64,000 nt of DNA. Origin: Desulfatiglandales bacterium. GTDB lineage: Bacteria > Desulfobacterota > DSM-4660 > Desulfatiglandales > Desulfatiglandaceae. The notes beneath the pieces were generated by a model. The model saw nothing but the letters and a program-made list of their open reading frames with translations. It ran no database searches and was not told where the DNA came from. Positions 1 to 64,000 of this stretch are shown here, one piece after another. How positions within the stretch are numbered: the first letter of the stretch is position 1; the number at the start of each line of letters is the position of its first letter. The stretch lies in NCBI GenBank assembly GCA_963662465.1, contig OY759599.1:2976001-3040000 (forward strand). The letters run 5' to 3'. A program made the translations under genes and the position numbers.

Positions 1-852
1 CATTATCCCGAAGAACTCGAGATCACGGAAAAAAAGATTCAATCCCTTCCGGACCACCAGGTGGTCATTATCACCACCGGCAGCCAGGGAGAACCCATGA
101 GCGCCCTGAGCCGGATGGCCAGAGGTCAGCACAAGGGCATTGCCATACGCAAAGGCGACACCATCATCCTTTCCTCCAGGTTTATACCCGGCAACGAAAA
201 GGCCATCACATCGGTCATCAACAAGCTGTATCGTTTGGGAGCGGATGTGATTTATGAAAAAGTCTCCGACATTCATACATCAGGACACGCGCGGCAGTCA
301 GAATTAAAGATCATGTTGAGCCTCGTTAAGCCCCGATATTTCATACCGATTCACGGGGAATACCGACACCTGGTCAAACACGCCCGGATCGCCCGGGACA
401 TGGGAATGGACGAGGATCATGTGCTGATTGCGCAAGATGGCGATGTCATCTGCTTTGAAAAGGGCTCAGGAAAAATAAAAGACACGATCACAACGGGCCG
501 GATTTTCGTGGACGGCAAAGGCGTTGGCGACATTGAAGAGACCGTTTTGAGCGACCGACGAAAGCTCAGAAATCACGGCATGGTGGTGGTCCAACTGGTT
601 TTGGCGCAACAAACAGGTGAAGTTCTCTACGGCCCGGAGATGGTATCCCGAGGCTTTGTATTTGAAGATCAGGGACAATTTATCCTTGAGGACGCCCGAT
701 GTATCGTGTTAGAGGCGCTTGACGAAGTAAAAAAGACTTCCCCCGTGGATTGCAAAAAACTGGAAGCGGAAATCCGGAGAAGGTTGAAACGCTTTTTCTA
801 CAAGGTGATCGAGAGAAGTCCCCTCATCATACCGACCATCATCCCCATATGA
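1..852 (+). CDS. rnj: Ribonuclease J, C-terminal part (5' end outside window)
   Basis: TTGSQGEPMSAL, IPGNE, HTSGHA and PIHGEYRH motifs; lies upstream of ftsK. Confidence 0.95.
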   Translation, partial: HYPEELEITEKKIQSLPDHQVVIITTGSQGEPMSALSRMARGQHKGIAIRKGDTIILSSRFIPGNEKAITSVINKLYRLGADVIYEKVSDIHTSGHARQSELKIMLSLVKPRYFIPIHGEYRHLVKHARIARDMGMDEDHVLIAQDGDVICFEKGSGKIKDTITTGRIFVDGKGVGDIEETVLSDRRKLRNHGMVVVQLVLAQQTGEVLYGPEMVSRGFVFEDQGQFILEDARCIVLEALDEVKKTSPVDCKKLEAEIRRRLKRFFYKVIERSPLIIPTIIPI

Positions 853-865
853 GCATGCCAAGAAG

Positions 866-3160
866 ATGAAAAGAAAGAAACCATTAACCTCCAAATCCGG
901 TAAAGAGGAACCGCAATCCAAATCCCCTCACCCCCCCGCTACCGGGCATCCGCTCAAAAAAGAAATCCGGGGGCTTATGTTGCTGTTGCTGGCGGTGGTT
1001 CTGGGCGGCAGTCTTCTCTCTTATTCTCCCCATGATAGACTCATCTGGAATGTTGCGGGCGCCCTGGGCAAGGCTCACAACCTGTTTGGAACCGTGGGCG
1101 CCCATCTATCCGGCGGCCTGTTCGATCTTCTGGGCTTTGGCGCATTCTGGACGCCATTAATCTTCTTTGCCCTGTCTCTCATGGCATTCAAGAATCGCTC
1201 GCCCTTATCGCCCGTCAAAAGCATGATCTGCATTCTAATCATGTTCGCGTCATTTTCCGCCCTCTTAAACCTTCAGTTTCAAGAAGGGGTATCCTACCAA
1301 GGAACCGTCATGGCGGCCGGAGGACTCATCGGTCTTCACGTAGCGGGGTTATCCATCAGCATTTTGAATTTTTTCGGATCCTATATCTTCCTTGCCGCCA
1401 TTTTCACAATCTCACTGCTGGCGGTGACCCGCCTTTCCCTGGGATGGATTTTCTCCCGACTGAGATTATGGATACTGGGGGTATTCAAAAAAATCAAGGA
1501 AATCGCAACCAAAAGAAAGGATTGGGGAAAAAAGCCGGAAAAAACACTGAAGGAACAGGAAAAAAGGGCGGTAAAAACCCCGGTGGTCCGGGACAAAATC
1601 AAGAAAAAACCGAAAGTCAACATCGTGGAACCCCTTAGAAAAGACCCCCCGCCCCTTCCCCGGCAGGAAAAACTTCCTTTTATGCAAAGGCCTGGGGAAT
1701 TTAAACTCCCCTCCCTGGATCTTTTGCGCGTCCCTCCGGAAAACAAGAATGTCACCTTTCAGCGGGAAACCCTTGAAAGGAATGCCCGCCGTCTGGAAAA
1801 AAAGCTCGAAGACTTCGGCGTAGAGGGAGAGGTGGTGGAAATCCTTCCAGGCCCCGTCATTACCATGTACGAATACAAACCCGCTCCCGGAATCAAAATC
1901 AGCAAGGTAGCGGGTCTTTCAGATGACCTGGCCTTAACCCTCAAAGCCCGGAGCATCCGCATCGTAGCCCCCATCCCCGGCAAAGCCGCCATCGGCATTG
2001 AAATCCCCAATGACCAGCGGGAAATGGTCTATTTACGGGAAATGCTTTCCAGTTCAGCCTATGTGGATACCAACGCCAAACTGCCCATTGCCCTGGGCAA
2101 AGACATCACCGGTTCCGCCGTGGTGGCGGACCTGGCAAAAATGCCCCACCTGCTGGTGGCGGGCGCCACTGGAACCGGCAAGAGTGTTTCCATCAACGCC
2201 ATGATCCAGAGCCTGCTCTATTCACTTTCCCCGGACGTGGCGAGATTCCTGATGGTAGACCCCAAACGCATTGAGCTGTCCATCTACCAGGACATCCCCC
2301 ACCTGCTTCACCCGGTGGTCACTGAGCCCAAGGATGCCAACAAAGCCCTCAAATGGGCCGTTCATGAAATGGAGCGGCGCTATATGCTGCTATCGGACAG
2401 GGGCGTCAGAAATATCGATTCCTACAACCAAAAAATCGTAAAACAGCCCAAAAAAAGCGACTCATCCGAAAACAAGGACGAAGAGGGGAGCGAAGACAGG
2501 GGCATTGATCGGCACCTCCCCTATATCATCATTATTATCGATGAACTGGCGGACCTCATGATGGTCTCCTCAAAGGAGGTGGAGGAATCCATCACGCGCC
2601 TGGCTCAGATGGCCCGCGCCGCCGGCATTCACCTAATTATCGCTACCCAGCGACCCTCGGTCAATGTGCTGACCGGCACTATCAAGGCCAACTTCCCAAC
2701 CCGGTTGTCATTCCAGGTCTCTTCAAAAGTGGATTCCCGAACCATCCTGGACACCAACGGCGCCGAAAATCTCCTGGGCGACGGGGACATGCTCTTCATG
2801 CCCCCCGGCGTGGGCCGCATCATGCGCATTCACGGCCCTTATATTTCGGACGAAGAAGTCAAAGGGGTGGCCGATTTTTTGAGAAGTCAGAAAAAGCCGG
2901 ATTACGATACCAGCATCCTTTCCCACATGGTCGAAGAGGAAACCACGGATGAAGAGCCCGTTGAGATGGATGAAAAATTCGATGAAGCCGTGGAATTCAT
3001 CTGCAAAACCGGGCAGGCCTCCATTTCCATGTTGCAGCGCAAACTGCGAGTAGGGTACAATCGGGCCGCACGAATGATTGAAGTGATGGAAACGGAAGGG
3101 ATTGTGGGGCCCTCGGACGGGGTCCGACCCCGGGAAGTCTATGGCAGAAAAGGAGGATAA
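866..3160 (+). CDS. ftsK: DNA translocase FtsK
   Basis: N-terminal TM segments, Walker A GATGTGKS, DELADLM, ATQRPS, gamma domain SMLQRKLRVGYNRAAR. Confidence 0.97.
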   Translation: MKRKKPLTSKSGKEEPQSKSPHPPATGHPLKKEIRGLMLLLLAVVLGGSLLSYSPHDRLIWNVAGALGKAHNLFGTVGAHLSGGLFDLLGFGAFWTPLIFFALSLMAFKNRSPLSPVKSMICILIMFASFSALLNLQFQEGVSYQGTVMAAGGLIGLHVAGLSISILNFFGSYIFLAAIFTISLLAVTRLSLGWIFSRLRLWILGVFKKIKEIATKRKDWGKKPEKTLKEQEKRAVKTPVVRDKIKKKPKVNIVEPLRKDPPPLPRQEKLPFMQRPGEFKLPSLDLLRVPPENKNVTFQRETLERNARRLEKKLEDFGVEGEVVEILPGPVITMYEYKPAPGIKISKVAGLSDDLALTLKARSIRIVAPIPGKAAIGIEIPNDQREMVYLREMLSSSAYVDTNAKLPIALGKDITGSAVVADLAKMPHLLVAGATGTGKSVSINAMIQSLLYSLSPDVARFLMVDPKRIELSIYQDIPHLLHPVVTEPKDANKALKWAVHEMERRYMLLSDRGVRNIDSYNQKIVKQPKKSDSSENKDEEGSEDRGIDRHLPYIIIIIDELADLMMVSSKEVEESITRLAQMARAAGIHLIIATQRPSVNVLTGTIKANFPTRLSFQVSSKVDSRTILDTNGAENLLGDGDMLFMPPGVGRIMRIHGPYISDEEVKGVADFLRSQKKPDYDTSILSHMVEEETTDEEPVEMDEKFDEAVEFICKTGQASISMLQRKLRVGYNRAARMIEVMETEGIVGPSDGVRPREVYGRKGG

Positions 3161-3161
3161 C

Positions 3162-3830
3162 ATGCGCAAAATTTTATGGATAATCCCATTGCTGACGGTC
3201 CTGATAAGTTCGCCTGTTTTGGCGGAAGACGCCCTTTCAGATATCCTTCAGGGGATTCAGAATCGTTATGGGCACACGTCAGGGCTTTCCGTTCCCTACA
3301 CCCGGGACGTCATCACCCGCTCCATGAGCCTGCTGGGGACTCAGGCCAAAGGGGATTTAGCATCCGGCGTCATTCACTTCAAATCCCCTCACTTTCTGAG
3401 GCTGGACCAGGAAATGCCGGCATCCGAAACCATCATTGCCAATGATGAGATTTTATGGTGGTACATCCCCGACAAAAAGGAGGCCCACCAGTACCAGGCG
3501 AAAGATTTCGGCAAGGAACTCAGGTTGCTGGGTGATATTTTCAGTGGACTGGCCGAGGTTAAAGACCGTTTTCAGGTACAATTACAGGAACCTGAGGAGA
3601 ATGGAGACTACAGAATTTTATTGACCCCCGATCCGCCCTGGCAGGAAATTGATCGCATCGCCCTCACCCTAAGCCCCGCATATGAAATCCGTTGCGTCCG
3701 GATTTTTAATGCCTTGGGGAGCGTCACCCGGTTCAACCTGGGCGATTTCACCCTGGGAAAAACCTTTGCAAAAGGCTTCTTTGAATTTGTTGCGCCGCCG
3801 GGAGTCAAGGTCATTCCAGAATCTTCTTAA
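3162..3830 (+). CDS. lolA: Outer-membrane lipoprotein carrier LolA family
   Basis: ATG at 3162 after AGGAGG (3151-3156); signal peptide; C-terminal F.F..P.GV.V; ftsK-lolA synteny. Confidence 0.85.
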   Translation: MRKILWIIPLLTVLISSPVLAEDALSDILQGIQNRYGHTSGLSVPYTRDVITRSMSLLGTQAKGDLASGVIHFKSPHFLRLDQEMPASETIIANDEILWWYIPDKKEAHQYQAKDFGKELRLLGDIFSGLAEVKDRFQVQLQEPEENGDYRILLTPDPPWQEIDRIALTLSPAYEIRCVRIFNALGSVTRFNLGDFTLGKTFAKGFFEFVAPPGVKVIPESS

Positions 3831-3885
3831 TTTTTGCCAGCAGCATTTCCCGATCAGGGGGTATCCTCATAACCTAGGCATTGCT

Positions 3886-4974
3886 CTAAGTTTTTCTTTT
3901 GTCAAGAAGGTCATAGGAAATGGCATCCTGTGGCAGAGCCACGATGGCATCCTCCTCACGAAGCCGTGGCAAACAAATGTTGACCCGCGTCCAAAGGCCC
4001 TGTTGACTCTCGATGAAAACCGTTCCCTTATGGAGCCGAACGATTTCCCGGACAATGGCAAGGCCGAGTCCCGCCCCACCGTGTTTTGTGGAACGGGATT
4101 TATCCACCCGATAGAACGGCTCAAACACCTTAGGCAAATCTTCTTTGGGGATACCCGGGCCGGTATTGTAGAGTGTAAGATGTATCCGGCCCTTCTCTGT
4201 AAAAGCTTTAAATACTATCCGGCCTTCTTCCGCATTGTATTTGATGGCATTGTCCAAAAAGGAAAACTGGAATCGATCAAACATTTCGTTCAGGCAGGCA
4301 GCAAGGTCATGGATCTCATCGCGGCTCCTGCTCAGAGGGATTCTTTTCTCCAGCGTGTTTTCGTTAATATCGCGGGCCAGTTGGTTGATGGCGGCAATGG
4401 GCTTCACGATCCGGCCTGCCAGCACATAGCTCAATCCTACCAGCAAGATCGTCGATACCACCAAACCAATACCGATGGCGGCCAGTAAATCGGAAATTTC
4501 CTCTTCCAGGTCTTCCATGGGCTTGGCAATCTGGATCAGATAGGGTACACCCCTGATATCTTCAGCAAAGCTCCGCACTCTGAATGTGACATTATCCTCG
4601 TCGCCCTGGTGAAGATCCATCCGTTTTTTGGGGACTTGTTCGCTGATCATGTACGCCTCTTCACCTTTGTCCCGATACAAGGGGAGATCCACCAGCCTGG
4701 ACAACTCCGATTCATATACCGTACGCAGGTCCTGATCGTACACCTTTATCCAATAATGCTCCGAAGAAACAGGCAGCACGATTTCCGGCGCGCCCATCAA
4801 CGGTTTTATCCTGACCAGTTGCTTTGCCACGGCGGCCGCGGCCGTCTTCAACTGCGCGTCAATCATTTCCAAAGGCTGTTCCCGAAGTTCCAGAAAAACC
4901 ACCAGCGAAAAGACCAAACTGGTAAAAAACCCGGCGCCGGCAACCCAGAGCATGATCCTGTGACGGATTTTCAT
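3886..4974 (-). pseudogene. HAMP sensor histidine kinase with in-frame loss of the HisKA/DHp domain
   Basis: HAMP (DEIHDLAACLNEMFDR) runs directly into the N-box LDNAIKYN; no H-box; G2 box GAGLGL present. Confidence 0.8.
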
Positions 4975-5485
4975 CAGTCTTTTTCCTTGATAATGTAGCC
5001 GACGCCCCGGATGGTCCTGACAATCCCGCCGTTGACATCTCCGATCTTGTGCCGCAGGTTTTTGATATGGACGTCGATATAGTTGGACATGGTAAAGGGA
5101 TCAAAATCCTCACCCCAGACATGTTCCGCCAGGCTGAAACGCGATACGGCCCGGTTCTTGTTGTACAAAAGAAACTCTAAAATGGCGAACTCCTTGGGAG
5201 TCAACTGCACGGGCTTGCCACCGGCCGTCACCTCGCGACCGATAGTGTTCAGTTGGATGTCGTCGATTTCCAGAATGGGCGTGGCATGTTCCGTGACCCT
5301 TCGGAGCAGGGCGCGCACCCGCGCCAGCAGCTCGGCCGCGGAAAAGGGTTTGGTCAGGTAGTCGTCCGCCCCCTGGTCAAGCCCCTTGATCCTGTCGTCG
5401 ACCTCGCTCCTGGCTGTCAGCATGAGGACGGGCGTCCCGATTTGGGCTTCACGAACCTCCCGCAACACCAATAACCCGTCTCTTT
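4974..5485 (-). pseudogene. OmpR-family response regulator lacking the N-terminal half of the receiver, fused in frame to an SLC13 fragment
   Basis: DGLLVL..PVLMLTA..GADDYLTKPF receiver C-half plus winged helix IRGVGY; acidic pocket and phospho-Asp absent. Confidence 0.85.
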
Positions 5486-7480
5486 TAGTAACAACCATGC
5501 CGAGGGCGCCCAGCATGAGGCAGACCGATAAGGGAATCGGATTATAGGCGCGAGTTTGAAAATAGAAACTCGAAAGGATCATCAGAAAAAGAGCGGTCAA
5601 GAAAGAGATCAAGGCCCATTTCGCTTTTTCCGGTTTGTGAAACTCCTCCTCGAAGTGCGAGATGATGATAAAATTTTGATGGAGATCCTGGAGTGCATGA
5701 AATTGTTCCCAGGTGCCCTGGATCAGAACGGTATCACCGGATTGAAGAGGGAGATCGGCCAACTCCCGATAGTAGGTCTTGCCGGCCTGATGGATAGCCA
5801 GTGCATTTACGCCAAAAGTCTCACTGAAACGGATTTCTTTTATGGTTTGGCCAAGCAGAGTGGCGCGTGGAGAAACCACCGCTTCCACGATTCCGGCGAC
5901 GGAAGGGTTAAATATCGTATTCTTGAAACACTGAGGGTCTTCCCGGAGAAGGAGCCCGTATTCCCGAACGAAATCCCAGACCCCTTTCTCGGGACCATAC
6001 ACACACAACACAAAATCGGGTTGAATACTATTGTTCGGAAGCGGGGTCATATTGCGCGTACCGTCATCCCTGGCGGATGCCACGATGGTCACCAGAAACC
6101 GTCGGCGAATGTCCACTACCTCCCACGGGCCTTCTCCCGGTCGATAATCCTCGGGCACAAAAATTTCATAGGGTCCGGTGATCAACGGGTATGAACTAAG
6201 CATACTATTTTCAACACTGCCTTGGAGATCGTTGCGCAAAACGGTCAGGTTCGCCGCGCTTCCAGCGAGCAACCGCATTCCGACGGTGGAAAGATAGGCG
6301 ATGCCACCGATGACGAGGCCCAGGCGATGGGCGTCAGTTCGAGGAAACCGAACTTGGCCATGCCCGGCGGCAAGATGTCGTTCAGCAGAATCAGCGGACT
6401 CGTACCGATCATGGTCAACGTGCCGCCGAGAATCGCGGCCATTCCGATGGGCATGAGAACACGGGAAATGTGGACTTTAAGTCTATGGGAGGCCACAAGA
6501 CGGATGGCGGGCAAAAAGAGGACGGCGGCCCCGGTGTTTTGCATAACGCTGGATATGACCGAAATCAAACCGGAAAAGACCACCACCAGCCGGGAACTGC
6601 TCTTCCCCACGAATCCCAGCAGGGGTGCAATGAGCCGGTTCACCAAACCTGCCCGGTTCAGACCGTAACTGATAATCATGACCCCGATGATGGCGATTAC
6701 CGCGTTGCTGCTAATCCCTCGAAACGTGTCTTCGGCCCGAAGCAAACCCAGTTCGGGAAGCGACACCATCATCAGGATACCGACCACATCCACCCGTACC
6801 CATTCAAAAATAAAGAGAATGACCGCGATGACGACGAGCAACATCAACAGTTTGGTGCGTAAATGGGTATCGACTTCAAGGGGCACGCTCGCAACCCCCT
6901 CGTCGTAAATCTTGTTTCCGTCCGGGGTGGTCAGTTCCGAAAAAATATCCAGCCAAAGCGCGTGCCGCCCTGCTTTGGTTTTGGAATCCACGGTGTATTC
7001 AACTGTGGTTATCAGCGGGCCGGCGGTATTCCCTTCGGGGACGGGGAATTTCACCAAAATATGATAGTGGGGTCTGTCCGGGTAAGCTTTGTCAAGGAAG
7101 GCGATGCCACTGTCCCGCGGAGAGGCTATCCATACGGTTACACCATCGCCGGCATTCTTTTTCCAAGCCAACGGGCAGCTATCGGCATTTCCCGACGGAT
7201 TCAGGCGAGCTTCGAGTTCAAAGCTTCCGGTTTCGCCGGCGATCAGGGTTCGAAACACCGGTTCCATGCGCACGGAAACATGGCGCGGCTGCCGTGAACG
7301 GGAAACGGGGTCGACGGTTTCCGATTCCAGCATGGGGGGCTCTTTTTTTGCCCGGACGACTTGCGCCGTTTCTGAAGAATTCAGAGTTCCGACAATAGCA
7401 GCCATGGTAGCCAGGAACACCACGATAATGATCCATTTTTTAGCCATCATCAAGCCCGAAGTTTGAATGAAATTGCGCAT
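5486..7480 (-). pseudogene. SLC13/DASS family permease with TrkA-C domains; frameshifted and 3' truncated
   Basis: SSVMQNTGA and GGTLTMIGTSPLI motifs; frameshift near 6325 (one extra G restores ELTPIGLGLVIGGIAYL); last TM helices replaced by the regulator fragment. Confidence 0.8.
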
Positions 7481-7496
7481 AATTTGTCAGAGCGCG

Positions 7497-8513
7497 TCAC
7501 CGGGTGCTAACAGGAAATCTGGCAGTAAATGTCACCCCTTTTTCCTGGTTTGGATGAGAAAAAATCCGCCCGCCGTGGGCCTCCACGATTTTTTTCACGA
7601 TGGGCAGGCCCAAACCAGTTCCCTTGCTCTTCTTGGTGAAAAACGGCTTGAAGATATTTTCGCCGTCTTCCGCTGCTATCCCAGGGCCGCTGTCGATCAC
7701 ATGAAGATTGACCCCATGGTGATCTACGACTGTCTTTATGGTTACATGTTCTCCAGAGGGACTGGCCTCAAGGGCGTTCGTCACAAGGTTCAAAAGCGCT
7801 TCTTTGACTTTCGACCCATCCAGCATAAGCGGAGATAAAAGAGGATCAAGGTCTGTATCGATGACTATCCGGACTTTATCGGCTACGGGACGAACCGTCT
7901 CCGCAACTTCCCGGGCCAGATCGTTCAGATTTGTCCTTTTGAGTCGGAGCTCCGCGGGCTTTCCGAAATCCAGCATTTCCTTGACCATCGTCTCGAGACG
8001 CCCCGTCTCCTGAATGACCACCTGGAGTTTTCTCTGTTTGGGATCGTTTTCCTCCAGTGCTCTGGAAACCTGGGCCGTAAAACCGCCGATGGCCATGAGC
8101 GGCATTTTCATATCATGCGCCAGCTCCAACACGGTCCGGCCCACGGCGGCAAGACTCTCCGCCCCAACAAGGGCACTGTGTTTTTTTCTTTCCCTTTCGA
8201 CCAGTATCCCGAGTATCAATGCGATAGCAAGGTAGAGGCAACCTTCCAGGATTTCATGGAAATCTTCGAGGGAAAATCCGTGCCAATGTGCCATAACATA
8301 AGGGAAGAAAAGCAAGATCATTGCCAGGGCAATCGTTATGGAACCTTTGATTCCGAACCAGAAAGTTCCCAAAATGAGAGGGATATAAGAAAGTACTCTG
8401 TAAAAGGCGTGTTCGTAGGCCATATGGTAAAAGGTGAAATAGTTCAAACAAAGCAAAGCTGCAATGAGCGTGGTGATAAACACCATACGCTTCCAATCTT
8501 CATGATATGGCAT
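7497..8513 (-). CDS. Membrane-bound sensor histidine kinase
   Basis: Several N-terminal TM helices, H-box LAHDMKMPL, N-box NLVTNA, DSGPGI, GTGLGL. Confidence 0.88.
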   Translation of the reverse strand: MPYHEDWKRMVFITTLIAALLCLNYFTFYHMAYEHAFYRVLSYIPLILGTFWFGIKGSITIALAMILLFFPYVMAHWHGFSLEDFHEILEGCLYLAIALILGILVERERKKHSALVGAESLAAVGRTVLELAHDMKMPLMAIGGFTAQVSRALEENDPKQRKLQVVIQETGRLETMVKEMLDFGKPAELRLKRTNLNDLAREVAETVRPVADKVRIVIDTDLDPLLSPLMLDGSKVKEALLNLVTNALEASPSGEHVTIKTVVDHHGVNLHVIDSGPGIAAEDGENIFKPFFTKKSKGTGLGLPIVKKIVEAHGGRIFSHPNQEKGVTFTARFPVSTR

Positions 8514-8789
8514 GATTCATCTCCGGACGGCAGGGGACACTCCCTCACAGGTTGCTATCCTTGTTGGAGGTCCTCCTGGATCTGTTCTACGGTTTTCCTG
8601 AATCTGGCCCAGTCAATTTCCAGTTGCTCCAATCTTCCTTGACTCGCATAAGATTTGTCAAGTTCCTTACGCAGTTTGATCCATATTTCCTAATTAACGC
8701 ATGACCCTTACCAAAAGCTTTCGAAGAGATTACAATCCGGTAATGTTCTTTGAAAACCATTTGATCCTTGAAAAGTCGAAAGGTATTTT

Positions 8790-10064
8790 GGTCCCATATT
8801 CCCCTTGGGTGAATGCGATCTGCTGTTGTGCATAAAGGCCTCCGAGAGAATAGTAGACCTCTTTTGGCAGCAAATCCGGCTGTTTCAGTGCGGATTTGAT
8901 ATCCCGGATGACCGAACCCATGTCGCGCCCGGTGATGCGCCCGGTTACCGCGATCATCCGCTTGAGGTCATCCCGCATAATCTCGGGTTGCCCCGTAACG
9001 GCCGTAAGCGATGCAATCCGCTTGAGTGGAAAGAGATGCCCATCCGGGGCACTAAGGCGAAGGTCAAGCAAATCCCGGGGGTTTTGCGCACGCCGGCCGG
9101 AAGCCACACGCGCACGCCCACCATTTTGGGACCTTTCCAGACGTAGGTGGTGACCACGCCGGACAAAAGATCGGTCAGCATGCGCGTTACGCCATCGGGA
9201 TCTACCCCCTCCAGGGAGGCCTTGTCCCGGTTGACCCGAATATCCAGCGCGTCGCCCGCCAGGACAATGCCGTCCTTGACATCCACCACGCCCGGGATTT
9301 TGCGGATGGCCGCGGCAACCTCAGGTCCGAGCCGAATCAGAAGCGTGCCGTCAGAGAATAAAACCACCTTCATCCATCCCGGGCATAAATCCCGAACCCA
9401 GGTTTTGGTATGAAAACCAGCCGGCGAGAAGTAAAGGGAGGATGATTATGATCACAAGCCCAGGACGGGCCATGACGATCTTCATGAGCCTTTCGTAGGT
9501 TCGATGGAAAAACCGGATCAAGGCGCCTCCCTCTTCCTGGCCCGCATCTTTTTGGCCAAGCAAATGATCCGCAAGGAGCGGTACGGCCAACCACGCAACA
9601 AAAAAGGAGATGATGAGGCTGGAGGCCATGGTCAGGGAGAGGGATCTGAAGAATGCGCCCGTTACGCCAGACAGAAACGCCATAGGCGTAAAGATAATAA
9701 TGGTGGAAGCGGATGATCCGGCAAGGGGTCGGGCGAACTCCCGTGCGGCCGGCATTACCCGGCCATGGTGTTCACCGGGGAATTCACGCAACCTGCGAAC
9801 AATGTGTTCCTGCATCACGATCATATCATCGATGATGAGGGCCACCGCGGCCGCCATTCCCCCAAGGGTCATAATATTAAAACTCATATTCAGGGCGTAT
9901 AGCAACAGGACTGTGCCGACCAACACACACGGGACCGTCACTGCGGCAATCAGGGTCATTTTTATATTTCGCAAAAAAACCCACAGAACAAAAACGGCAA
10001 AAAATATCCCCATGAGAATGGCATCCCGTACACTTCCGGCAGAAGAAAGAATCAGTTCACTCTG
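8790..10064 (-). pseudogene. RND efflux permease (AcrB/CusA-like) fragments
   Basis: [42 protein letters not shown] segments; internal deletion at ~9355, a further frameshift, both ends missing. Confidence 0.8.
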
Positions 10065-10484
10065 GCGTAATGACCGCCACTGGCTGTATTTACAGTAAGT
10101 CCAATATCGAAAAACTTTATTATAACAAGATGGCCTTTACCCTCATCGATACCAAAAACCGGTAAAGCGGTCAGGGTGTCGCTCAAACCGGATTTTTTTG
10201 AAATGGCGCTCAAATCCCCCTTTGTACAAAAACGCAAGGCCGGCGTACCGCCTCAGGACATTAAACCGGAAATCACAGCTCCGCTGGTGGAACGTATCAA
10301 AGGCCTGCCCGAAACCCAGTTTCTGGATATTGGTGAAATCCATACCGTGGATTTTAAGCCGGGCAAGGGGGTTTTCGAAGCCAAACGCTGTGATAACTGC
10401 GGAGAAGTCACATTTGTCAACAAGCTGCGGATGGAGGCTGATGGAAAGGTTGTCTGTATTCCCTGTTCCGAATATGGCGAGTAA
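10064..10484 (+). pseudogene. FmdE-family protein with C-terminal C4 zinc finger; 5' deleted and frameshifted
   Basis: [22 protein letters not shown], frameshift in A-run 10154-10158, then CDNCGE..CIPC. Confidence 0.7.
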
Positions 10485-10566
10485 CCGAACCGGAAAGTAA
10501 AAACGGGGTGATCCTCCCCCGCCTGGTCGTGGGGTGGTTCACCCCTGTTATCGGGAGGACATACAA

Positions 10567-10854
10567 ATGATTATTGCTCTGGTGACGAGCGCCACCCTGG
10601 TCCTTGCCTTTATATTCTCCATGCTGGGATTAGGAGGCGCAATGCTCTATATCCCCGTATTCCACCGGTTCGGTTATGATTTCAAATCCGTAGCCATTCC
10701 AACAGGGCTGCTGCTCAACGGAATTACGGCGCTGTCCGCCGCAGTGTACTATCTTCGGTCAAAGATGGTGGATATCAAAGGGTCTATTCCGTCAAGCTTT
10801 TGTGGAAACTTTTCCTGTGACGGTACATCCTTCCAGCTAATCCTTTATGAATAA
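10567..10854 (+). pseudogene. TauE/SafE (sulfite exporter) family, N-terminal fragment
   Basis: FSMLGLGGAMLYIP motif; GGAGG RBS; ends after about three TM helices. Confidence 0.7.
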
Positions 10855-10962
10855 AAAACCCCTGGCTCCCCCTGGTCCCGATGGGTAGCGACGCCGCCAC
10901 CCCATACCTCAGGTCCAAGGGGACAGAAATCGTGGAGAGTGTCACAGAGGAGACGTAGGCAA

Positions 10963-11463
10963 CTAAAGCGTCCGGCCCTTGGTAATCATTTGGGCGGCAA
11001 ATTCCCGCGCATCCTTAATATCCGCCGAATCAGGATGATCCGAAGCGCTCTGCGCCTCCAGTGCCCAGGCCTTATGCTCGGCTTTTTGCATGAGCCCCTC
11101 GATGATTTCGGGCTTTACCTTGCCCCGACAGCCGAAGGTGCCAAGCACGGTCAAATGGGCGGCCAGGGTAACAGCTTCGTAAAATGCCGTTATGGCCAAT
11201 GTACCGCCCCGAAGAGACCCATGTGTTGAAAAGAACGCAATCTTTATCCCTTTGGGAAGACCCTTGATGAAATTGGCCATTTTTCCCGGAACGCCATGGC
11301 TTTTCACGGGAAACCCGATAAACAGCACATCATATTCATCTACACCAGCGACTTCATCGAGTTTGATGAGTTCCTTTTTCGCCTCTTTAATGCCATCGTA
11401 TATACCCTGCGCAAGTTTTTCCGTATTCCCGGTCTCAGAGTAGTAAGTCACCAGAACCTTCAT
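10963..11463 (-). CDS. Flavodoxin-family protein
   Basis: YYSETGNTEKLA FMN loop; C-terminal HPD...D...A..FA; GGAGG RBS. Confidence 0.9.
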   Translation of the reverse strand: MKVLVTYYSETGNTEKLAQGIYDGIKEAKKELIKLDEVAGVDEYDVLFIGFPVKSHGVPGKMANFIKGLPKGIKIAFFSTHGSLRGGTLAITAFYEAVTLAAHLTVLGTFGCRGKVKPEIIEGLMQKAEHKAWALEAQSASDHPDSADIKDAREFAAQMITKGRTL

Positions 11464-11778
11464 TTCGACCTCCTCATAGAGATTTTCGTTGATTTGATAT
11501 CTTTCCTGCTCGCCTTCTCACCCTGTATCTCATCAATAATATACACCATTTTATGTGATAAGCCGTTGCTTTTTCGGAAATGGACTATAGATAAATTCCC
11601 GCTGCGAGTCAAGTGGGTTCTCCACAAGATTTCTTGTTATTTTTGCCGTTTATCGATTTTCCTGTCGAGGAAGCTCTTTTTCTCATTGCTTCGGCTTCTT
11701 TAGTCAGTTCCTTTAGAAGATCGATTACCCGCCATCCTTTCCTGCAATACATTGTGATTTTAAATCCGGAAACTGCAA

Positions 11779-13275
11779 TTATCCACAGATCTTGGACGAA
11801 TGGAAGATATCCACCATTTTATGCCCACCCACATATTCAGTGGATTCACAGACCGTGATGCTTTCCATTTTCTGGGTGATTTCCTTGATGCGATCACATT
11901 GCGCTTTGATTTTTCCCAGACTTTCAACCCCTGGATTATCTTGAATGGCTTCATTGAGCAGCAGGTATATATATTGCAGAGGCTGATTGATCTCGTGGCA
12001 TGTGGCGCCGGCAATCTCGAGTACCCCTTCCAGTTTTTCTCGACCCAGTTGTTCCTGCTGAGCCCGGTTCCGATCCGTGATGTCGCGGGTCACCGCAATC
12101 AGGCATTCCTCATCCCCATAATTGATCACTTCAGCGGACCAGAGTACATGCCGAATTTCACCGGATTTCATGCGGAATTCCGCTTCCAGGTTGCGAACCA
12201 CCCCCTTTTCCCTGAGGGTCTTGACCATCTCGACCCGCTTCTGGGGATCGACCCAAATGCCCAAATCAATGGAATTGCGGCCCAGGACTTCCTCATTGGT
12301 ATAACCGGTGGTCCGTAAAAAGGCCTCATTCACATCCACATAGAACCCTTCCAGCGTGGAGATGACGAACCAGTCCGGACTTGAACGGAACACCTTCTGA
12401 AATTTATCTTCTGAAATACTGAGCGCTTCCTGGGTATGGACACACTTGGTGTTATCCATGAAATACCCCAGAACGGCTTTTCGTCCCTCATAATTTATAG
12501 GCAGCACGGTCTCGATGATCCATCTGACTTCGTTTTGTTTTGTGACAACGCGATGTTCATAGGGATTCGTAGGTTGCCCCTTCAGCATCCTGACGGCATC
12601 CTCTCTGACGGATTGTTTGTCATCTTGAGGCACGATTTCCAGAGAATTCATGCCGATTATCTCGGATTCTTCGAAACCTGTAATTCTCTGAAACTCGGGA
12701 TTTACAAAAACAAACTTCCCATCTTGAACAATGAAAATGCCGATGGGTGAATTCAGGAATATATCGGCAAAAAACTCCGGAGGCCCTTCATATGCGGCTT
12801 GAAAAAGCTTCTGAATATCCGGATGATGCTCAATGGCCCTTAAAAACTGGCCCGTACGACGTCCCAGACGACGCCGGAGTATGGCCGTAATTTTCCCCTT
12901 GATTTCATATCCATTATCGTGATCCTCATCCATGAGTCGAAGGAAGTCTCTCCCGGGAATAGTGATGACCTCCGTGGGTTCAACGCAAACAGCGGTGGCG
13001 GTGTAACGGGAATCGGGAAACAAGGCGGACCAACCAAGAGAAAACCCTGCCTTTATGGCGCCCATGGAAACGCTGATGGTCTCGGAGACGTCCACTTCCA
13101 GGAGCGCCTTTCCTTCATTCAGCATATAAAAAAGATCCGCATCATCACCCTGCCGAAACACAATGTCCTGTGCGCCAAACACGCGCATCCGCAAGAAGGG
13201 AATCATTTTTCCCAGCATGACATCACTTACGTTTTCCAGTAGAAGAATCTTTCTCAAAGTTTCAAAAGTAATCAT
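11779..13275 (-). CDS. cNMP-binding + PAS + PAS + HisKA-like protein with no ATPase domain
   Basis: cNMP fold (FRQGDDADLFY..GWSAL), two PAS/PAC domains, H-box ATCHEINQPL, ends about 60 aa later. Confidence 0.8.
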   Translation of the reverse strand: MITFETLRKILLLENVSDVMLGKMIPFLRMRVFGAQDIVFRQGDDADLFYMLNEGKALLEVDVSETISVSMGAIKAGFSLGWSALFPDSRYTATAVCVEPTEVITIPGRDFLRLMDEDHDNGYEIKGKITAILRRRLGRRTGQFLRAIEHHPDIQKLFQAAYEGPPEFFADIFLNSPIGIFIVQDGKFVFVNPEFQRITGFEESEIIGMNSLEIVPQDDKQSVREDAVRMLKGQPTNPYEHRVVTKQNEVRWIIETVLPINYEGRKAVLGYFMDNTKCVHTQEALSISEDKFQKVFRSSPDWFVISTLEGFYVDVNEAFLRTTGYTNEEVLGRNSIDLGIWVDPQKRVEMVKTLREKGVVRNLEAEFRMKSGEIRHVLWSAEVINYGDEECLIAVTRDITDRNRAQQEQLGREKLEGVLEIAGATCHEINQPLQYIYLLLNEAIQDNPGVESLGKIKAQCDRIKEITQKMESITVCESTEYVGGHKMVDIFHSSKICG

Positions 13276-13290
13276 ACGAGGGGCTCCATT

Positions 13291-15063
13291 TTATGTAAAA
13301 ACAAAGATCAATACCAGAAAGAGGGTTGACACGCCGGCGCCGATGCCGATCGGAACCGTTCCCCCCATCATATCGGCATACAGGTTGACCTTTTTCATTT
13401 TCAACCGCTCTCCACGCACTCCCATCAACATCCAAAGACTCACCATCACAATCAGGCTCAGTCGTGCAATAATATCCCTTGAAAGGGTGGCAAGGGCGCC
13501 GGCAATTCCCTTAACAAAAACATGGTCGCAAACTCGGTTCAAACCGTTTAACAAACGATCAAAACCACGTGAAAAAAGCACCCCTCCCCTACGGTAAAAC
13601 CAGTCCGCATCCAGGTTGATGCAACGGATTTCAGCCGGGTATATGCCGGCCCGCAACAGCAGGGTAAAGGCCAGGGCCGAAAAGAAAAGGAGCTGGGTCT
13701 GCCCCACCACATGGGGCGCCGTGTAGGGAACATAGGCCACGGGATAGGGAAGCAACGCATACAGGGGGGCGGGATAAACACCGATAAAAATACAAAGAAA
13801 GGCCGCAATGCCCATGGCCAGGAGCATATGAATGGGCGCCTCTTTGGGCCGCAGGCCTGAATCATGGGAAAAAAAGGCAAAATAGGGAATCTTGATACCC
13901 GCATGATGAAACACGCCGGCTGAAGCAAAAAGCAAAATGAACCACACAATTCTCATGTGCCCGCTCGCGGCGGCATCCATCACCATGGATTTGCTCACAA
14001 AACCACTGAAAAGGGGGAAGGCGGAAATGGATGCGGCCCCCACCATGCAGAAAATACAGGTCAACGGCATGGTCCGGTAAAGCCCTCCCAGGTCCGTGCC
14101 GTTGATTTTCCCCGTCCGGTACATGACGGCGCCCATGGACATGAAGAGCAGTCCTTTAAACAGGATATCATTAAAAGCGTGGCAGACCGCGCCATTGATG
14201 GCCAGCGCCGTCCCGATGCCGATGCCGCACACCATAAACCCCACCTGGTTCACCAGGCTGTAAGCCAGAACCCGTCTCAAATCGTTTTCAATCACCGCAT
14301 AAAAAATGGGGAATCCCGTCATAACGGCCCCGATCCAAATGAGCGGCTCGGCGCCTGGAAAACCCCGTGCCAGGGCATACACAGCCACCTTGGTAGTAAA
14401 GGCGCTCAGAAAAATGGCGCCGGTAATGGTCGCCTCCGGGTAACTGTCGGTCAGCCACGGATGAAGGAGAGGCCACGCGCAGTTAAGACCGAACCCCAAA
14501 AAAATGAGATAGCTGCCGGGCCCGTTCAATCCCATATAATCGAATTGAATGGAACCGGTTTGATTCACATGGATCACGATGCCGGCCAGCAGGCACAACC
14601 CCCCTGCCGCATGAACCAGCAAATAACGATATCCCGATGCCAGGGCCGCTTCCGTACGGCGGGCCCAGATGAGGAAGATGGAAAATACAGTCAACATTTC
14701 CCAGAACACAAAAAAAGTGAAGAGATCACCGGCAAAAATCGCCCCAAGGGCGCTTCCGGCATAAAGAAGACCCGCCATCTGCTGAAGGTTGTCCTTGACA
14801 TGGAGAGCATAGAGGATGGCGATAAAACTGATGAGATGAAAAATATAGGCGAACAGCAGGCTGAGCTTATCCACCCTTCCCAGAACCAAATGGTAATCCA
14901 GGAAATTGATCTCAAAATGGGTTCCCTGCCCCAGAACCATCAGATTCAGGAAACCGATCACGGGAATCAGCAGCAGCCAGGCGCTTTTCAGACGTGCCGG
15001 GATAAAGGGCACCAGCAATGCGCCCACAACGAAGATGATCACCGGGGGAACGGCATCAGTCAT
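13291..15063 (-). CDS. mrpD: Mrp Na+/H+ antiporter subunit D-like (third copy)
   Basis: Proton-antiporter membrane domain (FWEM, PLLHPWLTDSYP, AFTTK); likely start MTDAVP at 15063. Confidence 0.85.
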   Translation of the reverse strand: MTDAVPPVIIFVVGALLVPFIPARLKSAWLLLIPVIGFLNLMVLGQGTHFEINFLDYHLVLGRVDKLSLLFAYIFHLISFIAILYALHVKDNLQQMAGLLYAGSALGAIFAGDLFTFFVFWEMLTVFSIFLIWARRTEAALASGYRYLLVHAAGGLCLLAGIVIHVNQTGSIQFDYMGLNGPGSYLIFLGFGLNCAWPLLHPWLTDSYPEATITGAIFLSAFTTKVAVYALARGFPGAEPLIWIGAVMTGFPIFYAVIENDLRRVLAYSLVNQVGFMVCGIGIGTALAINGAVCHAFNDILFKGLLFMSMGAVMYRTGKINGTDLGGLYRTMPLTCIFCMVGAASISAFPLFSGFVSKSMVMDAAASGHMRIVWFILLFASAGVFHHAGIKIPYFAFFSHDSGLRPKEAPIHMLLAMGIAAFLCIFIGVYPAPLYALLPYPVAYVPYTAPHVVGQTQLLFFSALAFTLLLRAGIYPAEIRCINLDADWFYRRGGVLFSRGFDRLLNGLNRVCDHVFVKGIAGALATLSRDIIARLSLIVMVSLWMLMGVRGERLKMKKVNLYADMMGGTVPIGIGAGVSTLFLVLIFVFT

Positions 15064-15337
15064 AGTAATCCTCATTTCTTTTGACCAGGGGCCGCAGAAA
15101 ATATTTGGCCACAATCACCAGAACCACGCAGGCCACAAAACCGTAAACCGCAAAAAATTCGGGCCACGCTTCCCATCCGAAATGGGGATGCTTGTGAAGC
15201 AGGAACTCTACGAGCAACAGCACCACAAGGGAGGCATAAAAGCAGCCCAGCAGAATTTTGACATTTTTGGGGTTGTCAAACAGATATTTTTTTTCAGGGT
15301 TTTCCCCATTAACGGATTCCGCTTCAGGCCTTTTCAT
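15056..15337 (-). CDS. Small two-TM membrane protein in the Mrp operon
   Basis: AGGAG RBS, two hydrophobic segments, EDYYD end overlapping the next start. Confidence 0.75.
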   Translation of the reverse strand: MKRPEAESVNGENPEKKYLFDNPKNVKILLGCFYASLVVLLLVEFLLHKHPHFGWEAWPEFFAVYGFVACVVLVIVAKYFLRPLVKRNEDYYD

Positions 15338-15376
15338 GGTTTTCTCCTTGCTAAAATAAATTTCGCAACCCGCAAT

Positions 15377-15484
15377 TCAAAAAAGAGTATTGTACAGGAT
15401 CAAAGCCAGATACAGGGATCCCACAGTGATGGCAATGAAAAAGGCCATTCGATACCCCGGCACGGGCTCATGAGACAATTCCAT
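15377..15484 (-). CDS. 35-aa single-TM protein MELSHEPVPGYRMAFFIAITVGSLYLALILYNTLF (not in ORF track)
   Basis: ATG to TGA read directly; fills the operon gap on the operon strand; purine-rich leader. Confidence 0.6.
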   Translation of the reverse strand: MELSHEPVPGYRMAFFIAITVGSLYLALILYNTLF

Positions 15485-15510
15485 TTTCTCTTCGTTTTCT
15501 TCGCTCAATA

Positions 15511-16989
15511 TTAATGACCTCCCAGGAATTTGACCGCCATGCCTGCGAGCCTGAAAAAGGGTTCGGGATAAAAGAACAGGATCACCGAGATAGCAGCGGT
15601 TGTCACGAGCGGCGCCACACAGAAGATGGGCGCTTCTTGAACCCTGTCTTCAAACATGGCAGCATCCGCCGGGGGAAAAAAGGCCCTGTAAACCACCGGC
15701 ATGAAATAGGCGGCATTGAGCAAGGAGCTAGAAAGCAGCACAAACAGGAACGCCGACTGGTTGGCCTCCAATGTTCCCAGCACCAGATACCATTTGCTCA
15801 GGAAACCGCCGGTAGGCGGCAGCCCGATGATGCTCAGGGAGGCAACAAAAAAAGCCCCCATGGTCCAGGGCATTCGTCTTCCAATTCCTACCATCTCGCT
15901 GATGTTCCGCTTTCCCGTGGCCACGAATATGGCGCCGGCACAAAAAAACAGGGTGATCTTTCCAAAGGCGTGCATGGCAATATGGAGCATGCCGCCGGTC
16001 ATTCCCTTGGGGGACAGCAGGCCCACCCCCAGAATAATATAAGACAACTGTCCGATGGTGGAAAAGGCCAGCATTCGCTTGAGATTGTCCTGGCTGAGGG
16101 CAATGAGCGATGCCGTGATGATCGTTGCCGATGCAATGATACAGACCACAACGCCAAGATTGAATTCGCTCAACAGTTGGGTTCCAAACACGCCGGTCAG
16201 GATGCGGACAATGCTGAAAACCCCCACTTTCACAACAGCCACGGCATGCAGCAGAGCGCTCACGGGCGTGGGAGCCACCATGGCCGCCGGCAGCCATCCA
16301 TGAAAGGGCATGATGCCCGCCTTGGCAAACCCGAAGATGAAAAAAACCAGCAGGACCCCCGCAAGCCCTTTGTTGCAGGCGCCCGCCAGGAACCCCTGGC
16401 TTGAAAATTCCAGAGTACCGGTCAGATGGTAGCACACCAGCATGGCCGGCAGGACCAGGCCGATGGAAGTTCCCAGGATATAGGTCAGATATTTTCGGCC
16501 CGAGGCCCGCGCTTCCCGGTCCTGGTGGTGGGTCACCAGCGGGTAGGTGGTCAGGGAAAGCATTTCGTAAAAGAGGTAAAGGGTCAGCAGGTTGGCCGAA
16601 AACGCCACGCCGATGGTGGCGGACAGGGCCAGAGCAAAAAAGACGTAATATCTTGTCTGGCTGTGTTCCTTGAGCCCTCGCATATACCCGATGGAATAGG
16701 CGCTGGTAATAATCCAGAGGGATGCCGCCACACAGGCAAACAACAACCCCAGCGCATCCACCCTGAACCTGATGGCCACCCCCGGAACGACCTCCACAAG
16801 GGTGTAGACAATCTGGTTCCCCGCAAGAATCACGGGCAACATGGAGAGGACCAGCAAAAGCTTCACCATAGCGGCGGTAAAGGTCCAGGCTTCCCGCATA
16901 TTGGGTCTTTTACTCAATATCAGGAGCGGAATCACGCAAATGGACACGAGAACCGTGATCAGAGGTTTTATGGAGAGAATGGTTTCCAT
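15511..16989 (-). CDS. mrpD: Mrp antiporter subunit D-like
   Basis: LFYEML, PFHGWLPAAMVAPTPVSALLHAVAVVK. Confidence 0.9.
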   Translation of the reverse strand: METILSIKPLITVLVSICVIPLLILSKRPNMREAWTFTAAMVKLLLVLSMLPVILAGNQIVYTLVEVVPGVAIRFRVDALGLLFACVAASLWIITSAYSIGYMRGLKEHSQTRYYVFFALALSATIGVAFSANLLTLYLFYEMLSLTTYPLVTHHQDREARASGRKYLTYILGTSIGLVLPAMLVCYHLTGTLEFSSQGFLAGACNKGLAGVLLVFFIFGFAKAGIMPFHGWLPAAMVAPTPVSALLHAVAVVKVGVFSIVRILTGVFGTQLLSEFNLGVVVCIIASATIITASLIALSQDNLKRMLAFSTIGQLSYIILGVGLLSPKGMTGGMLHIAMHAFGKITLFFCAGAIFVATGKRNISEMVGIGRRMPWTMGAFFVASLSIIGLPPTGGFLSKWYLVLGTLEANQSAFLFVLLSSSLLNAAYFMPVVYRAFFPPADAAMFEDRVQEAPIFCVAPLVTTAAISVILFFYPEPFFRLAGMAVKFLGGH

Positions 16990-17010
16990 TAATCAGCCTA
17001 AAAAAACCTG

Positions 17011-18498
17011 TTAAAAGCCCTGTTTCAGTAAAAGGGGGTCAATGATGTGGTTCACGATACTGCCGGTGTAGAGCCCGATAACAATCAACCCCAGAGAAAC
17101 AATCAGTAACGACGCCAACATGGATATGGGCGCCTCCATTACCGTGATCGGTGATGAATCATGGCCGTGATTGTGGAAATCCCCGTAATAGCTGATCTCA
17201 ATCACCCTGAAAAAAAGGATGACATTGACCAGACTGCTGAATAGAAGCGCTGCCACAAACCCATATTGACCAGCCTGCAGCCCACCGGAGATGAGATACC
17301 ACTTGCTGAAAAAACCGCAGGTGGGGGGAACGCCGATGATGCTCAGGGCGCCTGCCACGAAACAGGCCATGGTCACCGGCATTTTGCGAAAGAGTCCCTT
17401 CAGTTGGTCAAGGTCAAGCCCGTGTATTTTATAATAGATGCTGCCCGCGCAGAGAAAAAGGCAGAGGGTCATGAGCGCATCGTTCATGATATGAAGAATG
17501 GCCCCGGTCATGCCGGCGTTGTTTCCCAGCCAGGCGCCCCCCATCATGTATCCGATTTCAGAAACAATAATATAGCAGAACATTCGTTTCAGGTTTTTCT
17601 GGGACAGGGCAAACACCGCGCCCATGACAATGGCCAGGGTTGACAGCCACACCATTGGGCTCCCCAGTTTCAGGATCACAAAGGCAAAATCCACCGAAAA
17701 TACGGTGAGAATAAGCCGAATCATCACATAGACCATCACCTTGGTCATGAGCGGTGCAATGAGACTGCCGGTCGCCGTGGGCGCGGAGGCGTAGGCATTT
17801 GGCAGCCACATGTGCAGCGGAAAAAACGCCATTTTGATGCCCACCCCCACCAGGCAGAAAATGAAGGCCATGACCACGGCAGGGCTATGAAACAACGGGG
17901 GCAGAAGGGATGCCACATCCGCCATGTTCAAGGACCCGGTCATGATATACAGAAACCCGACCCCCAGCAGATAAAAGCATCCACCCACTGTGCCCAGGAA
18001 AAGGTAATTCAAGGCGGCCATGGGGGCTCTCCCCGGCCCCAGGCCGATGAGGGCATAACTGGTCAGCGACGCGACCTCCAGGAGTACGTAAAGATTGAAC
18101 AGGTCTCCGGTCATCAGAATGCCCGTGAGACCTACAATGAAAAGCAGATAAAGGCTGTAAAAGGCGCCCGATTTTTCAGGCGTCTCCTCTGTCACGTTTT
18201 TCCGGGTGGCGATGAGGTTGATAAACGCCAGGACCGTGACCACCACCACCACCAGACCGTTTAGATAATCCACATGATAGCCGATTCCCCACGGGGTTTC
18301 CCAACCGCCCATGCGGTACTTCACCACACCGATTGCGGCCACCCGGCCCAACAGACACACCGAAAACCAGGCCGAAAGCCCCAGACCCAACAAAGTCAGG
18401 GGAAAACACAGGGCCTTTTTGATCCAGGCCGCCCCGCTAACCACAAAGGCAAACAGGAACGGCAAGACAACAATTAATGCGGGATAATGGTCTCTCAT
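17011..18498 (-). CDS. mrpD: Mrp antiporter subunit D-like
   Basis: GDLFNLYVLLE, KMAFFPLHMWLP. Confidence 0.9.
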   Translation of the reverse strand: MRDHYPALIVVLPFLFAFVVSGAAWIKKALCFPLTLLGLGLSAWFSVCLLGRVAAIGVVKYRMGGWETPWGIGYHVDYLNGLVVVVVTVLAFINLIATRKNVTEETPEKSGAFYSLYLLFIVGLTGILMTGDLFNLYVLLEVASLTSYALIGLGPGRAPMAALNYLFLGTVGGCFYLLGVGFLYIMTGSLNMADVASLLPPLFHSPAVVMAFIFCLVGVGIKMAFFPLHMWLPNAYASAPTATGSLIAPLMTKVMVYVMIRLILTVFSVDFAFVILKLGSPMVWLSTLAIVMGAVFALSQKNLKRMFCYIIVSEIGYMMGGAWLGNNAGMTGAILHIMNDALMTLCLFLCAGSIYYKIHGLDLDQLKGLFRKMPVTMACFVAGALSIIGVPPTCGFFSKWYLISGGLQAGQYGFVAALLFSSLVNVILFFRVIEISYYGDFHNHGHDSSPITVMEAPISMLASLLIVSLGLIVIGLYTGSIVNHIIDPLLLKQGF

Positions 18499-18884
18499 TC
18501 CGCCCTCAACTGCATGAGGATCTCATCTTCCTCAAGGGTCTTGTGCTTCTGGTAAATCTTGATGGCCAGGGCCAGGGCCACCCCGAAAGTGGATACGGAA
18601 ACCACAATGGCCGTCAGCATCAACACGTGGGGCAGCGGATTAATGTAATGGGTAGGATCGACACCGTGGTGACCGGCGCCGTGTTCCAGGATGGGGATGG
18701 TCGCCCCTTCTTTGCACCCAATGGACACATAGAAAAGAATAATGGAGGTTTGAAAAATATTCATCCCCACCAGTTTTTTAATGAGGTTATTCTTGGCAAT
18801 CATGGCGTAAAGGCCGATCATCATCAAAGCGATACAGAGCCAGTAATTGTATTTACCCAAGATGGCCACCGCCAAATCGCCCAT
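18495..18884 (-). CDS. mrpC: Mrp antiporter subunit C
   Basis: NPLPHVLMLTAIVV motif. Confidence 0.92.
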   Translation of the reverse strand: MGDLAVAILGKYNYWLCIALMMIGLYAMIAKNNLIKKLVGMNIFQTSIILFYVSIGCKEGATIPILEHGAGHHGVDPTHYINPLPHVLMLTAIVVSVSTFGVALALAIKIYQKHKTLEEDEILMQLRAE

Positions 18885-18887
18885 GTT

Positions 18888-19712
18888 CTACAACCCCTCA
18901 TCCTGCCTGCCTTCCGAAGACAGGTTGTTATAGATGGAAATCATGACCGCCATCACTGTGATGCCCACGCCGACCTCAACGCCCAGGATGCCCAATGATC
19001 GGGCTTCGATTTCGTTGGTAAACAGGATCTTGCTCAAGCCGGCGTAATCCAGAAAATTCCCACCCAGAAGGATGCAAAGCGCTCCGATACCCGAATAAAT
19101 AAGAACCCCCACGGCCATAAGGATATGGGTGGTTTTTTCACTGATGCGTCCGATGGCGGTGCGCATGTTGTAGCTGATGGCGATGAGAATCACGCCGGCG
19201 CCTAAAATCACGCCCCCCTGGAACCCGCCGCCGGGACTGTGATGGCCATGGGCGATCACATAGAGCGCAAAAAGCTGAACAAAGGGGACCAGGATTCTAC
19301 AGACCGTTGTGACAATCAGGTCATAGGGCGTCCACAGGGTGTCGATACGTTCAAACTCACTGGAAACATCGGGAATTCTGCCACTCTTGATGTGCAGGGT
19401 GATGCCGGTGGCGACATGCCGATAATAGCTGTCCTCGGGCCGACTCCGGAACAGCCTTAACAGAGCAAAGCACCCCAGGCCCGCGCAAAAAATGACGCTG
19501 GTTTCAAACATCGTGTCAAACCCGCGGTAATCAGCCAAAACAGCTGTCACCACATTGGGGACGGATGTTTCTTCAAGGGCATTTTTCAGGTGATGGGCGG
19601 AGATATGGGTGTTCGCCGGCGATGCGGGGTCACCCCAGGATGGAAAATCATGAGTGGTATAAACCAGAAGTGCCCCTGCCAGAATAACGATGCACAAGCC
19701 GATGGCCTTCAA
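18888..19712 (-). CDS. mrpB: Mrp antiporter subunit B, extended form
   Basis: NVVTAVLADYRGFDTMFE and HGHHSPGGGFQGG. Confidence 0.9.
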   Translation of the reverse strand: MKAIGLCIVILAGALLVYTTHDFPSWGDPASPANTHISAHHLKNALEETSVPNVVTAVLADYRGFDTMFETSVIFCAGLGCFALLRLFRSRPEDSYYRHVATGITLHIKSGRIPDVSSEFERIDTLWTPYDLIVTTVCRILVPFVQLFALYVIAHGHHSPGGGFQGGVILGAGVILIAISYNMRTAIGRISEKTTHILMAVGVLIYSGIGALCILLGGNFLDYAGLSKILFTNEIEARSLGILGVEVGVGITVMAVMISIYNNLSSEGRQDEGL

Positions 19713-19954
19713 TCCTTAGTCCTCCGGGTCGTTCGAAATACGGCGGCCACAAAAAAAACGGTACTGACGCCCGCGCCCACGGATGCTTCGGTAAACGCAA
19801 CATCCACCGCCCCCATGATGGCCCAAAGCAGGCACATGAGAAAACTATAGGCGCCGAACAAAATAGCGCAACCCAACAGGTCTTTCACCGAAATCGCCGC
19901 AACTGCCGCAAAAATAACCAGAAGCAAAATTACCAGATCCAGTTCCCAGATCAA
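19709..19954 (-). CDS. DUF4040-type Mrp subunit (MrpA C-terminal/MbhD-like)
   Basis: AVDVAFTEASVGAG motif; probable TTG start at 19954. Confidence 0.8.
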   Translation of the reverse strand: MIWELDLVILLLVIFAAVAAISVKDLLGCAILFGAYSFLMCLLWAIMGAVDVAFTEASVGAGVSTVFFVAAVFRTTRRTKD

Positions 19955-19958
19955 TTGT

Positions 19959-20303
19959 CTATTTCCCCCTGTCCTGTTTTGTCCAGGGTCTGAGGCCCGC
20001 CCTGAATCCCGCGTCCACAATGGCATGGGTAGCCGTGGGGCTCAGAATGAAAATGAAAAGCACGATGAGCAGGATTTTCAGGCTGGTGAGAAGGGCGCCC
20101 CATGAAAAATCATTGAGATTATAAAGGGCAATCCCCAGAACCATCAAAAGAGACCCAAGGGTATCCATCTTGCCGGCCGGGTGCAGCCGGGTATAAAAAT
20201 CCGGCAATCGGAGAATCCCCACCGCCCCGCCCGTAAAAAAGACCAGTCCGCAAATAAGCAGAAAAACCACAACAATATTCACAGCACTTCCCTCCTCAAT
20301 CAT
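19959..20303 (-). CDS. mrpG: Mrp antiporter subunit G
   Basis: RLPDFYTRLH, SPTATHAI. Confidence 0.92.
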   Translation of the reverse strand: MIEEGSAVNIVVVFLLICGLVFFTGGAVGILRLPDFYTRLHPAGKMDTLGSLLMVLGIALYNLNDFSWGALLTSLKILLIVLFIFILSPTATHAIVDAGFRAGLRPWTKQDRGK

Positions 20304-20322
20304 ACCGAACGGCTATGCCAAA

Positions 20323-20378
20323 ATCCGACTGCAGACCTCCGACCTCCGACCTCTGGTTACCGACCTCCGACTACCGAT
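20323..20378. repeat. Degenerate heptamer tandem array (CCTCCGA)n
   Basis: ctgcaga cctccga cctccga cctctgg ttaccga cctccga ctaccga between mrpF and mrpG. Confidence 0.85.
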
Positions 20379-20661
20379 AAGGCGGTTCTTCGTACAACCC
20401 CTTGCGTTTTTGGAAATACCTCGACGCCGCTAAAACCGCCACAAAATTGAGCAACGCGTAAGCCATGGCAATATCCACAAACATGTCCAGTCGTCCGTAA
20501 ATCAGACCGATCAGCAACAGGAGGATAACGGTCTTGCTGCCGATGGCATTAACGCCGATCAACCGGTCCAGAACCGTGGGACCAAATGCCGCCCGGTACA
20601 ATGAAGCGATCATCAGCAGACACAAATAGAGCGCCGCATAAAGAAAAATATCGGCCATCAT
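20371..20661 (-). CDS. mrpF: Mrp antiporter subunit F
   Basis: GPTVLDR motif, three TM helices. Confidence 0.92.
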   Translation of the reverse strand: MMADIFLYAALYLCLLMIASLYRAAFGPTVLDRLIGVNAIGSKTVILLLLIGLIYGRLDMFVDIAMAYALLNFVAVLAASRYFQKRKGLYEEPPYR

Positions 20662-21224
20662 CCGTCCTCAAAGGCTCTCGCCACCCTTTTTTCCATCTCT
20701 CCCGGAAGGGGCTCCCCGGATTTTTGGTCAATGGCATGCACGTGAAAAGTGCCGTTAACGGAAACGTACATGGTAATGGTGCCCGGGGTCAGGGTAATGG
20801 AGTTGGCAAAGGTCACCAGGGAAATCTCTTTTTTGAGTGTGCTGTCGAACCGAATGATCCGGGGATCGATCAATTCCATCATTCGGGGATGAAACACCAG
20901 ATACAAAACGTAGAGGTTGGCCACGCCCACCTGGTAAAGCAACCATGGGATATAGGCGATTACACGAAACCATTGCCGAAAGAGCCCTTTGGTCCTTGAT
21001 TGAGGAAACAGAAGATCCCCCGAAAAAATGCTGACAATAGCGCAGGAAATCACGCCGAGGCTCATGTGAAACAGGTCAAATTTTCCTGAAAGGATTACCC
21101 AGAGGCATAACAGGGCAATAAAAGTCAAAACGTATAAAGAAACAGGTCGTGCGGCGTCGGCAGGCCCGTCGCCAGACGCGTTTGCGAGGTTGAAGGTTGT
21201 CTCTTCCGGCAAATGTTCCTTCAA
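20658..21224 (-). CDS. mrpE: Mrp antiporter subunit E
   Basis: ANSITLTPGT motif. Confidence 0.92.
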   Translation of the reverse strand: MKEHLPEETTFNLANASGDGPADAARPVSLYVLTFIALLCLWVILSGKFDLFHMSLGVISCAIVSIFSGDLLFPQSRTKGLFRQWFRVIAYIPWLLYQVGVANLYVLYLVFHPRMMELIDPRIIRFDSTLKKEISLVTFANSITLTPGTITMYVSVNGTFHVHAIDQKSGEPLPGEMEKRVARAFEDG

Positions 21225-21308
21225 GGATAACCCCCTTTCCTTCTTCCTTCAACCCACAACCTGAGAAAAACGTTATAAGATCAACGGCTGACGGGCTGGC
21301 ATGAAAGA

Positions 21309-22475
21309 TTACGAAACCGGCAGTCTAACAGCAAATGTCGTTCCTTTTCCTAATTGGCTTTCAAAAGAAATGCTCCCCCCTAACTTTTGAATGATGTTGC
21401 GGCTGATGGGAAGGCCTAAACCCGTCCCTTTCCCAGATGGTTTGGTGGTAAAAAAATACTCGTAAATTTTTTTCTGATCTTCCTCGGAAATACCAATGCC
21501 CGTATCGGAAATATTGATTTCCACCATGGAAACACCCCCAACATCACAAAGAGAGCTTTCCAGTGTAATCCGTCCCCCCTTGCCGGATTTCTCCTTCACG
21601 GCATATACCGCATTGGAGATGAAATTCACGAAGACCTGTTCCAGTAATCGCTTGTCCGAATTAATAAAAACAGGTCCTTCCATAAAATCGAAAACAATTT
21701 CGACATCCGTAAATTTCAGCTCGGGGGTCAGCAAACTGACTGATTCCTTCAGAAGTTCATGCGCATCCAGTGAAGTCGTTGAAAGTTTTGAGTCTCGAAC
21801 GAAACTCAGCAGTTGGTGGGTAATGTCCCTGCAGCGTTTGGTCTGTTCGCTAATATGGCGAACAGACGTCTTGATTTCTTCCCGATCTTCCTGGCCCAAG
21901 TCTTCAGAGTCGCTGGCCACCGCACCGATCCAACCGGCAATCTCCCCGATAACCGCCACGGGATTGTTAAGTTCATGAACGATTCCGGAAGCAATGCGTC
22001 CCACCTCCGCCAAACGGTCCACCCGAATGAGGTCTTCCTTAAACTTTCGCCAGGCGGTCACATCTCGACACACGCCTATTGTGCCAATGATTTCCTCATG
22101 GCTGTTGGTCAGGGGCGTCAGGGCCATTCGACAATAAACGCGGCGACCTGTTTTATGCCAAAAGGAGAATTCTTCACAAACCACACTCCCTTGGCGCGTG
22201 CATTGGGCCACCAGCTTATCAAACGCCCCGGGGTCTACCGCCAGGTCTTTCATTTTCCGACCGGACAGCTCACCCCGAGTATACCCCAATACCGCCTCTC
22301 CCCCTTTACTAAAGGAAACCGGAACATCCTCTGAATCAGTTCTGAAAATCATGTCCCTTGAATTTTCCAGTACGCAATCCAGATAGGCCCTGGCCTGATG
22401 AAGTTCCTCCTTTTTGTTGGAGAGGACCTGGGTCGTTTTTTTCAGTTTTGCCTGGAGTTCCTCACTCGAGTCCAT
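21309..22475 (-). CDS. Cytoplasmic PAS sensor histidine kinase
   Basis: PAS, H-box VHELNNP, N-box, DTGIGI, GKGTGLGL. Confidence 0.9.
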   Translation of the reverse strand: MDSSEELQAKLKKTTQVLSNKKEELHQARAYLDCVLENSRDMIFRTDSEDVPVSFSKGGEAVLGYTRGELSGRKMKDLAVDPGAFDKLVAQCTRQGSVVCEEFSFWHKTGRRVYCRMALTPLTNSHEEIIGTIGVCRDVTAWRKFKEDLIRVDRLAEVGRIASGIVHELNNPVAVIGEIAGWIGAVASDSEDLGQEDREEIKTSVRHISEQTKRCRDITHQLLSFVRDSKLSTTSLDAHELLKESVSLLTPELKFTDVEIVFDFMEGPVFINSDKRLLEQVFVNFISNAVYAVKEKSGKGGRITLESSLCDVGGVSMVEINISDTGIGISEEDQKKIYEYFFTTKPSGKGTGLGLPISRNIIQKLGGSISFESQLGKGTTFAVRLPVS

Positions 22476-22956
22476 AAATCTTGCGCAGTTTGTTCATGGC
22501 CCTTTTGATGCCCCTGGCACCCAGCCCTGAACGATAGATTTCCTCCACTTCGTCTCTGAATTTTGCATTTTGCAACTGCATTTTGGTCTCATAGGCCTCA
22601 TTGATGGTCTCCAGCAGATTATCGTATTCAATGGGCTTGAGCAAATATTTAAAAGCGTTTTCTCGACCGCTTTCCAGGGCCGAATCAATGGTACCGTGCC
22701 CGGTCAGGACGATGCTCTGAAGAAACGGCTGAACCTTCTTGAGCCTTTTCTGGGTCTCGACGCCGTCCATACCCGGCATTTTGAGATCCACAACAGCCAC
22801 ATCAAAGTCATCGTTATTGGCCACTTCAATTGCTTCCTCGCCTGAAAAAGTAGCCTTTACAGTATATCCTTCCCTCAAAAGGCGTTTTGAGAGATATTCA
22901 ACAAGAGTTTCTTCATCATCAACAAGCAGCACACGGATATCAGATTTTTCGCTCAT
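22462..22956 (-). CDS. Response regulator (receiver plus short C-terminal helix)
   Basis: VDDE, VVDLKMPG, LTGHG, LKP. Confidence 0.9.
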   Translation of the reverse strand: MSEKSDIRVLLVDDEETLVEYLSKRLLREGYTVKATFSGEEAIEVANNDDFDVAVVDLKMPGMDGVETQKRLKKVQPFLQSIVLTGHGTIDSALESGRENAFKYLLKPIEYDNLLETINEAYETKMQLQNAKFRDEVEEIYRSGLGARGIKRAMNKLRKIYGLE

Positions 22957-23185
22957 AGCAGGCGACTCCTTCGGATTGGGTTGGAATTTGAAAAAATACT
23001 TTGAAAGAGGCGAACATTTACTGTCTCAAACATACTTCCCAAAACCATGCTTTGTCAACTGTTTTAAATACGCAGACCTCGTAAACTGTTTGGCCCCAAA
23101 AATGGCTAGGGTATAGAACCTTATTTCCTAAAAACCTGTCACAAAAGCAAGAAATCCGTTGGCGGAAAGAGTTAAAGCTGAAACC

Positions 23186-25426
23186 CTAAAACTGCGTCTG
23201 GGCGTGAGGCAGTGATATATGAATGATGAGTTCGCCCGATTCTTCGAGGCTGACGTCGATCACGCCGCCGTGTTTGTCCACCACAATTTTGGACATGGGG
23301 AGATCTGCGGTATCATACCCCATCTGGGACGTGGTGAAAGGATAGAAGAAGTGTTCTACATCGTCAGGCGCCATATGCTGGACGGGATACCGCATGACCA
23401 GATTGAACATTTCATTTTCCTGAAATGTCGAAACAAACAGCGTTGCCCCTTCCTGCATCTGATTCAGAGCTTGTTTAACCAGGGTCTCCGCTGCCAGTTC
23501 TATCTGCGACCGATCAACGGAAATCTCTGGAAGTCCGGGAGCCAATTGGAGATCTAAGTGTACATTTCTCTCCTTGATCTCCGATTCCACGGCACTCAAG
23601 GCCCTTTCAAGCAGCTGGTTTGGAGCGGTCAGCGACTTCTCCAGTTCGAATGGATGGATGTAGTTCAGCATCATGCGCAGAATAATCTCCAGCCGACCCA
23701 CTTCTTTCACGATAATCTCCACTTTCGCCCTGTTGGGATCCTCCCGGCTCATGGACAACAAGAGCCGTCGCGCGAACCCGCCGGCAGACACCAGCGGGTT
23801 GCGAATTTCGTGGGCCAGCCGAGCTGAAACTTCACTGATCGTCTTAAGTCCTTCCGTCCGGACAAGCTTTTCCTGTAACTTCACCCTGCCGGTCACGTCC
23901 ATGATGATGCCGTCCACACTGCTGATCAGGCCGTCAGTCGCCTCAAAGGGAATGGCGTGATCCATTACGTAAACGATACTGCCGTTCTTATGTTTGACGC
24001 GATACTCGGCGATAAACGCTTTGCCCTCCCGGAAACTCTTCTCCCGGAGCTTTTCCACCTTGACCCGGTCTTCATCGTAAACTCTTTCATACCACAGCTC
24101 AGGGTTGCGGAATATCTCGGCAGGGCTGTATCCGAATGTCTTTTCCACGAAATAATTGACAAAAAGGGTCTCCCCCCTCGACCCCATTCGATAGACCACG
24201 AGCGGCACATTCTCCACAAGCGTTCGGTACTTTTCCTCGGACTCAACGAGATCGGCGGTACGCTGCCGCACCAATTCCCCAAGGTGATCGCGGTGTTTTC
24301 TCAATTCCTCGTCTGCTCGCTTGCGCTCCATAAATCTCCACATACCTTGCATCAGCAATGTCAGTTGGCGGACATCCGATTTATCGTATTCCCCATCTTT
24401 GTTTCCCACACCCGCCACGGCGACAATTCGATCTCCATCAAACACCGGAATACTCATATGTCGATTTAGATGAACATGGCCTTTTGGATACCCTTTCTTA
24501 AGAGGATCCGGAGCGGCGTAATCATTGGTAATAATGGGCTTCCGTTGCCTGACCGCCTCACCCCAAAACCCTGTTTTTTCTAGTGGATAAACAATTGGTT
24601 TGTCTCTAATGGCGCATTCCGCCATCGCACTTTTGGACCAGGAATGCATTGTGAGAACCGTTGCGTCCTCGTTCGTGAATGCGAGATATCCAATCTTGCT
24701 TCTGGTGAGCCTGATCGCTTTTTCAAGGGCAAAGTCCGTGATTTCATCCAATGATGCTTCAGCCATTTGGCTGAATTTCAACAAAGTTTCGAGACGAGAC
24801 TCGTCCAGGCGGAGCGCCTCCTCGACCAGATTGCGCTCATCTATTTCCTGCCCCAGGCTTTTGTTGGTTTCCTCCAGTTGAGCGGTTCGCTCCTTCACGA
24901 TCACCTCAAGATGGTCGCGGTATTTCTTCAATTCATCCTCAGCCTGCTTGCGCTCGGTAATGTCCTCGAGCATCCCGTCTAAATATTTGATTTCGCCCGA
25001 CTCGTCGCGGATAACGGTGACTGTAGCTGCGGCCCAGATGGGTGTGCCGTCGCGCTTCTTCAGCTGCAGTTTCTCCTCTGCGACGTGACCCTGAGCGAGC
25101 AGCTTCTCGGAAAAGGCTTTACGCTCGGCCGGGTCCCCGTAGGTATCAGCCACAGATATCTGAAAAAACTCCTCGACCGTCTCATATCCGAACATCCGCA
25201 AAAGAGCTGGGTTCGCCATCATAAACCTTCCCTTAGAGCCAGGCGTGTTTCGGTACAACCCAACAGGGATGTTCTGGATTAGCCCACGATACCGCTCTTC
25301 ACTCTCCCGTAACGCTTCCTCCATCCGCCCACGTTCAGCTTCCGATGCTTCCTGCCTGGTGGCGCGTTGGCGTAACTTCACCAGTTCATCTATGAGTTGC
25401 TCTTTTGTTTTATCTTTATCTTTCAT
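23186..25426 (-). CDS. PAS-GAF-PAS histidine kinase with degenerate ATP-binding domain
   Basis: H-box AHEIRNPL intact; N, G1 and G2 boxes replaced. Confidence 0.8.
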   Translation of the reverse strand: MKDKDKTKEQLIDELVKLRQRATRQEASEAERGRMEEALRESEERYRGLIQNIPVGLYRNTPGSKGRFMMANPALLRMFGYETVEEFFQISVADTYGDPAERKAFSEKLLAQGHVAEEKLQLKKRDGTPIWAAATVTVIRDESGEIKYLDGMLEDITERKQAEDELKKYRDHLEVIVKERTAQLEETNKSLGQEIDERNLVEEALRLDESRLETLLKFSQMAEASLDEITDFALEKAIRLTRSKIGYLAFTNEDATVLTMHSWSKSAMAECAIRDKPIVYPLEKTGFWGEAVRQRKPIITNDYAAPDPLKKGYPKGHVHLNRHMSIPVFDGDRIVAVAGVGNKDGEYDKSDVRQLTLLMQGMWRFMERKRADEELRKHRDHLGELVRQRTADLVESEEKYRTLVENVPLVVYRMGSRGETLFVNYFVEKTFGYSPAEIFRNPELWYERVYDEDRVKVEKLREKSFREGKAFIAEYRVKHKNGSIVYVMDHAIPFEATDGLISSVDGIIMDVTGRVKLQEKLVRTEGLKTISEVSARLAHEIRNPLVSAGGFARRLLLSMSREDPNRAKVEIIVKEVGRLEIILRMMLNYIHPFELEKSLTAPNQLLERALSAVESEIKERNVHLDLQLAPGLPEISVDRSQIELAAETLVKQALNQMQEGATLFVSTFQENEMFNLVMRYPVQHMAPDDVEHFFYPFTTSQMGYDTADLPMSKIVVDKHGGVIDVSLEESGELIIHISLPHAQTQF

Positions 25427-25490
25427 CCTGTTTCCCCTTAAGAAAAAGATTTAAAAGAGCGTCCCTCTTTTGCTGATCCCACGCTCTCCA

Positions 25491-27287
25491 TTAATTTCCA
25501 TACAGCGCTTCAATCTCCGGCATGTACCGCTCCAGCACATTTCGCCGTTTCAACTTCATGGTCTGGGTCAACATGCCGTTTTCAAATAAAAAGGTTTCTT
25601 TCAAAAACAGAAATTTCCTCGGGATTTCATACCCGCCGAATTTTCCCTTTAAGTGGTTTTTGATCGCGTTTTCGATCATTTCCCACACCCGCGGGTTTTG
25701 AACCAGTGCCTCGGGGTCATTGGCCAGGTTGTTTTCCCTTGCATACTTTTCCAGCACCCCAAAGTCCGGAACCACCAAGGCGATATTATAGTCCCGACCT
25801 TCGCCATAGACCATCACACTTTCAACTAAAGGCAGCAGTTTTATATCCTCTTCCAGGGCCGAAGGAAAAACATATTTTCCGTTCACCAGCTTGTACTGCT
25901 CCTTGATGCGCCCCGTAATAAAGAGATACCCCTCTTCATCCAGACGCCCCCGGTCCCCGGTCCTGAAGCCCCCATCTTCGGTCATCACCTCTTTGGTAGC
26001 CTCCGCCTTGTTGTGGTAGCCCTGCATAACATTGGGGCCATAAACGATGATCTCCCCATCGTCCCGCCCATCTTCCGTTGAGAACTTGTCGATCGCCACC
26101 CGCACCTGGTCAATAGGACGTCCCACGCTACCGGGCTTGTGGGCCGTTGGGCAGTTCATGGTGACCGCCGGCGTGGTCTCGGTAAGCCCGTAGCAGTCGT
26201 AGACCGGAACCCCGATATCGGAGAAAAAATGGCTGATCTCCACATTCATGGTAGCGCTGCCGCTGAGGGTCCCCGTAAGCCTTCCCCCAAACCGCCGGCG
26301 GATCTTACTGAACACAACGGCATCGGCCAGCTTAAATTTGAGGTCCGTCAGAAAACAGGTTTTCCCTTGCTCAGCCAGCTCCCGACGTTTTTTGGCGCTG
26401 TCAATACCCATGGTGAAAAGCATCTTGGCAAGCCCCCCCGTTTCATTCATCTTGGCCCATACAGCATCGTAAATTTTGTTAAACACCTTGGGCACGGCAA
26501 TGAGGAATGTGGGGGTTACTTTCGCCATATCCTCCGCAATGGTCGTGGCGTTTTCAATAAAACCCAGCGACCCACCCACGTGGAGATAAAAATACAGTTC
26601 ACCGGTTTGGCCAAAAGAGTGGGCCCACGGCAGGATGGACAGACCCCGATCATCCTTGCTCAATTGAGGATACAGCTTTCCCCCGGCCAGAACATTGCTC
26701 GTAAAATTGCCGTGGGAAAGAAGCACTCCCTTGGGACTCCCGGTGGTGCCCGAGGTATAAATCAAAACGGCGATATCGGAGGGGTCGGGGCGAATGGATT
26801 TCACTGGAGTTTCTTTCCCCAGCCGTTCCAATTCAGCCATTGCTTTTTCACCCTCGGCATCAATGATGAAAACCTTTTCAAGGGCGGGAGTTTCATCCTT
26901 GAACGTCATTATTTTTTCATAGATCGCCGGTGAAGATACCAGCAATACCTTGATACCACTGTCGTTGATGATGTGTTTCCAGATTTTCACCAGTTCGTTT
27001 TCATACATGGGAATGTATCGGGCGCCCAGACCATAGGCGGCAAAAGCAGCAATGGCCCACTCGCTTCGGTTGTTGGCGATAATGCCCACAGCCTCGCCCC
27101 TTTCAACGCCCACCCGGGCCAGGCCGCCGCGCAGGTTGTCAATTCGCTCGCCTAACTCCCGGTAAGTCATCCATTCATAGTTGCCCTCCGCGTTCTTCTT
27201 GCCGAAAACGGCCCGGTCCCCATGCTTATCGACGCTGGTTTCAATGAGATCCACCAGGTTGTCCGGTTTGTCGTACCGATATGCCAT
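25491..27287 (-). CDS. fadD: Long-chain fatty acid--CoA ligase (AMP-dependent synthetase)
   Basis: YTSGTTGSPKGV, YGLTET, FRTGDRG, LTQTMKLKR. Confidence 0.88.
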   Translation of the reverse strand: MAYRYDKPDNLVDLIETSVDKHGDRAVFGKKNAEGNYEWMTYRELGERIDNLRGGLARVGVERGEAVGIIANNRSEWAIAAFAAYGLGARYIPMYENELVKIWKHIINDSGIKVLLVSSPAIYEKIMTFKDETPALEKVFIIDAEGEKAMAELERLGKETPVKSIRPDPSDIAVLIYTSGTTGSPKGVLLSHGNFTSNVLAGGKLYPQLSKDDRGLSILPWAHSFGQTGELYFYLHVGGSLGFIENATTIAEDMAKVTPTFLIAVPKVFNKIYDAVWAKMNETGGLAKMLFTMGIDSAKKRRELAEQGKTCFLTDLKFKLADAVVFSKIRRRFGGRLTGTLSGSATMNVEISHFFSDIGVPVYDCYGLTETTPAVTMNCPTAHKPGSVGRPIDQVRVAIDKFSTEDGRDDGEIIVYGPNVMQGYHNKAEATKEVMTEDGGFRTGDRGRLDEEGYLFITGRIKEQYKLVNGKYVFPSALEEDIKLLPLVESVMVYGEGRDYNIALVVPDFGVLEKYARENNLANDPEALVQNPRVWEMIENAIKNHLKGKFGGYEIPRKFLFLKETFLFENGMLTQTMKLKRRNVLERYMPEIEALYGN

Positions 27288-27458
27288 GTGATTCCCCCCT
27301 TTGCTTGTTTAGGCCCTACGGATTCATTTCATAGCTTTCTTTCAAACAGACCACATGATTTTCCCATATATTCTGAAAGCGTTCCCTTTTTTGTATCATT
27401 TCTTATCTCAAAATATAACCCATAAGTCAGTGAAACAAAACCGCTGCGAGACCATCAA

Positions 27459-27833
27459 TCAATGGAGTCCTATCGAGGCCTCATAATTTTTCTCAATAAG
27501 GCTTTCAGGAGAAAACCCGATCTGCGAAAAGAACTCTCTTAAATCCACACATCTAACACAAACAATCGTTTTATTTTTTCCAACCACATACTTTAAATGC
27601 TGTCCACAAAGATCTTGCCCCCGCATCCCGCTAAGCAGTTTGATTTTCCCTTTCGACCTTTTACCCTCAATCGTCAAATTAAAGGTGGGTTCTCCCTCTT
27701 TTTTCGCAGCCCAGTGAGTATTTTCCGCACTGATACATTGTTCCGCTAATTGTTTAAATGATAATCCCATGATGATTCCCTTGGTATCTAATCCGTTTGA
27801 TATCCGGTATGCCCGTCTCCTATCATTTTTCAT
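27459..27833 (-). CDS. Hypothetical protein in an AT-rich segment
   Basis: 124-aa ORF only; no recognised motif. Confidence 0.4.
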   Translation of the reverse strand: MKNDRRRAYRISNGLDTKGIIMGLSFKQLAEQCISAENTHWAAKKEGEPTFNLTIEGKRSKGKIKLLSGMRGQDLCGQHLKYVVGKNKTIVCVRCVDLREFFSQIGFSPESLIEKNYEASIGLH

Positions 27834-28003
27834 AAACGAATATGAGCAATAGTGTCAACCTTGAAGAGAAAGTGAAATGTATATCATCCTTTTGTATTGT
27901 ACCGAGGGAATTTTTCATTGTTATTTTTCTATTTTGCCTTTATATAAGGGGTCTCTCTGTTCCAATCCAGCCTTATAAATTCTGAGAATTTCGGAGGTAT
28001 TTC

Positions 28004-28273
28004 ATGGCAAAATTTTATGCGTTTCATTTTACAGAAGGCTGCAGAATGCCCGCTTTGAGTCCCGAACAGGCAGCAGGCCTCAAGCAGGCCATCGGTGAGG
28101 CAATGGGAAAAATGCCCGGAGTAATATTTAATGGTGTGATGTGGAACCCCGATACGGCTATTGCCGTCGCAGATATCGACGCCCCCGATCTCCAAACGGC
28201 ACAGGCGTTTTGCAAAACGATTAACTCCCCCCCCTTTGATACAATTGTGCCGGTTGAACCCTTAGCGCTGTAA
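28004..28273 (+). CDS. Small hypothetical protein (possibly DUF4242-like)
   Basis: GGAGGT RBS; 89 aa with a D/EAPD motif. Confidence 0.6.
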   Translation: MAKFYAFHFTEGCRMPALSPEQAAGLKQAIGEAMGKMPGVIFNGVMWNPDTAIAVADIDAPDLQTAQAFCKTINSPPFDTIVPVEPLAL

Positions 28274-28374
28274 ACAGAACCAAAAAAATATTGGATTGGA
28301 ACAGAGACCCCTTTAAAACAATCAAAAACGCTTCAAGAAATATATGAACGACCAAGTCATGCCGGAGGTGACTC

Positions 28375-28674
28375 ATGAACACACTTTCAAATGATCCATG
28401 CAATAACTGTGGAATCTGTTGTTTGACTTTTCCACTTCCTCCCTTCGATGCCAACGAATTGGTAAAAGCGCCGGATACGCTCCTCCAACAAGTTGACGCC
28501 TACGCTCACAGTGCTCGCTATCGAAATTCCAATCCGTGTCTTTGGCTGGATCTCGATTCCGGCAAGTGCAAACACCACAGATTTCGGCCGGTCCTTTGTC
28601 GATGGTTCGAACCTGGGTGTCCGGCATGCAACAACCTTCGTGTCAAAGCCGGTCTTCCGAAGCTTGCAGCGTGA
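28375..28674 (+). CDS. YkgJ/CxxCxxCC family cysteine-cluster protein
   Basis: CNNCGICC..CLWL..C..RPVLCRWF; GGAGGT RBS. Confidence 0.85.
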   Translation: MNTLSNDPCNNCGICCLTFPLPPFDANELVKAPDTLLQQVDAYAHSARYRNSNPCLWLDLDSGKCKHHRFRPVLCRWFEPGCPACNNLRVKAGLPKLAA

Positions 28675-28684
28675 GTGAGGGGAT

Positions 28685-29299
28685 ATGCTATTTGAAAAAA
28701 ATGAAAATATCTCAACGCTGGACGACGTTCTCAAATCGAGCTGGAGAACTCTCCATAATGGCGTTCAAAATTTCAGGCATCCGTTTCACAGACCAACCCT
28801 TACCACCATGGATGACGATAAACCCCAAGCACGGATTGTCATCCTGAGGGGGTTTTCAGAAAAAGACCGAACATTGATATGTCACTGCGATGCCCGAAGT
28901 CCCAAGGTTTCACAAATCCAGGATAATCCCAATGTAACCTGGTTGTTCTATCATCCTGAAAAATGGATGCAGGTGCGTCTTTCCGGAACCGCTTCGGTCC
29001 ATACCGACGATAAAACGGCTGAATCCCAATGGGAAAAGGTGCGCCTGACCCATCGCATAAACTACTGCGCCGAAATCCCGCCGGGTTCCCCCACGGAAAA
29101 ACCGACTTCAGGTCTACCGGGTTTGCTCCGCGATAAAACGACTAAACTGCTTAACCATCCGGAGGCCCGTAAAAATTTTGCCGCCATTGTCTGCCGATTT
29201 GATCAACTGGATTGGCTGCTGTTGAAATTGACGGGTCACATCCGGGCTAAATTTCATTGGGAAGATCATCGCGTAAACGCGTCCTGGGTAACCCCCTAA
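28685..29299 (+). CDS. Pyridoxamine 5'-phosphate oxidase-like FMN-binding protein
   Basis: PQARIVILRG, DARSPKV, QVRLSG, C-terminal WVTP. Confidence 0.85.
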   Translation: MLFEKNENISTLDDVLKSSWRTLHNGVQNFRHPFHRPTLTTMDDDKPQARIVILRGFSEKDRTLICHCDARSPKVSQIQDNPNVTWLFYHPEKWMQVRLSGTASVHTDDKTAESQWEKVRLTHRINYCAEIPPGSPTEKPTSGLPGLLRDKTTKLLNHPEARKNFAAIVCRFDQLDWLLLKLTGHIRAKFHWEDHRVNASWVTP

Positions 29300-29302
29300 G
29301 CC

Positions 29303-30514
29303 ATGACCCATACCCGACAAACTCCCAATCGCTTAATTTCCCTTGCCGCTCCCTGCATGGCCATCTTTTGGCCGGGAGTGTTTATTTTTGGATTCCCAGG
29401 CATAATGGCGCCCTACTGGCGGGAAACCTTTGATGTCGGGCGCGGTGAAGTTGGGCGGACCCTTTTCTTTTTGCTGGCTGCCGTGGGAACCTTCATGGTG
29501 GTATCCGGACAACTTCAGAAGCGGATAAGGCCCCGGAACCTAGTGCTTTTCGGATCTATTCTCTGTGGGTCGAGTATGTTTTTGGCCGGAGCCGCCAAAG
29601 GGATGTCCATGATTTATTTGTGGGCTTTTCTGACGGGAACTTCAGTATCCTTTATCCTCATCCCGGCACTTTCCATTGCACAGCAGTGGTATCCCGAAAG
29701 ACGTGGACTTGCCTCGGGTATGGTCAATCTGGCTTTCGGCCTTTCCGCTGCCGTAATGTCGCCGCCCATCGCTTACTGGATGAATGGCTTGGGTTATCTG
29801 AGGACGACGCAAATCCTGGGCGTTTGTGCCCTGTTGACGGGACTCGCGACAATCCCTTTTCTGCGACGCCCATCTTCGGCTTTCTTATCCGTCTCCGCAA
29901 AGGCGGGGCCTTCTTCAAAAAGCATGCATCCCCTGACCCTGCCGCAGATTCTGCAAACTCACAGTTTCTGGTGTATATGGCTGGTTTGGGGTTTTGCCGG
30001 AGCAGCCGGCATTTCCACCGTCACACTGTCCACCACCTTCGGCCTTGCCAGGGGCTTAACCATGGAAAAGGCCGTCCTGCTTTTGACCGCCTTTAATATC
30101 ACCAACGGCACCAGCCGGCTGATTACGGGTTATTTCTCCGATGCCGTGGGTCGCCGCCTGACCATGGGGATTACGTTTGCCATTGCCGGCGTAGGGTATG
30201 GGTTGTTGCCCCATGTAACGAGTTTAACCGCCTGGCTTGTCATAGCCGCCATGGTGGGTTTTTCCTTCGGAACGCTTTTTGCGGTTTCAGCACCCTTGAT
30301 TGTGGATTGCTTTGGGATGGAAAATTTCGGCACTGCATTTGGTATGGTTTTCACGGCTTATGCCTTTGTGGCCGGCCCTCTGGGACCCTGGCTAAGCGGC
30401 TATCTGCTGGACCATACATCCGGGGATTTCACCCTCATTTTTCATTACCTGGGAGTTCTCTGCCTTCTTTCCGCCTTTCTGGTTCGATATGTAACGCCAC
30501 CGAAGCCTTCATAA
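29303..30514 (+). CDS. MFS transporter, OFA-like
   Basis: About 12 TM helices, WYPERRGLASG, GYFSDAVGRR. Confidence 0.88.
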   Translation: MTHTRQTPNRLISLAAPCMAIFWPGVFIFGFPGIMAPYWRETFDVGRGEVGRTLFFLLAAVGTFMVVSGQLQKRIRPRNLVLFGSILCGSSMFLAGAAKGMSMIYLWAFLTGTSVSFILIPALSIAQQWYPERRGLASGMVNLAFGLSAAVMSPPIAYWMNGLGYLRTTQILGVCALLTGLATIPFLRRPSSAFLSVSAKAGPSSKSMHPLTLPQILQTHSFWCIWLVWGFAGAAGISTVTLSTTFGLARGLTMEKAVLLLTAFNITNGTSRLITGYFSDAVGRRLTMGITFAIAGVGYGLLPHVTSLTAWLVIAAMVGFSFGTLFAVSAPLIVDCFGMENFGTAFGMVFTAYAFVAGPLGPWLSGYLLDHTSGDFTLIFHYLGVLCLLSAFLVRYVTPPKPS

Positions 30515-30652
30515 CAGGCCCAACTTCATTAAACCCTCGGCATTTTTCAATGATGAACTGACCATAGACCACCAGCGTAAAAAGTTCGCCCAGATTGGCA
30601 TCCTTGGCATCCTTCATTTCTCAGTTTATATTTACGGGTTTCTCATCATTCC

Positions 30653-30667
30653 CCTGTGAACGGTTAC
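30653..30667 (-). repeat. Dispersed end motif (CCTGTGAACGGTTAC)
   Basis: Identical to 39107-39121 and reverse complement of 32109-32123. Confidence 0.85.
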
Positions 30668-30674
30668 CCCTGGG

Positions 30675-32054
30675 CTATTCGCTTCCTGATTCCAGCCGTC
30701 CGTACTCCCAAAGATTACACATGACCCTTGCAGCACGCTCCGGCGTGGCATAATTGACCAGCGCCCCCGCGTTTTCAAGCGCCTCGATCTGAGCGTCCCA
30801 GATACCCGGCGGCGCCAGGATGCAACTCACCACAGGCTTTTTCTGACCCCATTCCATCAGCAACCCGCTGATTCCCTTCAATGCCTCCACATTGGCGGAT
30901 GCAAACATCATCAAAAACAGAATGCCGTGGACCCTCTCATCGTCCATGACGGCCTGAACAATCCCCTTAATGGCGTCTGAATCATACCAGGCCGGCCCCA
31001 TATCCACCGGATTGGTGCGAAGGGCCAGGGGGGGCAACAGGTCGTTGATTCGGACTTGGGTTTCCCCGCCAAACCGAACGATTTCAATACCTTCCGATTC
31101 ACACACATCGCAGGCGGCCATGGCCGGGCCTGCCTGCCCTGACAGCACCGCCACCCCAGGCCCTTTGGCAATGGGGCATGAGGCCAGGGCCTTGGCCGTA
31201 TCCAGCAAGGCCTGTGTACTGTCAACGGTCAGGATTCCCGCCTGTCTGAAGGCGTCCGTGTAAATTTCATGACGTCCCGCCAGGGAACCCGTATGAGAAC
31301 GGGCCGCTGCGTCCCCAACCGTGCCGCTGCCCGTCTTGTAGGCCACAACAGGCTTTTTTCCCCGGTGACGGGAAGCGGCGGCCAACAGATCTTTGGGAGA
31401 ATCGAGACCCTCCACATAAAGGGCCAGGACCCTGGTATCCGGATCTTCCACAAGATAGTCCACCATTTCCGCAAAATCCACATTCAGCCGGTTGCCCAGA
31501 CCCACAATCTTACTGAAACCCACGCCATCACGCATGGCCAAAAATCCCAGCAGATGAGAAATCCCGCCGCTCTGGCTCACCAACCCGACCGCCCCCGATT
31601 TCAATTGAGAAAACTCCGGGGTAAAGGAAGCGTTCAGACTTGCCATCAGGTTTACCATACCGAATGTGTTGGGTCCGATAACGGGGATGCCTGCCTCATT
31701 GGCAATACCGGCCACTTTCTCGTGGAGTTTTGCGCCGGCCGGATCATCGATCTCTTTGAAACCAGCTGTAATCAGGACAATGCCTCGAACCTTTGCGGTC
31801 GCGCACTCCCTGAAGACTTCCGGGACCCGTTGGGCAGGCACCACCACAACCACAAGGTCAATGACATCCTGAACCGCTGTTACGGAGGGCCATGCCTTGA
31901 AACCGAAAATCTCCCCAGCCCCCGGATTGATGGGGATAACAACACCTTTGAATCCACCATTCACAAGGCTCTTCATCACATGAAACCCGAGTTTTGACGG
32001 GTTATCCGATGCACCGACAACCGCAACCGACTTGGGATTAAACAGGGCATGCAT
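30675..32054 (-). CDS. NDP-forming acyl-CoA synthetase alpha-type (CoA-binding) subunit
   Basis: FNPKSVAVVGAS, GPNTFG, SQSGG, SHTGSLAG phospho-His, NPVD; start MHALF after GAAGGAG. Confidence 0.88.
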   Translation of the reverse strand: MHALFNPKSVAVVGASDNPSKLGFHVMKSLVNGGFKGVVIPINPGAGEIFGFKAWPSVTAVQDVIDLVVVVVPAQRVPEVFRECATAKVRGIVLITAGFKEIDDPAGAKLHEKVAGIANEAGIPVIGPNTFGMVNLMASLNASFTPEFSQLKSGAVGLVSQSGGISHLLGFLAMRDGVGFSKIVGLGNRLNVDFAEMVDYLVEDPDTRVLALYVEGLDSPKDLLAAASRHRGKKPVVAYKTGSGTVGDAAARSHTGSLAGRHEIYTDAFRQAGILTVDSTQALLDTAKALASCPIAKGPGVAVLSGQAGPAMAACDVCESEGIEIVRFGGETQVRINDLLPPLALRTNPVDMGPAWYDSDAIKGIVQAVMDDERVHGILFLMMFASANVEALKGISGLLMEWGQKKPVVSCILAPPGIWDAQIEALENAGALVNYATPERAARVMCNLWEYGRLESGSE

Positions 32055-32108
32055 AACACAATCTCCTTCCTTCTCCATGAACATTTTTTGTCGGATATTC
32101 GATATCTT

Positions 32109-32171
32109 GTAACCGTTCACAGGGTGCAGTTGTCAGCCTCCTGCCCCCTGACAACCGCACCCTGCCCCCTC
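32109..32171 (+). repeat. End motif GTAACCGTTCACAGG plus heptamer hairpin
   Basis: agggtgcagttgtcag pairs with ctgacaaccgcaccct (one mismatch). Confidence 0.85.
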
Positions 32172-35146
32172 TAAACAGTTTCCCTGACCCTTGGAAAACT
32201 CAGCGTAAACGTACTCCCTCTCATTTCCCAACTCTTCACATGGATGCGCCCACCATCATTTTTCACAATCTCATTGCTGATGCAAAGCCCCAGGCCCGCC
32301 CCTTTTCCGGCTTCCCGGGTGGTAAAAAAAGGCTCAAAAATCCTTTCCAACAAATCCCCGGGGATACCGATTCCCGTGTCGGACACGGAAACCTTGACCC
32401 GGTTTTGTTCCGTAAAAGATCGGATCGCAATGAGTCGTCCCTTCATCTCCTCATCGGATCCTTTTCCGGCGATAATGGCCTCGCCCGCATTGGAAATCAG
32501 GTTGTACATCACCTGTTCCAGTCGGTTGGCGTGACCGAAAATCAGGGGAAGATCCTCGTCCGGATCAAAGGTCGCCCGAATATCATCCAGCGATAATTGC
32601 GGCCCGATGATGGCCAGGGTTTTTCGAATCACCTCATTGAGGTTAACCTTTTCTTTTTCAAATCCCCGCTTTTCTTCCAGCTCCGTGAGACGATTGATGA
32701 TAACGGCAGCCCGGTCCACCTGCCCGCTGATCTCGGTAGACACCTGCAAAAGATGGTCGTCCGGAACCCTTTCCTTTCGCTGGGCCATCATTTTCAAAAA
32801 CTCACTCCCCACTTTGATGGCGTTCAGCGGCTGGTTCAACTCGTGCGCAATGGCGGGAGAAATACCGCCCATGGTGGGCATGAGACGAAGCAGGTCCCAC
32901 GCCGTTACCAGTTCCACATGAAGCATGATCGCCGGCAGGATGAACAAAGCCCCCACCAGCGACGCCAGCATGGTGGCCACCATGAGAAGGCCAAAGACCG
33001 CCGTGGGATTAAAATGGGAAAAAATCAGCACGGAAAACCCCATGCTGATGGCCAGGGTGGTGAATATAATCGGCCTTCCCACCCCGCGAATGGTGTCCTG
33101 GAGCGCCCGGTCCTTGTTCAGGTCTTTCTTGAACTCGCGGTTATAGCGAAACAGGTAATGAATGGTATCGTCCACGGCCAGACCGATGGCAATGCAGGCG
33201 ATAAGGCTGGTGGCAACGGAGAGCTCAATCCCCAGCCAACCCATGAGCCCAAAGCTCACCACAATGGGAAAAAGGTTGGGAAGGATGGCCATGACCCCCA
33301 CTTTCACGGAAAGGAACAGGAGCGACATGGCGGCAATGATGAGGACCAGGGTCAGGGAGAGGCTTTTCACCAGCCCCCGGGTCAACAGGCGGCTGCTTTG
33401 TGAAATCACAATCCCGAATCCGGTCACATGGCATTCAAAATCCTCTCCGAAATTCTGTTGAAGATAATCCCCGATCTCCTCCTTCAACGCCAGGAAATCC
33501 CGTGAGCTGGAGATATGGGTCCGAAGCAGGATGTTAGCTTTTTTAAGATCCTCGTCCATAAACCGACTGAACATTGCCTGCCCCAGCATGGTCTTATAAC
33601 TGTTGATCAGCATACGAATTTCAAATGATTCCGATGGGATTACGTAGGCGTCCTTGTTGTATTGACTGGCGCCGTAATTCACCAACTTAAGAAAATCCAC
33701 CAGGGAAATGGTCTTGTCGACCCCTTTCCTGGCGCTCAGGAAATCCTGAATCTCCGCAATCTGCTGGAGATGCCCGGGGTCTTCAAAATAGCCGTCAACC
33801 CTTGAATTCAACACCACGTTAACCGGAAAACTGCCCGCTGTTTGCCGGGAAACGTCTTCAAAATGACGGCTGATGGGCGTATCCTTTTTGAAAAAGCCCA
33901 CGGGATTCGTTTCCACTTTTATCTGGAAAATACCGCAGAGCGCAACGATGGTCACCATGGAAACCGCCGGCAATACCTTTTTCTGGTGACGCAGGTTCAG
34001 TTGCATAATCCAGGCAAGAAAACCGTTGATAACGCCGCGCCCCTGTCGGGAATCCATCTTGGCCTTGCGGGGCATGGAGAGGATTGAAAGTACTGCCGGC
34101 ACCGCGGTCAGCATCATCACGAGCATGCTGAGCAGACCGAAACAGGAGAAAGCGGCAAACTCCCGAATACTGTTGATCTGGTTCAGCATGAGGGAGGCCA
34201 GGCCGATAATGGTGGTGACCACCGCCAGAACCGTTGGAAATCGGACCTGAATAAAACATAAATACACCGCTTCCCTGGAAGAATCCGCGTTCAGGGCCGA
34301 CGATCGATATTCGGAAAAGAGGTACATGCAGTACGCAGTGCCCACCGCAATGAGAAAAATGGGTACAATCATGGTCAGCAGGGAAAGCGGCCTTTGGGTC
34401 CAGGCCATCATGCCGAAAGTCCAGATCAATGCGGACAGGACGGCGCCGGTGGGGATCAATACGGATCTGACATCCCGAAACAGGCATAGGAGAACAATGG
34501 CCATCACCACGAAGGTGATGGGCGGCAGTTGCAGAAAATCCCTTTCGGTATAGGCGGCAAGGGCCTGGGAAACCAGCGGCATGCCGATCTGGTAAAGGGA
34601 AAGACCTTCATTCTCTTTTTGAAGTATTTTCTCAATGGCATCGATAATCGGCGCTTTATCGGATACGTCTTCCAGAATAACCGAAAAAATGGTGGTCTTT
34701 TGGTCTTCCGAGAGAAAATTCCGTTCGAAGAGTTCGATGGGAACGATGATTTCCTTGAATTCATCCAGGGACCATCGGGAAGTAAGATCCATATCCCGTT
34801 TGATTCCCGGAAGGCTCAGAACCTTTGTCACCCCTGGAATTTTTGAGATCTCGCCGGCAATGACGGCCAATCGCTGAAAGGTTTCCGGCGCAAAGACATT
34901 CTCGGCCTTTGCCGCCACGAGGATCATTTCCTCGCTGCCGAACATCTTTTTAAATTCGCGATAATAGATACTTTCCGGCAGGTCCCGGATGGCCAGATCA
35001 TAAATGGATGTCTGAAAACGAAGGTTCGGCAGCTTCGCAGCGAAAAGCAGGGTCGCCAAAACGATCAGGATCAATACCGGAACAGGATGTCGGATCACGA
35101 ATCGAAGTCGCCGGCCGGAATTCAATGTGCGAAATATGCCTGCCAT
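32171..35146 (-). CDS. MMPL/RND-family transporter fused to a C-terminal histidine kinase
   Basis: Two MMPL halves (GLAVDDTIH) then [33 protein letters not shown] in one 991-aa ORF. Confidence 0.88.
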   Translation of the reverse strand: MAGIFRTLNSGRRLRFVIRHPVPVLILIVLATLLFAAKLPNLRFQTSIYDLAIRDLPESIYYREFKKMFGSEEMILVAAKAENVFAPETFQRLAVIAGEISKIPGVTKVLSLPGIKRDMDLTSRWSLDEFKEIIVPIELFERNFLSEDQKTTIFSVILEDVSDKAPIIDAIEKILQKENEGLSLYQIGMPLVSQALAAYTERDFLQLPPITFVVMAIVLLCLFRDVRSVLIPTGAVLSALIWTFGMMAWTQRPLSLLTMIVPIFLIAVGTAYCMYLFSEYRSSALNADSSREAVYLCFIQVRFPTVLAVVTTIIGLASLMLNQINSIREFAAFSCFGLLSMLVMMLTAVPAVLSILSMPRKAKMDSRQGRGVINGFLAWIMQLNLRHQKKVLPAVSMVTIVALCGIFQIKVETNPVGFFKKDTPISRHFEDVSRQTAGSFPVNVVLNSRVDGYFEDPGHLQQIAEIQDFLSARKGVDKTISLVDFLKLVNYGASQYNKDAYVIPSESFEIRMLINSYKTMLGQAMFSRFMDEDLKKANILLRTHISSSRDFLALKEEIGDYLQQNFGEDFECHVTGFGIVISQSSRLLTRGLVKSLSLTLVLIIAAMSLLFLSVKVGVMAILPNLFPIVVSFGLMGWLGIELSVATSLIACIAIGLAVDDTIHYLFRYNREFKKDLNKDRALQDTIRGVGRPIIFTTLAISMGFSVLIFSHFNPTAVFGLLMVATMLASLVGALFILPAIMLHVELVTAWDLLRLMPTMGGISPAIAHELNQPLNAIKVGSEFLKMMAQRKERVPDDHLLQVSTEISGQVDRAAVIINRLTELEEKRGFEKEKVNLNEVIRKTLAIIGPQLSLDDIRATFDPDEDLPLIFGHANRLEQVMYNLISNAGEAIIAGKGSDEEMKGRLIAIRSFTEQNRVKVSVSDTGIGIPGDLLERIFEPFFTTREAGKGAGLGLCISNEIVKNDGGRIHVKSWEMRGSTFTLSFPRVRETV

Positions 35147-35161
35147 GGAAGTCCTTGTGGA

Positions 35162-35557
35162 TTAAGAGCCTTCATCACGCCCGGGTCCATTGCGCAGTAT
35201 TTCTTCGGCTCGGGTCAAAGCCGCATCAAGCGCTTCTTTCTGAACGGGCTTATGAATAAAATCCGTCGCCTTAAGATCCAATGCCTTTCCGGCCAGCTCC
35301 TTGTCCCCATGGCCCGTAATCACAATGACCACGGCGTCGGGGGAAAATATTTTGATCCGCTTTAAAACTTCAAAGCCGTCCATACCCGGCATTTTGATAT
35401 CCGTAAACACAATGCCGGGCTTTTCCTTTTCAAATACCCGTATCCCTTCTTCGCCGTTTTCGGCCGTCAAAACCTCGAAGCCATAGGCCTCCAGAAAAAG
35501 CCGAAACATGGCCAGGGTAGGTTTTTCATCATCAATAATCAAGACCTTCCGCATCAA
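35162..35557 (-). CDS. Single-domain response regulator
   Basis: IDDE, TDIKMPG, ITGHG, HKP; overlaps the stop of the upstream kinase. Confidence 0.92.
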   Translation of the reverse strand: MMRKVLIIDDEKPTLAMFRLFLEAYGFEVLTAENGEEGIRVFEKEKPGIVFTDIKMPGMDGFEVLKRIKIFSPDAVVIVITGHGDKELAGKALDLKATDFIHKPVQKEALDAALTRAEEILRNGPGRDEGS

Positions 35558-37476
35558 TTTCTCCTTAATGAATCCATCTGCGGCAATCGCACGACAAACG
35601 TGGTTCCGATCCCCGTTCCACTGTGTACACGAATATCGCCCCCATGCTCCACAACAATTTCATAAACGATCGCCAGTCCCAGGCCCATCCCCTTTCCCAC
35701 TTCCTTGGTGGTGAAAAAGGGCTCAAAAATCTTATCGCGGGCATCTTTTGATATCCCCGAACCGGTATCCGAAATAGCTATAACGATCTGGCCATTTTTT
35801 GAAAATGACCGAATGCCGATTCTGCCGCAAACCCTCTCGCCAATAGTTTCGCACTTTTGAACAATGGCGTCGCGCGCATTGGTCAGCAGGTTGAAAATCA
35901 CCTGTTCCAGGCGATTTTTGTGGGCCAGGACCGAAGGAATGTTTTTGCCTGGAAGAAACCTGAGATCAACATCCTGAAGCTTCAATTGCGGACCGATAAG
36001 CTTTACAACATTTTCAATAGGGCTGTTGATGGAGACCTCCTCCCTGCTGAAATCCGCTTTCCTGGCAAATTCCCGCAAACGGGTAATAATCTCGGATGCC
36101 CGGTCCACTTGGTCGCTCACCTGTCCTGCTACCTGGGCCAAGTCTTTCGTTGGAATCGCCCTGCCCTGTTCCACCATCAGGGTCAAAAAATCGCTCCCCA
36201 TTTTAATGGCATTCAACGGCTGATTGAGTTCGTGGGCAATGCCCGCGGACATTTCTCCCAGACTTTTCATTTTGCCGGCCTGAATCAACTGCGCGTCCTT
36301 TTCCATGATTTCAGTAATATCACTGGTGGCCAGAACGATCACGTCCCGGCCCTGATAAAGGCCCGGACAGGCCCGCACATTCACGTAGAAGGGCCGGCGT
36401 CCTTTCCGGTAATGCCGCGCCCTCGAACTCACCACGCAGACGCTGGCCATGGCCTTTTCCCCAAGGGTCTCGCTATTCCAGTCCCCATATTCAAAAACGC
36501 CCAGATCGCTGAAAGATCGACCGATCAGATCCTCCCTGGCGTACCCGTAGGTTTCAGCCGCGGCCAAATTGGCATCCAGAATCTCAAACCCCTTCCGGGC
36601 CACCACAAAAACGGGATTGGGGCCGCTGTCAAAAAGGGAACGGTATTTCTGCTCGCTTTCCTTGAGCTGCTCCCTGCCTGCCCTGAGAGATGCGGTCATA
36701 TGGTTAAAGGCGCCTGCCAGTTGCTCTATTTCATCGCCCCAATGGTTTTTGTAGACGTCGCTCTCACTGCCTGAAGCGGGTTCCGTCTCCAGATTGCCCA
36801 GACTGATCTCGTTGGCCCGTCGAATCAGTTCCCCCATGGGCCGGGTGATGTATCCGGAAAGCCAGTGGGCAATACCGAAAAAAATGAGAATAATAACGGA
36901 GATGAAGCCCAAGAATGTTATTCGAAGCCGACCTACAATTTCATCAATATACCCTTTGCTCAACCCTACATGGACGGCGCCGATTTGTGAAGCGCCCTCT
37001 TTCAAGGGAAACGTGATATCATAAGCGGATTCTTTGCCGAAAGAAAGCCGTTCGATACGGTGGGACCGTCCGGGACCGACCCGCTTGACCTGAAGCAACG
37101 CTTCGGGAAAACCACCGTCAAAGGTATGGGCCAGTACCTCTCCATCCTGGTCCAGAACGAACATGTAGGAAATCAGCGACTCCCGATTTCCAAGTCGGGA
37201 GGCATCAAAGAGCAATCGGTTTAAGGCATCCCTGTTCACTTTCAGGACATGGGCCTTGCTCTCCTCGGCAACGCTTTGTGCAATACCCACTCCCCGCTGC
37301 TCCATTCGCGTGATCAGGCTCGAAACCAGCACCCATCGCGCCACCAGAGCAATGCCGACACTGATCAGGAGAATCACGGCCACGGAGGCAAAAAATATTT
37401 TGTTTTTGTGGCTCAGCCGACGCAAAGATCCGAGGGACATCACAATGCCGCTGATGGCGTCCTTCATGATTTTCAT
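35554..37476 (-). CDS. Membrane HAMP-PAS sensor histidine kinase
   Basis: Two TM helices, periplasmic domain, [23 protein letters not shown]. Confidence 0.9.
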
Positions 37477-37492
37477 ATGGGGATATCCTTAA

Positions 37493-37594
37493 GCAATCGT
37501 TCACAGGGTTCAGTTGTCAGGGGGCAGTTGTCAGGGTGCAGAAAAATCAGCTTCGAATTTTGTCCTGCCCCCTGACAACTGCCCCCTGCCCCCT
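37493..37594 (+). repeat. Variant end motif plus inverted heptamer arrays
   Basis: gcaatcgttcac agggttc agttgtc agggggc agttgtc agggtgc ... ctgccccctgacaactgccccctgccccct. Confidence 0.85.
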
Positions 37595-37676
37595 ATAAAA
37601 TATACATAACGCTTCAAATTCAGGAGCAAAAAAGACATCTCTGGCGATAGAGAAAACCGGAAGAAGTACCTGTGAA

Positions 37677-38972
37677 TTATCCCCCGGAAGAGCCAATGAT
37701 TTGCATGGTCAGGACCTGCGTCGCAGCGCTGTCGATGCCGCCCACAGCGACGATATTCTGATCCCGCTGAATGGCCGCGGCTTCAGCCCAGTCATCTCCC
37801 TGCCCCAGGTTGAAGCTTGCCACACCGCCGTTACCGAAATCCTCATCCGCAACGCCATCGGCATCGTATCGCAAAACAAGGGCATCATAATCCGTGCCGT
37901 TGTAGGTATTGCCGGCCACGACAATCTCATCCCCCTGCTGAAGACACAGCCTTCGACCATTGTCGTTTCCAGTGCCGCCGTCATAAATCACCACCCCGTC
38001 CGTGCCAAACCCTGAATCCAGTGACCCGTCTGAATTGTATCTGAGAAGGACCACATCCAGATCACTCCCGTTGCTGTTGCTGCCCGACACAACGATTTTT
38101 CCATCTGACTGAATGACGATCCCCCGTGCGCCGGCATTTCCGTGCCCTCCGTCATATCGGACGATTCCGGCCGTGCCGAATGAATTGTCGAGGATGCCGG
38201 CGGCATCGTATCTTGCAGTCAGGAGTTCAAAGCCTTCATCCGTGCTGGTGTAGCCCGTCACAACCATTTTTCCATCCGACTGAATGGCCAGGTCGCGAAA
38301 TCCGTCGTTCCCCTTTCCACCTTCATAGGAGACAACCCCATTAAGCCCGAATGAATCGTCCAGGGAACCATCCTTTTCATATCTCAGGACCATAGCGATG
38401 GATGTTCCATCCCCCGTGCTTCTCGCCGTCACAAGGATACTGCCGTCCCCTTGAACCGCGATGGCCCGACCATAGTCATCCCTGCCGGCATTATCGTAAA
38501 GGACAATGCCGTCCGTGCCGAAAAATGGGTCCAAAGTTCCATTCGCATTCAAGCGCATGAGCAGCATGTCCACATCATTGCCGTTATGGGCATATCCCGT
38601 CAGGGTAATTTTGCCGTCCGAATCCACGACAACCAAACGCCCGCAGTCGTTTCCGTTGCCGCTGTCATAAATGAAAACCCCGTCTGTCCCGAAGGTGGTG
38701 TCCAGGGTCCCATCCGGGTTGTATCGCAAAACGCCTACATCCGAGTCCGTACCGTTCAATATTCCCGTTGAAACCAAAATCTTATGGTCCATTTGAATGG
38801 CCGTTCCCACATAGGAATCCTTGTTCCAGACCCCGTAGAGCGCATATCCGTCCGGAGCATTGAAGGTCGCATCCAGATCGCCCTGCTGCTTCCCGGTGGG
38901 ATTTGGATTGGATGAGGATGAACTGCAGGCGGACAAAACACAGAAAAAAATACAGAACAGCAGTCTCTTCAT
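37677..38972 (-). CDS. Delta-60 repeat (beta-propeller-like) lipoprotein
   Basis: Lipobox LSAC; about seven repeats of Q.DGKI...RY..DG.LD..FG..G. Confidence 0.88.
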   Translation of the reverse strand: MKRLLFCIFFCVLSACSSSSSNPNPTGKQQGDLDATFNAPDGYALYGVWNKDSYVGTAIQMDHKILVSTGILNGTDSDVGVLRYNPDGTLDTTFGTDGVFIYDSGNGNDCGRLVVVDSDGKITLTGYAHNGNDVDMLLMRLNANGTLDPFFGTDGIVLYDNAGRDDYGRAIAVQGDGSILVTARSTGDGTSIAMVLRYEKDGSLDDSFGLNGVVSYEGGKGNDGFRDLAIQSDGKMVVTGYTSTDEGFELLTARYDAAGILDNSFGTAGIVRYDGGHGNAGARGIVIQSDGKIVVSGSNSNGSDLDVVLLRYNSDGSLDSGFGTDGVVIYDGGTGNDNGRRLCLQQGDEIVVAGNTYNGTDYDALVLRYDADGVADEDFGNGGVASFNLGQGDDWAEAAAIQRDQNIVAVGGIDSAATQVLTMQIIGSSGG

Positions 38973-39094
38973 TATGACATCTCCTTCTAAAAATTAAGTG
39001 TTTCAAAGTCCTTAAACCTTTATTTTCGAATATAGTCCATAAGAAAAGCGGGAGCAAGGGAAAGGAGGAGTAGAATGTAAAAAGTCATATTGTC

Positions 39095-39121
39095 CTCTGC
39101 CTGCCCCCTGTGAACGGTTAC
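39095..39121 (-). repeat. End motif CCTGTGAACGGTTAC with residual heptamer
   Basis: ctctgcctgccccctgtgaacggttac. Confidence 0.85.
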
Positions 39122-39357
39122 GAAATCTCAAAGGAGATCTCGAACAGGGTCCACAGGGGGGTAACCATGATTAAAGGCAAGGGGGGGGGGGGGGGTATTC
39201 GGGCCGGGACATTCAGGTCCTGTACACGGTCATTGCCTTCCAGGAACTGCCGCGCCTGAAAAGGATTGCCCGGGATATTGACCCCAATGTCTTTATGGTG
39301 GTCACGGACACCCTGGAAGTCATGGACATCCGCATCGGGAATCAGCCCCACTGGTGA
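39122..39357 (+). pseudogene. C-terminal (DUF2179-like) fragment of a YitT-family protein
   Basis: EISKEISNRVHRGVTMIKGKG|YSGRDIQVLYTV..ELPRLKRIARDIDPNVFMVV; frame broken at a G15 run (39181-39195). Confidence 0.75.
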
Positions 39358-39358
39358 T

Positions 39359-40276
39359 TTATGCCACATCGGATTTATTCAAATCACGAATTTCATAAAC
39401 CTCTTCCTCCTTCAACGCCTCAAATCCCGAAATAATATCCAGAAGCTCACTGGTGATCGCTGCCTGGCGCTGCTCCCGGAAGAGGGCCTGCAAGTCATCC
39501 TGAAGCTCCAGAATGTTTTTTTCGGCGGCCTGCATGGCCATAAGCCTGGCCGCGTTCTCACCGGCCAGAGACTGGGCGAAGGCCCTGTAAAAGGAGATAA
39601 AGAGATACTGCCGAAAGAGGTGGGCAAACATGGTTTCCCGGTTGGATCCCAGCATGGGCAGGCAGCGGTTGGGCCATGGGGCGCCGCCATAATCTTTGGC
39701 CCAGGAGGCGTCCAGGGGCAGAAGCCGTTGAAACACCGGCACGTACCCGCCCTGCTCCCCCAACACATGGTGGCACAGATAGAGGGTCTCCAGTTTTTTG
39801 GCGGACCGCCATTCCTCCACCTTCCCAATGGCCTCCTGAACCCTTTCGGTAACGGCATTCAAACTTCCCGGCGCCGGAAAATGAACAGGGTTGGGAACAC
39901 CCGCGTCCTCCAGCATACCGTGAACTTTTTCCCCCAGGCTCCAGTAATCCCAGTTCCGCCCCTGAACCGCCCGCTCCTTTATCTGTTCCTGCAGAAAGGG
40001 CCAAAGGGACTCGTTGAACTGGCCGCACATGCCCTGGTCGCTTCCCACCACGAGGCAGACATCCCCCTGGTTCCGGGACGGGGAAAGTGTGGGACGGCCC
40101 ATTCTCAGAAAAACCGACCACCCCATGTCCACCACGGCCCGGTATTGTTCCAGGGATTCCACGGCCCGTTCAAACTGCCGAATGTTCACCGCGGCCAGGC
40201 TTTTCATGGTCTTGACCACTCCCAGCAGGTCCTTTGCGGTCTTGATCTTTCGGTTCAGGGATTCCAGCGTCTGCAT
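39359..40276 (-). CDS. atpG: N-ATPase gamma subunit
   Basis: [39 protein letters not shown]. Confidence 0.95.
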
Positions 40277-41822
40277 GGTCTTCCTTCATCAGCTTGAAGG
40301 GGGCCAGCACCCCCTCCATAAGCGTGGTCAACTGTTTCCATAAAGGATCATCTTTTTCAGCGCGCAAAACGGCGTTTTCAAGGTCCGGGATCTCGGCTTT
40401 CACTTTTTCAAGGACAGCCGCCTCCGCCTCCACCACTTTTTCAACGGGAACCTCGTCCATGAGCCCGCGCGCCACCGCCAGCAACACCGCGATCTGCTCG
40501 CCGGAGGCAAGGGTTGAAAGCTCTCGCTGCTTTAGGGCCTCCCGAACCCGTCGGCCGTGTTCCAGCGTTTTCCGGGTCCGATCGTCCAGCCGGGTGCCGA
40601 ACCGGGCAAAGGCTTCCAGTTCCTGGAACTGGGTGTAGGAGAGCCGCAAATCCCCCGCCACCTGCCGATAGGCGGAAATCTGGGCCTTGCCCCCCACCCG
40701 GGATACGGATTTACCCACATCCACCGCCGGCAGCACGCCTTTCTGAAAAAGGTCCGGGGACAAATAGATCTGGCCATCCGTAATGGAGATGAGGTTGGTG
40801 GGAATATAGGCGGAGATGTTCTGGGCCTCGGTCTCGGCGATGGGGAGCGCCGTGAGGGATCCACCCCCCCGCTCTTCCTTGAGATGGGTGGAACGTTCCA
40901 GAAGCCTGGAATGGACATAAAAAATGTCCCCGGGAAAGGCTTCACGGCCCGGGGGACGTCTAAGCAGGAGGCTCAACTGCCGGTAGGCCAGGGCATGACG
41001 GGTCAGGTCATCGTAAACGATAAGCACGTCTTTGCCCTGTTCCATGAAATATTCACCCATGGTGGTGGCAGCGTAGGGAGCAATAAACTGAAGGCCGGGC
41101 GGATCATCCCCTTCCACCACCACCACCACGCTGTAGCCAATGGCCCCCTGTCGTTCCAGCTCGGCCACCACCTTGGCAATGCCGGAACTGCGCTGGCCGA
41201 TGGCACAATAGATACAGAGGACATCCTTCTGGTTGACCATGGCATCCAGGGCCACGGCGGTTTTGCCCGTCTGTCGATCCCCCAGAATCAACTCCCGCTG
41301 CCCCCGACCGATGGGAATAAGGGCGTCCACCACCTTGAGCCCGGTCTGAAGGGGCTTCACCACCGGCGCCCGATCCAAAATCCGTGGGGCTTCCCGCAGT
41401 ACCATCCAGCGCTCCCGCGCTTCAGGAATCCCCTTGCCGTCCAGGGGCCGGCCCAGGGGGTCCACCACCCTGCCGATCAATTGATCCCCCACGGGCACGT
41501 CCAGAACCCTGCCACTGCGCAGCACCTGGTCTCCGGCACTCACCGCTTCGGTGGAACCAAACAGGATGATCCCCACGCGATCGGGCAGAAGATCCAGAAC
41601 CATGCCCGAAATATCAGGCCCCACCGTCACCAGCTCTTCCGATTGGACCTGTCCCAGACCATCGGCCCAGACAATCCCCTGGTCCACTGATTTGACCCGA
41701 CCCACTTCCTGCTGTTTAAGGGTTGGAGAAAAATCTGAAATCCCCTGTTGAACGGCCCGGTCAACAGACTCCAGCACATCCTGAAGCCCGCTTTTTTCCG
41801 ATGTTTCAATTCCTTCGGTCAT
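40170..41822 (-). CDS. atpA: N-ATPase alpha subunit (reads 107 nt into atpG)
   Basis: [25 protein letters not shown]; likely start MTEGIE. Confidence 0.95.
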
Positions 41823-42574
41823 GATTTCACCAAAGCGTCTTTGAACAGGTTTTCCATGATTTCCTTTTCCAGGTCCTGAAGATAGTCGGCCAGGTGCCAT
41901 GCCACCTTGCGGTCTCCGGCCACCACTTGAATGCCGAAACCCAGTTCCGGCGCCGGTTCTATTTGTATGCGGTTTTCACCCGGAAACCATTGGCTGAGAC
42001 GCTCTTTAAGGGTCTTTGCGTCATCCGCTTCAAGGGGAATGCCGGACTGAACCACCACGCCCCCTTTCACCGCATTCCGGGTCAATTCGTCCCTGACATG
42101 GGAGACCTTTTCAAGAAATACCCGGCACACCTGGCGATTCAAGTCCTGATCCGCCAGATCCCGAATGACCTTTCCACCAATGTGCATGACCTGTTCCACC
42201 ATGCGCTGTCTGAGTCCGTCCAGGAAGGCCCGCCGGTCCCGCGTCATGTTGGCCAGCCAGGCGCCCTGAAGGGTTTCCACTTCGTTCCTGGCGCCCTTGA
42301 GCGTCTCCTCACGCCATTTGGCCACCTGATCCCGGGCTTCCAGCATCAGCCCGTCACGGGCGTTTGCAAGGTCCGCTCTCTCCTTTTCGAGGGCCGAAGC
42401 CCTTTCCTCCGCCTTCTGTTCGGCCTGTTCAGCCCGGTTCAACGCCTGGGCAATGGTCTTTTCCCGCTCCGCAATGGCCCGAAGGATCGGTTTAAATAAA
42501 AACCGCTTCAGGAGCCAGATCAGAATCAGGAAATTAACGATCTGGGCCAGGACCGTGAACCAATTGATCAGCAC
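41819..42574 (-). CDS. atpF: N-ATPase b subunit, long form
   Basis: [15 protein letters not shown], coiled coil, delta-like C-terminus. Confidence 0.92.
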
Positions 42575-42577
42575 AAC

Positions 42578-42856
42578 TTATCCCCCTGCCTTGGTCAGGA
42601 AGTATTTCCAGAAAGGGTTGGCGAAAATGAGAATCATGGACACCACAAAACAGTAGATGGCCGTTGATTCCACCATGGCCATGCCTACGAAGAGGGTTCG
42701 GGTGATGGTGTTGGTCTCATCCGGCTGCTGGGCAATGGAACTGAGCGCCTGGGCCAGTGCCCGCCCCTCGCCCAGGGCAGGCCCCACGGCGCCGATGCCC
42801 ATGCCGATGCCCGCCGCCAGAATTGACGCCACCGCGATCCAACCTAATGCATCCAT
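42578..42856 (-). CDS. atpE: N-ATPase c subunit with Na+-binding signature
   Basis: GPALGEG in helix 1 and ESTAIY in helix 2. Confidence 0.95.
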   Translation of the reverse strand: MDALGWIAVASILAAGIGMGIGAVGPALGEGRALAQALSSIAQQPDETNTITRTLFVGMAMVESTAIYCFVVSMILIFANPFWKYFLTKAGG

Positions 42857-42887
42857 CGTGTGTCTCCTTTATGGTTGTTTATTGAAA

Positions 42888-43556
42888 TCATTGTCCCGCC
42901 TCCATCCCCGCGCTGATATAAACCGCCGCCAGGATAGCAAAAATATAAGCCTGCACCAGCCCCGTCAACAGTCCCAGGAGCTGCATGAGGATGGGAAAGA
43001 TCAGGGGGGCAATAATCAGCAGAATGCCCCCGATCATGGAACTGCTCATGACGTTTCCGAAGAGTCGCACGGACAGCGCCAACGTCCGGCTCAATTCTCC
43101 CATGATATTAAAGGGCAGCATGAAGGGCGTGGGACGCAGATAATTTTGAAGATACCGCCCAAACCCAATTTCTCCGATCCCGTAGATGGGCACCGCCGCA
43201 AATACGCAGCCGGCAAGACCCGCCGAGGTGGAAAGGGACCCGGTGGGCGGCTCAAAACCGGGGATAATGGAGAGCAGATTACACACGGCGATAAACAAAA
43301 AAAGGGTTCCCAGGAAGGGGAGTAACCCCTTGGGTTGATGGGGCGAAATCTCCCGAAGCTGCTGATCGATGCCGTGAACCACCACCTCCAGCACATGCTG
43401 CACCCGTGAGATATGCACCCCCGTGCCCAATCTCCGCGTCACCAGCCAGGACCCCACCGTGAGCAGCGCCATGACAACCCAGGTGAACAAAATGGTGCTG
43501 TTCAATTCAAACAAGCCGAAACGCCACCAGATATGATCATCAGGACTGAGCTGCAT
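42888..43556 (-). CDS. atpB: N-ATPase a subunit
   Basis: LSRTLALSVRLFGN, VQAYIF. Confidence 0.95.
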   Translation of the reverse strand: MQLSPDDHIWWRFGLFELNSTILFTWVVMALLTVGSWLVTRRLGTGVHISRVQHVLEVVVHGIDQQLREISPHQPKGLLPFLGTLFLFIAVCNLLSIIPGFEPPTGSLSTSAGLAGCVFAAVPIYGIGEIGFGRYLQNYLRPTPFMLPFNIMGELSRTLALSVRLFGNVMSSSMIGGILLIIAPLIFPILMQLLGLLTGLVQAYIFAILAAVYISAGMEAGQ

Positions 43557-43842
43557 GCTCTTTTTCTCCGTTTTTGGGACCCAGGACGCGGGTCAGAATA
43601 ATTCTAACGCCGAAAAAAGCCACAACCGTAAAGAGAAGCGCCACACCACCCTTTTGAACCACAATCCAGAAACCGGCCAGAACCCCGGCCACACGCACCA
43701 GATAACTGACCGCCAGCCGGCGTTTGGGGCACTTCTTCCCCGGCATTGTCTTCAGGGTCATCCATAACCCCCCGAAATAGAACAACCCCAGGACCACACC
43801 CCACAAAAAAGCCAGTCCCCACAGAGTCACATCACAACGCAT
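43540..43842 (-). CDS. atpR: N-ATPase subunit AtpR
   Basis: FYFGGLWMT motif, two intramembrane Arg, position between atpQ and atpB. Confidence 0.85.
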   Translation of the reverse strand: MRCDVTLWGLAFLWGVVLGLFYFGGLWMTLKTMPGKKCPKRRLAVSYLVRVAGVLAGFWIVVQKGGVALLFTVVAFFGVRIILTRVLGPKNGEKEHAAQS

Positions 43843-43860
43843 CCATTTCTCCTATGTCCG

Positions 43861-43900
43861 CCCTCTGACCTCCGACCTCTGCCCCCTGACCTCCGACCTC
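43861..43900. repeat. Heptamer tandem array (CCTCYGA)n
   Basis: cctctga cctccga cctctgc cccctga cctccga between atpQ and atpR. Confidence 0.85.
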
Positions 43901-44208
43901 ACCCTTCCCGCTCCCGATTAATGGCGCTCCGCTGCCGATTAATCCAGAACCACGCATTAAGACAGCCCACAATCAGGCCGATCATGAGGAGCATGAGGGT
44001 CCAGGAATAGGAACTCGGCCATTTCAAATCGATCCACACCCCCAGAAAAATGCCCAGCACCGTGGGAATAGCCACGGCCCATCCCACCACGCCGAAAAGC
44101 CCCAAACCGAACCACACCTCGTCGGTCTTCCGGTTCCGGGCCCGCAGTTTGCGTTTCTCCCGGATGTCGATCTCCCGGGAAAAGCGTTTTCCGTGTTTTG
44201 CCGCATCA

Positions 44209-44216
<8 letters not shown>
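43899..44216 (-). CDS. atpQ: N-ATPase AtpQ (AtpZ/AtpI family)
   Basis: WFGLGLFGVVGWAVAIPT..G.WID; start MPDDA. Confidence 0.88.
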
Positions 44217-46037
<1,821 letters not shown>

Positions 46038-46176
46038 TTAGTCATAAACATGATGATTTAATTCTTAACATGAATTCATGATACAATCTACTTCAAAATG
46101 AAACCGTAATATGGTAAAAATTCGCGACTCTGCAATTTGCACCAAACCAGTCCTACTGTTTTATGGAGGTTTCCCT

Positions 46177-48471
46177 ATGAGTCCACTGCAACGTCTCCGC
46201 CCTTTCGCGGGCCGGTTGCTTTTGATGGTCCTGCTGTTGTACGCCCTTCCGGTCCTCGCCTACGAACCGGCGCCGGATCCTCGCGACACCGCCCTCGCTT
46301 CTTCCGAGGAAGAAATTGAGGATCTCCTGGGCATCATGGAAAGCCCCACAAAACGGGAAGCCTTTATCAAAAACCTGAAAGGTCTCCTGGATGCCAAAAG
46401 GGCCATGGAGGAAAAAAAGGCGCGTAAAGAAGCCGGCGAGAAGGACGAACAAACGGTAATCCTTCGCCTGGTTTTTGATCAACTGGACCGGATTTCCATG
46501 GATTTTCAAAGGGAAACCATCGCCCTGGAGCTTATGGCGGAGGAACTGCCGGAAACCTTTGCGGCGGCAAAAACATTTTTTCTCAAAACGGAAAACCGCC
46601 CTCGCCTGCGGGTCCTGCTCCTGGACGCTGCGGTGGCGCTCCTGGCGGCACTGTTGTTCACCCTTTTCCTGCGGCGTCCGCTCCGTTCGGCAACAGTCAG
46701 AATGAAAAACCTTCCCTCAAAAATAGGATGGGGGTTTGTTTACATCCTCCTCAAAGCGCTGCCCTTTGCCGTTCTATTTATCCTGTTCGACATCATGTTT
46801 CGATCCTTTCCGTCATTTTCCAAGGGCCGCACCCTTGTTCTCCTCCTGTTCACCCTGCTGTTTTTCTACCAGGTGGTCATGGCCGCTTTGCATGTCATCT
46901 TCTCCCCAGAAGAAACACATGCCCGCCTGGCGCCATTTTCCGACGAAGACGCCAACTACCTGTGGATCTGGGCGCGACGCTTTGCCCTTTACACCTTCTT
47001 CTATCTGATGGTCACCCGGTCATTTCTGTGGACCCAGGAACCGCAGATCTATTATGCCTACCTTCGAGGCTTGCTGCTGCTGCCTTTTCCCCTCATGCTC
47101 ACCGTGTTCATTTTCCAGTTGGCCCGTGAAATTCGTATGAAGCACGCACGCGCACCCGAAACGGATAAAAAGCCGTCAGGGGCTGTAAAACCAGGAGAAA
47201 ATTCAAAGAAGAAACGAAACCGAATCACCTTGGAATTCATCCGATACTGGCCCATCCTGGCCACCGGTTATGCCTGGGCCTTTTTTCTGTCGCTCATCAT
47301 GAAATATGAAAAGGGCTTCGAGTACCTTTTTCGCGCGACATTGGGAACGGCGGTCGCAGCCATCCTGCTGGTCGTTTCATTTCGCGCCCTGGACCTGATC
47401 TTCACCCGGTTTTTCCGAATCAACCAGCTTGCCAGGCAGCGTTTCCCCGGCATGGAAGAAAAAGCCAACCGGTATTTGCTGATTGTCAAGAAGGGTCTGA
47501 GAATATTCATGTTGCTGGTCGGTTCGGGGGTCGTGGGCCAGATCTGGGGAATTCCCGTATCCACTTTCGTGGCCTCGAACACGGGGGCCACAATCATCCT
47601 TCGAATCGTGGCCATCAGCTTCACCATCACCATCATCGTAGCCGCCATTGAAATCAACAATGCCATCTCCGCTTATCTTCTCAAGGAAAAGCGAGGCGGT
47701 AAAAAAAGAGAGGTCACCCAAAAAACGAAAACCCTCATTCCGGTCATTCAGACCGCCATCAACATCGCCGTCGGTTTCGTGGGAGGCATCGTCGTACTGG
47801 AACGACTGGGGGTCAATACCACGCCCATCCTGGCCGGTGCGGGAATCGTGGGTCTGGCGGTGGGGTTCGGCAGCCAGACCCTGGTAAAGGACCTCATCAG
47901 CGGCCTTTTCATTCTATTTGAAGAAAGCATTCGCGTGGGAGACTGGGCCATGGTGGGGAAACAGGGCGGGTCAGTGGAATCAGTGGGTCTCAGGACCGTA
48001 AAACTCAGGGACATGAACGGCACCCTTCATGTGATCTCCAACAGCAGTATCGATAGTCTGAGCAATTTTTCCAAGGTCTTTTCACGAACCGTCATGGATA
48101 TCGGCGTGGCCTACCGGGAAGATATAGATCAGGTCATTGAGATATTGAAGGAACTAGGTAAAGAACTTCAAAATGATCCGGAATATGGGCCTGATATCAT
48201 GGAGCCCCTGGAGGTTTTCGGGCTGGACCGCTTTGAAGACTCGGCGGTGATCATTCGCGCCCGATTCAAAACCAAACCCTTGAAACAATGGGGCATCAAA
48301 CGCGCCTTTTACCGGCTCATGAAGCGAACCTTTGATGAACGGGGCATTGAAATCCCCTTTCCCCATCGCACCCTCTATATGGGAGAACCCAAACAAGGGA
48401 CCGCCCCACCCCTATATGTCAATGTGGAACCCCATAAGACGGGGCAAAATCCGGTTGAAACCGGAAACTAA
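46177..48471 (+). CDS. Large MscS-family mechanosensitive channel
   Basis: AGAGIVGLAVGFGSQTLVKDLISG, GIEIPFPHR; extra N-terminal TM region; GGAGGT RBS. Confidence 0.92.
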   Translation: MSPLQRLRPFAGRLLLMVLLLYALPVLAYEPAPDPRDTALASSEEEIEDLLGIMESPTKREAFIKNLKGLLDAKRAMEEKKARKEAGEKDEQTVILRLVFDQLDRISMDFQRETIALELMAEELPETFAAAKTFFLKTENRPRLRVLLLDAAVALLAALLFTLFLRRPLRSATVRMKNLPSKIGWGFVYILLKALPFAVLFILFDIMFRSFPSFSKGRTLVLLLFTLLFFYQVVMAALHVIFSPEETHARLAPFSDEDANYLWIWARRFALYTFFYLMVTRSFLWTQEPQIYYAYLRGLLLLPFPLMLTVFIFQLAREIRMKHARAPETDKKPSGAVKPGENSKKKRNRITLEFIRYWPILATGYAWAFFLSLIMKYEKGFEYLFRATLGTAVAAILLVVSFRALDLIFTRFFRINQLARQRFPGMEEKANRYLLIVKKGLRIFMLLVGSGVVGQIWGIPVSTFVASNTGATIILRIVAISFTITIIVAAIEINNAISAYLLKEKRGGKKREVTQKTKTLIPVIQTAINIAVGFVGGIVVLERLGVNTTPILAGAGIVGLAVGFGSQTLVKDLISGLFILFEESIRVGDWAMVGKQGGSVESVGLRTVKLRDMNGTLHVISNSSIDSLSNFSKVFSRTVMDIGVAYREDIDQVIEILKELGKELQNDPEYGPDIMEPLEVFGLDRFEDSAVIIRARFKTKPLKQWGIKRAFYRLMKRTFDERGIEIPFPHRTLYMGEPKQGTAPPLYVNVEPHKTGQNPVETGN

Positions 48472-48485
48472 GGCGGCAAGCCGCA

Positions 48486-48566
48486 GTTTTAAGTTTTAAG
48501 TTTTAAGTCTTCCCATCAATCATTTTTTTGTTTTTAACTTAAAACTTAAAACCTAAAACTTAAAAC
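48486..48566. repeat. Inverted heptamer arrays (GTTTTAA)3 ... (CTTAAAA)4
   Basis: Read directly between the MscS gene and corA. Confidence 0.9.
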
Positions 48567-48593
48567 CGTGTCTAAAGCAGGAGGTCATCCATT

Positions 48594-49670
<1,077 letters not shown>

Positions 49671-49744
49671 ATTAAAAATCGCCGGCAATTCCAACTGTGT
49701 TGATTATGCTCGGTCAAGCCCTCTTTGTTGATCTGGGAAAAAGA

Positions 49745-50107
49745 TTAGGCGGCAGACCTCTGTGGTTTGTTGTATCCTCTGTCGCCATATGGCGTTAGCG
49801 TCTCAGTCCAATGTTCTTCGAGAAAACTAAGATCTTCAGCAGGATCATAAGTAGGATCATCCAACGGTTTTAGGACTTCAAGCGCCTTGAACTCAAACAC
49901 TTCAGGACCAAATTGTTTCCATTCGCACTGCAACGCATTATTGCGGCAACAGCCCATCTTCAACTCAGCTCTAAACCGATTAAGTATAGCCGGCAAATTA
50001 TGGCTCGATCCGATTAGAACCTTGCCATTCATCTTGTTTTTTATCTGATAGACACCCATGGGACGAGGCGTATCTTTATATTCTTGTATCTTGGCTTTTC
50101 TGTCCAT
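49745..50107 (-). CDS. GIY-YIG nuclease family protein
   Basis: GVYQIKN..VLIGSS, conserved Arg, FEF..LE. Confidence 0.8.
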   Translation of the reverse strand: MDRKAKIQEYKDTPRPMGVYQIKNKMNGKVLIGSSHNLPAILNRFRAELKMGCCRNNALQCEWKQFGPEVFEFKALEVLKPLDDPTYDPAEDLSFLEEHWTETLTPYGDRGYNKPQRSAA

Positions 50108-50123
50108 CTTTCCTTACCTATGA

Positions 50124-50558
50124 TTAGTTGATATTCCCACCAAGAAGACTGAGCGCACTTAATATCTCACTAAAACCGCTTTCTTCTAATTTGGAAAGGA
50201 TTTCCCGTGAAGTAGCATTCAGGCTTAGGGTTGCTTCTTGGAGAATTCTTTTTCCAGAAGTTGATAACTTGACTAAGCTCACCCTAGCGTCACGCTTGTT
50301 AGCCTCTTTATGAACAAGACCGATTTTTTCCATGGGTGTAACCAATCGGGTTATCCCGGATGCAGAGAGACCGATTTTTTCAGCTAAATCAATCCGTCTC
50401 ATCTTTTTTTCCATTGCTTGATCTAAATGAAAAAGGATCATGAATTCTGAGAAATTGATGCCATGAATACTCAGTTGATTATCTAATTTCTTTGAGATGT
50501 TCGTGTGAACTACTGAGAAATTAAGGCAAAATTTTGAGTATCGTGTAAGTTCGTGCAT
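50124..50558 (-). CDS. MarR-family transcriptional regulator
   Basis: DLAEKIGLSASGITR..D.R...V.L; likely start MHEL. Confidence 0.88.
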   Translation of the reverse strand: MHELTRYSKFCLNFSVVHTNISKKLDNQLSIHGINFSEFMILFHLDQAMEKKMRRIDLAEKIGLSASGITRLVTPMEKIGLVHKEANKRDARVSLVKLSTSGKRILQEATLSLNATSREILSKLEESGFSEILSALSLLGGNIN

Positions 50559-50563
50559 GTTTA

Positions 50564-50619
50564 TATCCTTTACATATGCTTGACTACTCAAGTATATGTA
50601 AAGGATACTGTCTCGTCAA
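50564..50619 (-). promoter_or_regulatory. Sigma70 promoter overlapped by a 44-bp palindromic operator
   Basis: Minus strand TTGACG-17 nt-TATACT; 20-bp arms 50564-50583 and 50588-50607 with one mismatch. Confidence 0.8.
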
Positions 50620-50989
50620 GGGTAAACTGACGCTTTAAACGGTTTTTTTTTCGTGTGTTTCACGGCTGGAAATCTTATAAAGGCCCCATTTCACCTTCAA
50701 GGCACCGTCAGTAAGAATACAGAGCGGGTTTCATGCTCAGAATGGTTCTGTAATCAATATGAAACAGGAGTAAGATAGGATTACGGAGAGTACCCTTAGA
50801 ATGAATTACCTGCTAGAATAAAAGCATTTTTCGCAATGTAATATTTCTTCAGCAACCATACAGGTTCCTTTTTTGATAGTGTTATGGCAAAAATTTTCGC
50901 TTGAAGTGGTTTAAAAAAAGACCTAAAATAAGACCCGAATATATACCGACCTGTTCTCAAAAAACCATATTTTACAGGAGGTTACAAAA

Positions 50990-51683
50990 TCATGCTCAGT
51001 GCGGAACATATGAAATCTCTACCCGACTTTTTTGCTCAAATTCCCGACCCGCGTCGATCCCGGGGACGACGTCACAGGCTCTCCACTGTTCTGGCCATTG
51101 CCACCGCCGCAACACTGTGCGGAATGCGCGGTTATCTGGCGATATCCGATTGGGTACCTGTATTTTGAGGGCTGCAACGATCCTGATTTCATACAACACG
51201 ATGCTCCCGATCATGGTCGCATCGAAGTGCGCAAAATATGGACGACTACCGAACTTAACCTATACCTGGATTTCCCGTATGTCGGCCAGGCTTTTATGAT
51301 CCAGAGAGAAGTTACAAACAAGAAAACCGGTAAATGCACAGTTGAGGTTGCTTACGGCATAACGAGTCAATCACCTGATCAGGCGAATCCCGAACGTGTA
51401 CTTTCTATCAATCGCGGTCACTGGACCATTGAAAACGAGTGCCATTACATCATCGACTGGAACTACGACGAAGATCGAAGCCGAATAAGAACCGGCAATG
51501 GTCCTGAAAACATGACCAGGCTGCGTAGATTCGCGGTGGGCATCATTAAGGCGAAAGGCGTTCGCAGTGTAGCCCAGAAAATGCGCCAGCTCACGCAGAA
51601 CGTAAGGGGTGTCTTCGACTATCTCAAGATGACCAAAAATTCAGTGCCCCAAGCGTGATACCTGTTAGAACAAATTTACCGTG
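50990..51683 (+). mobile_element. ISAs1-family transposase remnant, internally deleted
   Basis: IPDPRRSRGRRHRL N-terminal domain joined out of frame at ~51157 to HGRIE..RGHWTIEN..YDEDRSRIR. Confidence 0.85.
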
Positions 51684-51701
51684 TCAAGAAGGCTGGTATT
51701 G

Positions 51702-51717
51702 TGGCACGGAATTTGTT
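51702..51717 (+). promoter_or_regulatory. Possible sigma54 promoter
   Basis: TGGCACG-GAAT-TTGT; the -12 element deviates from TTGC. Confidence 0.35.
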
Positions 51718-51885
51718 ATATGGGGAATGGTTCGTAATGGAAAACAGGGATGGTACGCTCGGCAAAAAAATTGGGGTTGACGGGTGTGTCTTTTCGATTT
51801 TGACTCGGCCATATTTCCAATAACGCACTAATAAACAGTGGTTCCGTATGCGAAGGAACAACTCAATGCAAAAGGAGGAGTAAGT

Positions 51886-52398
51886 ATGAAGAGGGTTTTA
51901 ATAACAGTGCTGGTGGGTCTTCTAAGTTCGGCAGTTTTGTGTATGTCTACTTTTGCGCAGACTGAAAGACCGGAGAATTCCATGGCCCAGGATATGCTGA
52001 TCAAGAGTGAGGTGGAAACTGCGGTAAGTATGCTTCAGGCAATCCATGCAAAGCATCAACGGGGGGAAATGACCCTTGAGGAGGCAAAAGAGCTTGGTAC
52101 CGACCTGCTGCGGGAACTTAGGTACGGCACTGACGGGTATTTCTGGGCCGATACGACGGAAGGCGTCAATGTGGTCCTGTATGGCCGAAAGGATGTGGAG
52201 GGAAGAAATCGGCTTGAGGACAAGGACCCAAAGGGCACGTACTACGTAAAGGAGTTTCTGGCAAAAGGGAAAGCCGGTGGCGGGTATGCCGAGTACTGGT
52301 TTCCGAAGAAGAGACAAACCATCGCACAACCCAAGAGGTCATATACGCTGCTGTTTGAAGGATTCGGATGGGTTGTCGGTAGTGGGTACTACCGCTGA
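51886..52398 (+). CDS. Secreted stand-alone Cache-domain protein
   Basis: AGGAGG RBS, signal peptide, LRYGTDGYFW..GGY.EYWFPK..PKRSY..GWVVGSGYY. Confidence 0.88.
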   Translation: MKRVLITVLVGLLSSAVLCMSTFAQTERPENSMAQDMLIKSEVETAVSMLQAIHAKHQRGEMTLEEAKELGTDLLRELRYGTDGYFWADTTEGVNVVLYGRKDVEGRNRLEDKDPKGTYYVKEFLAKGKAGGGYAEYWFPKKRQTIAQPKRSYTLLFEGFGWVVGSGYYR

Positions 52399-52436
52399 AA
52401 ACGCCAAAGGATAGCACAAGGTTCATATCGTGAATT

Positions 52437-52497
52437 GCCCAACAAGGCAAATGCAGCCGGCGCTCGACAACTCGCACGGCTGATTTTCGCGTTAACT
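52437..52497 (+). other. Integron attC-like recombination site
   Basis: R'' GCCCAAC, inner arms AAATGCAGCCG / CGGCTGATTT with one unpaired base, R' GTTAACT; 61 bp; just after a stop codon. Confidence 0.7.
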
Positions 52498-52730
52498 TGC
52501 GACACAAAGTCGCATAGTTTGAGTGTATTTAGGTATTTACCTTGAGTACCCGGCATGTTCCTGCCGGACCCTACGCAGGCGTGCTGCCGGCGCACTGATG
52601 CCGGGGTACGAAGCCCTACGGACAACGTACCGAATTGGGTTCAAATGGTGACGGGAGAACCCCTCCGGGAATCCTCCCCCAGTTAAGGGCCAGGGTCGGA
52701 TAATATGGTGAAGATATCTGAACGTCTTTA
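52497..52730 (+). mobile_element. Probable 5' remnant (domain I) of a group IIB intron
   Basis: Begins TTGCGACACAAAGTCGC (variant of the GUGYG start); GC-rich, structured, non-coding; no RT ORF or domain V follows. Confidence 0.45.
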
Positions 52731-52800
52731 AGCGTCGATTACAAGCACAAACTGAAGGAATATCTCATGGTCCGCCCTTGGTATAAATCCAAGCATTTCC

Positions 52801-53667
52801 TTAAAACCCAAATATCGAATCAATCTCCTTCGTAAAAAGCGGATAGAGAAGATTTTGAGCCTTTTTCCATCGAAGCGGAAATCCCGGATCAACAATTCTT
52901 TCCTTTACCGCCAGTTCCTGAAGTCGCTGTATCATGGTATGTCCCGAAACCAGCTGACTGCACGCTTCCGTGCAAATCTGACACGTGATACACAGCCAGA
53001 TGGAGGGAGATTTGAGAATTTCTTTTTCCAATCCCAGGTTGACCATGCGAAAAATCCATTGGGGGTCAAAGATGTTTCGTTCAAAACAGATGGGACAGGC
53101 ATTGGTGCATTCCGAACAGTTGAAACATGAAGCCGTTGCCGAACGTTCGGCCTCATCCAGGAACCCCTGGGAAGGCGACAGATCCGATAAACATACATCT
53201 TCCGTTATAATCTCAATGGGGCTCTCCAGCCACTCCCGCCACTGAAATTGGGAAATGGAGGTCATCTCCCCTTTGAGGCATTGTTCTGCAACCCGCCAGC
53301 GAACCCGCTGAAACCGTGCATAGAAATCCCTGTAGCGTGAAAGGGTTTCCTCGGAATATAAATGGGTGCGAACCGCCTCTTTGAGCAAAAACCCAATCAC
53401 CGTTTCCGGCTCACAGGCATTGGGACAAGAACGGGTACAACGTTTGCACGCCAGGCAATACCAAATTTCCGGCAAGGCCACCAATTCATCCAAGAGCCCC
53501 AGGTTTGCCATGCGCAAAACTTTTTGAGGACGTAAACGGCTCGATCCCAGAAAAACCGGACATTCCGAATCACAGGCGCTGCAAGCCCAGCAAAGAGAAG
53601 CGTTGGCCTTGGTTTTTTCCTGTATCGCTTTTCTTGCTTCCGGACTGGGGGTAGAATATGTGGTCAT
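52801..53667 (-). CDS. Tandem HdrC-like 4Fe-4S dicluster protein
   Basis: Two units of CxxCxxCxxxCP ... W.CxxCxxCxxxC; likely start MTTYS. Confidence 0.8.
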   Translation of the reverse strand: MTTYSTPSPEARKAIQEKTKANASLCWACSACDSECPVFLGSSRLRPQKVLRMANLGLLDELVALPEIWYCLACKRCTRSCPNACEPETVIGFLLKEAVRTHLYSEETLSRYRDFYARFQRVRWRVAEQCLKGEMTSISQFQWREWLESPIEIITEDVCLSDLSPSQGFLDEAERSATASCFNCSECTNACPICFERNIFDPQWIFRMVNLGLEKEILKSPSIWLCITCQICTEACSQLVSGHTMIQRLQELAVKERIVDPGFPLRWKKAQNLLYPLFTKEIDSIFGF

Positions 53668-53798
53668 GTCTCCATTTCCTCCTGCTTTATTTACACCCTG
53701 AGACTCCTTGCATTTTCTTCCCTCGGCTGACAACCGGCGTTGCAAGGCATGATAAGGGAAAAAGCGTACCATTTTCCCCGTCGGGAAGTCAATGCATC

Positions 53799-54527
53799 CT
53801 AAGATCTTTTCAAAACTTCTCCCTGGGTGCTGATGACCACGGTTTCCATTGGAATCGCCTTTTCAGCAACCGCCATGGCCCGCCTGATCATCGTGGGCAA
53901 TCCGGAGCAGCAGGGAACTTCCATAATCAATATCGTAATGCTTTTGATTTCCACTGCCTTGAAAATATCCGTAAACTTCTGAATATAGGCTTCCCCATCA
54001 TCGAACTTCGGGCATCCGATCATAACCACCTTTCCCTTAAGATAATCCTGGTGAAAATTGGCGCAGGCAACCGTCGTGCAATCCGCCGCAATCAGGAGGT
54101 CCGCGTCTTTCAAAAACGGGGCATGGGGCTGAACCAGATGGATCTGGACCGGCCAGTGGGAAAGCTTTGACATTCCCCCTTGCACGCCATCGGGAATAAA
54201 AGTCTGGATTTGGGAGGATGGACAACCGGCCGCGGGAAGGGTCTTTTCCGGTACTTTCGGCTTTTCCTTCAAATACTTTTCCACCGCTTCTTCATCAAAA
54301 TCATCTGCTTCACGCTCCACAATCCGAAGGGCATCATTGGGACATTCCCCCATACAGGCGCCCAATCCATCACAATACTTTTCCGCCACCACGCGGGCTT
54401 TGCCATCAATAACCTCAATGGCCCCTTCTGCACAGGCGGGCACGCATACGCCGCACCCATCGCAGCGTTCCTCATCTATTTCGATTATTTTACGCATGAC
54501 TTTCATGCTCTTTCTCCTTTGCCTCAT
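53799..54527 (-). CDS. 4Fe-4S binding protein with C-terminal Cys-rich domain
   Basis: CDGCGVCVPAC, CDGLGACMGECP, WPVQ, ADC, GCPK, MEVPCC. Confidence 0.88.
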   Translation of the reverse strand: MRQRRKSMKVMRKIIEIDEERCDGCGVCVPACAEGAIEVIDGKARVVAEKYCDGLGACMGECPNDALRIVEREADDFDEEAVEKYLKEKPKVPEKTLPAAGCPSSQIQTFIPDGVQGGMSKLSHWPVQIHLVQPHAPFLKDADLLIAADCTTVACANFHQDYLKGKVVMIGCPKFDDGEAYIQKFTDIFKAVEIKSITILIMEVPCCSGLPTMIRRAMAVAEKAIPMETVVISTQGEVLKRS

Positions 54528-55252
54528 TTCAGAAGTGTTTTTTCGGCGAGTTTTCGACCGCTTTCAGTGAGAAATGATTTTGACAGCGTATGACGCAAGT
54601 TTTCCCTGTTCAATGGGTTTTTCTTTTGCGCTTCTTCCAGGTTGGCAATCAAATCCGCGTCGTAAAGACTCTTGAAATTGACGGTTTCCGCTTCTCGGGG
54701 ATGATGGTGATGGCCAATAATATCGCACACCTCATCAACGAGACCCTCAGCAGCTCCCAGCTTCTTCAAAATCTCCCTCGCAATAGGGGGGCCTTCCTGC
54801 TCCTGGTATTTGGCGGCGGTACTGTCATATTTCCGTTCAGCTTCCTTGATGCCGATGTCATGCAGATATGCCGCGGCCAGCACAACCGCCAGATTCCCCT
54901 GTTCCTCCCTGCCGATCTGCTCGGCATAGCGCGCTACGCGACTCGCATGACCGATTCTTTTAAAATCCTGTTTGAAATAGCGCTTCATTTCAATGGCGAC
55001 CCTGTCTTTCAGCAGATCTTCCTTGTCCTTAAGGAGTTCGGGAGGAAGATTTCCAATGCATTGCTCTGCGTACTGACAGTAGGAAGCACACCCGAAATCA
55101 AGATCGGGATTCAAAAAACGATGACCGCATTTGGGGCATTTTCGGGTGGGATCATCTTTAAAAAATTCCACTTCATTTCCACATTTTGGGCATTTGACAT
55201 CAAAAACCGCCCCTGCTTTCCAATACTGACTGTCCTGTCCCGGGCATTTCAT
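54524..55252 (-). CDS. HD-domain phosphohydrolase with N-terminal Cys/Zn-ribbon
   Basis: MKCPGQD, CPKC twice, LHDIG, IGHHH, DAD. Confidence 0.88.
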   Translation of the reverse strand: MKCPGQDSQYWKAGAVFDVKCPKCGNEVEFFKDDPTRKCPKCGHRFLNPDLDFGCASYCQYAEQCIGNLPPELLKDKEDLLKDRVAIEMKRYFKQDFKRIGHASRVARYAEQIGREEQGNLAVVLAAAYLHDIGIKEAERKYDSTAAKYQEQEGPPIAREILKKLGAAEGLVDEVCDIIGHHHHPREAETVNFKSLYDADLIANLEEAQKKNPLNRENLRHTLSKSFLTESGRKLAEKTLLK

Positions 55253-55358
55253 GATATCCTCCTTTTCGAATTGTTTCGTAAAAAGGCCCCAAAAGGCTCT
55301 TTTCAGATTTAACGACAGCAACATTTGACGCTATTATGGTCCGCAAAAAAACAAATCA

Positions 55359-55376
55359 CCTTGACTTAAGTCAAGG
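55359..55376. promoter_or_regulatory. Perfect 18-bp palindrome resembling a CRP/FNR-family site
   Basis: CCTTGACTTAAGTCAAGG (TTGAC-N4-GTCAA). Confidence 0.55.
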
Positions 55377-58031
55377 ATGAATCTAAAATTTCCCGAATTT
55401 TTTTGGAAAGCTCTTGTATTTTAAAAGGCTTCTGAATAAACCCGTTGCACCCGCGGTTCAAGATGTCGCTCGCTTGGCCGTCTACACTGTAGCCACTGGA
55501 CAAGAGTACTTTCAGATGGGGATTCATTTCTCTCAGCCGATCAAAGCAATCCCCGCCTGTTATATCGGGCATAACCATGTCAAGGATGACCAATTCAATT
55601 TCATTCCTTTTCTCGCGATATAGTTGGAGTGCCTCAGTCCGTTTCCGGCCGTCAGAACATGATAGCCCATTATTTTTAGAAACTCCGCACCGATATCAAT
55701 AATCATCTCTTCATCATCCACAAGAAGCACGGTCTCGTCACCCTTATGAATTTTACCGTTCAGTGAAACCGATGATTCCGCCTCCGAACCGGCCACCCGT
55801 GCCGGCAGGAAAAAACTAATGGTCGACCACATACCCGCTTCACTTTCCGCATTAATGACACCACCATGATTCCGGATAATGCCGTAGGCGGAAGCAAGGC
55901 CAAGCCCGGTACCCTCACCCACATCCCGCGTCGTAAAAAACGGATCAAAAATCCTTTTCCGGGTCGCTTCGTCCATTCCTACCCCTGCATCCGCCACGGA
56001 GACCTTTACATACCGTCCAGGATCAAGCACAAAGGGTTTTGCATCATCTTCCGACAGAAAAACATTCTGAGTGTGAACAAAGATCTCTCCCCCTTCAGGC
56101 ATGGCCTGCGCTGCATTGACATAAAGATTCAGCAGCACCTGTTCGATCTGCCCCTGGTCCGCCTCCACCATCCAAATATTTTTCTGCAATTCCCAATGGA
56201 TGGTAATCTCTTTCTTGGCCTGGGTAAACATACGGACGCCGGCTCGGATCAATTCATTCAAGTCCGTGGCTTTTACCTCATATTTTCCCCCTCTTGCAAA
56301 TCCCAGAAGCTGCCTTGTAAGATCCGCACCTTTTTGAATATATCGTTCAATATTCTTGATCCTTTCATATTCCGAATGATCCAGGGTCTGGTTTATCAGG
56401 ATCATTGAAACATTTCCCTGGATGGCCATCAGCAAATTATTAAAGTCATGGGCGATACCCCCTGCCAGGGTGCCGATGGATTCCATTTTCTGCGCCTCAT
56501 AAAACTGGGTTTCAAGCGCCTTTTTTTCAGAGATATCTCGAAGGATGACAAACAATCCCGCTGGATGCCCCTCATAACTCTCAAATCGGGAAGCGCTGAT
56601 ACTCACATCCAGCAAACGGCGATCCTTTGTGAAACGCCTGGTGTCAAAATTATGATAGGGAATCCCATCAACCACAATATCGCGGATAATCTCCATGGAT
56701 TTTTCCCGTTCGGATTCAGGCACGAATGGAATGCGTTTTTTCTCCACTTCCTCCGGCGTCCAACCGAAAATCTCAGTAAAAGCACGATTCACATATTGGG
56801 TTTTCCCTTGCAGATCGTATAAAACAATGGCATCCGCTGAAGAAAGCAGAAAAGACCGATACATTTCCTGGGCCTTCTGTGATTCTTCATAAAGGCTTAT
56901 GAATCTCTTCTCACTCTCCCTAAGCGCCTGTTCCATATGGGTTTGCTCCGTGATATCCTGGTACGTCAGAAACTGCTTGCCTTCCCTCAGGGGAACCACG
57001 CCGAAACAAATAATTTTATCCTGTCCTGATTTGCACCTAACGGTAAACGCCCGGTCGATCTTTTCCCCAGTTGCGGCGGTTTTGATTTGATCATTCTGCC
57101 AGGTTAAGCGCACTTCGCCTCGGTAGGTTTTATCAGGATAAGCCTTTTTAAACCATGTTTCCTTATCCGGTATATCCGTTTTTGTATAACCAAAAAGGGA
57201 GATAAACTCCGGATTCAAATATTCAAAACATTGATCGGCGCCGGTCATGGAAATCCCGAAGGGGGCCTCTTCACACAGGGATCGAAACATCTTTTCACTT
57301 GCCTTGAGTTTCTGATCCGCCAGGATCCTTTTCCGCTCGGTCTTGACGGTCTCCCAAATAATATAGAGGGAAAACAACAGGGCCACGATCAAGATAACCG
57401 ACATCACGATCACCATCCGCCGCGTAATAGCGGCAATCTCTTTGTGGACATCATCCACATAGATGCCGGTTCCCACAATCCAGCCCCAGGGCTCAAAGCC
57501 TCTTACATAGGAAATCTTGGGGGCCATGCGATTCGGATCATCTTTCCATTGCCACATGTAGTCAACGTATCCGGAGGTATGATGGTTGACGGTTTTGACA
57601 AATTCCACAAAGGGACGCGTTCCATTGGAATCCTTATAATCCGACAGATCAACACCTTCTAAATCCGGAAGGTATGGATGCATTATCCCCCGTGGATGCA
57701 TGTCAATAATCCAGAAATAATCTTTTCCTTCCGGCCCGTAACGTAATTTGCGAAGTCGGTTTATGGCCCTTTTCCGCGCCTCTTTTGCTGAAAAATCTCC
57801 ATTTTTAAGTTCCGCTTCATATTGTGCCAAAAGACTCCAGGCATTATCGGTCAAATCACGGATCATCTGTCGTTTCTGCCCCATCATATGCTGCTCCATG
57901 GCGGGCATGAAAAGCAGAAAAAAACTCAGAACGAACATCAGAAACGTTAATGCAACGGGAATGATCACCCTGAGAGATGCGGCCCTGAAAGACCCACCCG
58001 CGCTGATACCGAAAAACCCACTCAATTTCAC
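55366..58031 (-). CDS. Hybrid sensor kinase (Cache-PAS-PAS-HisKA-HATPase-REC), frameshifted in the receiver
   Basis: AHDFNNLL; receiver split near 55638 ([18 protein letters not shown]). Confidence 0.85.
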
Positions 58032-58082
58032 TGTCTAATCCTCCCTTTGCCCCCAAAACCGAAAATGACATCCGCCGCTTTT

Positions 58083-58116
58083 AAGCTAACAGCTAACGGC
58101 TAACAGCTAATAGCTG
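58083..58116. repeat. Heptamer tandem array (TAACAGC)n
   Basis: taacagc taacggc taacagc taatagc. Confidence 0.85.
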
Positions 58117-58121
58117 TATTT

Positions 58122-59507
58122 TCATGACAACGTCAAATCCGGCCGATCCGCCAAAAATCGGTAAAGGGTCGCCCGGCCCACGCCTAGGATTCTGGCTGCC
58201 TTGGCTTTGTTCCCACCGCTCCGGATAAGTGCCTTGCTCACATTTTGCTCATCCAGCTTACGCTTGGGACCCCTGAGAGACTTCCGGGTTTCCGATGCCT
58301 TCAGCTCGAGGGGAAGGTGCTCCGGCTGGACCATGTGTCCCCGAGACTTCACAAGGGCAAATCGAATGGCGCTCTGAAGTTCACGGATATTTCCAGGCCA
58401 CGCATAATCAATCATAACAGCCATGGCATCTTTGGAAATGCCGACGTTTTTCTGCCCGCCATCCCCGGCTGTCCTTAAAAAATGTTCCGCTAAAAGTGGA
58501 ATATCCTGTTTCCGCTCTCTTAGCGGCGGCAGAAAAAGCGGAACCACATTGATACGGTAGTAAAGGTCATCGCGGAAATTGCCATTGACCACTTCGCGTT
58601 TCAAATCGCGATGGGTGGCGCTGATCAGACGCACATCCGCCGTCAGGGTTCGTTCCCCCCCCACGCGTTCAAAAGTTCCTTCCTGAAGAACGCGCAACAG
58701 TTTGACCTGCACGGATTTGGGCATGTCGCCAATCTCATCCAGGAAAAGCGTACCCCGATGGGCCAGTTCAAAACGACCTTTTTTGTCCCGCACGGCGCCC
58801 GTAAAGGCGCCTTTGACATGGCCAAACAGCTCGCTTTCCAAAAGTCCCTGGGGCAATGCCCCGCAATTGACCGGCACAAAAGGTTCGGAGGATCTCTGAC
58901 CTTCATTATGAATAGCCGAGGCCACCAGTTCCTTGCCGGTTCCGCTTTCACCCTGTATCAGGGTCGGAATATTGACATCCGCGATTTCTTTGATGGTTTC
59001 AAACAGCTCAAGCATTCGTTCGTCCCGGCTGATGATCCCCGCAAATGAATGTTCCGTCTTCAGACGCGCACGAAGGATGGAAAGCTCGGTAATATCTTCC
59101 ATGACGACCACCGCCAACCGCTCTCTTTCATGATCGAAGGGCGCTGCGCTGACCAAGAGCGTAAAATTCCGAAGCTTTCCGCCTACCAGCAATTCCATAT
59201 CCGCCCGATTTCGGTTAATTTGCCTGCCCCCAATGGCGTCAAGGGCTGTTTTTCGAACCAGACAGGTTTGGCAATGATCGCCAAAACCGCAGCCTTCCGG
59301 GCTGTCATGAACATGGACGCACCGGAGTACCTCGCCCCCGCTCTTGCCCGTCACCGCTTCATCAGACACACCGAAAATACGCTCAATGACCTTATTGACC
59401 ACTAGAACTCTTCGGTCTCGGTCAACGATCAGCACCCCGCAGGGAATCGCTGAAAACAATCCCTTCAAGAATTCGTTCTGGTTCATCAGTTCCCGAACAG
59501 GTTTCAT
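58122..59507 (-). CDS. Sigma54-dependent activator (PAS-AAA+-Fis HTH)
   Basis: [26 protein letters not shown]; Cys-rich PAS domain. Confidence 0.95.
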
Positions 59508-59791
59508 TCCGGCTCCTCATCATTTAAAAAAACATATTTTTCATTAATATAAACAATTTAAACATAATAAACACAAAAAAGCATAAACAAACAAATATGA
59601 CTGTCTCAAACTACCATTTTGATACACAGAAATCAATTGAACCCGGAAATTTAACCGGATGTCTCTGACAAAAATGGTTCCCCCTTCGGCAGGGCGCTCA
59701 CCTGCTTTTTCCTTGACCTTTCCATGAAAATAAGGTTCCAATAATCAAGTATGAAAAAATTCGGGAAAATAGCAACAGAAGGGGACTGTAC

Positions 59792-60091
59792 ATGTTGAAC
59801 AAACATATCTACGAGCGAAATGACCAGGCTGACAGCAATCATAAAACCACCGAAAATCTTCAAAATAAGGATCACCCTAAAAAAAAGGTATCCTTTTCCC
59901 CCGAGTATGCAAAACGCAACAAAGAAACCTACCAAACAATTCTTCAGCTCAGCTCGGAAGGTCTAAATAATCGAGAGATTTCCGAAACACTGAATGCACA
60001 AGGAATTCCAAGCCTTTCCGGAACGGGAAAATGGTTTCCCGCAAGCGTCGGCAGAGTCATTAACGAAACACCCGTATACATGAAAGAATAG
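59792..60091 (+). CDS. Small protein with a recombinase-type DNA-binding motif
   Basis: GL..REI.E.LNAQGIPS.SG.GKW....V.R; no catalytic domain. Confidence 0.6.
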   Translation: MLNKHIYERNDQADSNHKTTENLQNKDHPKKKVSFSPEYAKRNKETYQTILQLSSEGLNNREISETLNAQGIPSLSGTGKWFPASVGRVINETPVYMKE

Positions 60092-60186
60092 TCGCCGTCA
60101 TTGAAACAAAATTGCGCGGGCGCAAACCTACAGGTTCAATGAACATAACAGGGTAATGCATAAAATCTCCCATCCCGGATAAAGCA

Positions 60187-61386
60187 TTGACAAAGGAAAA
60201 ATCAGCGTTACATCCCGCTCGCCCCACCCGGCGGCGCCGTTTTCTTACTTGGTTGCGGGGATTCTGGCCCCACTGGCCCATGGCCGCTCTCATTGTGGCG
60301 GGCGGCGCCTCGGACGTACTCAAAAGCCTTAAACTCGATCTCCTGCCCTTCGGCCAATTTAGTCCTCTCATGGGCCTGGGGAAGTCGCTGGCCATCCTGG
60401 CCAACAGCACCCAGGCCATCCTGGGAATCGGGCTCGTGCTGGTGGGGTTCCCATTGCTCAGAAGGCTTGCCGCCGCTTGGTCCTTTGCCGTGATCCTCCT
60501 GCTGGTGACCCTGGGCGTAAACCTGGTTCAGCAACACTGGGGAAAGAGTCTCATCCTTCCCGGCGTGATGCTGGTGGCCATGGTAGCCCTGCGACGCCAC
60601 TTCAACCGCCAGACCCAACTGGCCAACTACGCCATCTCGCTAACCGGCATCTTCTCCATCCTCGCCTATGGCACTTTTGGCAGTTATCTGCTGGGCGATG
60701 GTTTCGAACCGGTCATCCATAACCTGACCACGTCCTTTTATTTCACGATCATTACCATTTCCACCGTCGGCTATGGCGATATCCACCCCGTCACATCCGA
60801 AACGCGCTTGTTTGTGGTATCGCTGCTGGTGGTAGGCCTGAGCGTTTTCGCCACTGCCGTTGCATCGGTCCTGGGGCCGGCGATTACCAAAAAGCTGAGC
60901 CATATTCTTTACCCCAAAGGAGGCAGAATGAAACTGGAAAATCATATCATCCTGGCCGGAGAAGGCGCCATCGCCGTCAACACCGCCAGGGAGCTGAAAG
61001 ATCGAAAAATTCCCTTTATCCGGATCCGAAACCAGGGCGACCCCCTTTCGCTGGAAGAGAACGAAATCATTGGAGACCCCACGGACGAAGCGGTGCAGGA
61101 AACAGCCGGCATCGGGAAAGCGCATATGGTCATTGCGGCAGGCGACAATGACGGCGACAATGCCTTTATTACCCTGCTGGCCAAGGACTTGAACCCTGGT
61201 GTTCGCGTATTGGCCGTGGCCAATGCCATCAATGCCATTCGAAGACTGAAACTGGCCCGGGCGGACCTGGTCTTTGCACCGGCGGCGGTGGGCAGTCGTC
61301 TTCTGGCCAACCTGGCGGAAGGGGATAAGATTTCCGAAGAGTTCCGGGATTTGCTCGAAGGCGGAGAAGTTCGCCGGGATTCTTAA
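60187..61386 (+). CDS. Kch-like potassium channel with RCK/TrkA-N domain
   Basis: TVGYGD filter, multiple TM helices, C-terminal GDPTDE RCK domain; start uncertain. Confidence 0.88.
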   Translation: MTKEKSALHPARPTRRRRFLTWLRGFWPHWPMAALIVAGGASDVLKSLKLDLLPFGQFSPLMGLGKSLAILANSTQAILGIGLVLVGFPLLRRLAAAWSFAVILLLVTLGVNLVQQHWGKSLILPGVMLVAMVALRRHFNRQTQLANYAISLTGIFSILAYGTFGSYLLGDGFEPVIHNLTTSFYFTIITISTVGYGDIHPVTSETRLFVVSLLVVGLSVFATAVASVLGPAITKKLSHILYPKGGRMKLENHIILAGEGAIAVNTARELKDRKIPFIRIRNQGDPLSLEENEIIGDPTDEAVQETAGIGKAHMVIAAGDNDGDNAFITLLAKDLNPGVRVLAVANAINAIRRLKLARADLVFAPAAVGSRLLANLAEGDKISEEFRDLLEGGEVRRDS

Positions 61387-61388
61387 CC

Positions 61389-62738
61389 ATGTTCAAGTCC
61401 CTTGCTCATTTGTTGCGGCTCCTGTTTCTCCTGCCGGCACTCTCATTCGCACTTCCCTGTTCAGCCGCTTCATCCAATGACCGTGCGATACCGGTTACGG
61501 ATACGCTGCTCAGAAGCCTCAATCTCGACCGCCGTTACCACAAATGCATTGCAGTCGCCGATGGGGATACGCTCACCCTGGAGGGACTTGGAACGGTCCG
61601 TTTCATCGGTGTGGACACCCCCGAGAAGAATCATCCGAAACTGCCCATCCAGTTCATGTCCACTGAATCAACCGCCTTCACGAAAAAGCTCTGCATGGGA
61701 AAAAACATCCGCCTGGAATATGATCCCCATGACGAAGACAAACGAGGGAACTATGGACGGGTGCTGGGATATCTTTATCTGGAGGATGGCACATTCGTTC
61801 AGGAGCAGCTCCTGAAAAATGGCTATGCTTCAGCCTACATCCGGTATCCATTTGATGAAAAAAGGAAAGGTCAGTTTCTGGCCTGGGAGCAAACAGCCCG
61901 ACAAAAGGAATTGGGCATCTGGGGGCAAAAGGCCATGAGCGAAGTCCTGTGGAACCTCAAGCACAAGCAGCTCATGATCCAGGTCGAAAGGGTTTCTTCA
62001 AATCGCTACAGGCTGCGGATTGGAACCTGGATTTCAAAACCTTTTCACCAGGGAAAAATCGCCTTGAACCTGGTCAACTTGTATACCACCGCCCATGAAT
62101 TGGGACCACGGGATCTCAGGAAACAACTGCGGCAATCCGGATATACACAAAGCGTTATCTCTGAACCGGCAGCAGTTACCATAACAGTCATGGGCATGGC
62201 CCATCGGAAATGGGGGATCATTTATGGAAATCATATCAAGCCACGCGTTCAGGCGGCAGACCTTGACCGGCAAATCCAGGCATTATCCGGGTGGAAAAAG
62301 GACCTTGACGCCGAACGTCTGGAAGTGATGTTGTCCAAAAACGGCTATCATCCTGTTCCCAAAAACCTCATACGGGCCATCGATTTCCGGAAAATCGCCG
62401 ATGGATTTTTGAAAACGGAAGCGCTTGCCAAACACAAGGGTCGAGGGATTTTATGGGAATCGGCCGGCAAATATGTTGGAAAGACGGTGAGTGTCGAAGG
62501 AAAAATCGTTCGAAGTCACAATTCAGGAACGGCTTGCTTCCTGAACTTCCACCGGAATTTCACCCGATATATGAGTCTCGTAATTTTTGAAAACAGTTTT
62601 CGAAAGTTCCCATTCCAGCCGGAAAAATTCTATCTCAACAAAACGGTTCGGGTGAGGGGAAAAATAAAGGAATACGAGGGCAAACCGGAGATCGTTCTCG
62701 AAAGCCCGAGGCAGATCGAGGTTATTAAAAGTCGATAA
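61389..62738 (+). CDS. Exported thermonuclease (SNase) family protein with C-terminal OB-fold-like domain
   Basis: DGDT, RFIGVDTPE, YGRVLGY; signal peptide. Confidence 0.85.
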   Translation: MFKSLAHLLRLLFLLPALSFALPCSAASSNDRAIPVTDTLLRSLNLDRRYHKCIAVADGDTLTLEGLGTVRFIGVDTPEKNHPKLPIQFMSTESTAFTKKLCMGKNIRLEYDPHDEDKRGNYGRVLGYLYLEDGTFVQEQLLKNGYASAYIRYPFDEKRKGQFLAWEQTARQKELGIWGQKAMSEVLWNLKHKQLMIQVERVSSNRYRLRIGTWISKPFHQGKIALNLVNLYTTAHELGPRDLRKQLRQSGYTQSVISEPAAVTITVMGMAHRKWGIIYGNHIKPRVQAADLDRQIQALSGWKKDLDAERLEVMLSKNGYHPVPKNLIRAIDFRKIADGFLKTEALAKHKGRGILWESAGKYVGKTVSVEGKIVRSHNSGTACFLNFHRNFTRYMSLVIFENSFRKFPFQPEKFYLNKTVRVRGKIKEYEGKPEIVLESPRQIEVIKSR

Positions 62739-62915
62739 TCTAAGGCGGGCTATGCCCGCAACCCAAGATTCTGAGATGACTCTGAGTCACCTCTTTTGTA
62801 AAATAGATGGAGCAAACAAAAACCATCCAAAAGCGAAAGAGGTGACCCATGAAAAAACTTATAGAAAGATTTTCAGATCTCGTCAAGGGTAGCATTACTG
62901 GGCTACCGACATAAG
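62739..62915 (+). mobile_element. Possible element end plus truncated ORF MKKLIERFSDLVKGSITG
   Basis: GCGGGC-TAT-GCCCGC hairpin, GAGGTG RBS, short ORF cut abruptly. Confidence 0.35.
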
Positions 62916-63442
62916 CTGGGACAAAAAAACTGGATGGTAAATCGAAGGAGACTCCTTTTTTAAATGCGAATTTGAATTTGCCTATGGTCTTTGCTGCGTA
63001 ACTGTGCTCTATTATTTTCCCACAGGTTTTCCCATTACCCACGGAGGATAATATGATGCGATCACGTAGTACAAGAATTTTTCTGAAATTATGTTGCCCT
63101 GTCAAATGCAGCATTAGAAAAATTGGGCAGATGTTAGGGATCTCGGCTATGGCCACAAGCCGGGACAATTCAGGAAGCACTCGTTCTCACGCATTGCGGG
63201 GGAATGAAAATGTGACCTGCCGGGGCACAATGAGTTCCGCGGCGACGTTTGTAGTGACGCCGTGAGGCGTTTTCCCCGGCAATGCCCTCACGGGCACACT
63301 GCAAACCTCTCCTTCAGTCCCGACACAAAAGACGTCCTTGATCGCTGTGATGATGCTCGGCATCGTGAATGAAAAATCAAGAAAATCAAGGTTCAAACAA
63401 ATGAGAAACTATCCCGCCTTATGTCGGTAGTCCGTTTCATGG

Positions 63443-63623
63443 GTCAATCCCGGATGGCCACTTCAAAATCTCCCACCTAGGAATCAGATTTTGGCCTTGG
63501 ATGGCGGATAAACAACTGTATGTAATGATCTATTTTCTTCTTCATCCCTGCTAAGTGACATAAGGGGTGGGGGAAAAATAAGTGGCTACAAGTGGGGGAA
63601 AGTAGGTGGCCGCCCGGGGTCAA
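63443..63623. mobile_element. IS21-like internally deleted element / MITE
   Basis: cccggatggccacttcaaaatctcccacc inverted against gtgggggaaagtaggtggccgcccggg; tandem subrepeat at the right end. Confidence 0.6.
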
Positions 63624-63782
63624 TAGCAATCCTGTCCATCATTTAATCTTTCAAATCGTGTTCAAAGATTTTGTCCCGGCTTGTGACCGTAGCCGGTTCG
63701 TCATGCGTCAAGGTTTTTTTAGCATAAAAAACCGCCCAAAGGCGGTTAAGGGTGTATAGGCAGTATGGAATATTATTTTATT

Positions 63783-64000
63783 TCATGTGGTTTTTGATAA
63801 TGCATCAACTTCTTCTAGAATCTTATTTGCTGTCCATATGGCTTTCGTTGCCATGGCGATTGGGCTTTGACGTTTAATGGTATCGTAATAATCAGCGGTC
63901 ACCCTGTCAAAATGAAAAGATTTGAACCGGGTGGCAATCTTCCTTCTTAGTTTATCACCTCCATTTTGGAGATAATCTTGAAGATCACTATGAGAACCAC
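63783..64000 (-). CDS. C-terminus of a HEPN-like protein (5' end outside window)
   Basis: Open frame GSHSDL..FDRVTADY..; SH and RxxADY spacing typical of HEPN. Confidence 0.5.
   Translation of the reverse strand, partial: GSHSDLQDYLQNGGDKLRRKIATRFKSFHFDRVTADYYDTIKRQSPIAMATKAIWTANKILEEVDALSKTT

Follow-up and report, generated by a model that had tools for sequence, protein, structure and literature searches.

Dispersed end motifs around a signalling module in a Desulfatiglandales genome probably mark IS66-type MITEs and their deletion scars

Introduction

REP/RAYT repeats combine a GTAG or GGAG tetranucleotide with a hairpin and have no terminal repeats or 8-bp duplication, and IS66 insertion sequences follow a 'GTAA ends' rule. 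Among published IS66 examples, the available part of PMC12898284 gives ISDge4, a member of the ISBst12 group, the ends GTGACTACTCAGCA/GTAACTGCTCAGCA and an 8-bp repeat, and the Paracoccus IS66 elements ISPpa5a and ISPpa7 are listed with 8-bp repeats in the part of PMC3281130 available to us. For bacterial MITEs, clusters and MITE-flanked cargo are both described in the accessible sections of PMC10969869.

We analysed a 64,000-nt stretch of a Desulfatiglandales bacterium genome (here called the window; the genome is G000), in which an earlier sequence-only reading took four intergenic copies of a 15-bp motif for the terminal sites of a non-autonomous, cargo-carrying element or for a recombination hotspot. 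Our results make it very probable that these copies are IS66-type MITEs and their deletion scars, the products of four separate insertions between which the genes were not carried.

Results

Four motif copies probably arise from four separate insertions

The four copies reported by the sequence-only reading are all present, at 30653-30667 (-), 32109-32123 (+), 37493-37507 (+, 2 mismatches) and 39107-39121 (-). Shuffled windows held a mean of 0.83 motif matches against the 5 seen, and no shuffle reached 5; the fifth match, at 14950 with 3 mismatches, is at chance level. With their surroundings, the four copies resolve into the following features.

30653..30667, - strand: IS66-type terminal inverted repeat standing alone, its tip 8 bp away from the stop codon of the CoA ligase
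32109..32182, + strand: collapsed family-B MITE of 74 bp; left end perfect, right end worn, heptamer arms forming a hairpin
37493..37605, + strand: collapsed family-B MITE of about 113 bp with a worn left end, both heptamer arms and a decayed right tip
39090..39121, - strand: solo right end of a family-B MITE, tip exactly at the yitT break

As the earlier reading had seen, three copies adjoin heptamers (GGKGCAG/TTGTCAG), the exception being the copy ending at 30667, whose ~55-bp body (about 30597-30652) belongs to another dispersed repeat and lacks heptamer arms. The claim that inverted pairs of the motif bracket gene modules does not hold: the copies at 32109 and 37493 each open a collapsed MITE of their own, which closes with a worn partner end 74 bp further on at 32109 and about 113 bp further on at 37493, and no target duplication stands at any of the four copies. 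The worn right end of the 32109-32182 MITE overlaps the MMPL/RND-histidine kinase stop codon, and the 37493-37605 MITE retains a few bases of a four-helix-bundle gene start. The solo end at 39090-39121 shares 22 identical bp with the right end of an intact 185-bp copy.

A sister genome, G010 (91% identical), has no element at the 32109 junction and no counterpart of the 30667 end at the matching site. The 32109 junction holds a family-B copy of its own in G009 and a family-B remnant in G004, and a short copy elsewhere in the home genome (G000:2078648) resembles the 32109-32182 hairpin. Rfam returned only sub-threshold miRNA hairpin matches, and a promoter/terminator scan of 30400-32300 gave signal at the level of shuffles. 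In our reading the window contains four separate insertions, two collapsed into hairpins (32109 and 37493) and two reduced to solo ends (30667 and 39121).

The motif is the terminal repeat of a dispersed MITE family

The genome-wide motif scan that the sequence-only reading had proposed found, in 8.16 Mb, 15 exact 15-mers and 81 near copies (up to 2 mismatches), and 50 exact copies of a 12-base core, 25 per strand. Among 692 inward pairs within 60 kb, 12 had flanks matching at 7-8 of 8 positions, and 11 of those were short inverted pairs 80-256 bp apart with target duplications, including a 185-bp copy of the window's own family (B). The remaining pair spans 55 kb between 2-mismatch ends and was counted as chance. 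Across all fetched loci, a 7/8 flank match was reached by 14/32 distinct short pairs and 0/7 long ones.

Two main families have this end motif in common. Family A is about 242 bp long and was found by BLAST at 39 loci (paired-end copies, 228-256 bp); family B, the window's family, is 185-210 bp long, carries GGKGCAG/TTGTCAG arms and was found at 38 loci. Three sites filled in G010, L208 (family B) and L218 and L241 (family A), have empty counterparts in G000 that hold the 8-mer once. Empty sites were found for these MITEs, and none was found in relatives for the 7-kb module or for a delta-60 unit. Elements of this MITE family are non-coding, measure 80-260 bp and duplicate 8 bp of target, and the motif forms their terminal inverted repeats. 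The families show paired terminal repeats, target duplications with empty sites, and many dispersed copies, as MITEs do; between the ends there is none of the DDE transposase that an IS66 insertion sequence would carry as its own. Identity with REP/RAYT repeats was rejected, given the terminal repeats and target duplications. Some other motif ends in the genome adjoin REP-like hairpins.

Family B occurs in 8/209 genomes of the class, 7 of the 8 in the same genus, and beyond this lineage in records whose titles name Nitrospirae, Pontiellaceae and other deltaproteobacteria, so that the MITE family crosses phyla. We found no plasmid matches to the element; 21 viral-contig matches included 2 short paired elements with 8-bp duplications and in no case a related transposase. 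The literature searched, which left subscription papers and ISfinder outside its scope, yielded no published description, and within it the MITE family is apparently undescribed.

The ends match single-gene IS66 elements

A complete element of 1,546 bp at a PF03050 locus of the genus (L124) encodes one 469-aa ORF with PF03050, DUF6444 and zf-IS66, and has ends GTA(A/T)CCGATCACGGGG and a perfect 8-bp target duplication. Among the relatives of L124 examined (51 metagenome and 9 genome), several end in GTAACCGATCACAGGGT, with 16/17 bases as at the 32109 end; in a few, the mismatched position is a T. The motif differs from the ends of four loci (L141, L152, L158 and L163) by 1 mismatch in 16-17 bases. 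With up to 16/17 bases shared, the window's ends match those of IS66 elements with a single ORF (ISBst12-like), and no insertion sequence with ends exactly like the motif was found, the nearest differing at one base. The earlier reading had itself named a match to a known IS end as a result that would refute it, and the motif, as a known IS66-type end, is such a match. Perfect duplications flank only 5/16 L124-type IS copies having both ends.

Because the MITE ends match single-gene IS66 (ISBst12-like) insertion sequences, an IS66 transposase acting in trans likely moved the MITEs; insertion polymorphism and end identity together suggest this route. The part of the earlier reading that called the motif the end of a non-autonomous element, needing a transposase in trans, is supported. 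The L124-type transposase has no tblastn match in the complete G000 genome, so we infer the driver rather than identify it. None of the genome's 10 PF03050 matches lies between paired GTAA-type ends. Within G000, the sole candidate with a single ORF is an element of 1.96 kb, present in two copies, that encodes 554 aa and has ends GTATCCTATTCAA; these match the motif less well and make the element no more than a possible driver.

Genes between the copies were not carried

The genes around the four copies are as follows.

30538..30596, - strand: 59-bp acyl-CoA dehydrogenase gene remnant; the gene is intact in G010 and G005
30675..32080, - strand: acyl-CoA synthetase (CoA-binding; CoA ligase) gene, outside both adjoining ends, ancestral neighbour of the signalling module
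32171..37476, - strand: signalling module of MMPL/RND-histidine kinase, response regulator and Cache-HAMP-PAS kinase (Pfam and relatives' gene order)
37677..38972, - strand: delta-60/DUF5122 beta-propeller gene (Pfam)
39122..39358, + strand: frameshifted yitT 3' fragment, a 92% duplicate of the intact yitT at G000:2724566-2725453

A Pfam scan of 12 ORFs found no transposase or recombinase, in line with the earlier reading; a site-specific recombination cassette would have a linked recombinase along with a dyad site and spacer. Its claim of cargo carriage, for the 7-kb module or for delta-60, fared worse. In 7/8 same-genus genomes having the signalling module, the CoA ligase adjoins it; the exception, G005, retains only an 86-bp trace of the ligase, and no module was seen in G001 and G008 (75 and 80% complete). 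Given this adjacency, 32109 is not a module boundary: the CoA-ligase/signalling junction there is ancestral, and the module is inherited vertically, not cargo.

These results largely refute the model in which 32109-39121 is a 7-kb element with a worn target duplication, and we consider it extremely improbable. Its two ends are perfect 15-mers forming a left/right inward pair, and their flanks match at 6/8 positions, the best of 7 long pairs; however, 6/8 or better is reached by 136/5,524 unrelated end pairs (2.5%), so the match fits chance. The two flanks also differ in origin, the left one aligning with the DNA upstream of the G010 CoA ligase and the right one being yitT coding sequence.

A smaller transfer is also unlikely, one in which the ends at 37493 and 39121 moved delta-60 into the spare yitT copy and the left flank was later deleted. 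These ends do pair correctly, left with right and facing inward, cargo flanked by MITEs has been described (PMC10969869, in the part available), and the 39121 tip is base-precise in yitT: as the earlier reading had noted, the end abuts a decapitated gene, the fragment beginning at 39122, the first base outside the end. Delta-60 is moreover patchy, with close matches in 1/10 same-genus genomes (G005). Yet the flanks match at 1/8 positions and the left one is kinase upstream DNA, not yitT. The yitT 5' half, which the earlier reading suggested might lie next to another motif copy, was found neither there nor elsewhere in the genome. In G005, delta-60 (65% aa, the closest genus relative) occupies the same neighbourhood, immediately upstream of the acyl-CoA dehydrogenase gene, and its surroundings are free of element ends. 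The delta-60 product reads as having a putative N-terminal lipoprotein signal.

Around neither long pair (32109-39121 or 37493-39121) does a target duplication stand, and the relatives show neither an empty site nor another location for either unit. G010 offers a further argument against the smaller transfer: there, two inward pairs at long distance, of 5.7 and 3.9 kb, proved to be independent MITEs with colinear flanks. The genes between the window copies are not carried by the element ends.

Motif ends are not enriched at synteny breaks but cluster locally

We took every exact 11-mer site of G010 (52 in all, giving 47 tests once pairs were merged) and mapped its flanks on G000, with 75 intergenic gaps from 18 arbitrary 20-kb stretches as controls; the classifier is crude and covers this one genome pair. 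Ends of families A-C (n=37) gave 27 colinear sites, 4 breaks and 6 unmapped, or 4/31 breaks, and control gaps gave 42 colinear, 11 breaks and 22 unmapped, or 11/53. Adding 10 ends of no clear family (4 colinear, 3 breaks, 3 unmapped) makes the comparison 7/38 against 11/53. Motif ends are thus not enriched at synteny breaks; family B alone, with 2 breaks in 7, is too few to exclude a modest excess. In the opposite direction, regions around 12 family-B ends of G000 were retrieved and 6 of them checked against G010: 3 were colinear and 3 had no counterpart there; four further G000 sites were colinear.

Within the window, 4 of 28 family-B loci fall within 8.5 kb, as happened in 1 in 20,000 uniform simulations. 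This local family-B cluster is non-random, and independent insertion alone is not a sufficient explanation. Junctions at 3/4 window copies differ from G010, and the gene upstream of the kinase differs in 7/8 relatives. Possible causes are hopping within the locality, a plastic region that tolerates insertions, and reshuffling driven by hairpins.

The last of these causes is a possible but tentative explanation for the region as a whole, compatible with the MITE reading: a local recombination or deletion hotspot in which hairpins and shared arms reshuffled the neighbourhood without a transposase. The cluster, like the exact start of the yitT fragment at the 39121 tip, speaks for the earlier reading. 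Two truncated genes abut the window's solo ends, with a third case at G000:7261723, and the collapsed copies have predicted folds of -40 and -61 kcal/mol, values that stand without a shuffled comparison. Genome-wide, however, breaks are not in excess at the ends; G010 shares, or likewise shows, the older breaks on either side of the CoA-ligase/signalling block while having no ends there; and the order of cause and effect is ambiguous, as a plastic region may tolerate insertions.

Solo ends adjoin lost genes

At G000:7261723, a 52-bp solo right end takes the place of 2,081 bp that are present in G010, including a 668-aa gene, and the two genomes align again from the tip onward, so that DNA is intact at the tip and lost on the body side. 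This pattern fits both window solo ends: at 39121 the 5' part of yitT is lost, and at 30667 the dehydrogenase is reduced to remnants, the 59-bp one beside the end and a second of 72 bp at 27316-27387, with no remaining acyl-CoA dehydrogenase sequence found in the G000 genome. A further solo end, at G000:2820673 beside the CoA ligase's former neighbour, was considered as the mark of an old break and rejected, as G010 is colinear there.

The family-B body derives from a four-helix-bundle gene

In family-B elements the right arms continue into MKFEDL, intact or decayed, and one such element, in G041, includes a match to PF05635 (profile 1-47, E 6e-10). The intact close relative L383 (81% over 47 aa) shares the GGKGCAG arms and has no IS66 end, and the 12 closest four-helix-bundle gene relatives have no IS66-type ends beside them (0/12). 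The family-B body looks like the gutted remains of a four-helix-bundle gene (PF05635) together with the heptamer arms of that gene, and this is the only passenger found in the elements. The element as a whole looks as if IS66 ends had been joined to such an armed cassette, which was gutted afterwards. No intact four-helix-bundle gene was found between two perfect ends, and an end-like 12-mer occurs in 3/52 PF05635 loci; at L340 an intact four-helix-bundle gene lies between family-A arms with worn ends.

By direct sequence reading, the 14-base end core GTAACCG-TTCACAG is in register with the 7-base arm period. A more elaborate history built on this is unlikely: IS66 ends would have captured a heptamer-armed four-helix-bundle cassette in register, giving a passenger-carrying non-autonomous element; its shrunken copies would pair over kilobases and would have shuffled delta-60 and yitT; and the recurrent copies at the kinase/CoA-ligase junction in three species would represent a kept regulatory hairpin.

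Discussion

The reading we favour, IS66-type MITEs and their deletion scars, draws on the observed copy number, target duplications, empty sites, IS66 end identity, body origin and ancestral gene order. In the sequence of events we propose, an IS66 transposase supplied in trans would move the MITEs, with an 8-bp target duplication. Two of the insertions (32109 and 37493) would then collapse into hairpins. The two solo ends (30667 and 39121) would each follow from an insertion and a later deletion running from inside the hairpin through the other end and removing the neighbouring gene; for these, deletion is the simplest route and may be the actual one.

A candidate new mobility system is thereby removed, since its brackets are independent IS66-type MITEs and deletion scars. 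The element class is of a known kind, mostly ordinary mobile-DNA debris. Solo ends that mark gene loss (yitT, the acyl-CoA dehydrogenase and the 668-aa gene) are of use for tracing how genomes of this lineage have recently eroded.

Several described systems resemble these elements in part. Mobile insertion cassettes, MITE-flanked composites and passenger-carrying IS66 elements (tIS66, ISPa75), to the extent covered by the portions of PMC3281130 and PMC12888890 at hand, likewise place IS ends around a non-transposase passenger; here, in contrast, no intact passenger lies between perfect ends, and the chromosomal genes between the window copies were not moved as a unit. Genes of PF05635 (23S rRNA intervening-sequence protein) with heptamer arms share the MKFEDL.. 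N-terminus, and L383 has the GGKGCAG arms, whereas the gene in these elements is gutted and capped by IS66-type ends, which 0/12 close relatives have.

The single-ORF ISBst12 group of IS66 (ISDge4), as presented in the excerpt of PMC12898284, shares with these MITEs the GTAAC-type ends of about 14-17 bp and the 8-bp duplication; the elements described here differ in lacking a transposase, in their size of 74-260 bp and in 7-bp arms that are absent from the autonomous elements. Bacterial MITEs are characterized in the available text of PMC10969869, like this family, as small and non-coding, with many intergenic copies, terminal repeats, target duplication, clustering and gene inactivation. The body of the present family, unlike theirs, comes from a passenger gene, the four-helix bundle, and not from a decayed transposase.

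Family-B elements at one junction in three genomes

Copies of the family-B MITE occupy the junction between the kinase and CoA-ligase genes in this genome (G000) and in two others of the genus, G009 and G004:
Window 32109-32182: family-B MITE, window copy
G009:C127 about 3298-3400: G009's own copy, oriented as in the window
G004:C3 about 1839150-1839230: family-B remnant

No family-B MITE is present at this junction in the sister genome G010, a closer relative than G009 or G004. The three copies may represent an old shared insertion, a recurrent target or a kept hairpin.

Rearrangement and possible gene gain in the window

The window also holds the ATP synthase operon:
Window 39359 to about 44700: ATP synthase operon

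The operon's 3' end in G010 is next to three genes whose counterparts in G000 are neighbours of the intact yitT at 2.72 Mb, so the two yitT sites of G000 are connected by a rearrangement. Relative to the intact copy, the yitT fragment carries a G run 8 bases longer (window 39180-39195) that shifts the frame; either decay or a sequencing-read error may account for it.

Pyridoxamine-oxidase-like and MFS genes (window 28685-30514) are missing at G010's matching site. Because, in addition, the oxidase-like gene is just 83% identical to a copy elsewhere in G010 and the MFS gene finds its best match in another genus (G323, 86%), sequence comparison suggests outside acquisition of both. Of an acyl-CoA dehydrogenase gene that G010 and G005 retain whole, only two short remnants are left here, 3 kb apart (window 27316-27387 and 30538-30596).

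Heptamer arrays and IS66-type ends

A 105-bp unit made of GTTTTGG/GTTTTGA heptamers forms long tandem arrays that adjoin four-helix-bundle genes:
G000:C1:86282-88975: tandem array
G000:C1:8147984-8149128: tandem array

A 1.96-kb IS66-like single-ORF element (554 aa) has ends GTATCCTATTCAA, with an 8-bp duplication at one of its two copies:
G000:C1:6318494-6320453: IS66-like element
G000:C1:1412244-1414205: IS66-like element

Bodies of other kinds, namely REP-like hairpins and CACAGAG repeats, are capped by the MITE end or one related to it (G000:C1:711427, 827398 and 2661091-2661190; loci L404 and L412), several with 8-bp duplications. IS66-type ends thus appear to have acquired several kinds of repeat.

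Follow-up and report, generated by a model that had tools for sequence, protein, structure and literature searches.

When a membrane transporter body and a histidine kinase are encoded as one protein, is the transporter the sensor of the kinase, or is the kinase a switch of the transporter? Here, we analysed this question for a gene located in a 64,000-nucleotide stretch of contig OY759599.1 from a Desulfatiglandales bacterium, hereafter referred to as the window. The gene (P0001; 32171..35146, minus strand) is a single open frame of 991 amino acids with an ATG start, upstream of which lies a GGA-containing stretch resembling a ribosome site. Pfam recognises MMPL in two stretches (E 3e-38), HisKA at residues 765-825 and HATPase_c at residues 872-986, while the scan revealed no sensor domain other than the RND body. 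An earlier note on this DNA had claimed one 991-aa frame with two MMPL halves and intact H, N, G1, F and G2 boxes, and open frame, Pfam matches and boxes all bear this out.

A conserved fusion family with an intact kinase core

The fusion is a conserved Desulfobacterota family, whose hosts are relatives of sulfate reducers that live as anaerobes in sediments. The H-box was present in 119 of the 120 best homologues listed, the exception (P0040) stopping right past the junction, and one fusion is encoded in the genome of a cultured Desulfatibacillum (ACL03972.1). The earlier note regarded homologues always encoded as separate genes as fatal to its reading; instead, more than 100 full-length fused homologues were found, also in cultured isolates. 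Since full-length genome matches carry no internal stops and contigs cross the junction, the fusion is almost certainly not an artefact of assembly or of read-through between two genes. A short-read contig over 30600-34951, probably of source-sample origin, showed zero differences, as did one from a second sample that covers the linker (32730-32930). The read check proposed around position 32900 is thus answered at the level of contigs, which cross the junction unchanged. Fusion-family matches also occurred in assembled contigs of two RNA runs, in small shares and mostly from other strains. A promoter and terminator scan was uninformative, yielding fewer sites than in shuffled sequence. An apparent 1446-aa form at one locus (L066) was not accepted as real, as its N-terminal part overlaps a hydrogenase gene in another frame. 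Database labels for family members read only 'MMPL family transporter' or 'histidine kinase', and a search of the openly accessible literature returned no description of an MMPL/RND-kinase fusion.

Judged from its sequence, the kinase is catalytically intact. Pfam and conservation place H768 (AHELNQP) in a DHp (HisKA) domain (32672..32857, minus strand; 28 bits against a cut-off of 26.9) and N886, D923-x-G925-x-G927, F940 (FEPFF) and G951-x-G953, the N, G1, F and G2 boxes, in a HATPase_c ATP-binding domain (32189..32533, minus strand). In an alignment of 81 fused proteins with an overall identity of about 50%, H768 is found in 81/81 and is followed by E or D at position 769 in 80/81, as is typical of class I HisKA histidines, and N886, D923, G925, G927, F940, G951 and G953 are invariant (81/81 each).

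The RND body and its junction

The MMPL/RND body (residues 11-741, approximately; 32924..35116, minus strand) comprises 12 membrane helices in two repeats and two periplasmic domains, according to AlphaFold, Foldseek and repeat alignment. In the model (mean pLDDT 80), the periplasmic domains come after helices 1 and 7, and the top Foldseek matches are MmpL5 and MmpL4 (target TM-score 0.74-0.79, E about 1e-23), which together with the twofold Pfam match identifies an RND/MMPL fold. The TM4 segment I266-Y275 (IAVGTAYCMY; 34322..34351, minus strand) was aligned to solved MmpL4/5, in which the position of A271 is occupied by Asp, while Y272 is retained; A271 was found in 81/81 and Y272 in 80/81 fused homologues. 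The GTAYCMY reading of TM4 was thus correct (AVGTAYCMY, residues 267-275), but its interpretation as a mark of reduced transport does not hold: Asp occupies this position in only one of 60 unfused relatives and is lacking in the other 59, and 41/60 have no acidic residue at all between positions 266 and 273. In addition, a candidate proton site on TM10 (G655-E671; 33134..33184, minus strand) is conserved, with D659, D660, H663 and E671 in 81/81 and R667 in 77/81 sequences. PMC13280996 describes the MmpL3-type proton gate as Asp-Tyr on TM4 plus Asp-Tyr on TM10, whereas the fusion has Ala-Tyr on TM4 and Asp-Asp on TM10. The fusion protein may well have kept transport activity.

The strong form of the earlier proposal, a dedicated receptor for lipids or acyl compounds that has lost transport, appears quite improbable to us. 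Proteins of this fold move lipids and sterols, and gene neighbours in the window's genus include acyl-CoA ligase, radical SAM, thioesterase and, as recognised from sequence, beta-ketoacyl-synthase-like genes. However, unfused relatives generally lack the TM4 Asp as well, and an acyl-CoA ligase (ADP-forming) alpha-type subunit, encoded directly downstream of the fusion gene (30675..32120, minus strand), is a neighbour in only 3/29 kinase lineages, all belonging to the window's own lineage. The periplasmic domains are also less conserved than the TM8-12 half: over the 81 aligned proteins, mean identity is 0.70 for TM8-12, second to the junction, and 0.49-0.56 for periplasmic and kinase domains.

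The most conserved segment is the junction itself (residues 742-763, LHVELVTAWDLL...; 32858..32923, minus strand), with a mean identity of 83% across residues 742-755. From P738 in TM12 to the phospho-accepting H768, the distance is exactly 30 residues in 81/81 proteins. In the AlphaFold model, TM12 ends around residue 741 and the DHp helix starts around residue 764, leaving a linker of about 22 residues in which Pfam detects no HAMP, PAS or STAC domain. Structure prediction, suggested earlier as a check, thus delivered an MmpL-like RND body, but the junction has a pLDDT below 50 in the kinase model and its geometry there is of low confidence, so the model lends coupling no structural support. 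The fixed length and high conservation of the junction fit a mechanical coupling, which makes the transporter as sensor the best single explanation.

Two kinds of tail and a probable shared receiver

A second kind of tail, a predicted cNMP-binding domain with or without a degenerate GGDEF extension, is attached to the same body through the same junction motif, and one such paralogue is present in the window's genome. The junction is common to these siblings and absent from unfused relatives; its motif occurs in 61/66 long-tailed relatives versus 2/62 short-tailed ones, and these two are truncated cNMP forms. But, why should a junction that may report to a kinase also hold a putative nucleotide-binding domain? 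The phosphate-binding motif of the cNMP domain is intact in 87/89 tails, and an active diguanylate cyclase was dismissed since GG[DE]EF occurs in 0/76 GGDEF-like extensions, 69 of which nevertheless retain an RxxD-type site. The cNMP form is modelled confidently as one unit (pTM 0.86), and class III nucleotide cyclase genes adjoin 5/34 cNMP lineages. A sibling tail resembling a second-messenger receptor without enzymatic output points towards transporter control and thus against the sensor model. These observations, along with the full retention of the candidate proton residues, argue for a working transporter with the tail as its switch: in the sibling, binding of cAMP (and c-di-GMP) would gate the RND body through the same junction, whereas in the kinase form gating would depend on how far the DHp bundle is phosphorylated, which pairing with a partner kinase possibly determines. 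We regard such reverse control as doubtful, albeit the most serious of the alternatives, since a gate needs no intact ATP-binding domain, yet the N, G1, F and G2 boxes are invariant.

A single origin of the kinase-bearing body was rejected by an AU test (p about 1e-45; 18 kinase versus 17 other rows, LG+G4, quick tree), the 35 rows having been picked after viewing a FastTree of 110 rows. Repeated origin would look the same here as gene conversion between paralogues. Kinase-bearing bodies thus appear not to form one clade, and tail exchange seems to have happened repeatedly. This apparent swapping, like the low model confidence of the linker, is compatible with loose tethering, in which transporter and kinase are largely independent and the fusion merely co-localises them, as is partly the case in CbrA. 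According to PMC7096432, CbrA transports without need of its kinase and histidine leaves its kinase activities unchanged; by analogy, fused transport and kinase may couple only loosely, which also speaks against the sensor model. Still, a passive tether would hardly hold exactly 30 residues in all 81 proteins at an overall identity of about 50%, nor would it be expected to be the best-conserved segment, and we give loose tethering little credence.

A single-domain receiver of 131 aa (35162..35557, minus strand; Pfam Response_reg) lies 15 bp upstream of the fusion gene and has an orthologue in 24/29 kinase lineages; beyond it lies HK2 (35554..37476, minus strand), a partner kinase of 640 aa with the Pfam architecture sCache_3-HAMP-PAS-HisKA-HATPase. 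HK2 and receiver adjoin the fusion gene in 23/29 kinase lineages (loci with at least 6 kb of flank), and the three genes likely form an operon. No other kinase core encoded in the genome is as close to the fused one as that of HK2 (47% identity versus at most 35% for the other kinases), and 16/20 positions of the H-box helix are identical between the two, compared to 4-9/20 for other kinases of the genome; across 23 pairs, identity to the local HK2 averages 15.7/20. Changes in specificity residues were shared by the two kinases in two loci and unshared in four, and were given no weight. The common H-box helix suggests that the receiver is likely the target of both kinases, and the earlier idea of transfer to the adjacent receiver gains from its conservation beside the gene. 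Such a conserved cognate receiver also counts against reverse control. In a few lineages, a receiver-STAS protein replaces the single-domain receiver. Lineages differ in the sensor of HK2: PAS domains occur next to a group 2 hydrogenase, and a Cache domain occurs together with a periplasmic binding protein or, as in the window, on its own.

[NiFe]-hydrogenase clusters hold 18/29 kinase lineages and 28/34 cNMP lineages, which we count in favour of the sensor model, whereby the lineages counted are kin and not independent. The fusion gene is adjoined in 11/29 kinase lineages by a PAS kinase and by a hydrogenase pair of group 2 type; the large subunit of this pair matches the group 2 enzyme of 7utd/7uus with an E-value of 4e-115 versus 3e-70 for a group 1 enzyme. 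On the other side, the synteny may have been inherited from a duplication inside the cluster. The window's locus itself holds no hydrogenase gene, and a search of its genome found no group 2 hydrogenase, the best matches there (27-29%) being to the group 1 enzyme. Genes for LolA-like, DUF1302, DUF1329 and YCF48 proteins flank the three unfused RNDs of this genome, but no homologue was detected by tblastn in the fused-clade loci among the 184 loci searched (E 1e-4, seven distant queries, an insensitive search). Reverse control is weakened further by this failure of the seven distant queries to find carrier or outer-membrane partner genes.

A candidate mechanism and its place among known systems

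With about an even chance of being right, we propose a transporter-derived sensor kinase that converges with a partner kinase on one receiver. The kinase core would dimerise and autophosphorylate H768; a conformational change of the RND body would pass via TM12 and the ELVTxWDL helix to the DHp bundle and thereby set the balance of kinase and phosphatase activity. Because the specificity helix is shared, the fused kinase and HK2 would act on the same single-domain receiver, which would integrate one input from the RND body and another from HK2. The RND body, in the version we favour, would feed in its proton-coupled state, which would depend on membrane energisation and on occupancy by a hydrophobic membrane ligand; purely lipid sensing seems somewhat less likely. 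The earlier idea of the transporter as sensor is therefore retained in part: the fusion is conserved and intact by sequence and its junction fits coupling, while its lipid-sensing side is not supported, as neighbours outside the window's own genus are usually hydrogenase genes. That proposal included neither the sister kinase nor the cNMP-tailed sibling, nor a possible control of the transporter by its tail.

A bolder version, which we consider rather unlikely, is an RND protein turned receptor: the TM10 Asp-Asp pair would read the proton gradient of a neighbouring periplasmic hydrogenase, and the junction helix would be an allosteric socket for interchangeable tails, with the kinase reporting outward and cNMP/c-di-GMP receptors exerting control inward. 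If true, the kinase form would sense membrane energisation directly, and one receiver would combine its signal with that of an H2 or solute sensor. As a natural experiment, the family presents one membrane body and one conserved junction with either of two tails; a single genome often encodes both, and Desulfatibacillum is a cultured host. A cytoplasmic readout or control of the RND conformational cycle becomes testable in this way. The family further suggests that hydrogenase clusters of Desulfobacterales and Desulfatiglandales have a layer of regulation that is as yet unstudied.

Ks-Amt5 of Ca. Kuenenia stuttgartiensis is an ammonium sensor kinase in which transport is lost (PMC5764959). Like Ks-Amt5, the fusion joins a whole transporter straight onto DHp and CA domains without PAS, HAMP or STAC, and the transporter is the only possible sensor; it differs in its RND instead of Amt fold, its retained candidate proton residues and the sister kinase and receiver alongside. 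The SLC5/STAC kinases CbrA, CrbS and RpuS (PMC7096432; PMC5715377; PMC9100948) likewise combine a secondary transporter and a histidine kinase in one chain, but with an SLC5 fold, a STAC linker and, in CbrA, a PAS domain, whereas the fusion has an RND body, its short linker and a single-domain receiver as target. Consistently, Pfam gave no SLC5 or STAC match in the fusion protein, and Pfam and Foldseek gave no Amt fold. The characterised transporter-kinase fusions found in the literature thus have SLC5 and Amt folds, to which the RND/MMPL fold is added here.

Among RND proteins, the mycobacterial MmpL3/4/5 (PMC13280996) are the top structural matches and share the TM4 Tyr, a TM10 Asp and, eight residues further, a TM10 Arg; unlike in these, the TM4 Asp is replaced by Ala, the TM10 Tyr position is Asp, both acids lie on TM10 and identity is only about 15%. 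The 12-helix RND body also resembles the HAE3/COG1033 proteins AmeD of Castellaniella defragrans and HpnN (PMC6394551), but the fusion carries a signalling tail, and AmeABC-like partner genes were not found. TIGR00921 (HAE3) is its top NCBIfam match at 233.6, below the curated cut-off of 351.9, and TIGR03480 (HpnN) scores 110.8, below 751.85.

HupUV-HupT and HoxBC-HoxJ are group 2b H2-sensing systems. Such systems consist of a regulatory hydrogenase and a kinase (PMC5037454), to which the group 2-type pair with its PAS kinase in the 11 lineages mentioned may be compared; these loci differ by having a second, RND-fused kinase and a single-domain receiver, and no group 2 hydrogenase was found in the window's genome. 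The fusion protein also has Pfam Patched and Sterol-sensing matches, which reflect shared fold, not orthology. Patched and SCAP are eukaryotic RND-derived sensors that put the RND/sterol-sensing fold to signalling use, to our knowledge without a fused kinase. Bacterial RND/MMPL proteins are regarded as pumps, whereas some of their relatives in eukaryotes act as receptors; were the bolder receptor reading true, the fusion would be a prokaryotic parallel to RND signalling of the Patched/SCAP type.

A conserved MMPL/RND–kinase family

The MMPL/RND transporter body and the histidine kinase are encoded, as the earlier note had claimed, by one open reading frame (32171–35146, minus strand; 991 aa). 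Pfam places two MMPL stretches, HisKA (residues 765–825) and HATPase_c (872–986) in the fusion protein, and gave no match to HAMP, PAS or STAC in it. An AlphaFold model built with an 81-sequence alignment (mean pLDDT 80, pTM 0.68) predicts a 12-helix RND body whose end lies near residue 741 and places the start of the DHp helix at about residue 764, and the structures ranked highest by Foldseek were MmpL5 and MmpL4 (~15% identity).

The fusion is real and represents a conserved family rather than an accident, with an H-box in 119 of the 120 best homologues listed (49–93% identity). Short-read contigs span the junction, which settles the continuity check suggested earlier, and the proposed architecture search returned one ESM Atlas cluster combining MMPL and HATPase_c (186 members, mostly Thermodesulfobacteriota). 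The closest named relative, at 93%, comes from a Desulfatiglandales MAG, followed at 72% by that of delta proteobacterium NaphS2; a cultured Desulfatibacillum encodes one homologue, which NCBI labels 'MMPL family transporter' and UniRef 'histidine kinase'. Tallied by hand from match tables, stop-free whole-protein matches occur in 15/149 genomes of the window's order, in 20/201 of the order of another genome, G037, and in 2/301 sampled evenly across the phylum.

For residue conservation, we aligned the query with 81 of the 120 listed homologues, hand-picked as full-length and spread along the list. H768, N886, D923, G925, G927, F940, G951 and G953 are invariant, confirming the kinase boxes as intact, and P738 and H768 lie 30 residues apart in 81/81 sequences. 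Mean pairwise identity is 0.83 in the junction (742–755), 0.70 in TM8–12, 0.56 in TM2–6 and DHp, and 0.49–0.55 in the periplasmic and ATP-binding domains. Because of this fixed spacing and high conservation, the junction is probably more than a mere tether, which would not be expected to show such constraint; a loose tethering of transporter and kinase therefore appears improbable to us. In the kinase-form model, pLDDT falls below 50 at 747–765 and the junction geometry is not resolved.

TM4 motif and alternative tails

The TM4 sequence GTAYCMY had been taken as a possible mark of reduced transport. Aligned to MmpL4/5, A271 and Y272 occupy the TM4 Asp and Tyr positions, and across the internal repeat they match D659–D660. 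Whereas MmpL3 is described as using two Asp-Tyr pairs, D256/Y257 and D645/Y646, with R653/E656 below them (PMC13280996, accessible part), the fusion family carries both acids on TM10 and also conserves H663, R667, E671, T311, T312 and T696. Using only the MMPL part as query against 1.84 billion cluster representatives, we took the best 150 and set aside 19 fragments. Asp at 271 occurs in just one of 60 unfused proteins, 41/60 have no acidic residue at all at 266–273, and D659 and D660 are kept in 59/60 and 46/60, respectively. The earlier reading did not hold up: since unfused proteins also lack Asp at 271, GTAYCMY is a subfamily trait that says nothing specific about lost transport. A dedicated lipid receptor that has abandoned transport, of which this motif is no specific sign, is given little credence here.

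The same search yielded 66 representatives with long non-kinase tails. Among 51 matches scanned with Pfam, the long tails are nearly all cNMP-binding, some of them extended by a GGDEF-like domain, and LolA-like in two; P0254 and P0262 are distant MMPL relatives with a fused LolA-like domain. The junction motif is present in 61/66 long-tailed versus 2/62 short-tailed proteins, both of the latter being truncated cNMP forms. Among 174 clade genes read from loci that were fetched with the kinase-form alignment, 70 tails are kinases, 101 cNMP-binding and 3 cut or broken. Of the tails parsed, 87/89 have an intact cNMP pocket motif; the GGDEF-like parts miss GG[DE]EF in 76/76 and retain an RxxD-type site in 69/76. 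The cNMP form models well as one unit (pLDDT 92, pTM 0.86), with a predicted junction helix at 750–758. Judged by its motifs, the tail of the sibling resembles a receptor whose target would be the transporter, which makes control of a working transporter by its tail the main rival explanation, albeit a rather unlikely one in our estimation. It does not exclude the RND body as sensor, because an allosteric link can act both ways.

In body-only trees, kinase and cNMP forms interleave, a pattern that would follow equally from tails having been exchanged repeatedly and from gene conversion. A single group of kinase forms was rejected when 18 of them were constrained together. A second match ending near residue 756, like the cNMP form, is found in 10/15 kinase-bearing genomes of the window's order (tails not individually inspected). 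The window's own genome encodes a paralogue (G000:C1:6006618-6009365, L016:10618-13365; 915 aa; body 56% identical), with GTAYCMY and a cNMP-binding domain in place of the kinase. It sits between a [NiFe] hydrogenase large subunit gene and its maturation protease gene, with formate dehydrogenase-like and cytochrome c3-like genes nearby.

Kinase–kinase–receiver unit and gene context

A partner kinase, HK2 (35554–37476, minus strand), overlaps a single-domain receiver gene (35162–35557, minus strand) by 4 bp, and 15 bp separate the receiver gene from the fusion gene; the three probably form an operon. We grouped kinase forms at 80% identity into 39 lineages and counted neighbours in the 29 that had no less than 6 kb of flanking sequence. 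Fused kinase, HK2 and receiver are a conserved unit, HK2 and receiver lying beside the kinase form in 23/29 lineages. The fused core shares 47% identity with that of HK2 (≤35% with other kinases of this genome), and both types cluster together in a tree, apart from 28 other kinases of the genome. The H-box helix determines receiver choice. Over the 20 residues from this His, fused core and HK2 share 16/20 in the window and a mean of 15.7/20 over 23 pairs, compared with 4–9/20 for other kinases.

HK2 is Cache-type in 11/29 lineages, and 7/29 have a periplasmic binding protein gene. Several Cache-type HK2 (L118:6819-8849, L035, L045, L047) carry a Cys-rich, possibly metal- or redox-binding insert inside HAMP (CW...C...CPA...CW...C..C); in the window's HK2 this insert is short and without cysteines. 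In a few lineages (L038:6820-7542, L046, L118, L121) the receiver has a C-terminal STAS domain, hinting at partner-switching output, and some cNMP loci (L083, L090, L100, L102) contain STAS, anti-sigma-type ATPase and class III cyclase genes.

Gene names in the locus maps derive from BLAST to reference ORFs labelled partly from sequence. Hydrogenase genes lie near 18/29 kinase lineages and 28/34 cNMP lineages (of 43, those with enough flank), the cNMP sibling often standing between large subunit and protease or after hypE and apbE. At L045, L078 and L048/L076 (one contig), kinase- and cNMP-tailed genes lie within ~15 kb around one hydrogenase cluster. A group 2-type pair, assigned from the best solved-structure match plus Pfam/NCBIfam scans, neighbours 11/29 kinase lineages; according to HydDB, group 2b enzymes are H2 sensors linked to kinases, and those of group 2c are putatively linked to cyclases (PMC5037454, in the portion available). 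The window's fusion locus has no hydrogenase gene, and BLASTP found no group 2-type pair in its genome. An acyl-CoA ligase neighbours 3/29 kinase lineages; in the window's genus, the fusion gene adjoins acyl-CoA ligases and fatty-acid-synthesis-like genes.

Directly upstream lies an F-type ATP synthase operon (39359–46028, minus strand; gene order beta, ..., a, c, b, alpha, gamma, of which Pfam supports c, alpha and gamma), whose gene order and c-subunit motif resemble those of the Na+-type N-ATPase; it is not kept beside the fusion gene in the 93% relative (L001). Between this operon and HK2 is a predicted lipoprotein with delta-60 (DUF5122) repeats (37677–38972, minus strand), and, to judge by its sequence, a membrane-protein gene run at 13291–21224 (minus strand) reads like a multisubunit Mrp-type cation/proton antiporter.

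Hydrogenase large-subunit genes beside MMPL genes can contain an in-frame TGA (e.g. L031 near 7600, L054 near 5900, L117, L136). These subunits are group 1-type [NiFe] (NF033181 is the best NCBIfam match for the Cys form of L007); the TGA lies in the N-terminal Ni motif, and the C-terminal CxxC is all Cys. Among 63 readable, non-dereplicated copies, the N-terminal motif is CxxU-type in 37, UxxU-type in 10 and all-Cys in 16; the copy of the window's genome is all-Cys. The same hairpin ~15 nt downstream (mean −11 kcal/mol) accompanies 47/47 TGA versus 1/16 Cys copies. The TGA likely encodes selenocysteine, or is UGA read as Cys. As the accessible part of PMC13582414 gives N-terminal Sec for group 4, and predominantly C-terminal Sec for groups 1 and 3, N-terminal Sec in group 1 may so far be unreported.

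Working model and known systems

Beyond the observed architecture, conservation, gene context and H-box helix common with HK2, we suggest that the fused kinase would dimerise and autophosphorylate, that the RND body would be coupled to it through the junction, and that fused kinase and HK2 would converge on the receiver. The RND body would act as sensor, its proton-coupled state tuning kinase activity; of the readings considered we hold this one the likeliest, at about even odds.

We found no description of an RND–kinase fusion in the open-access literature searched. The three unfused HAE3-like RNDs of the window's genome each adjoin LolA-like and DUF1302 genes; homologues of these neighbours, and an AmeABC-type cassette (PMC6394551), were not found at fused-clade loci, a weak test. 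Though RND by fold, the fusion protein scores below the HAE3 and HpnN cut-offs. It would work like Ks-Amt5 (PMC5764959), but belongs to another fold class, and similarly to the SLC5/STAC kinases (PMC7096432), of which it is not a member, both as described in the accessible parts of these sources. The fusion thus extends transporter–kinase proteins to a new transporter fold, RND.
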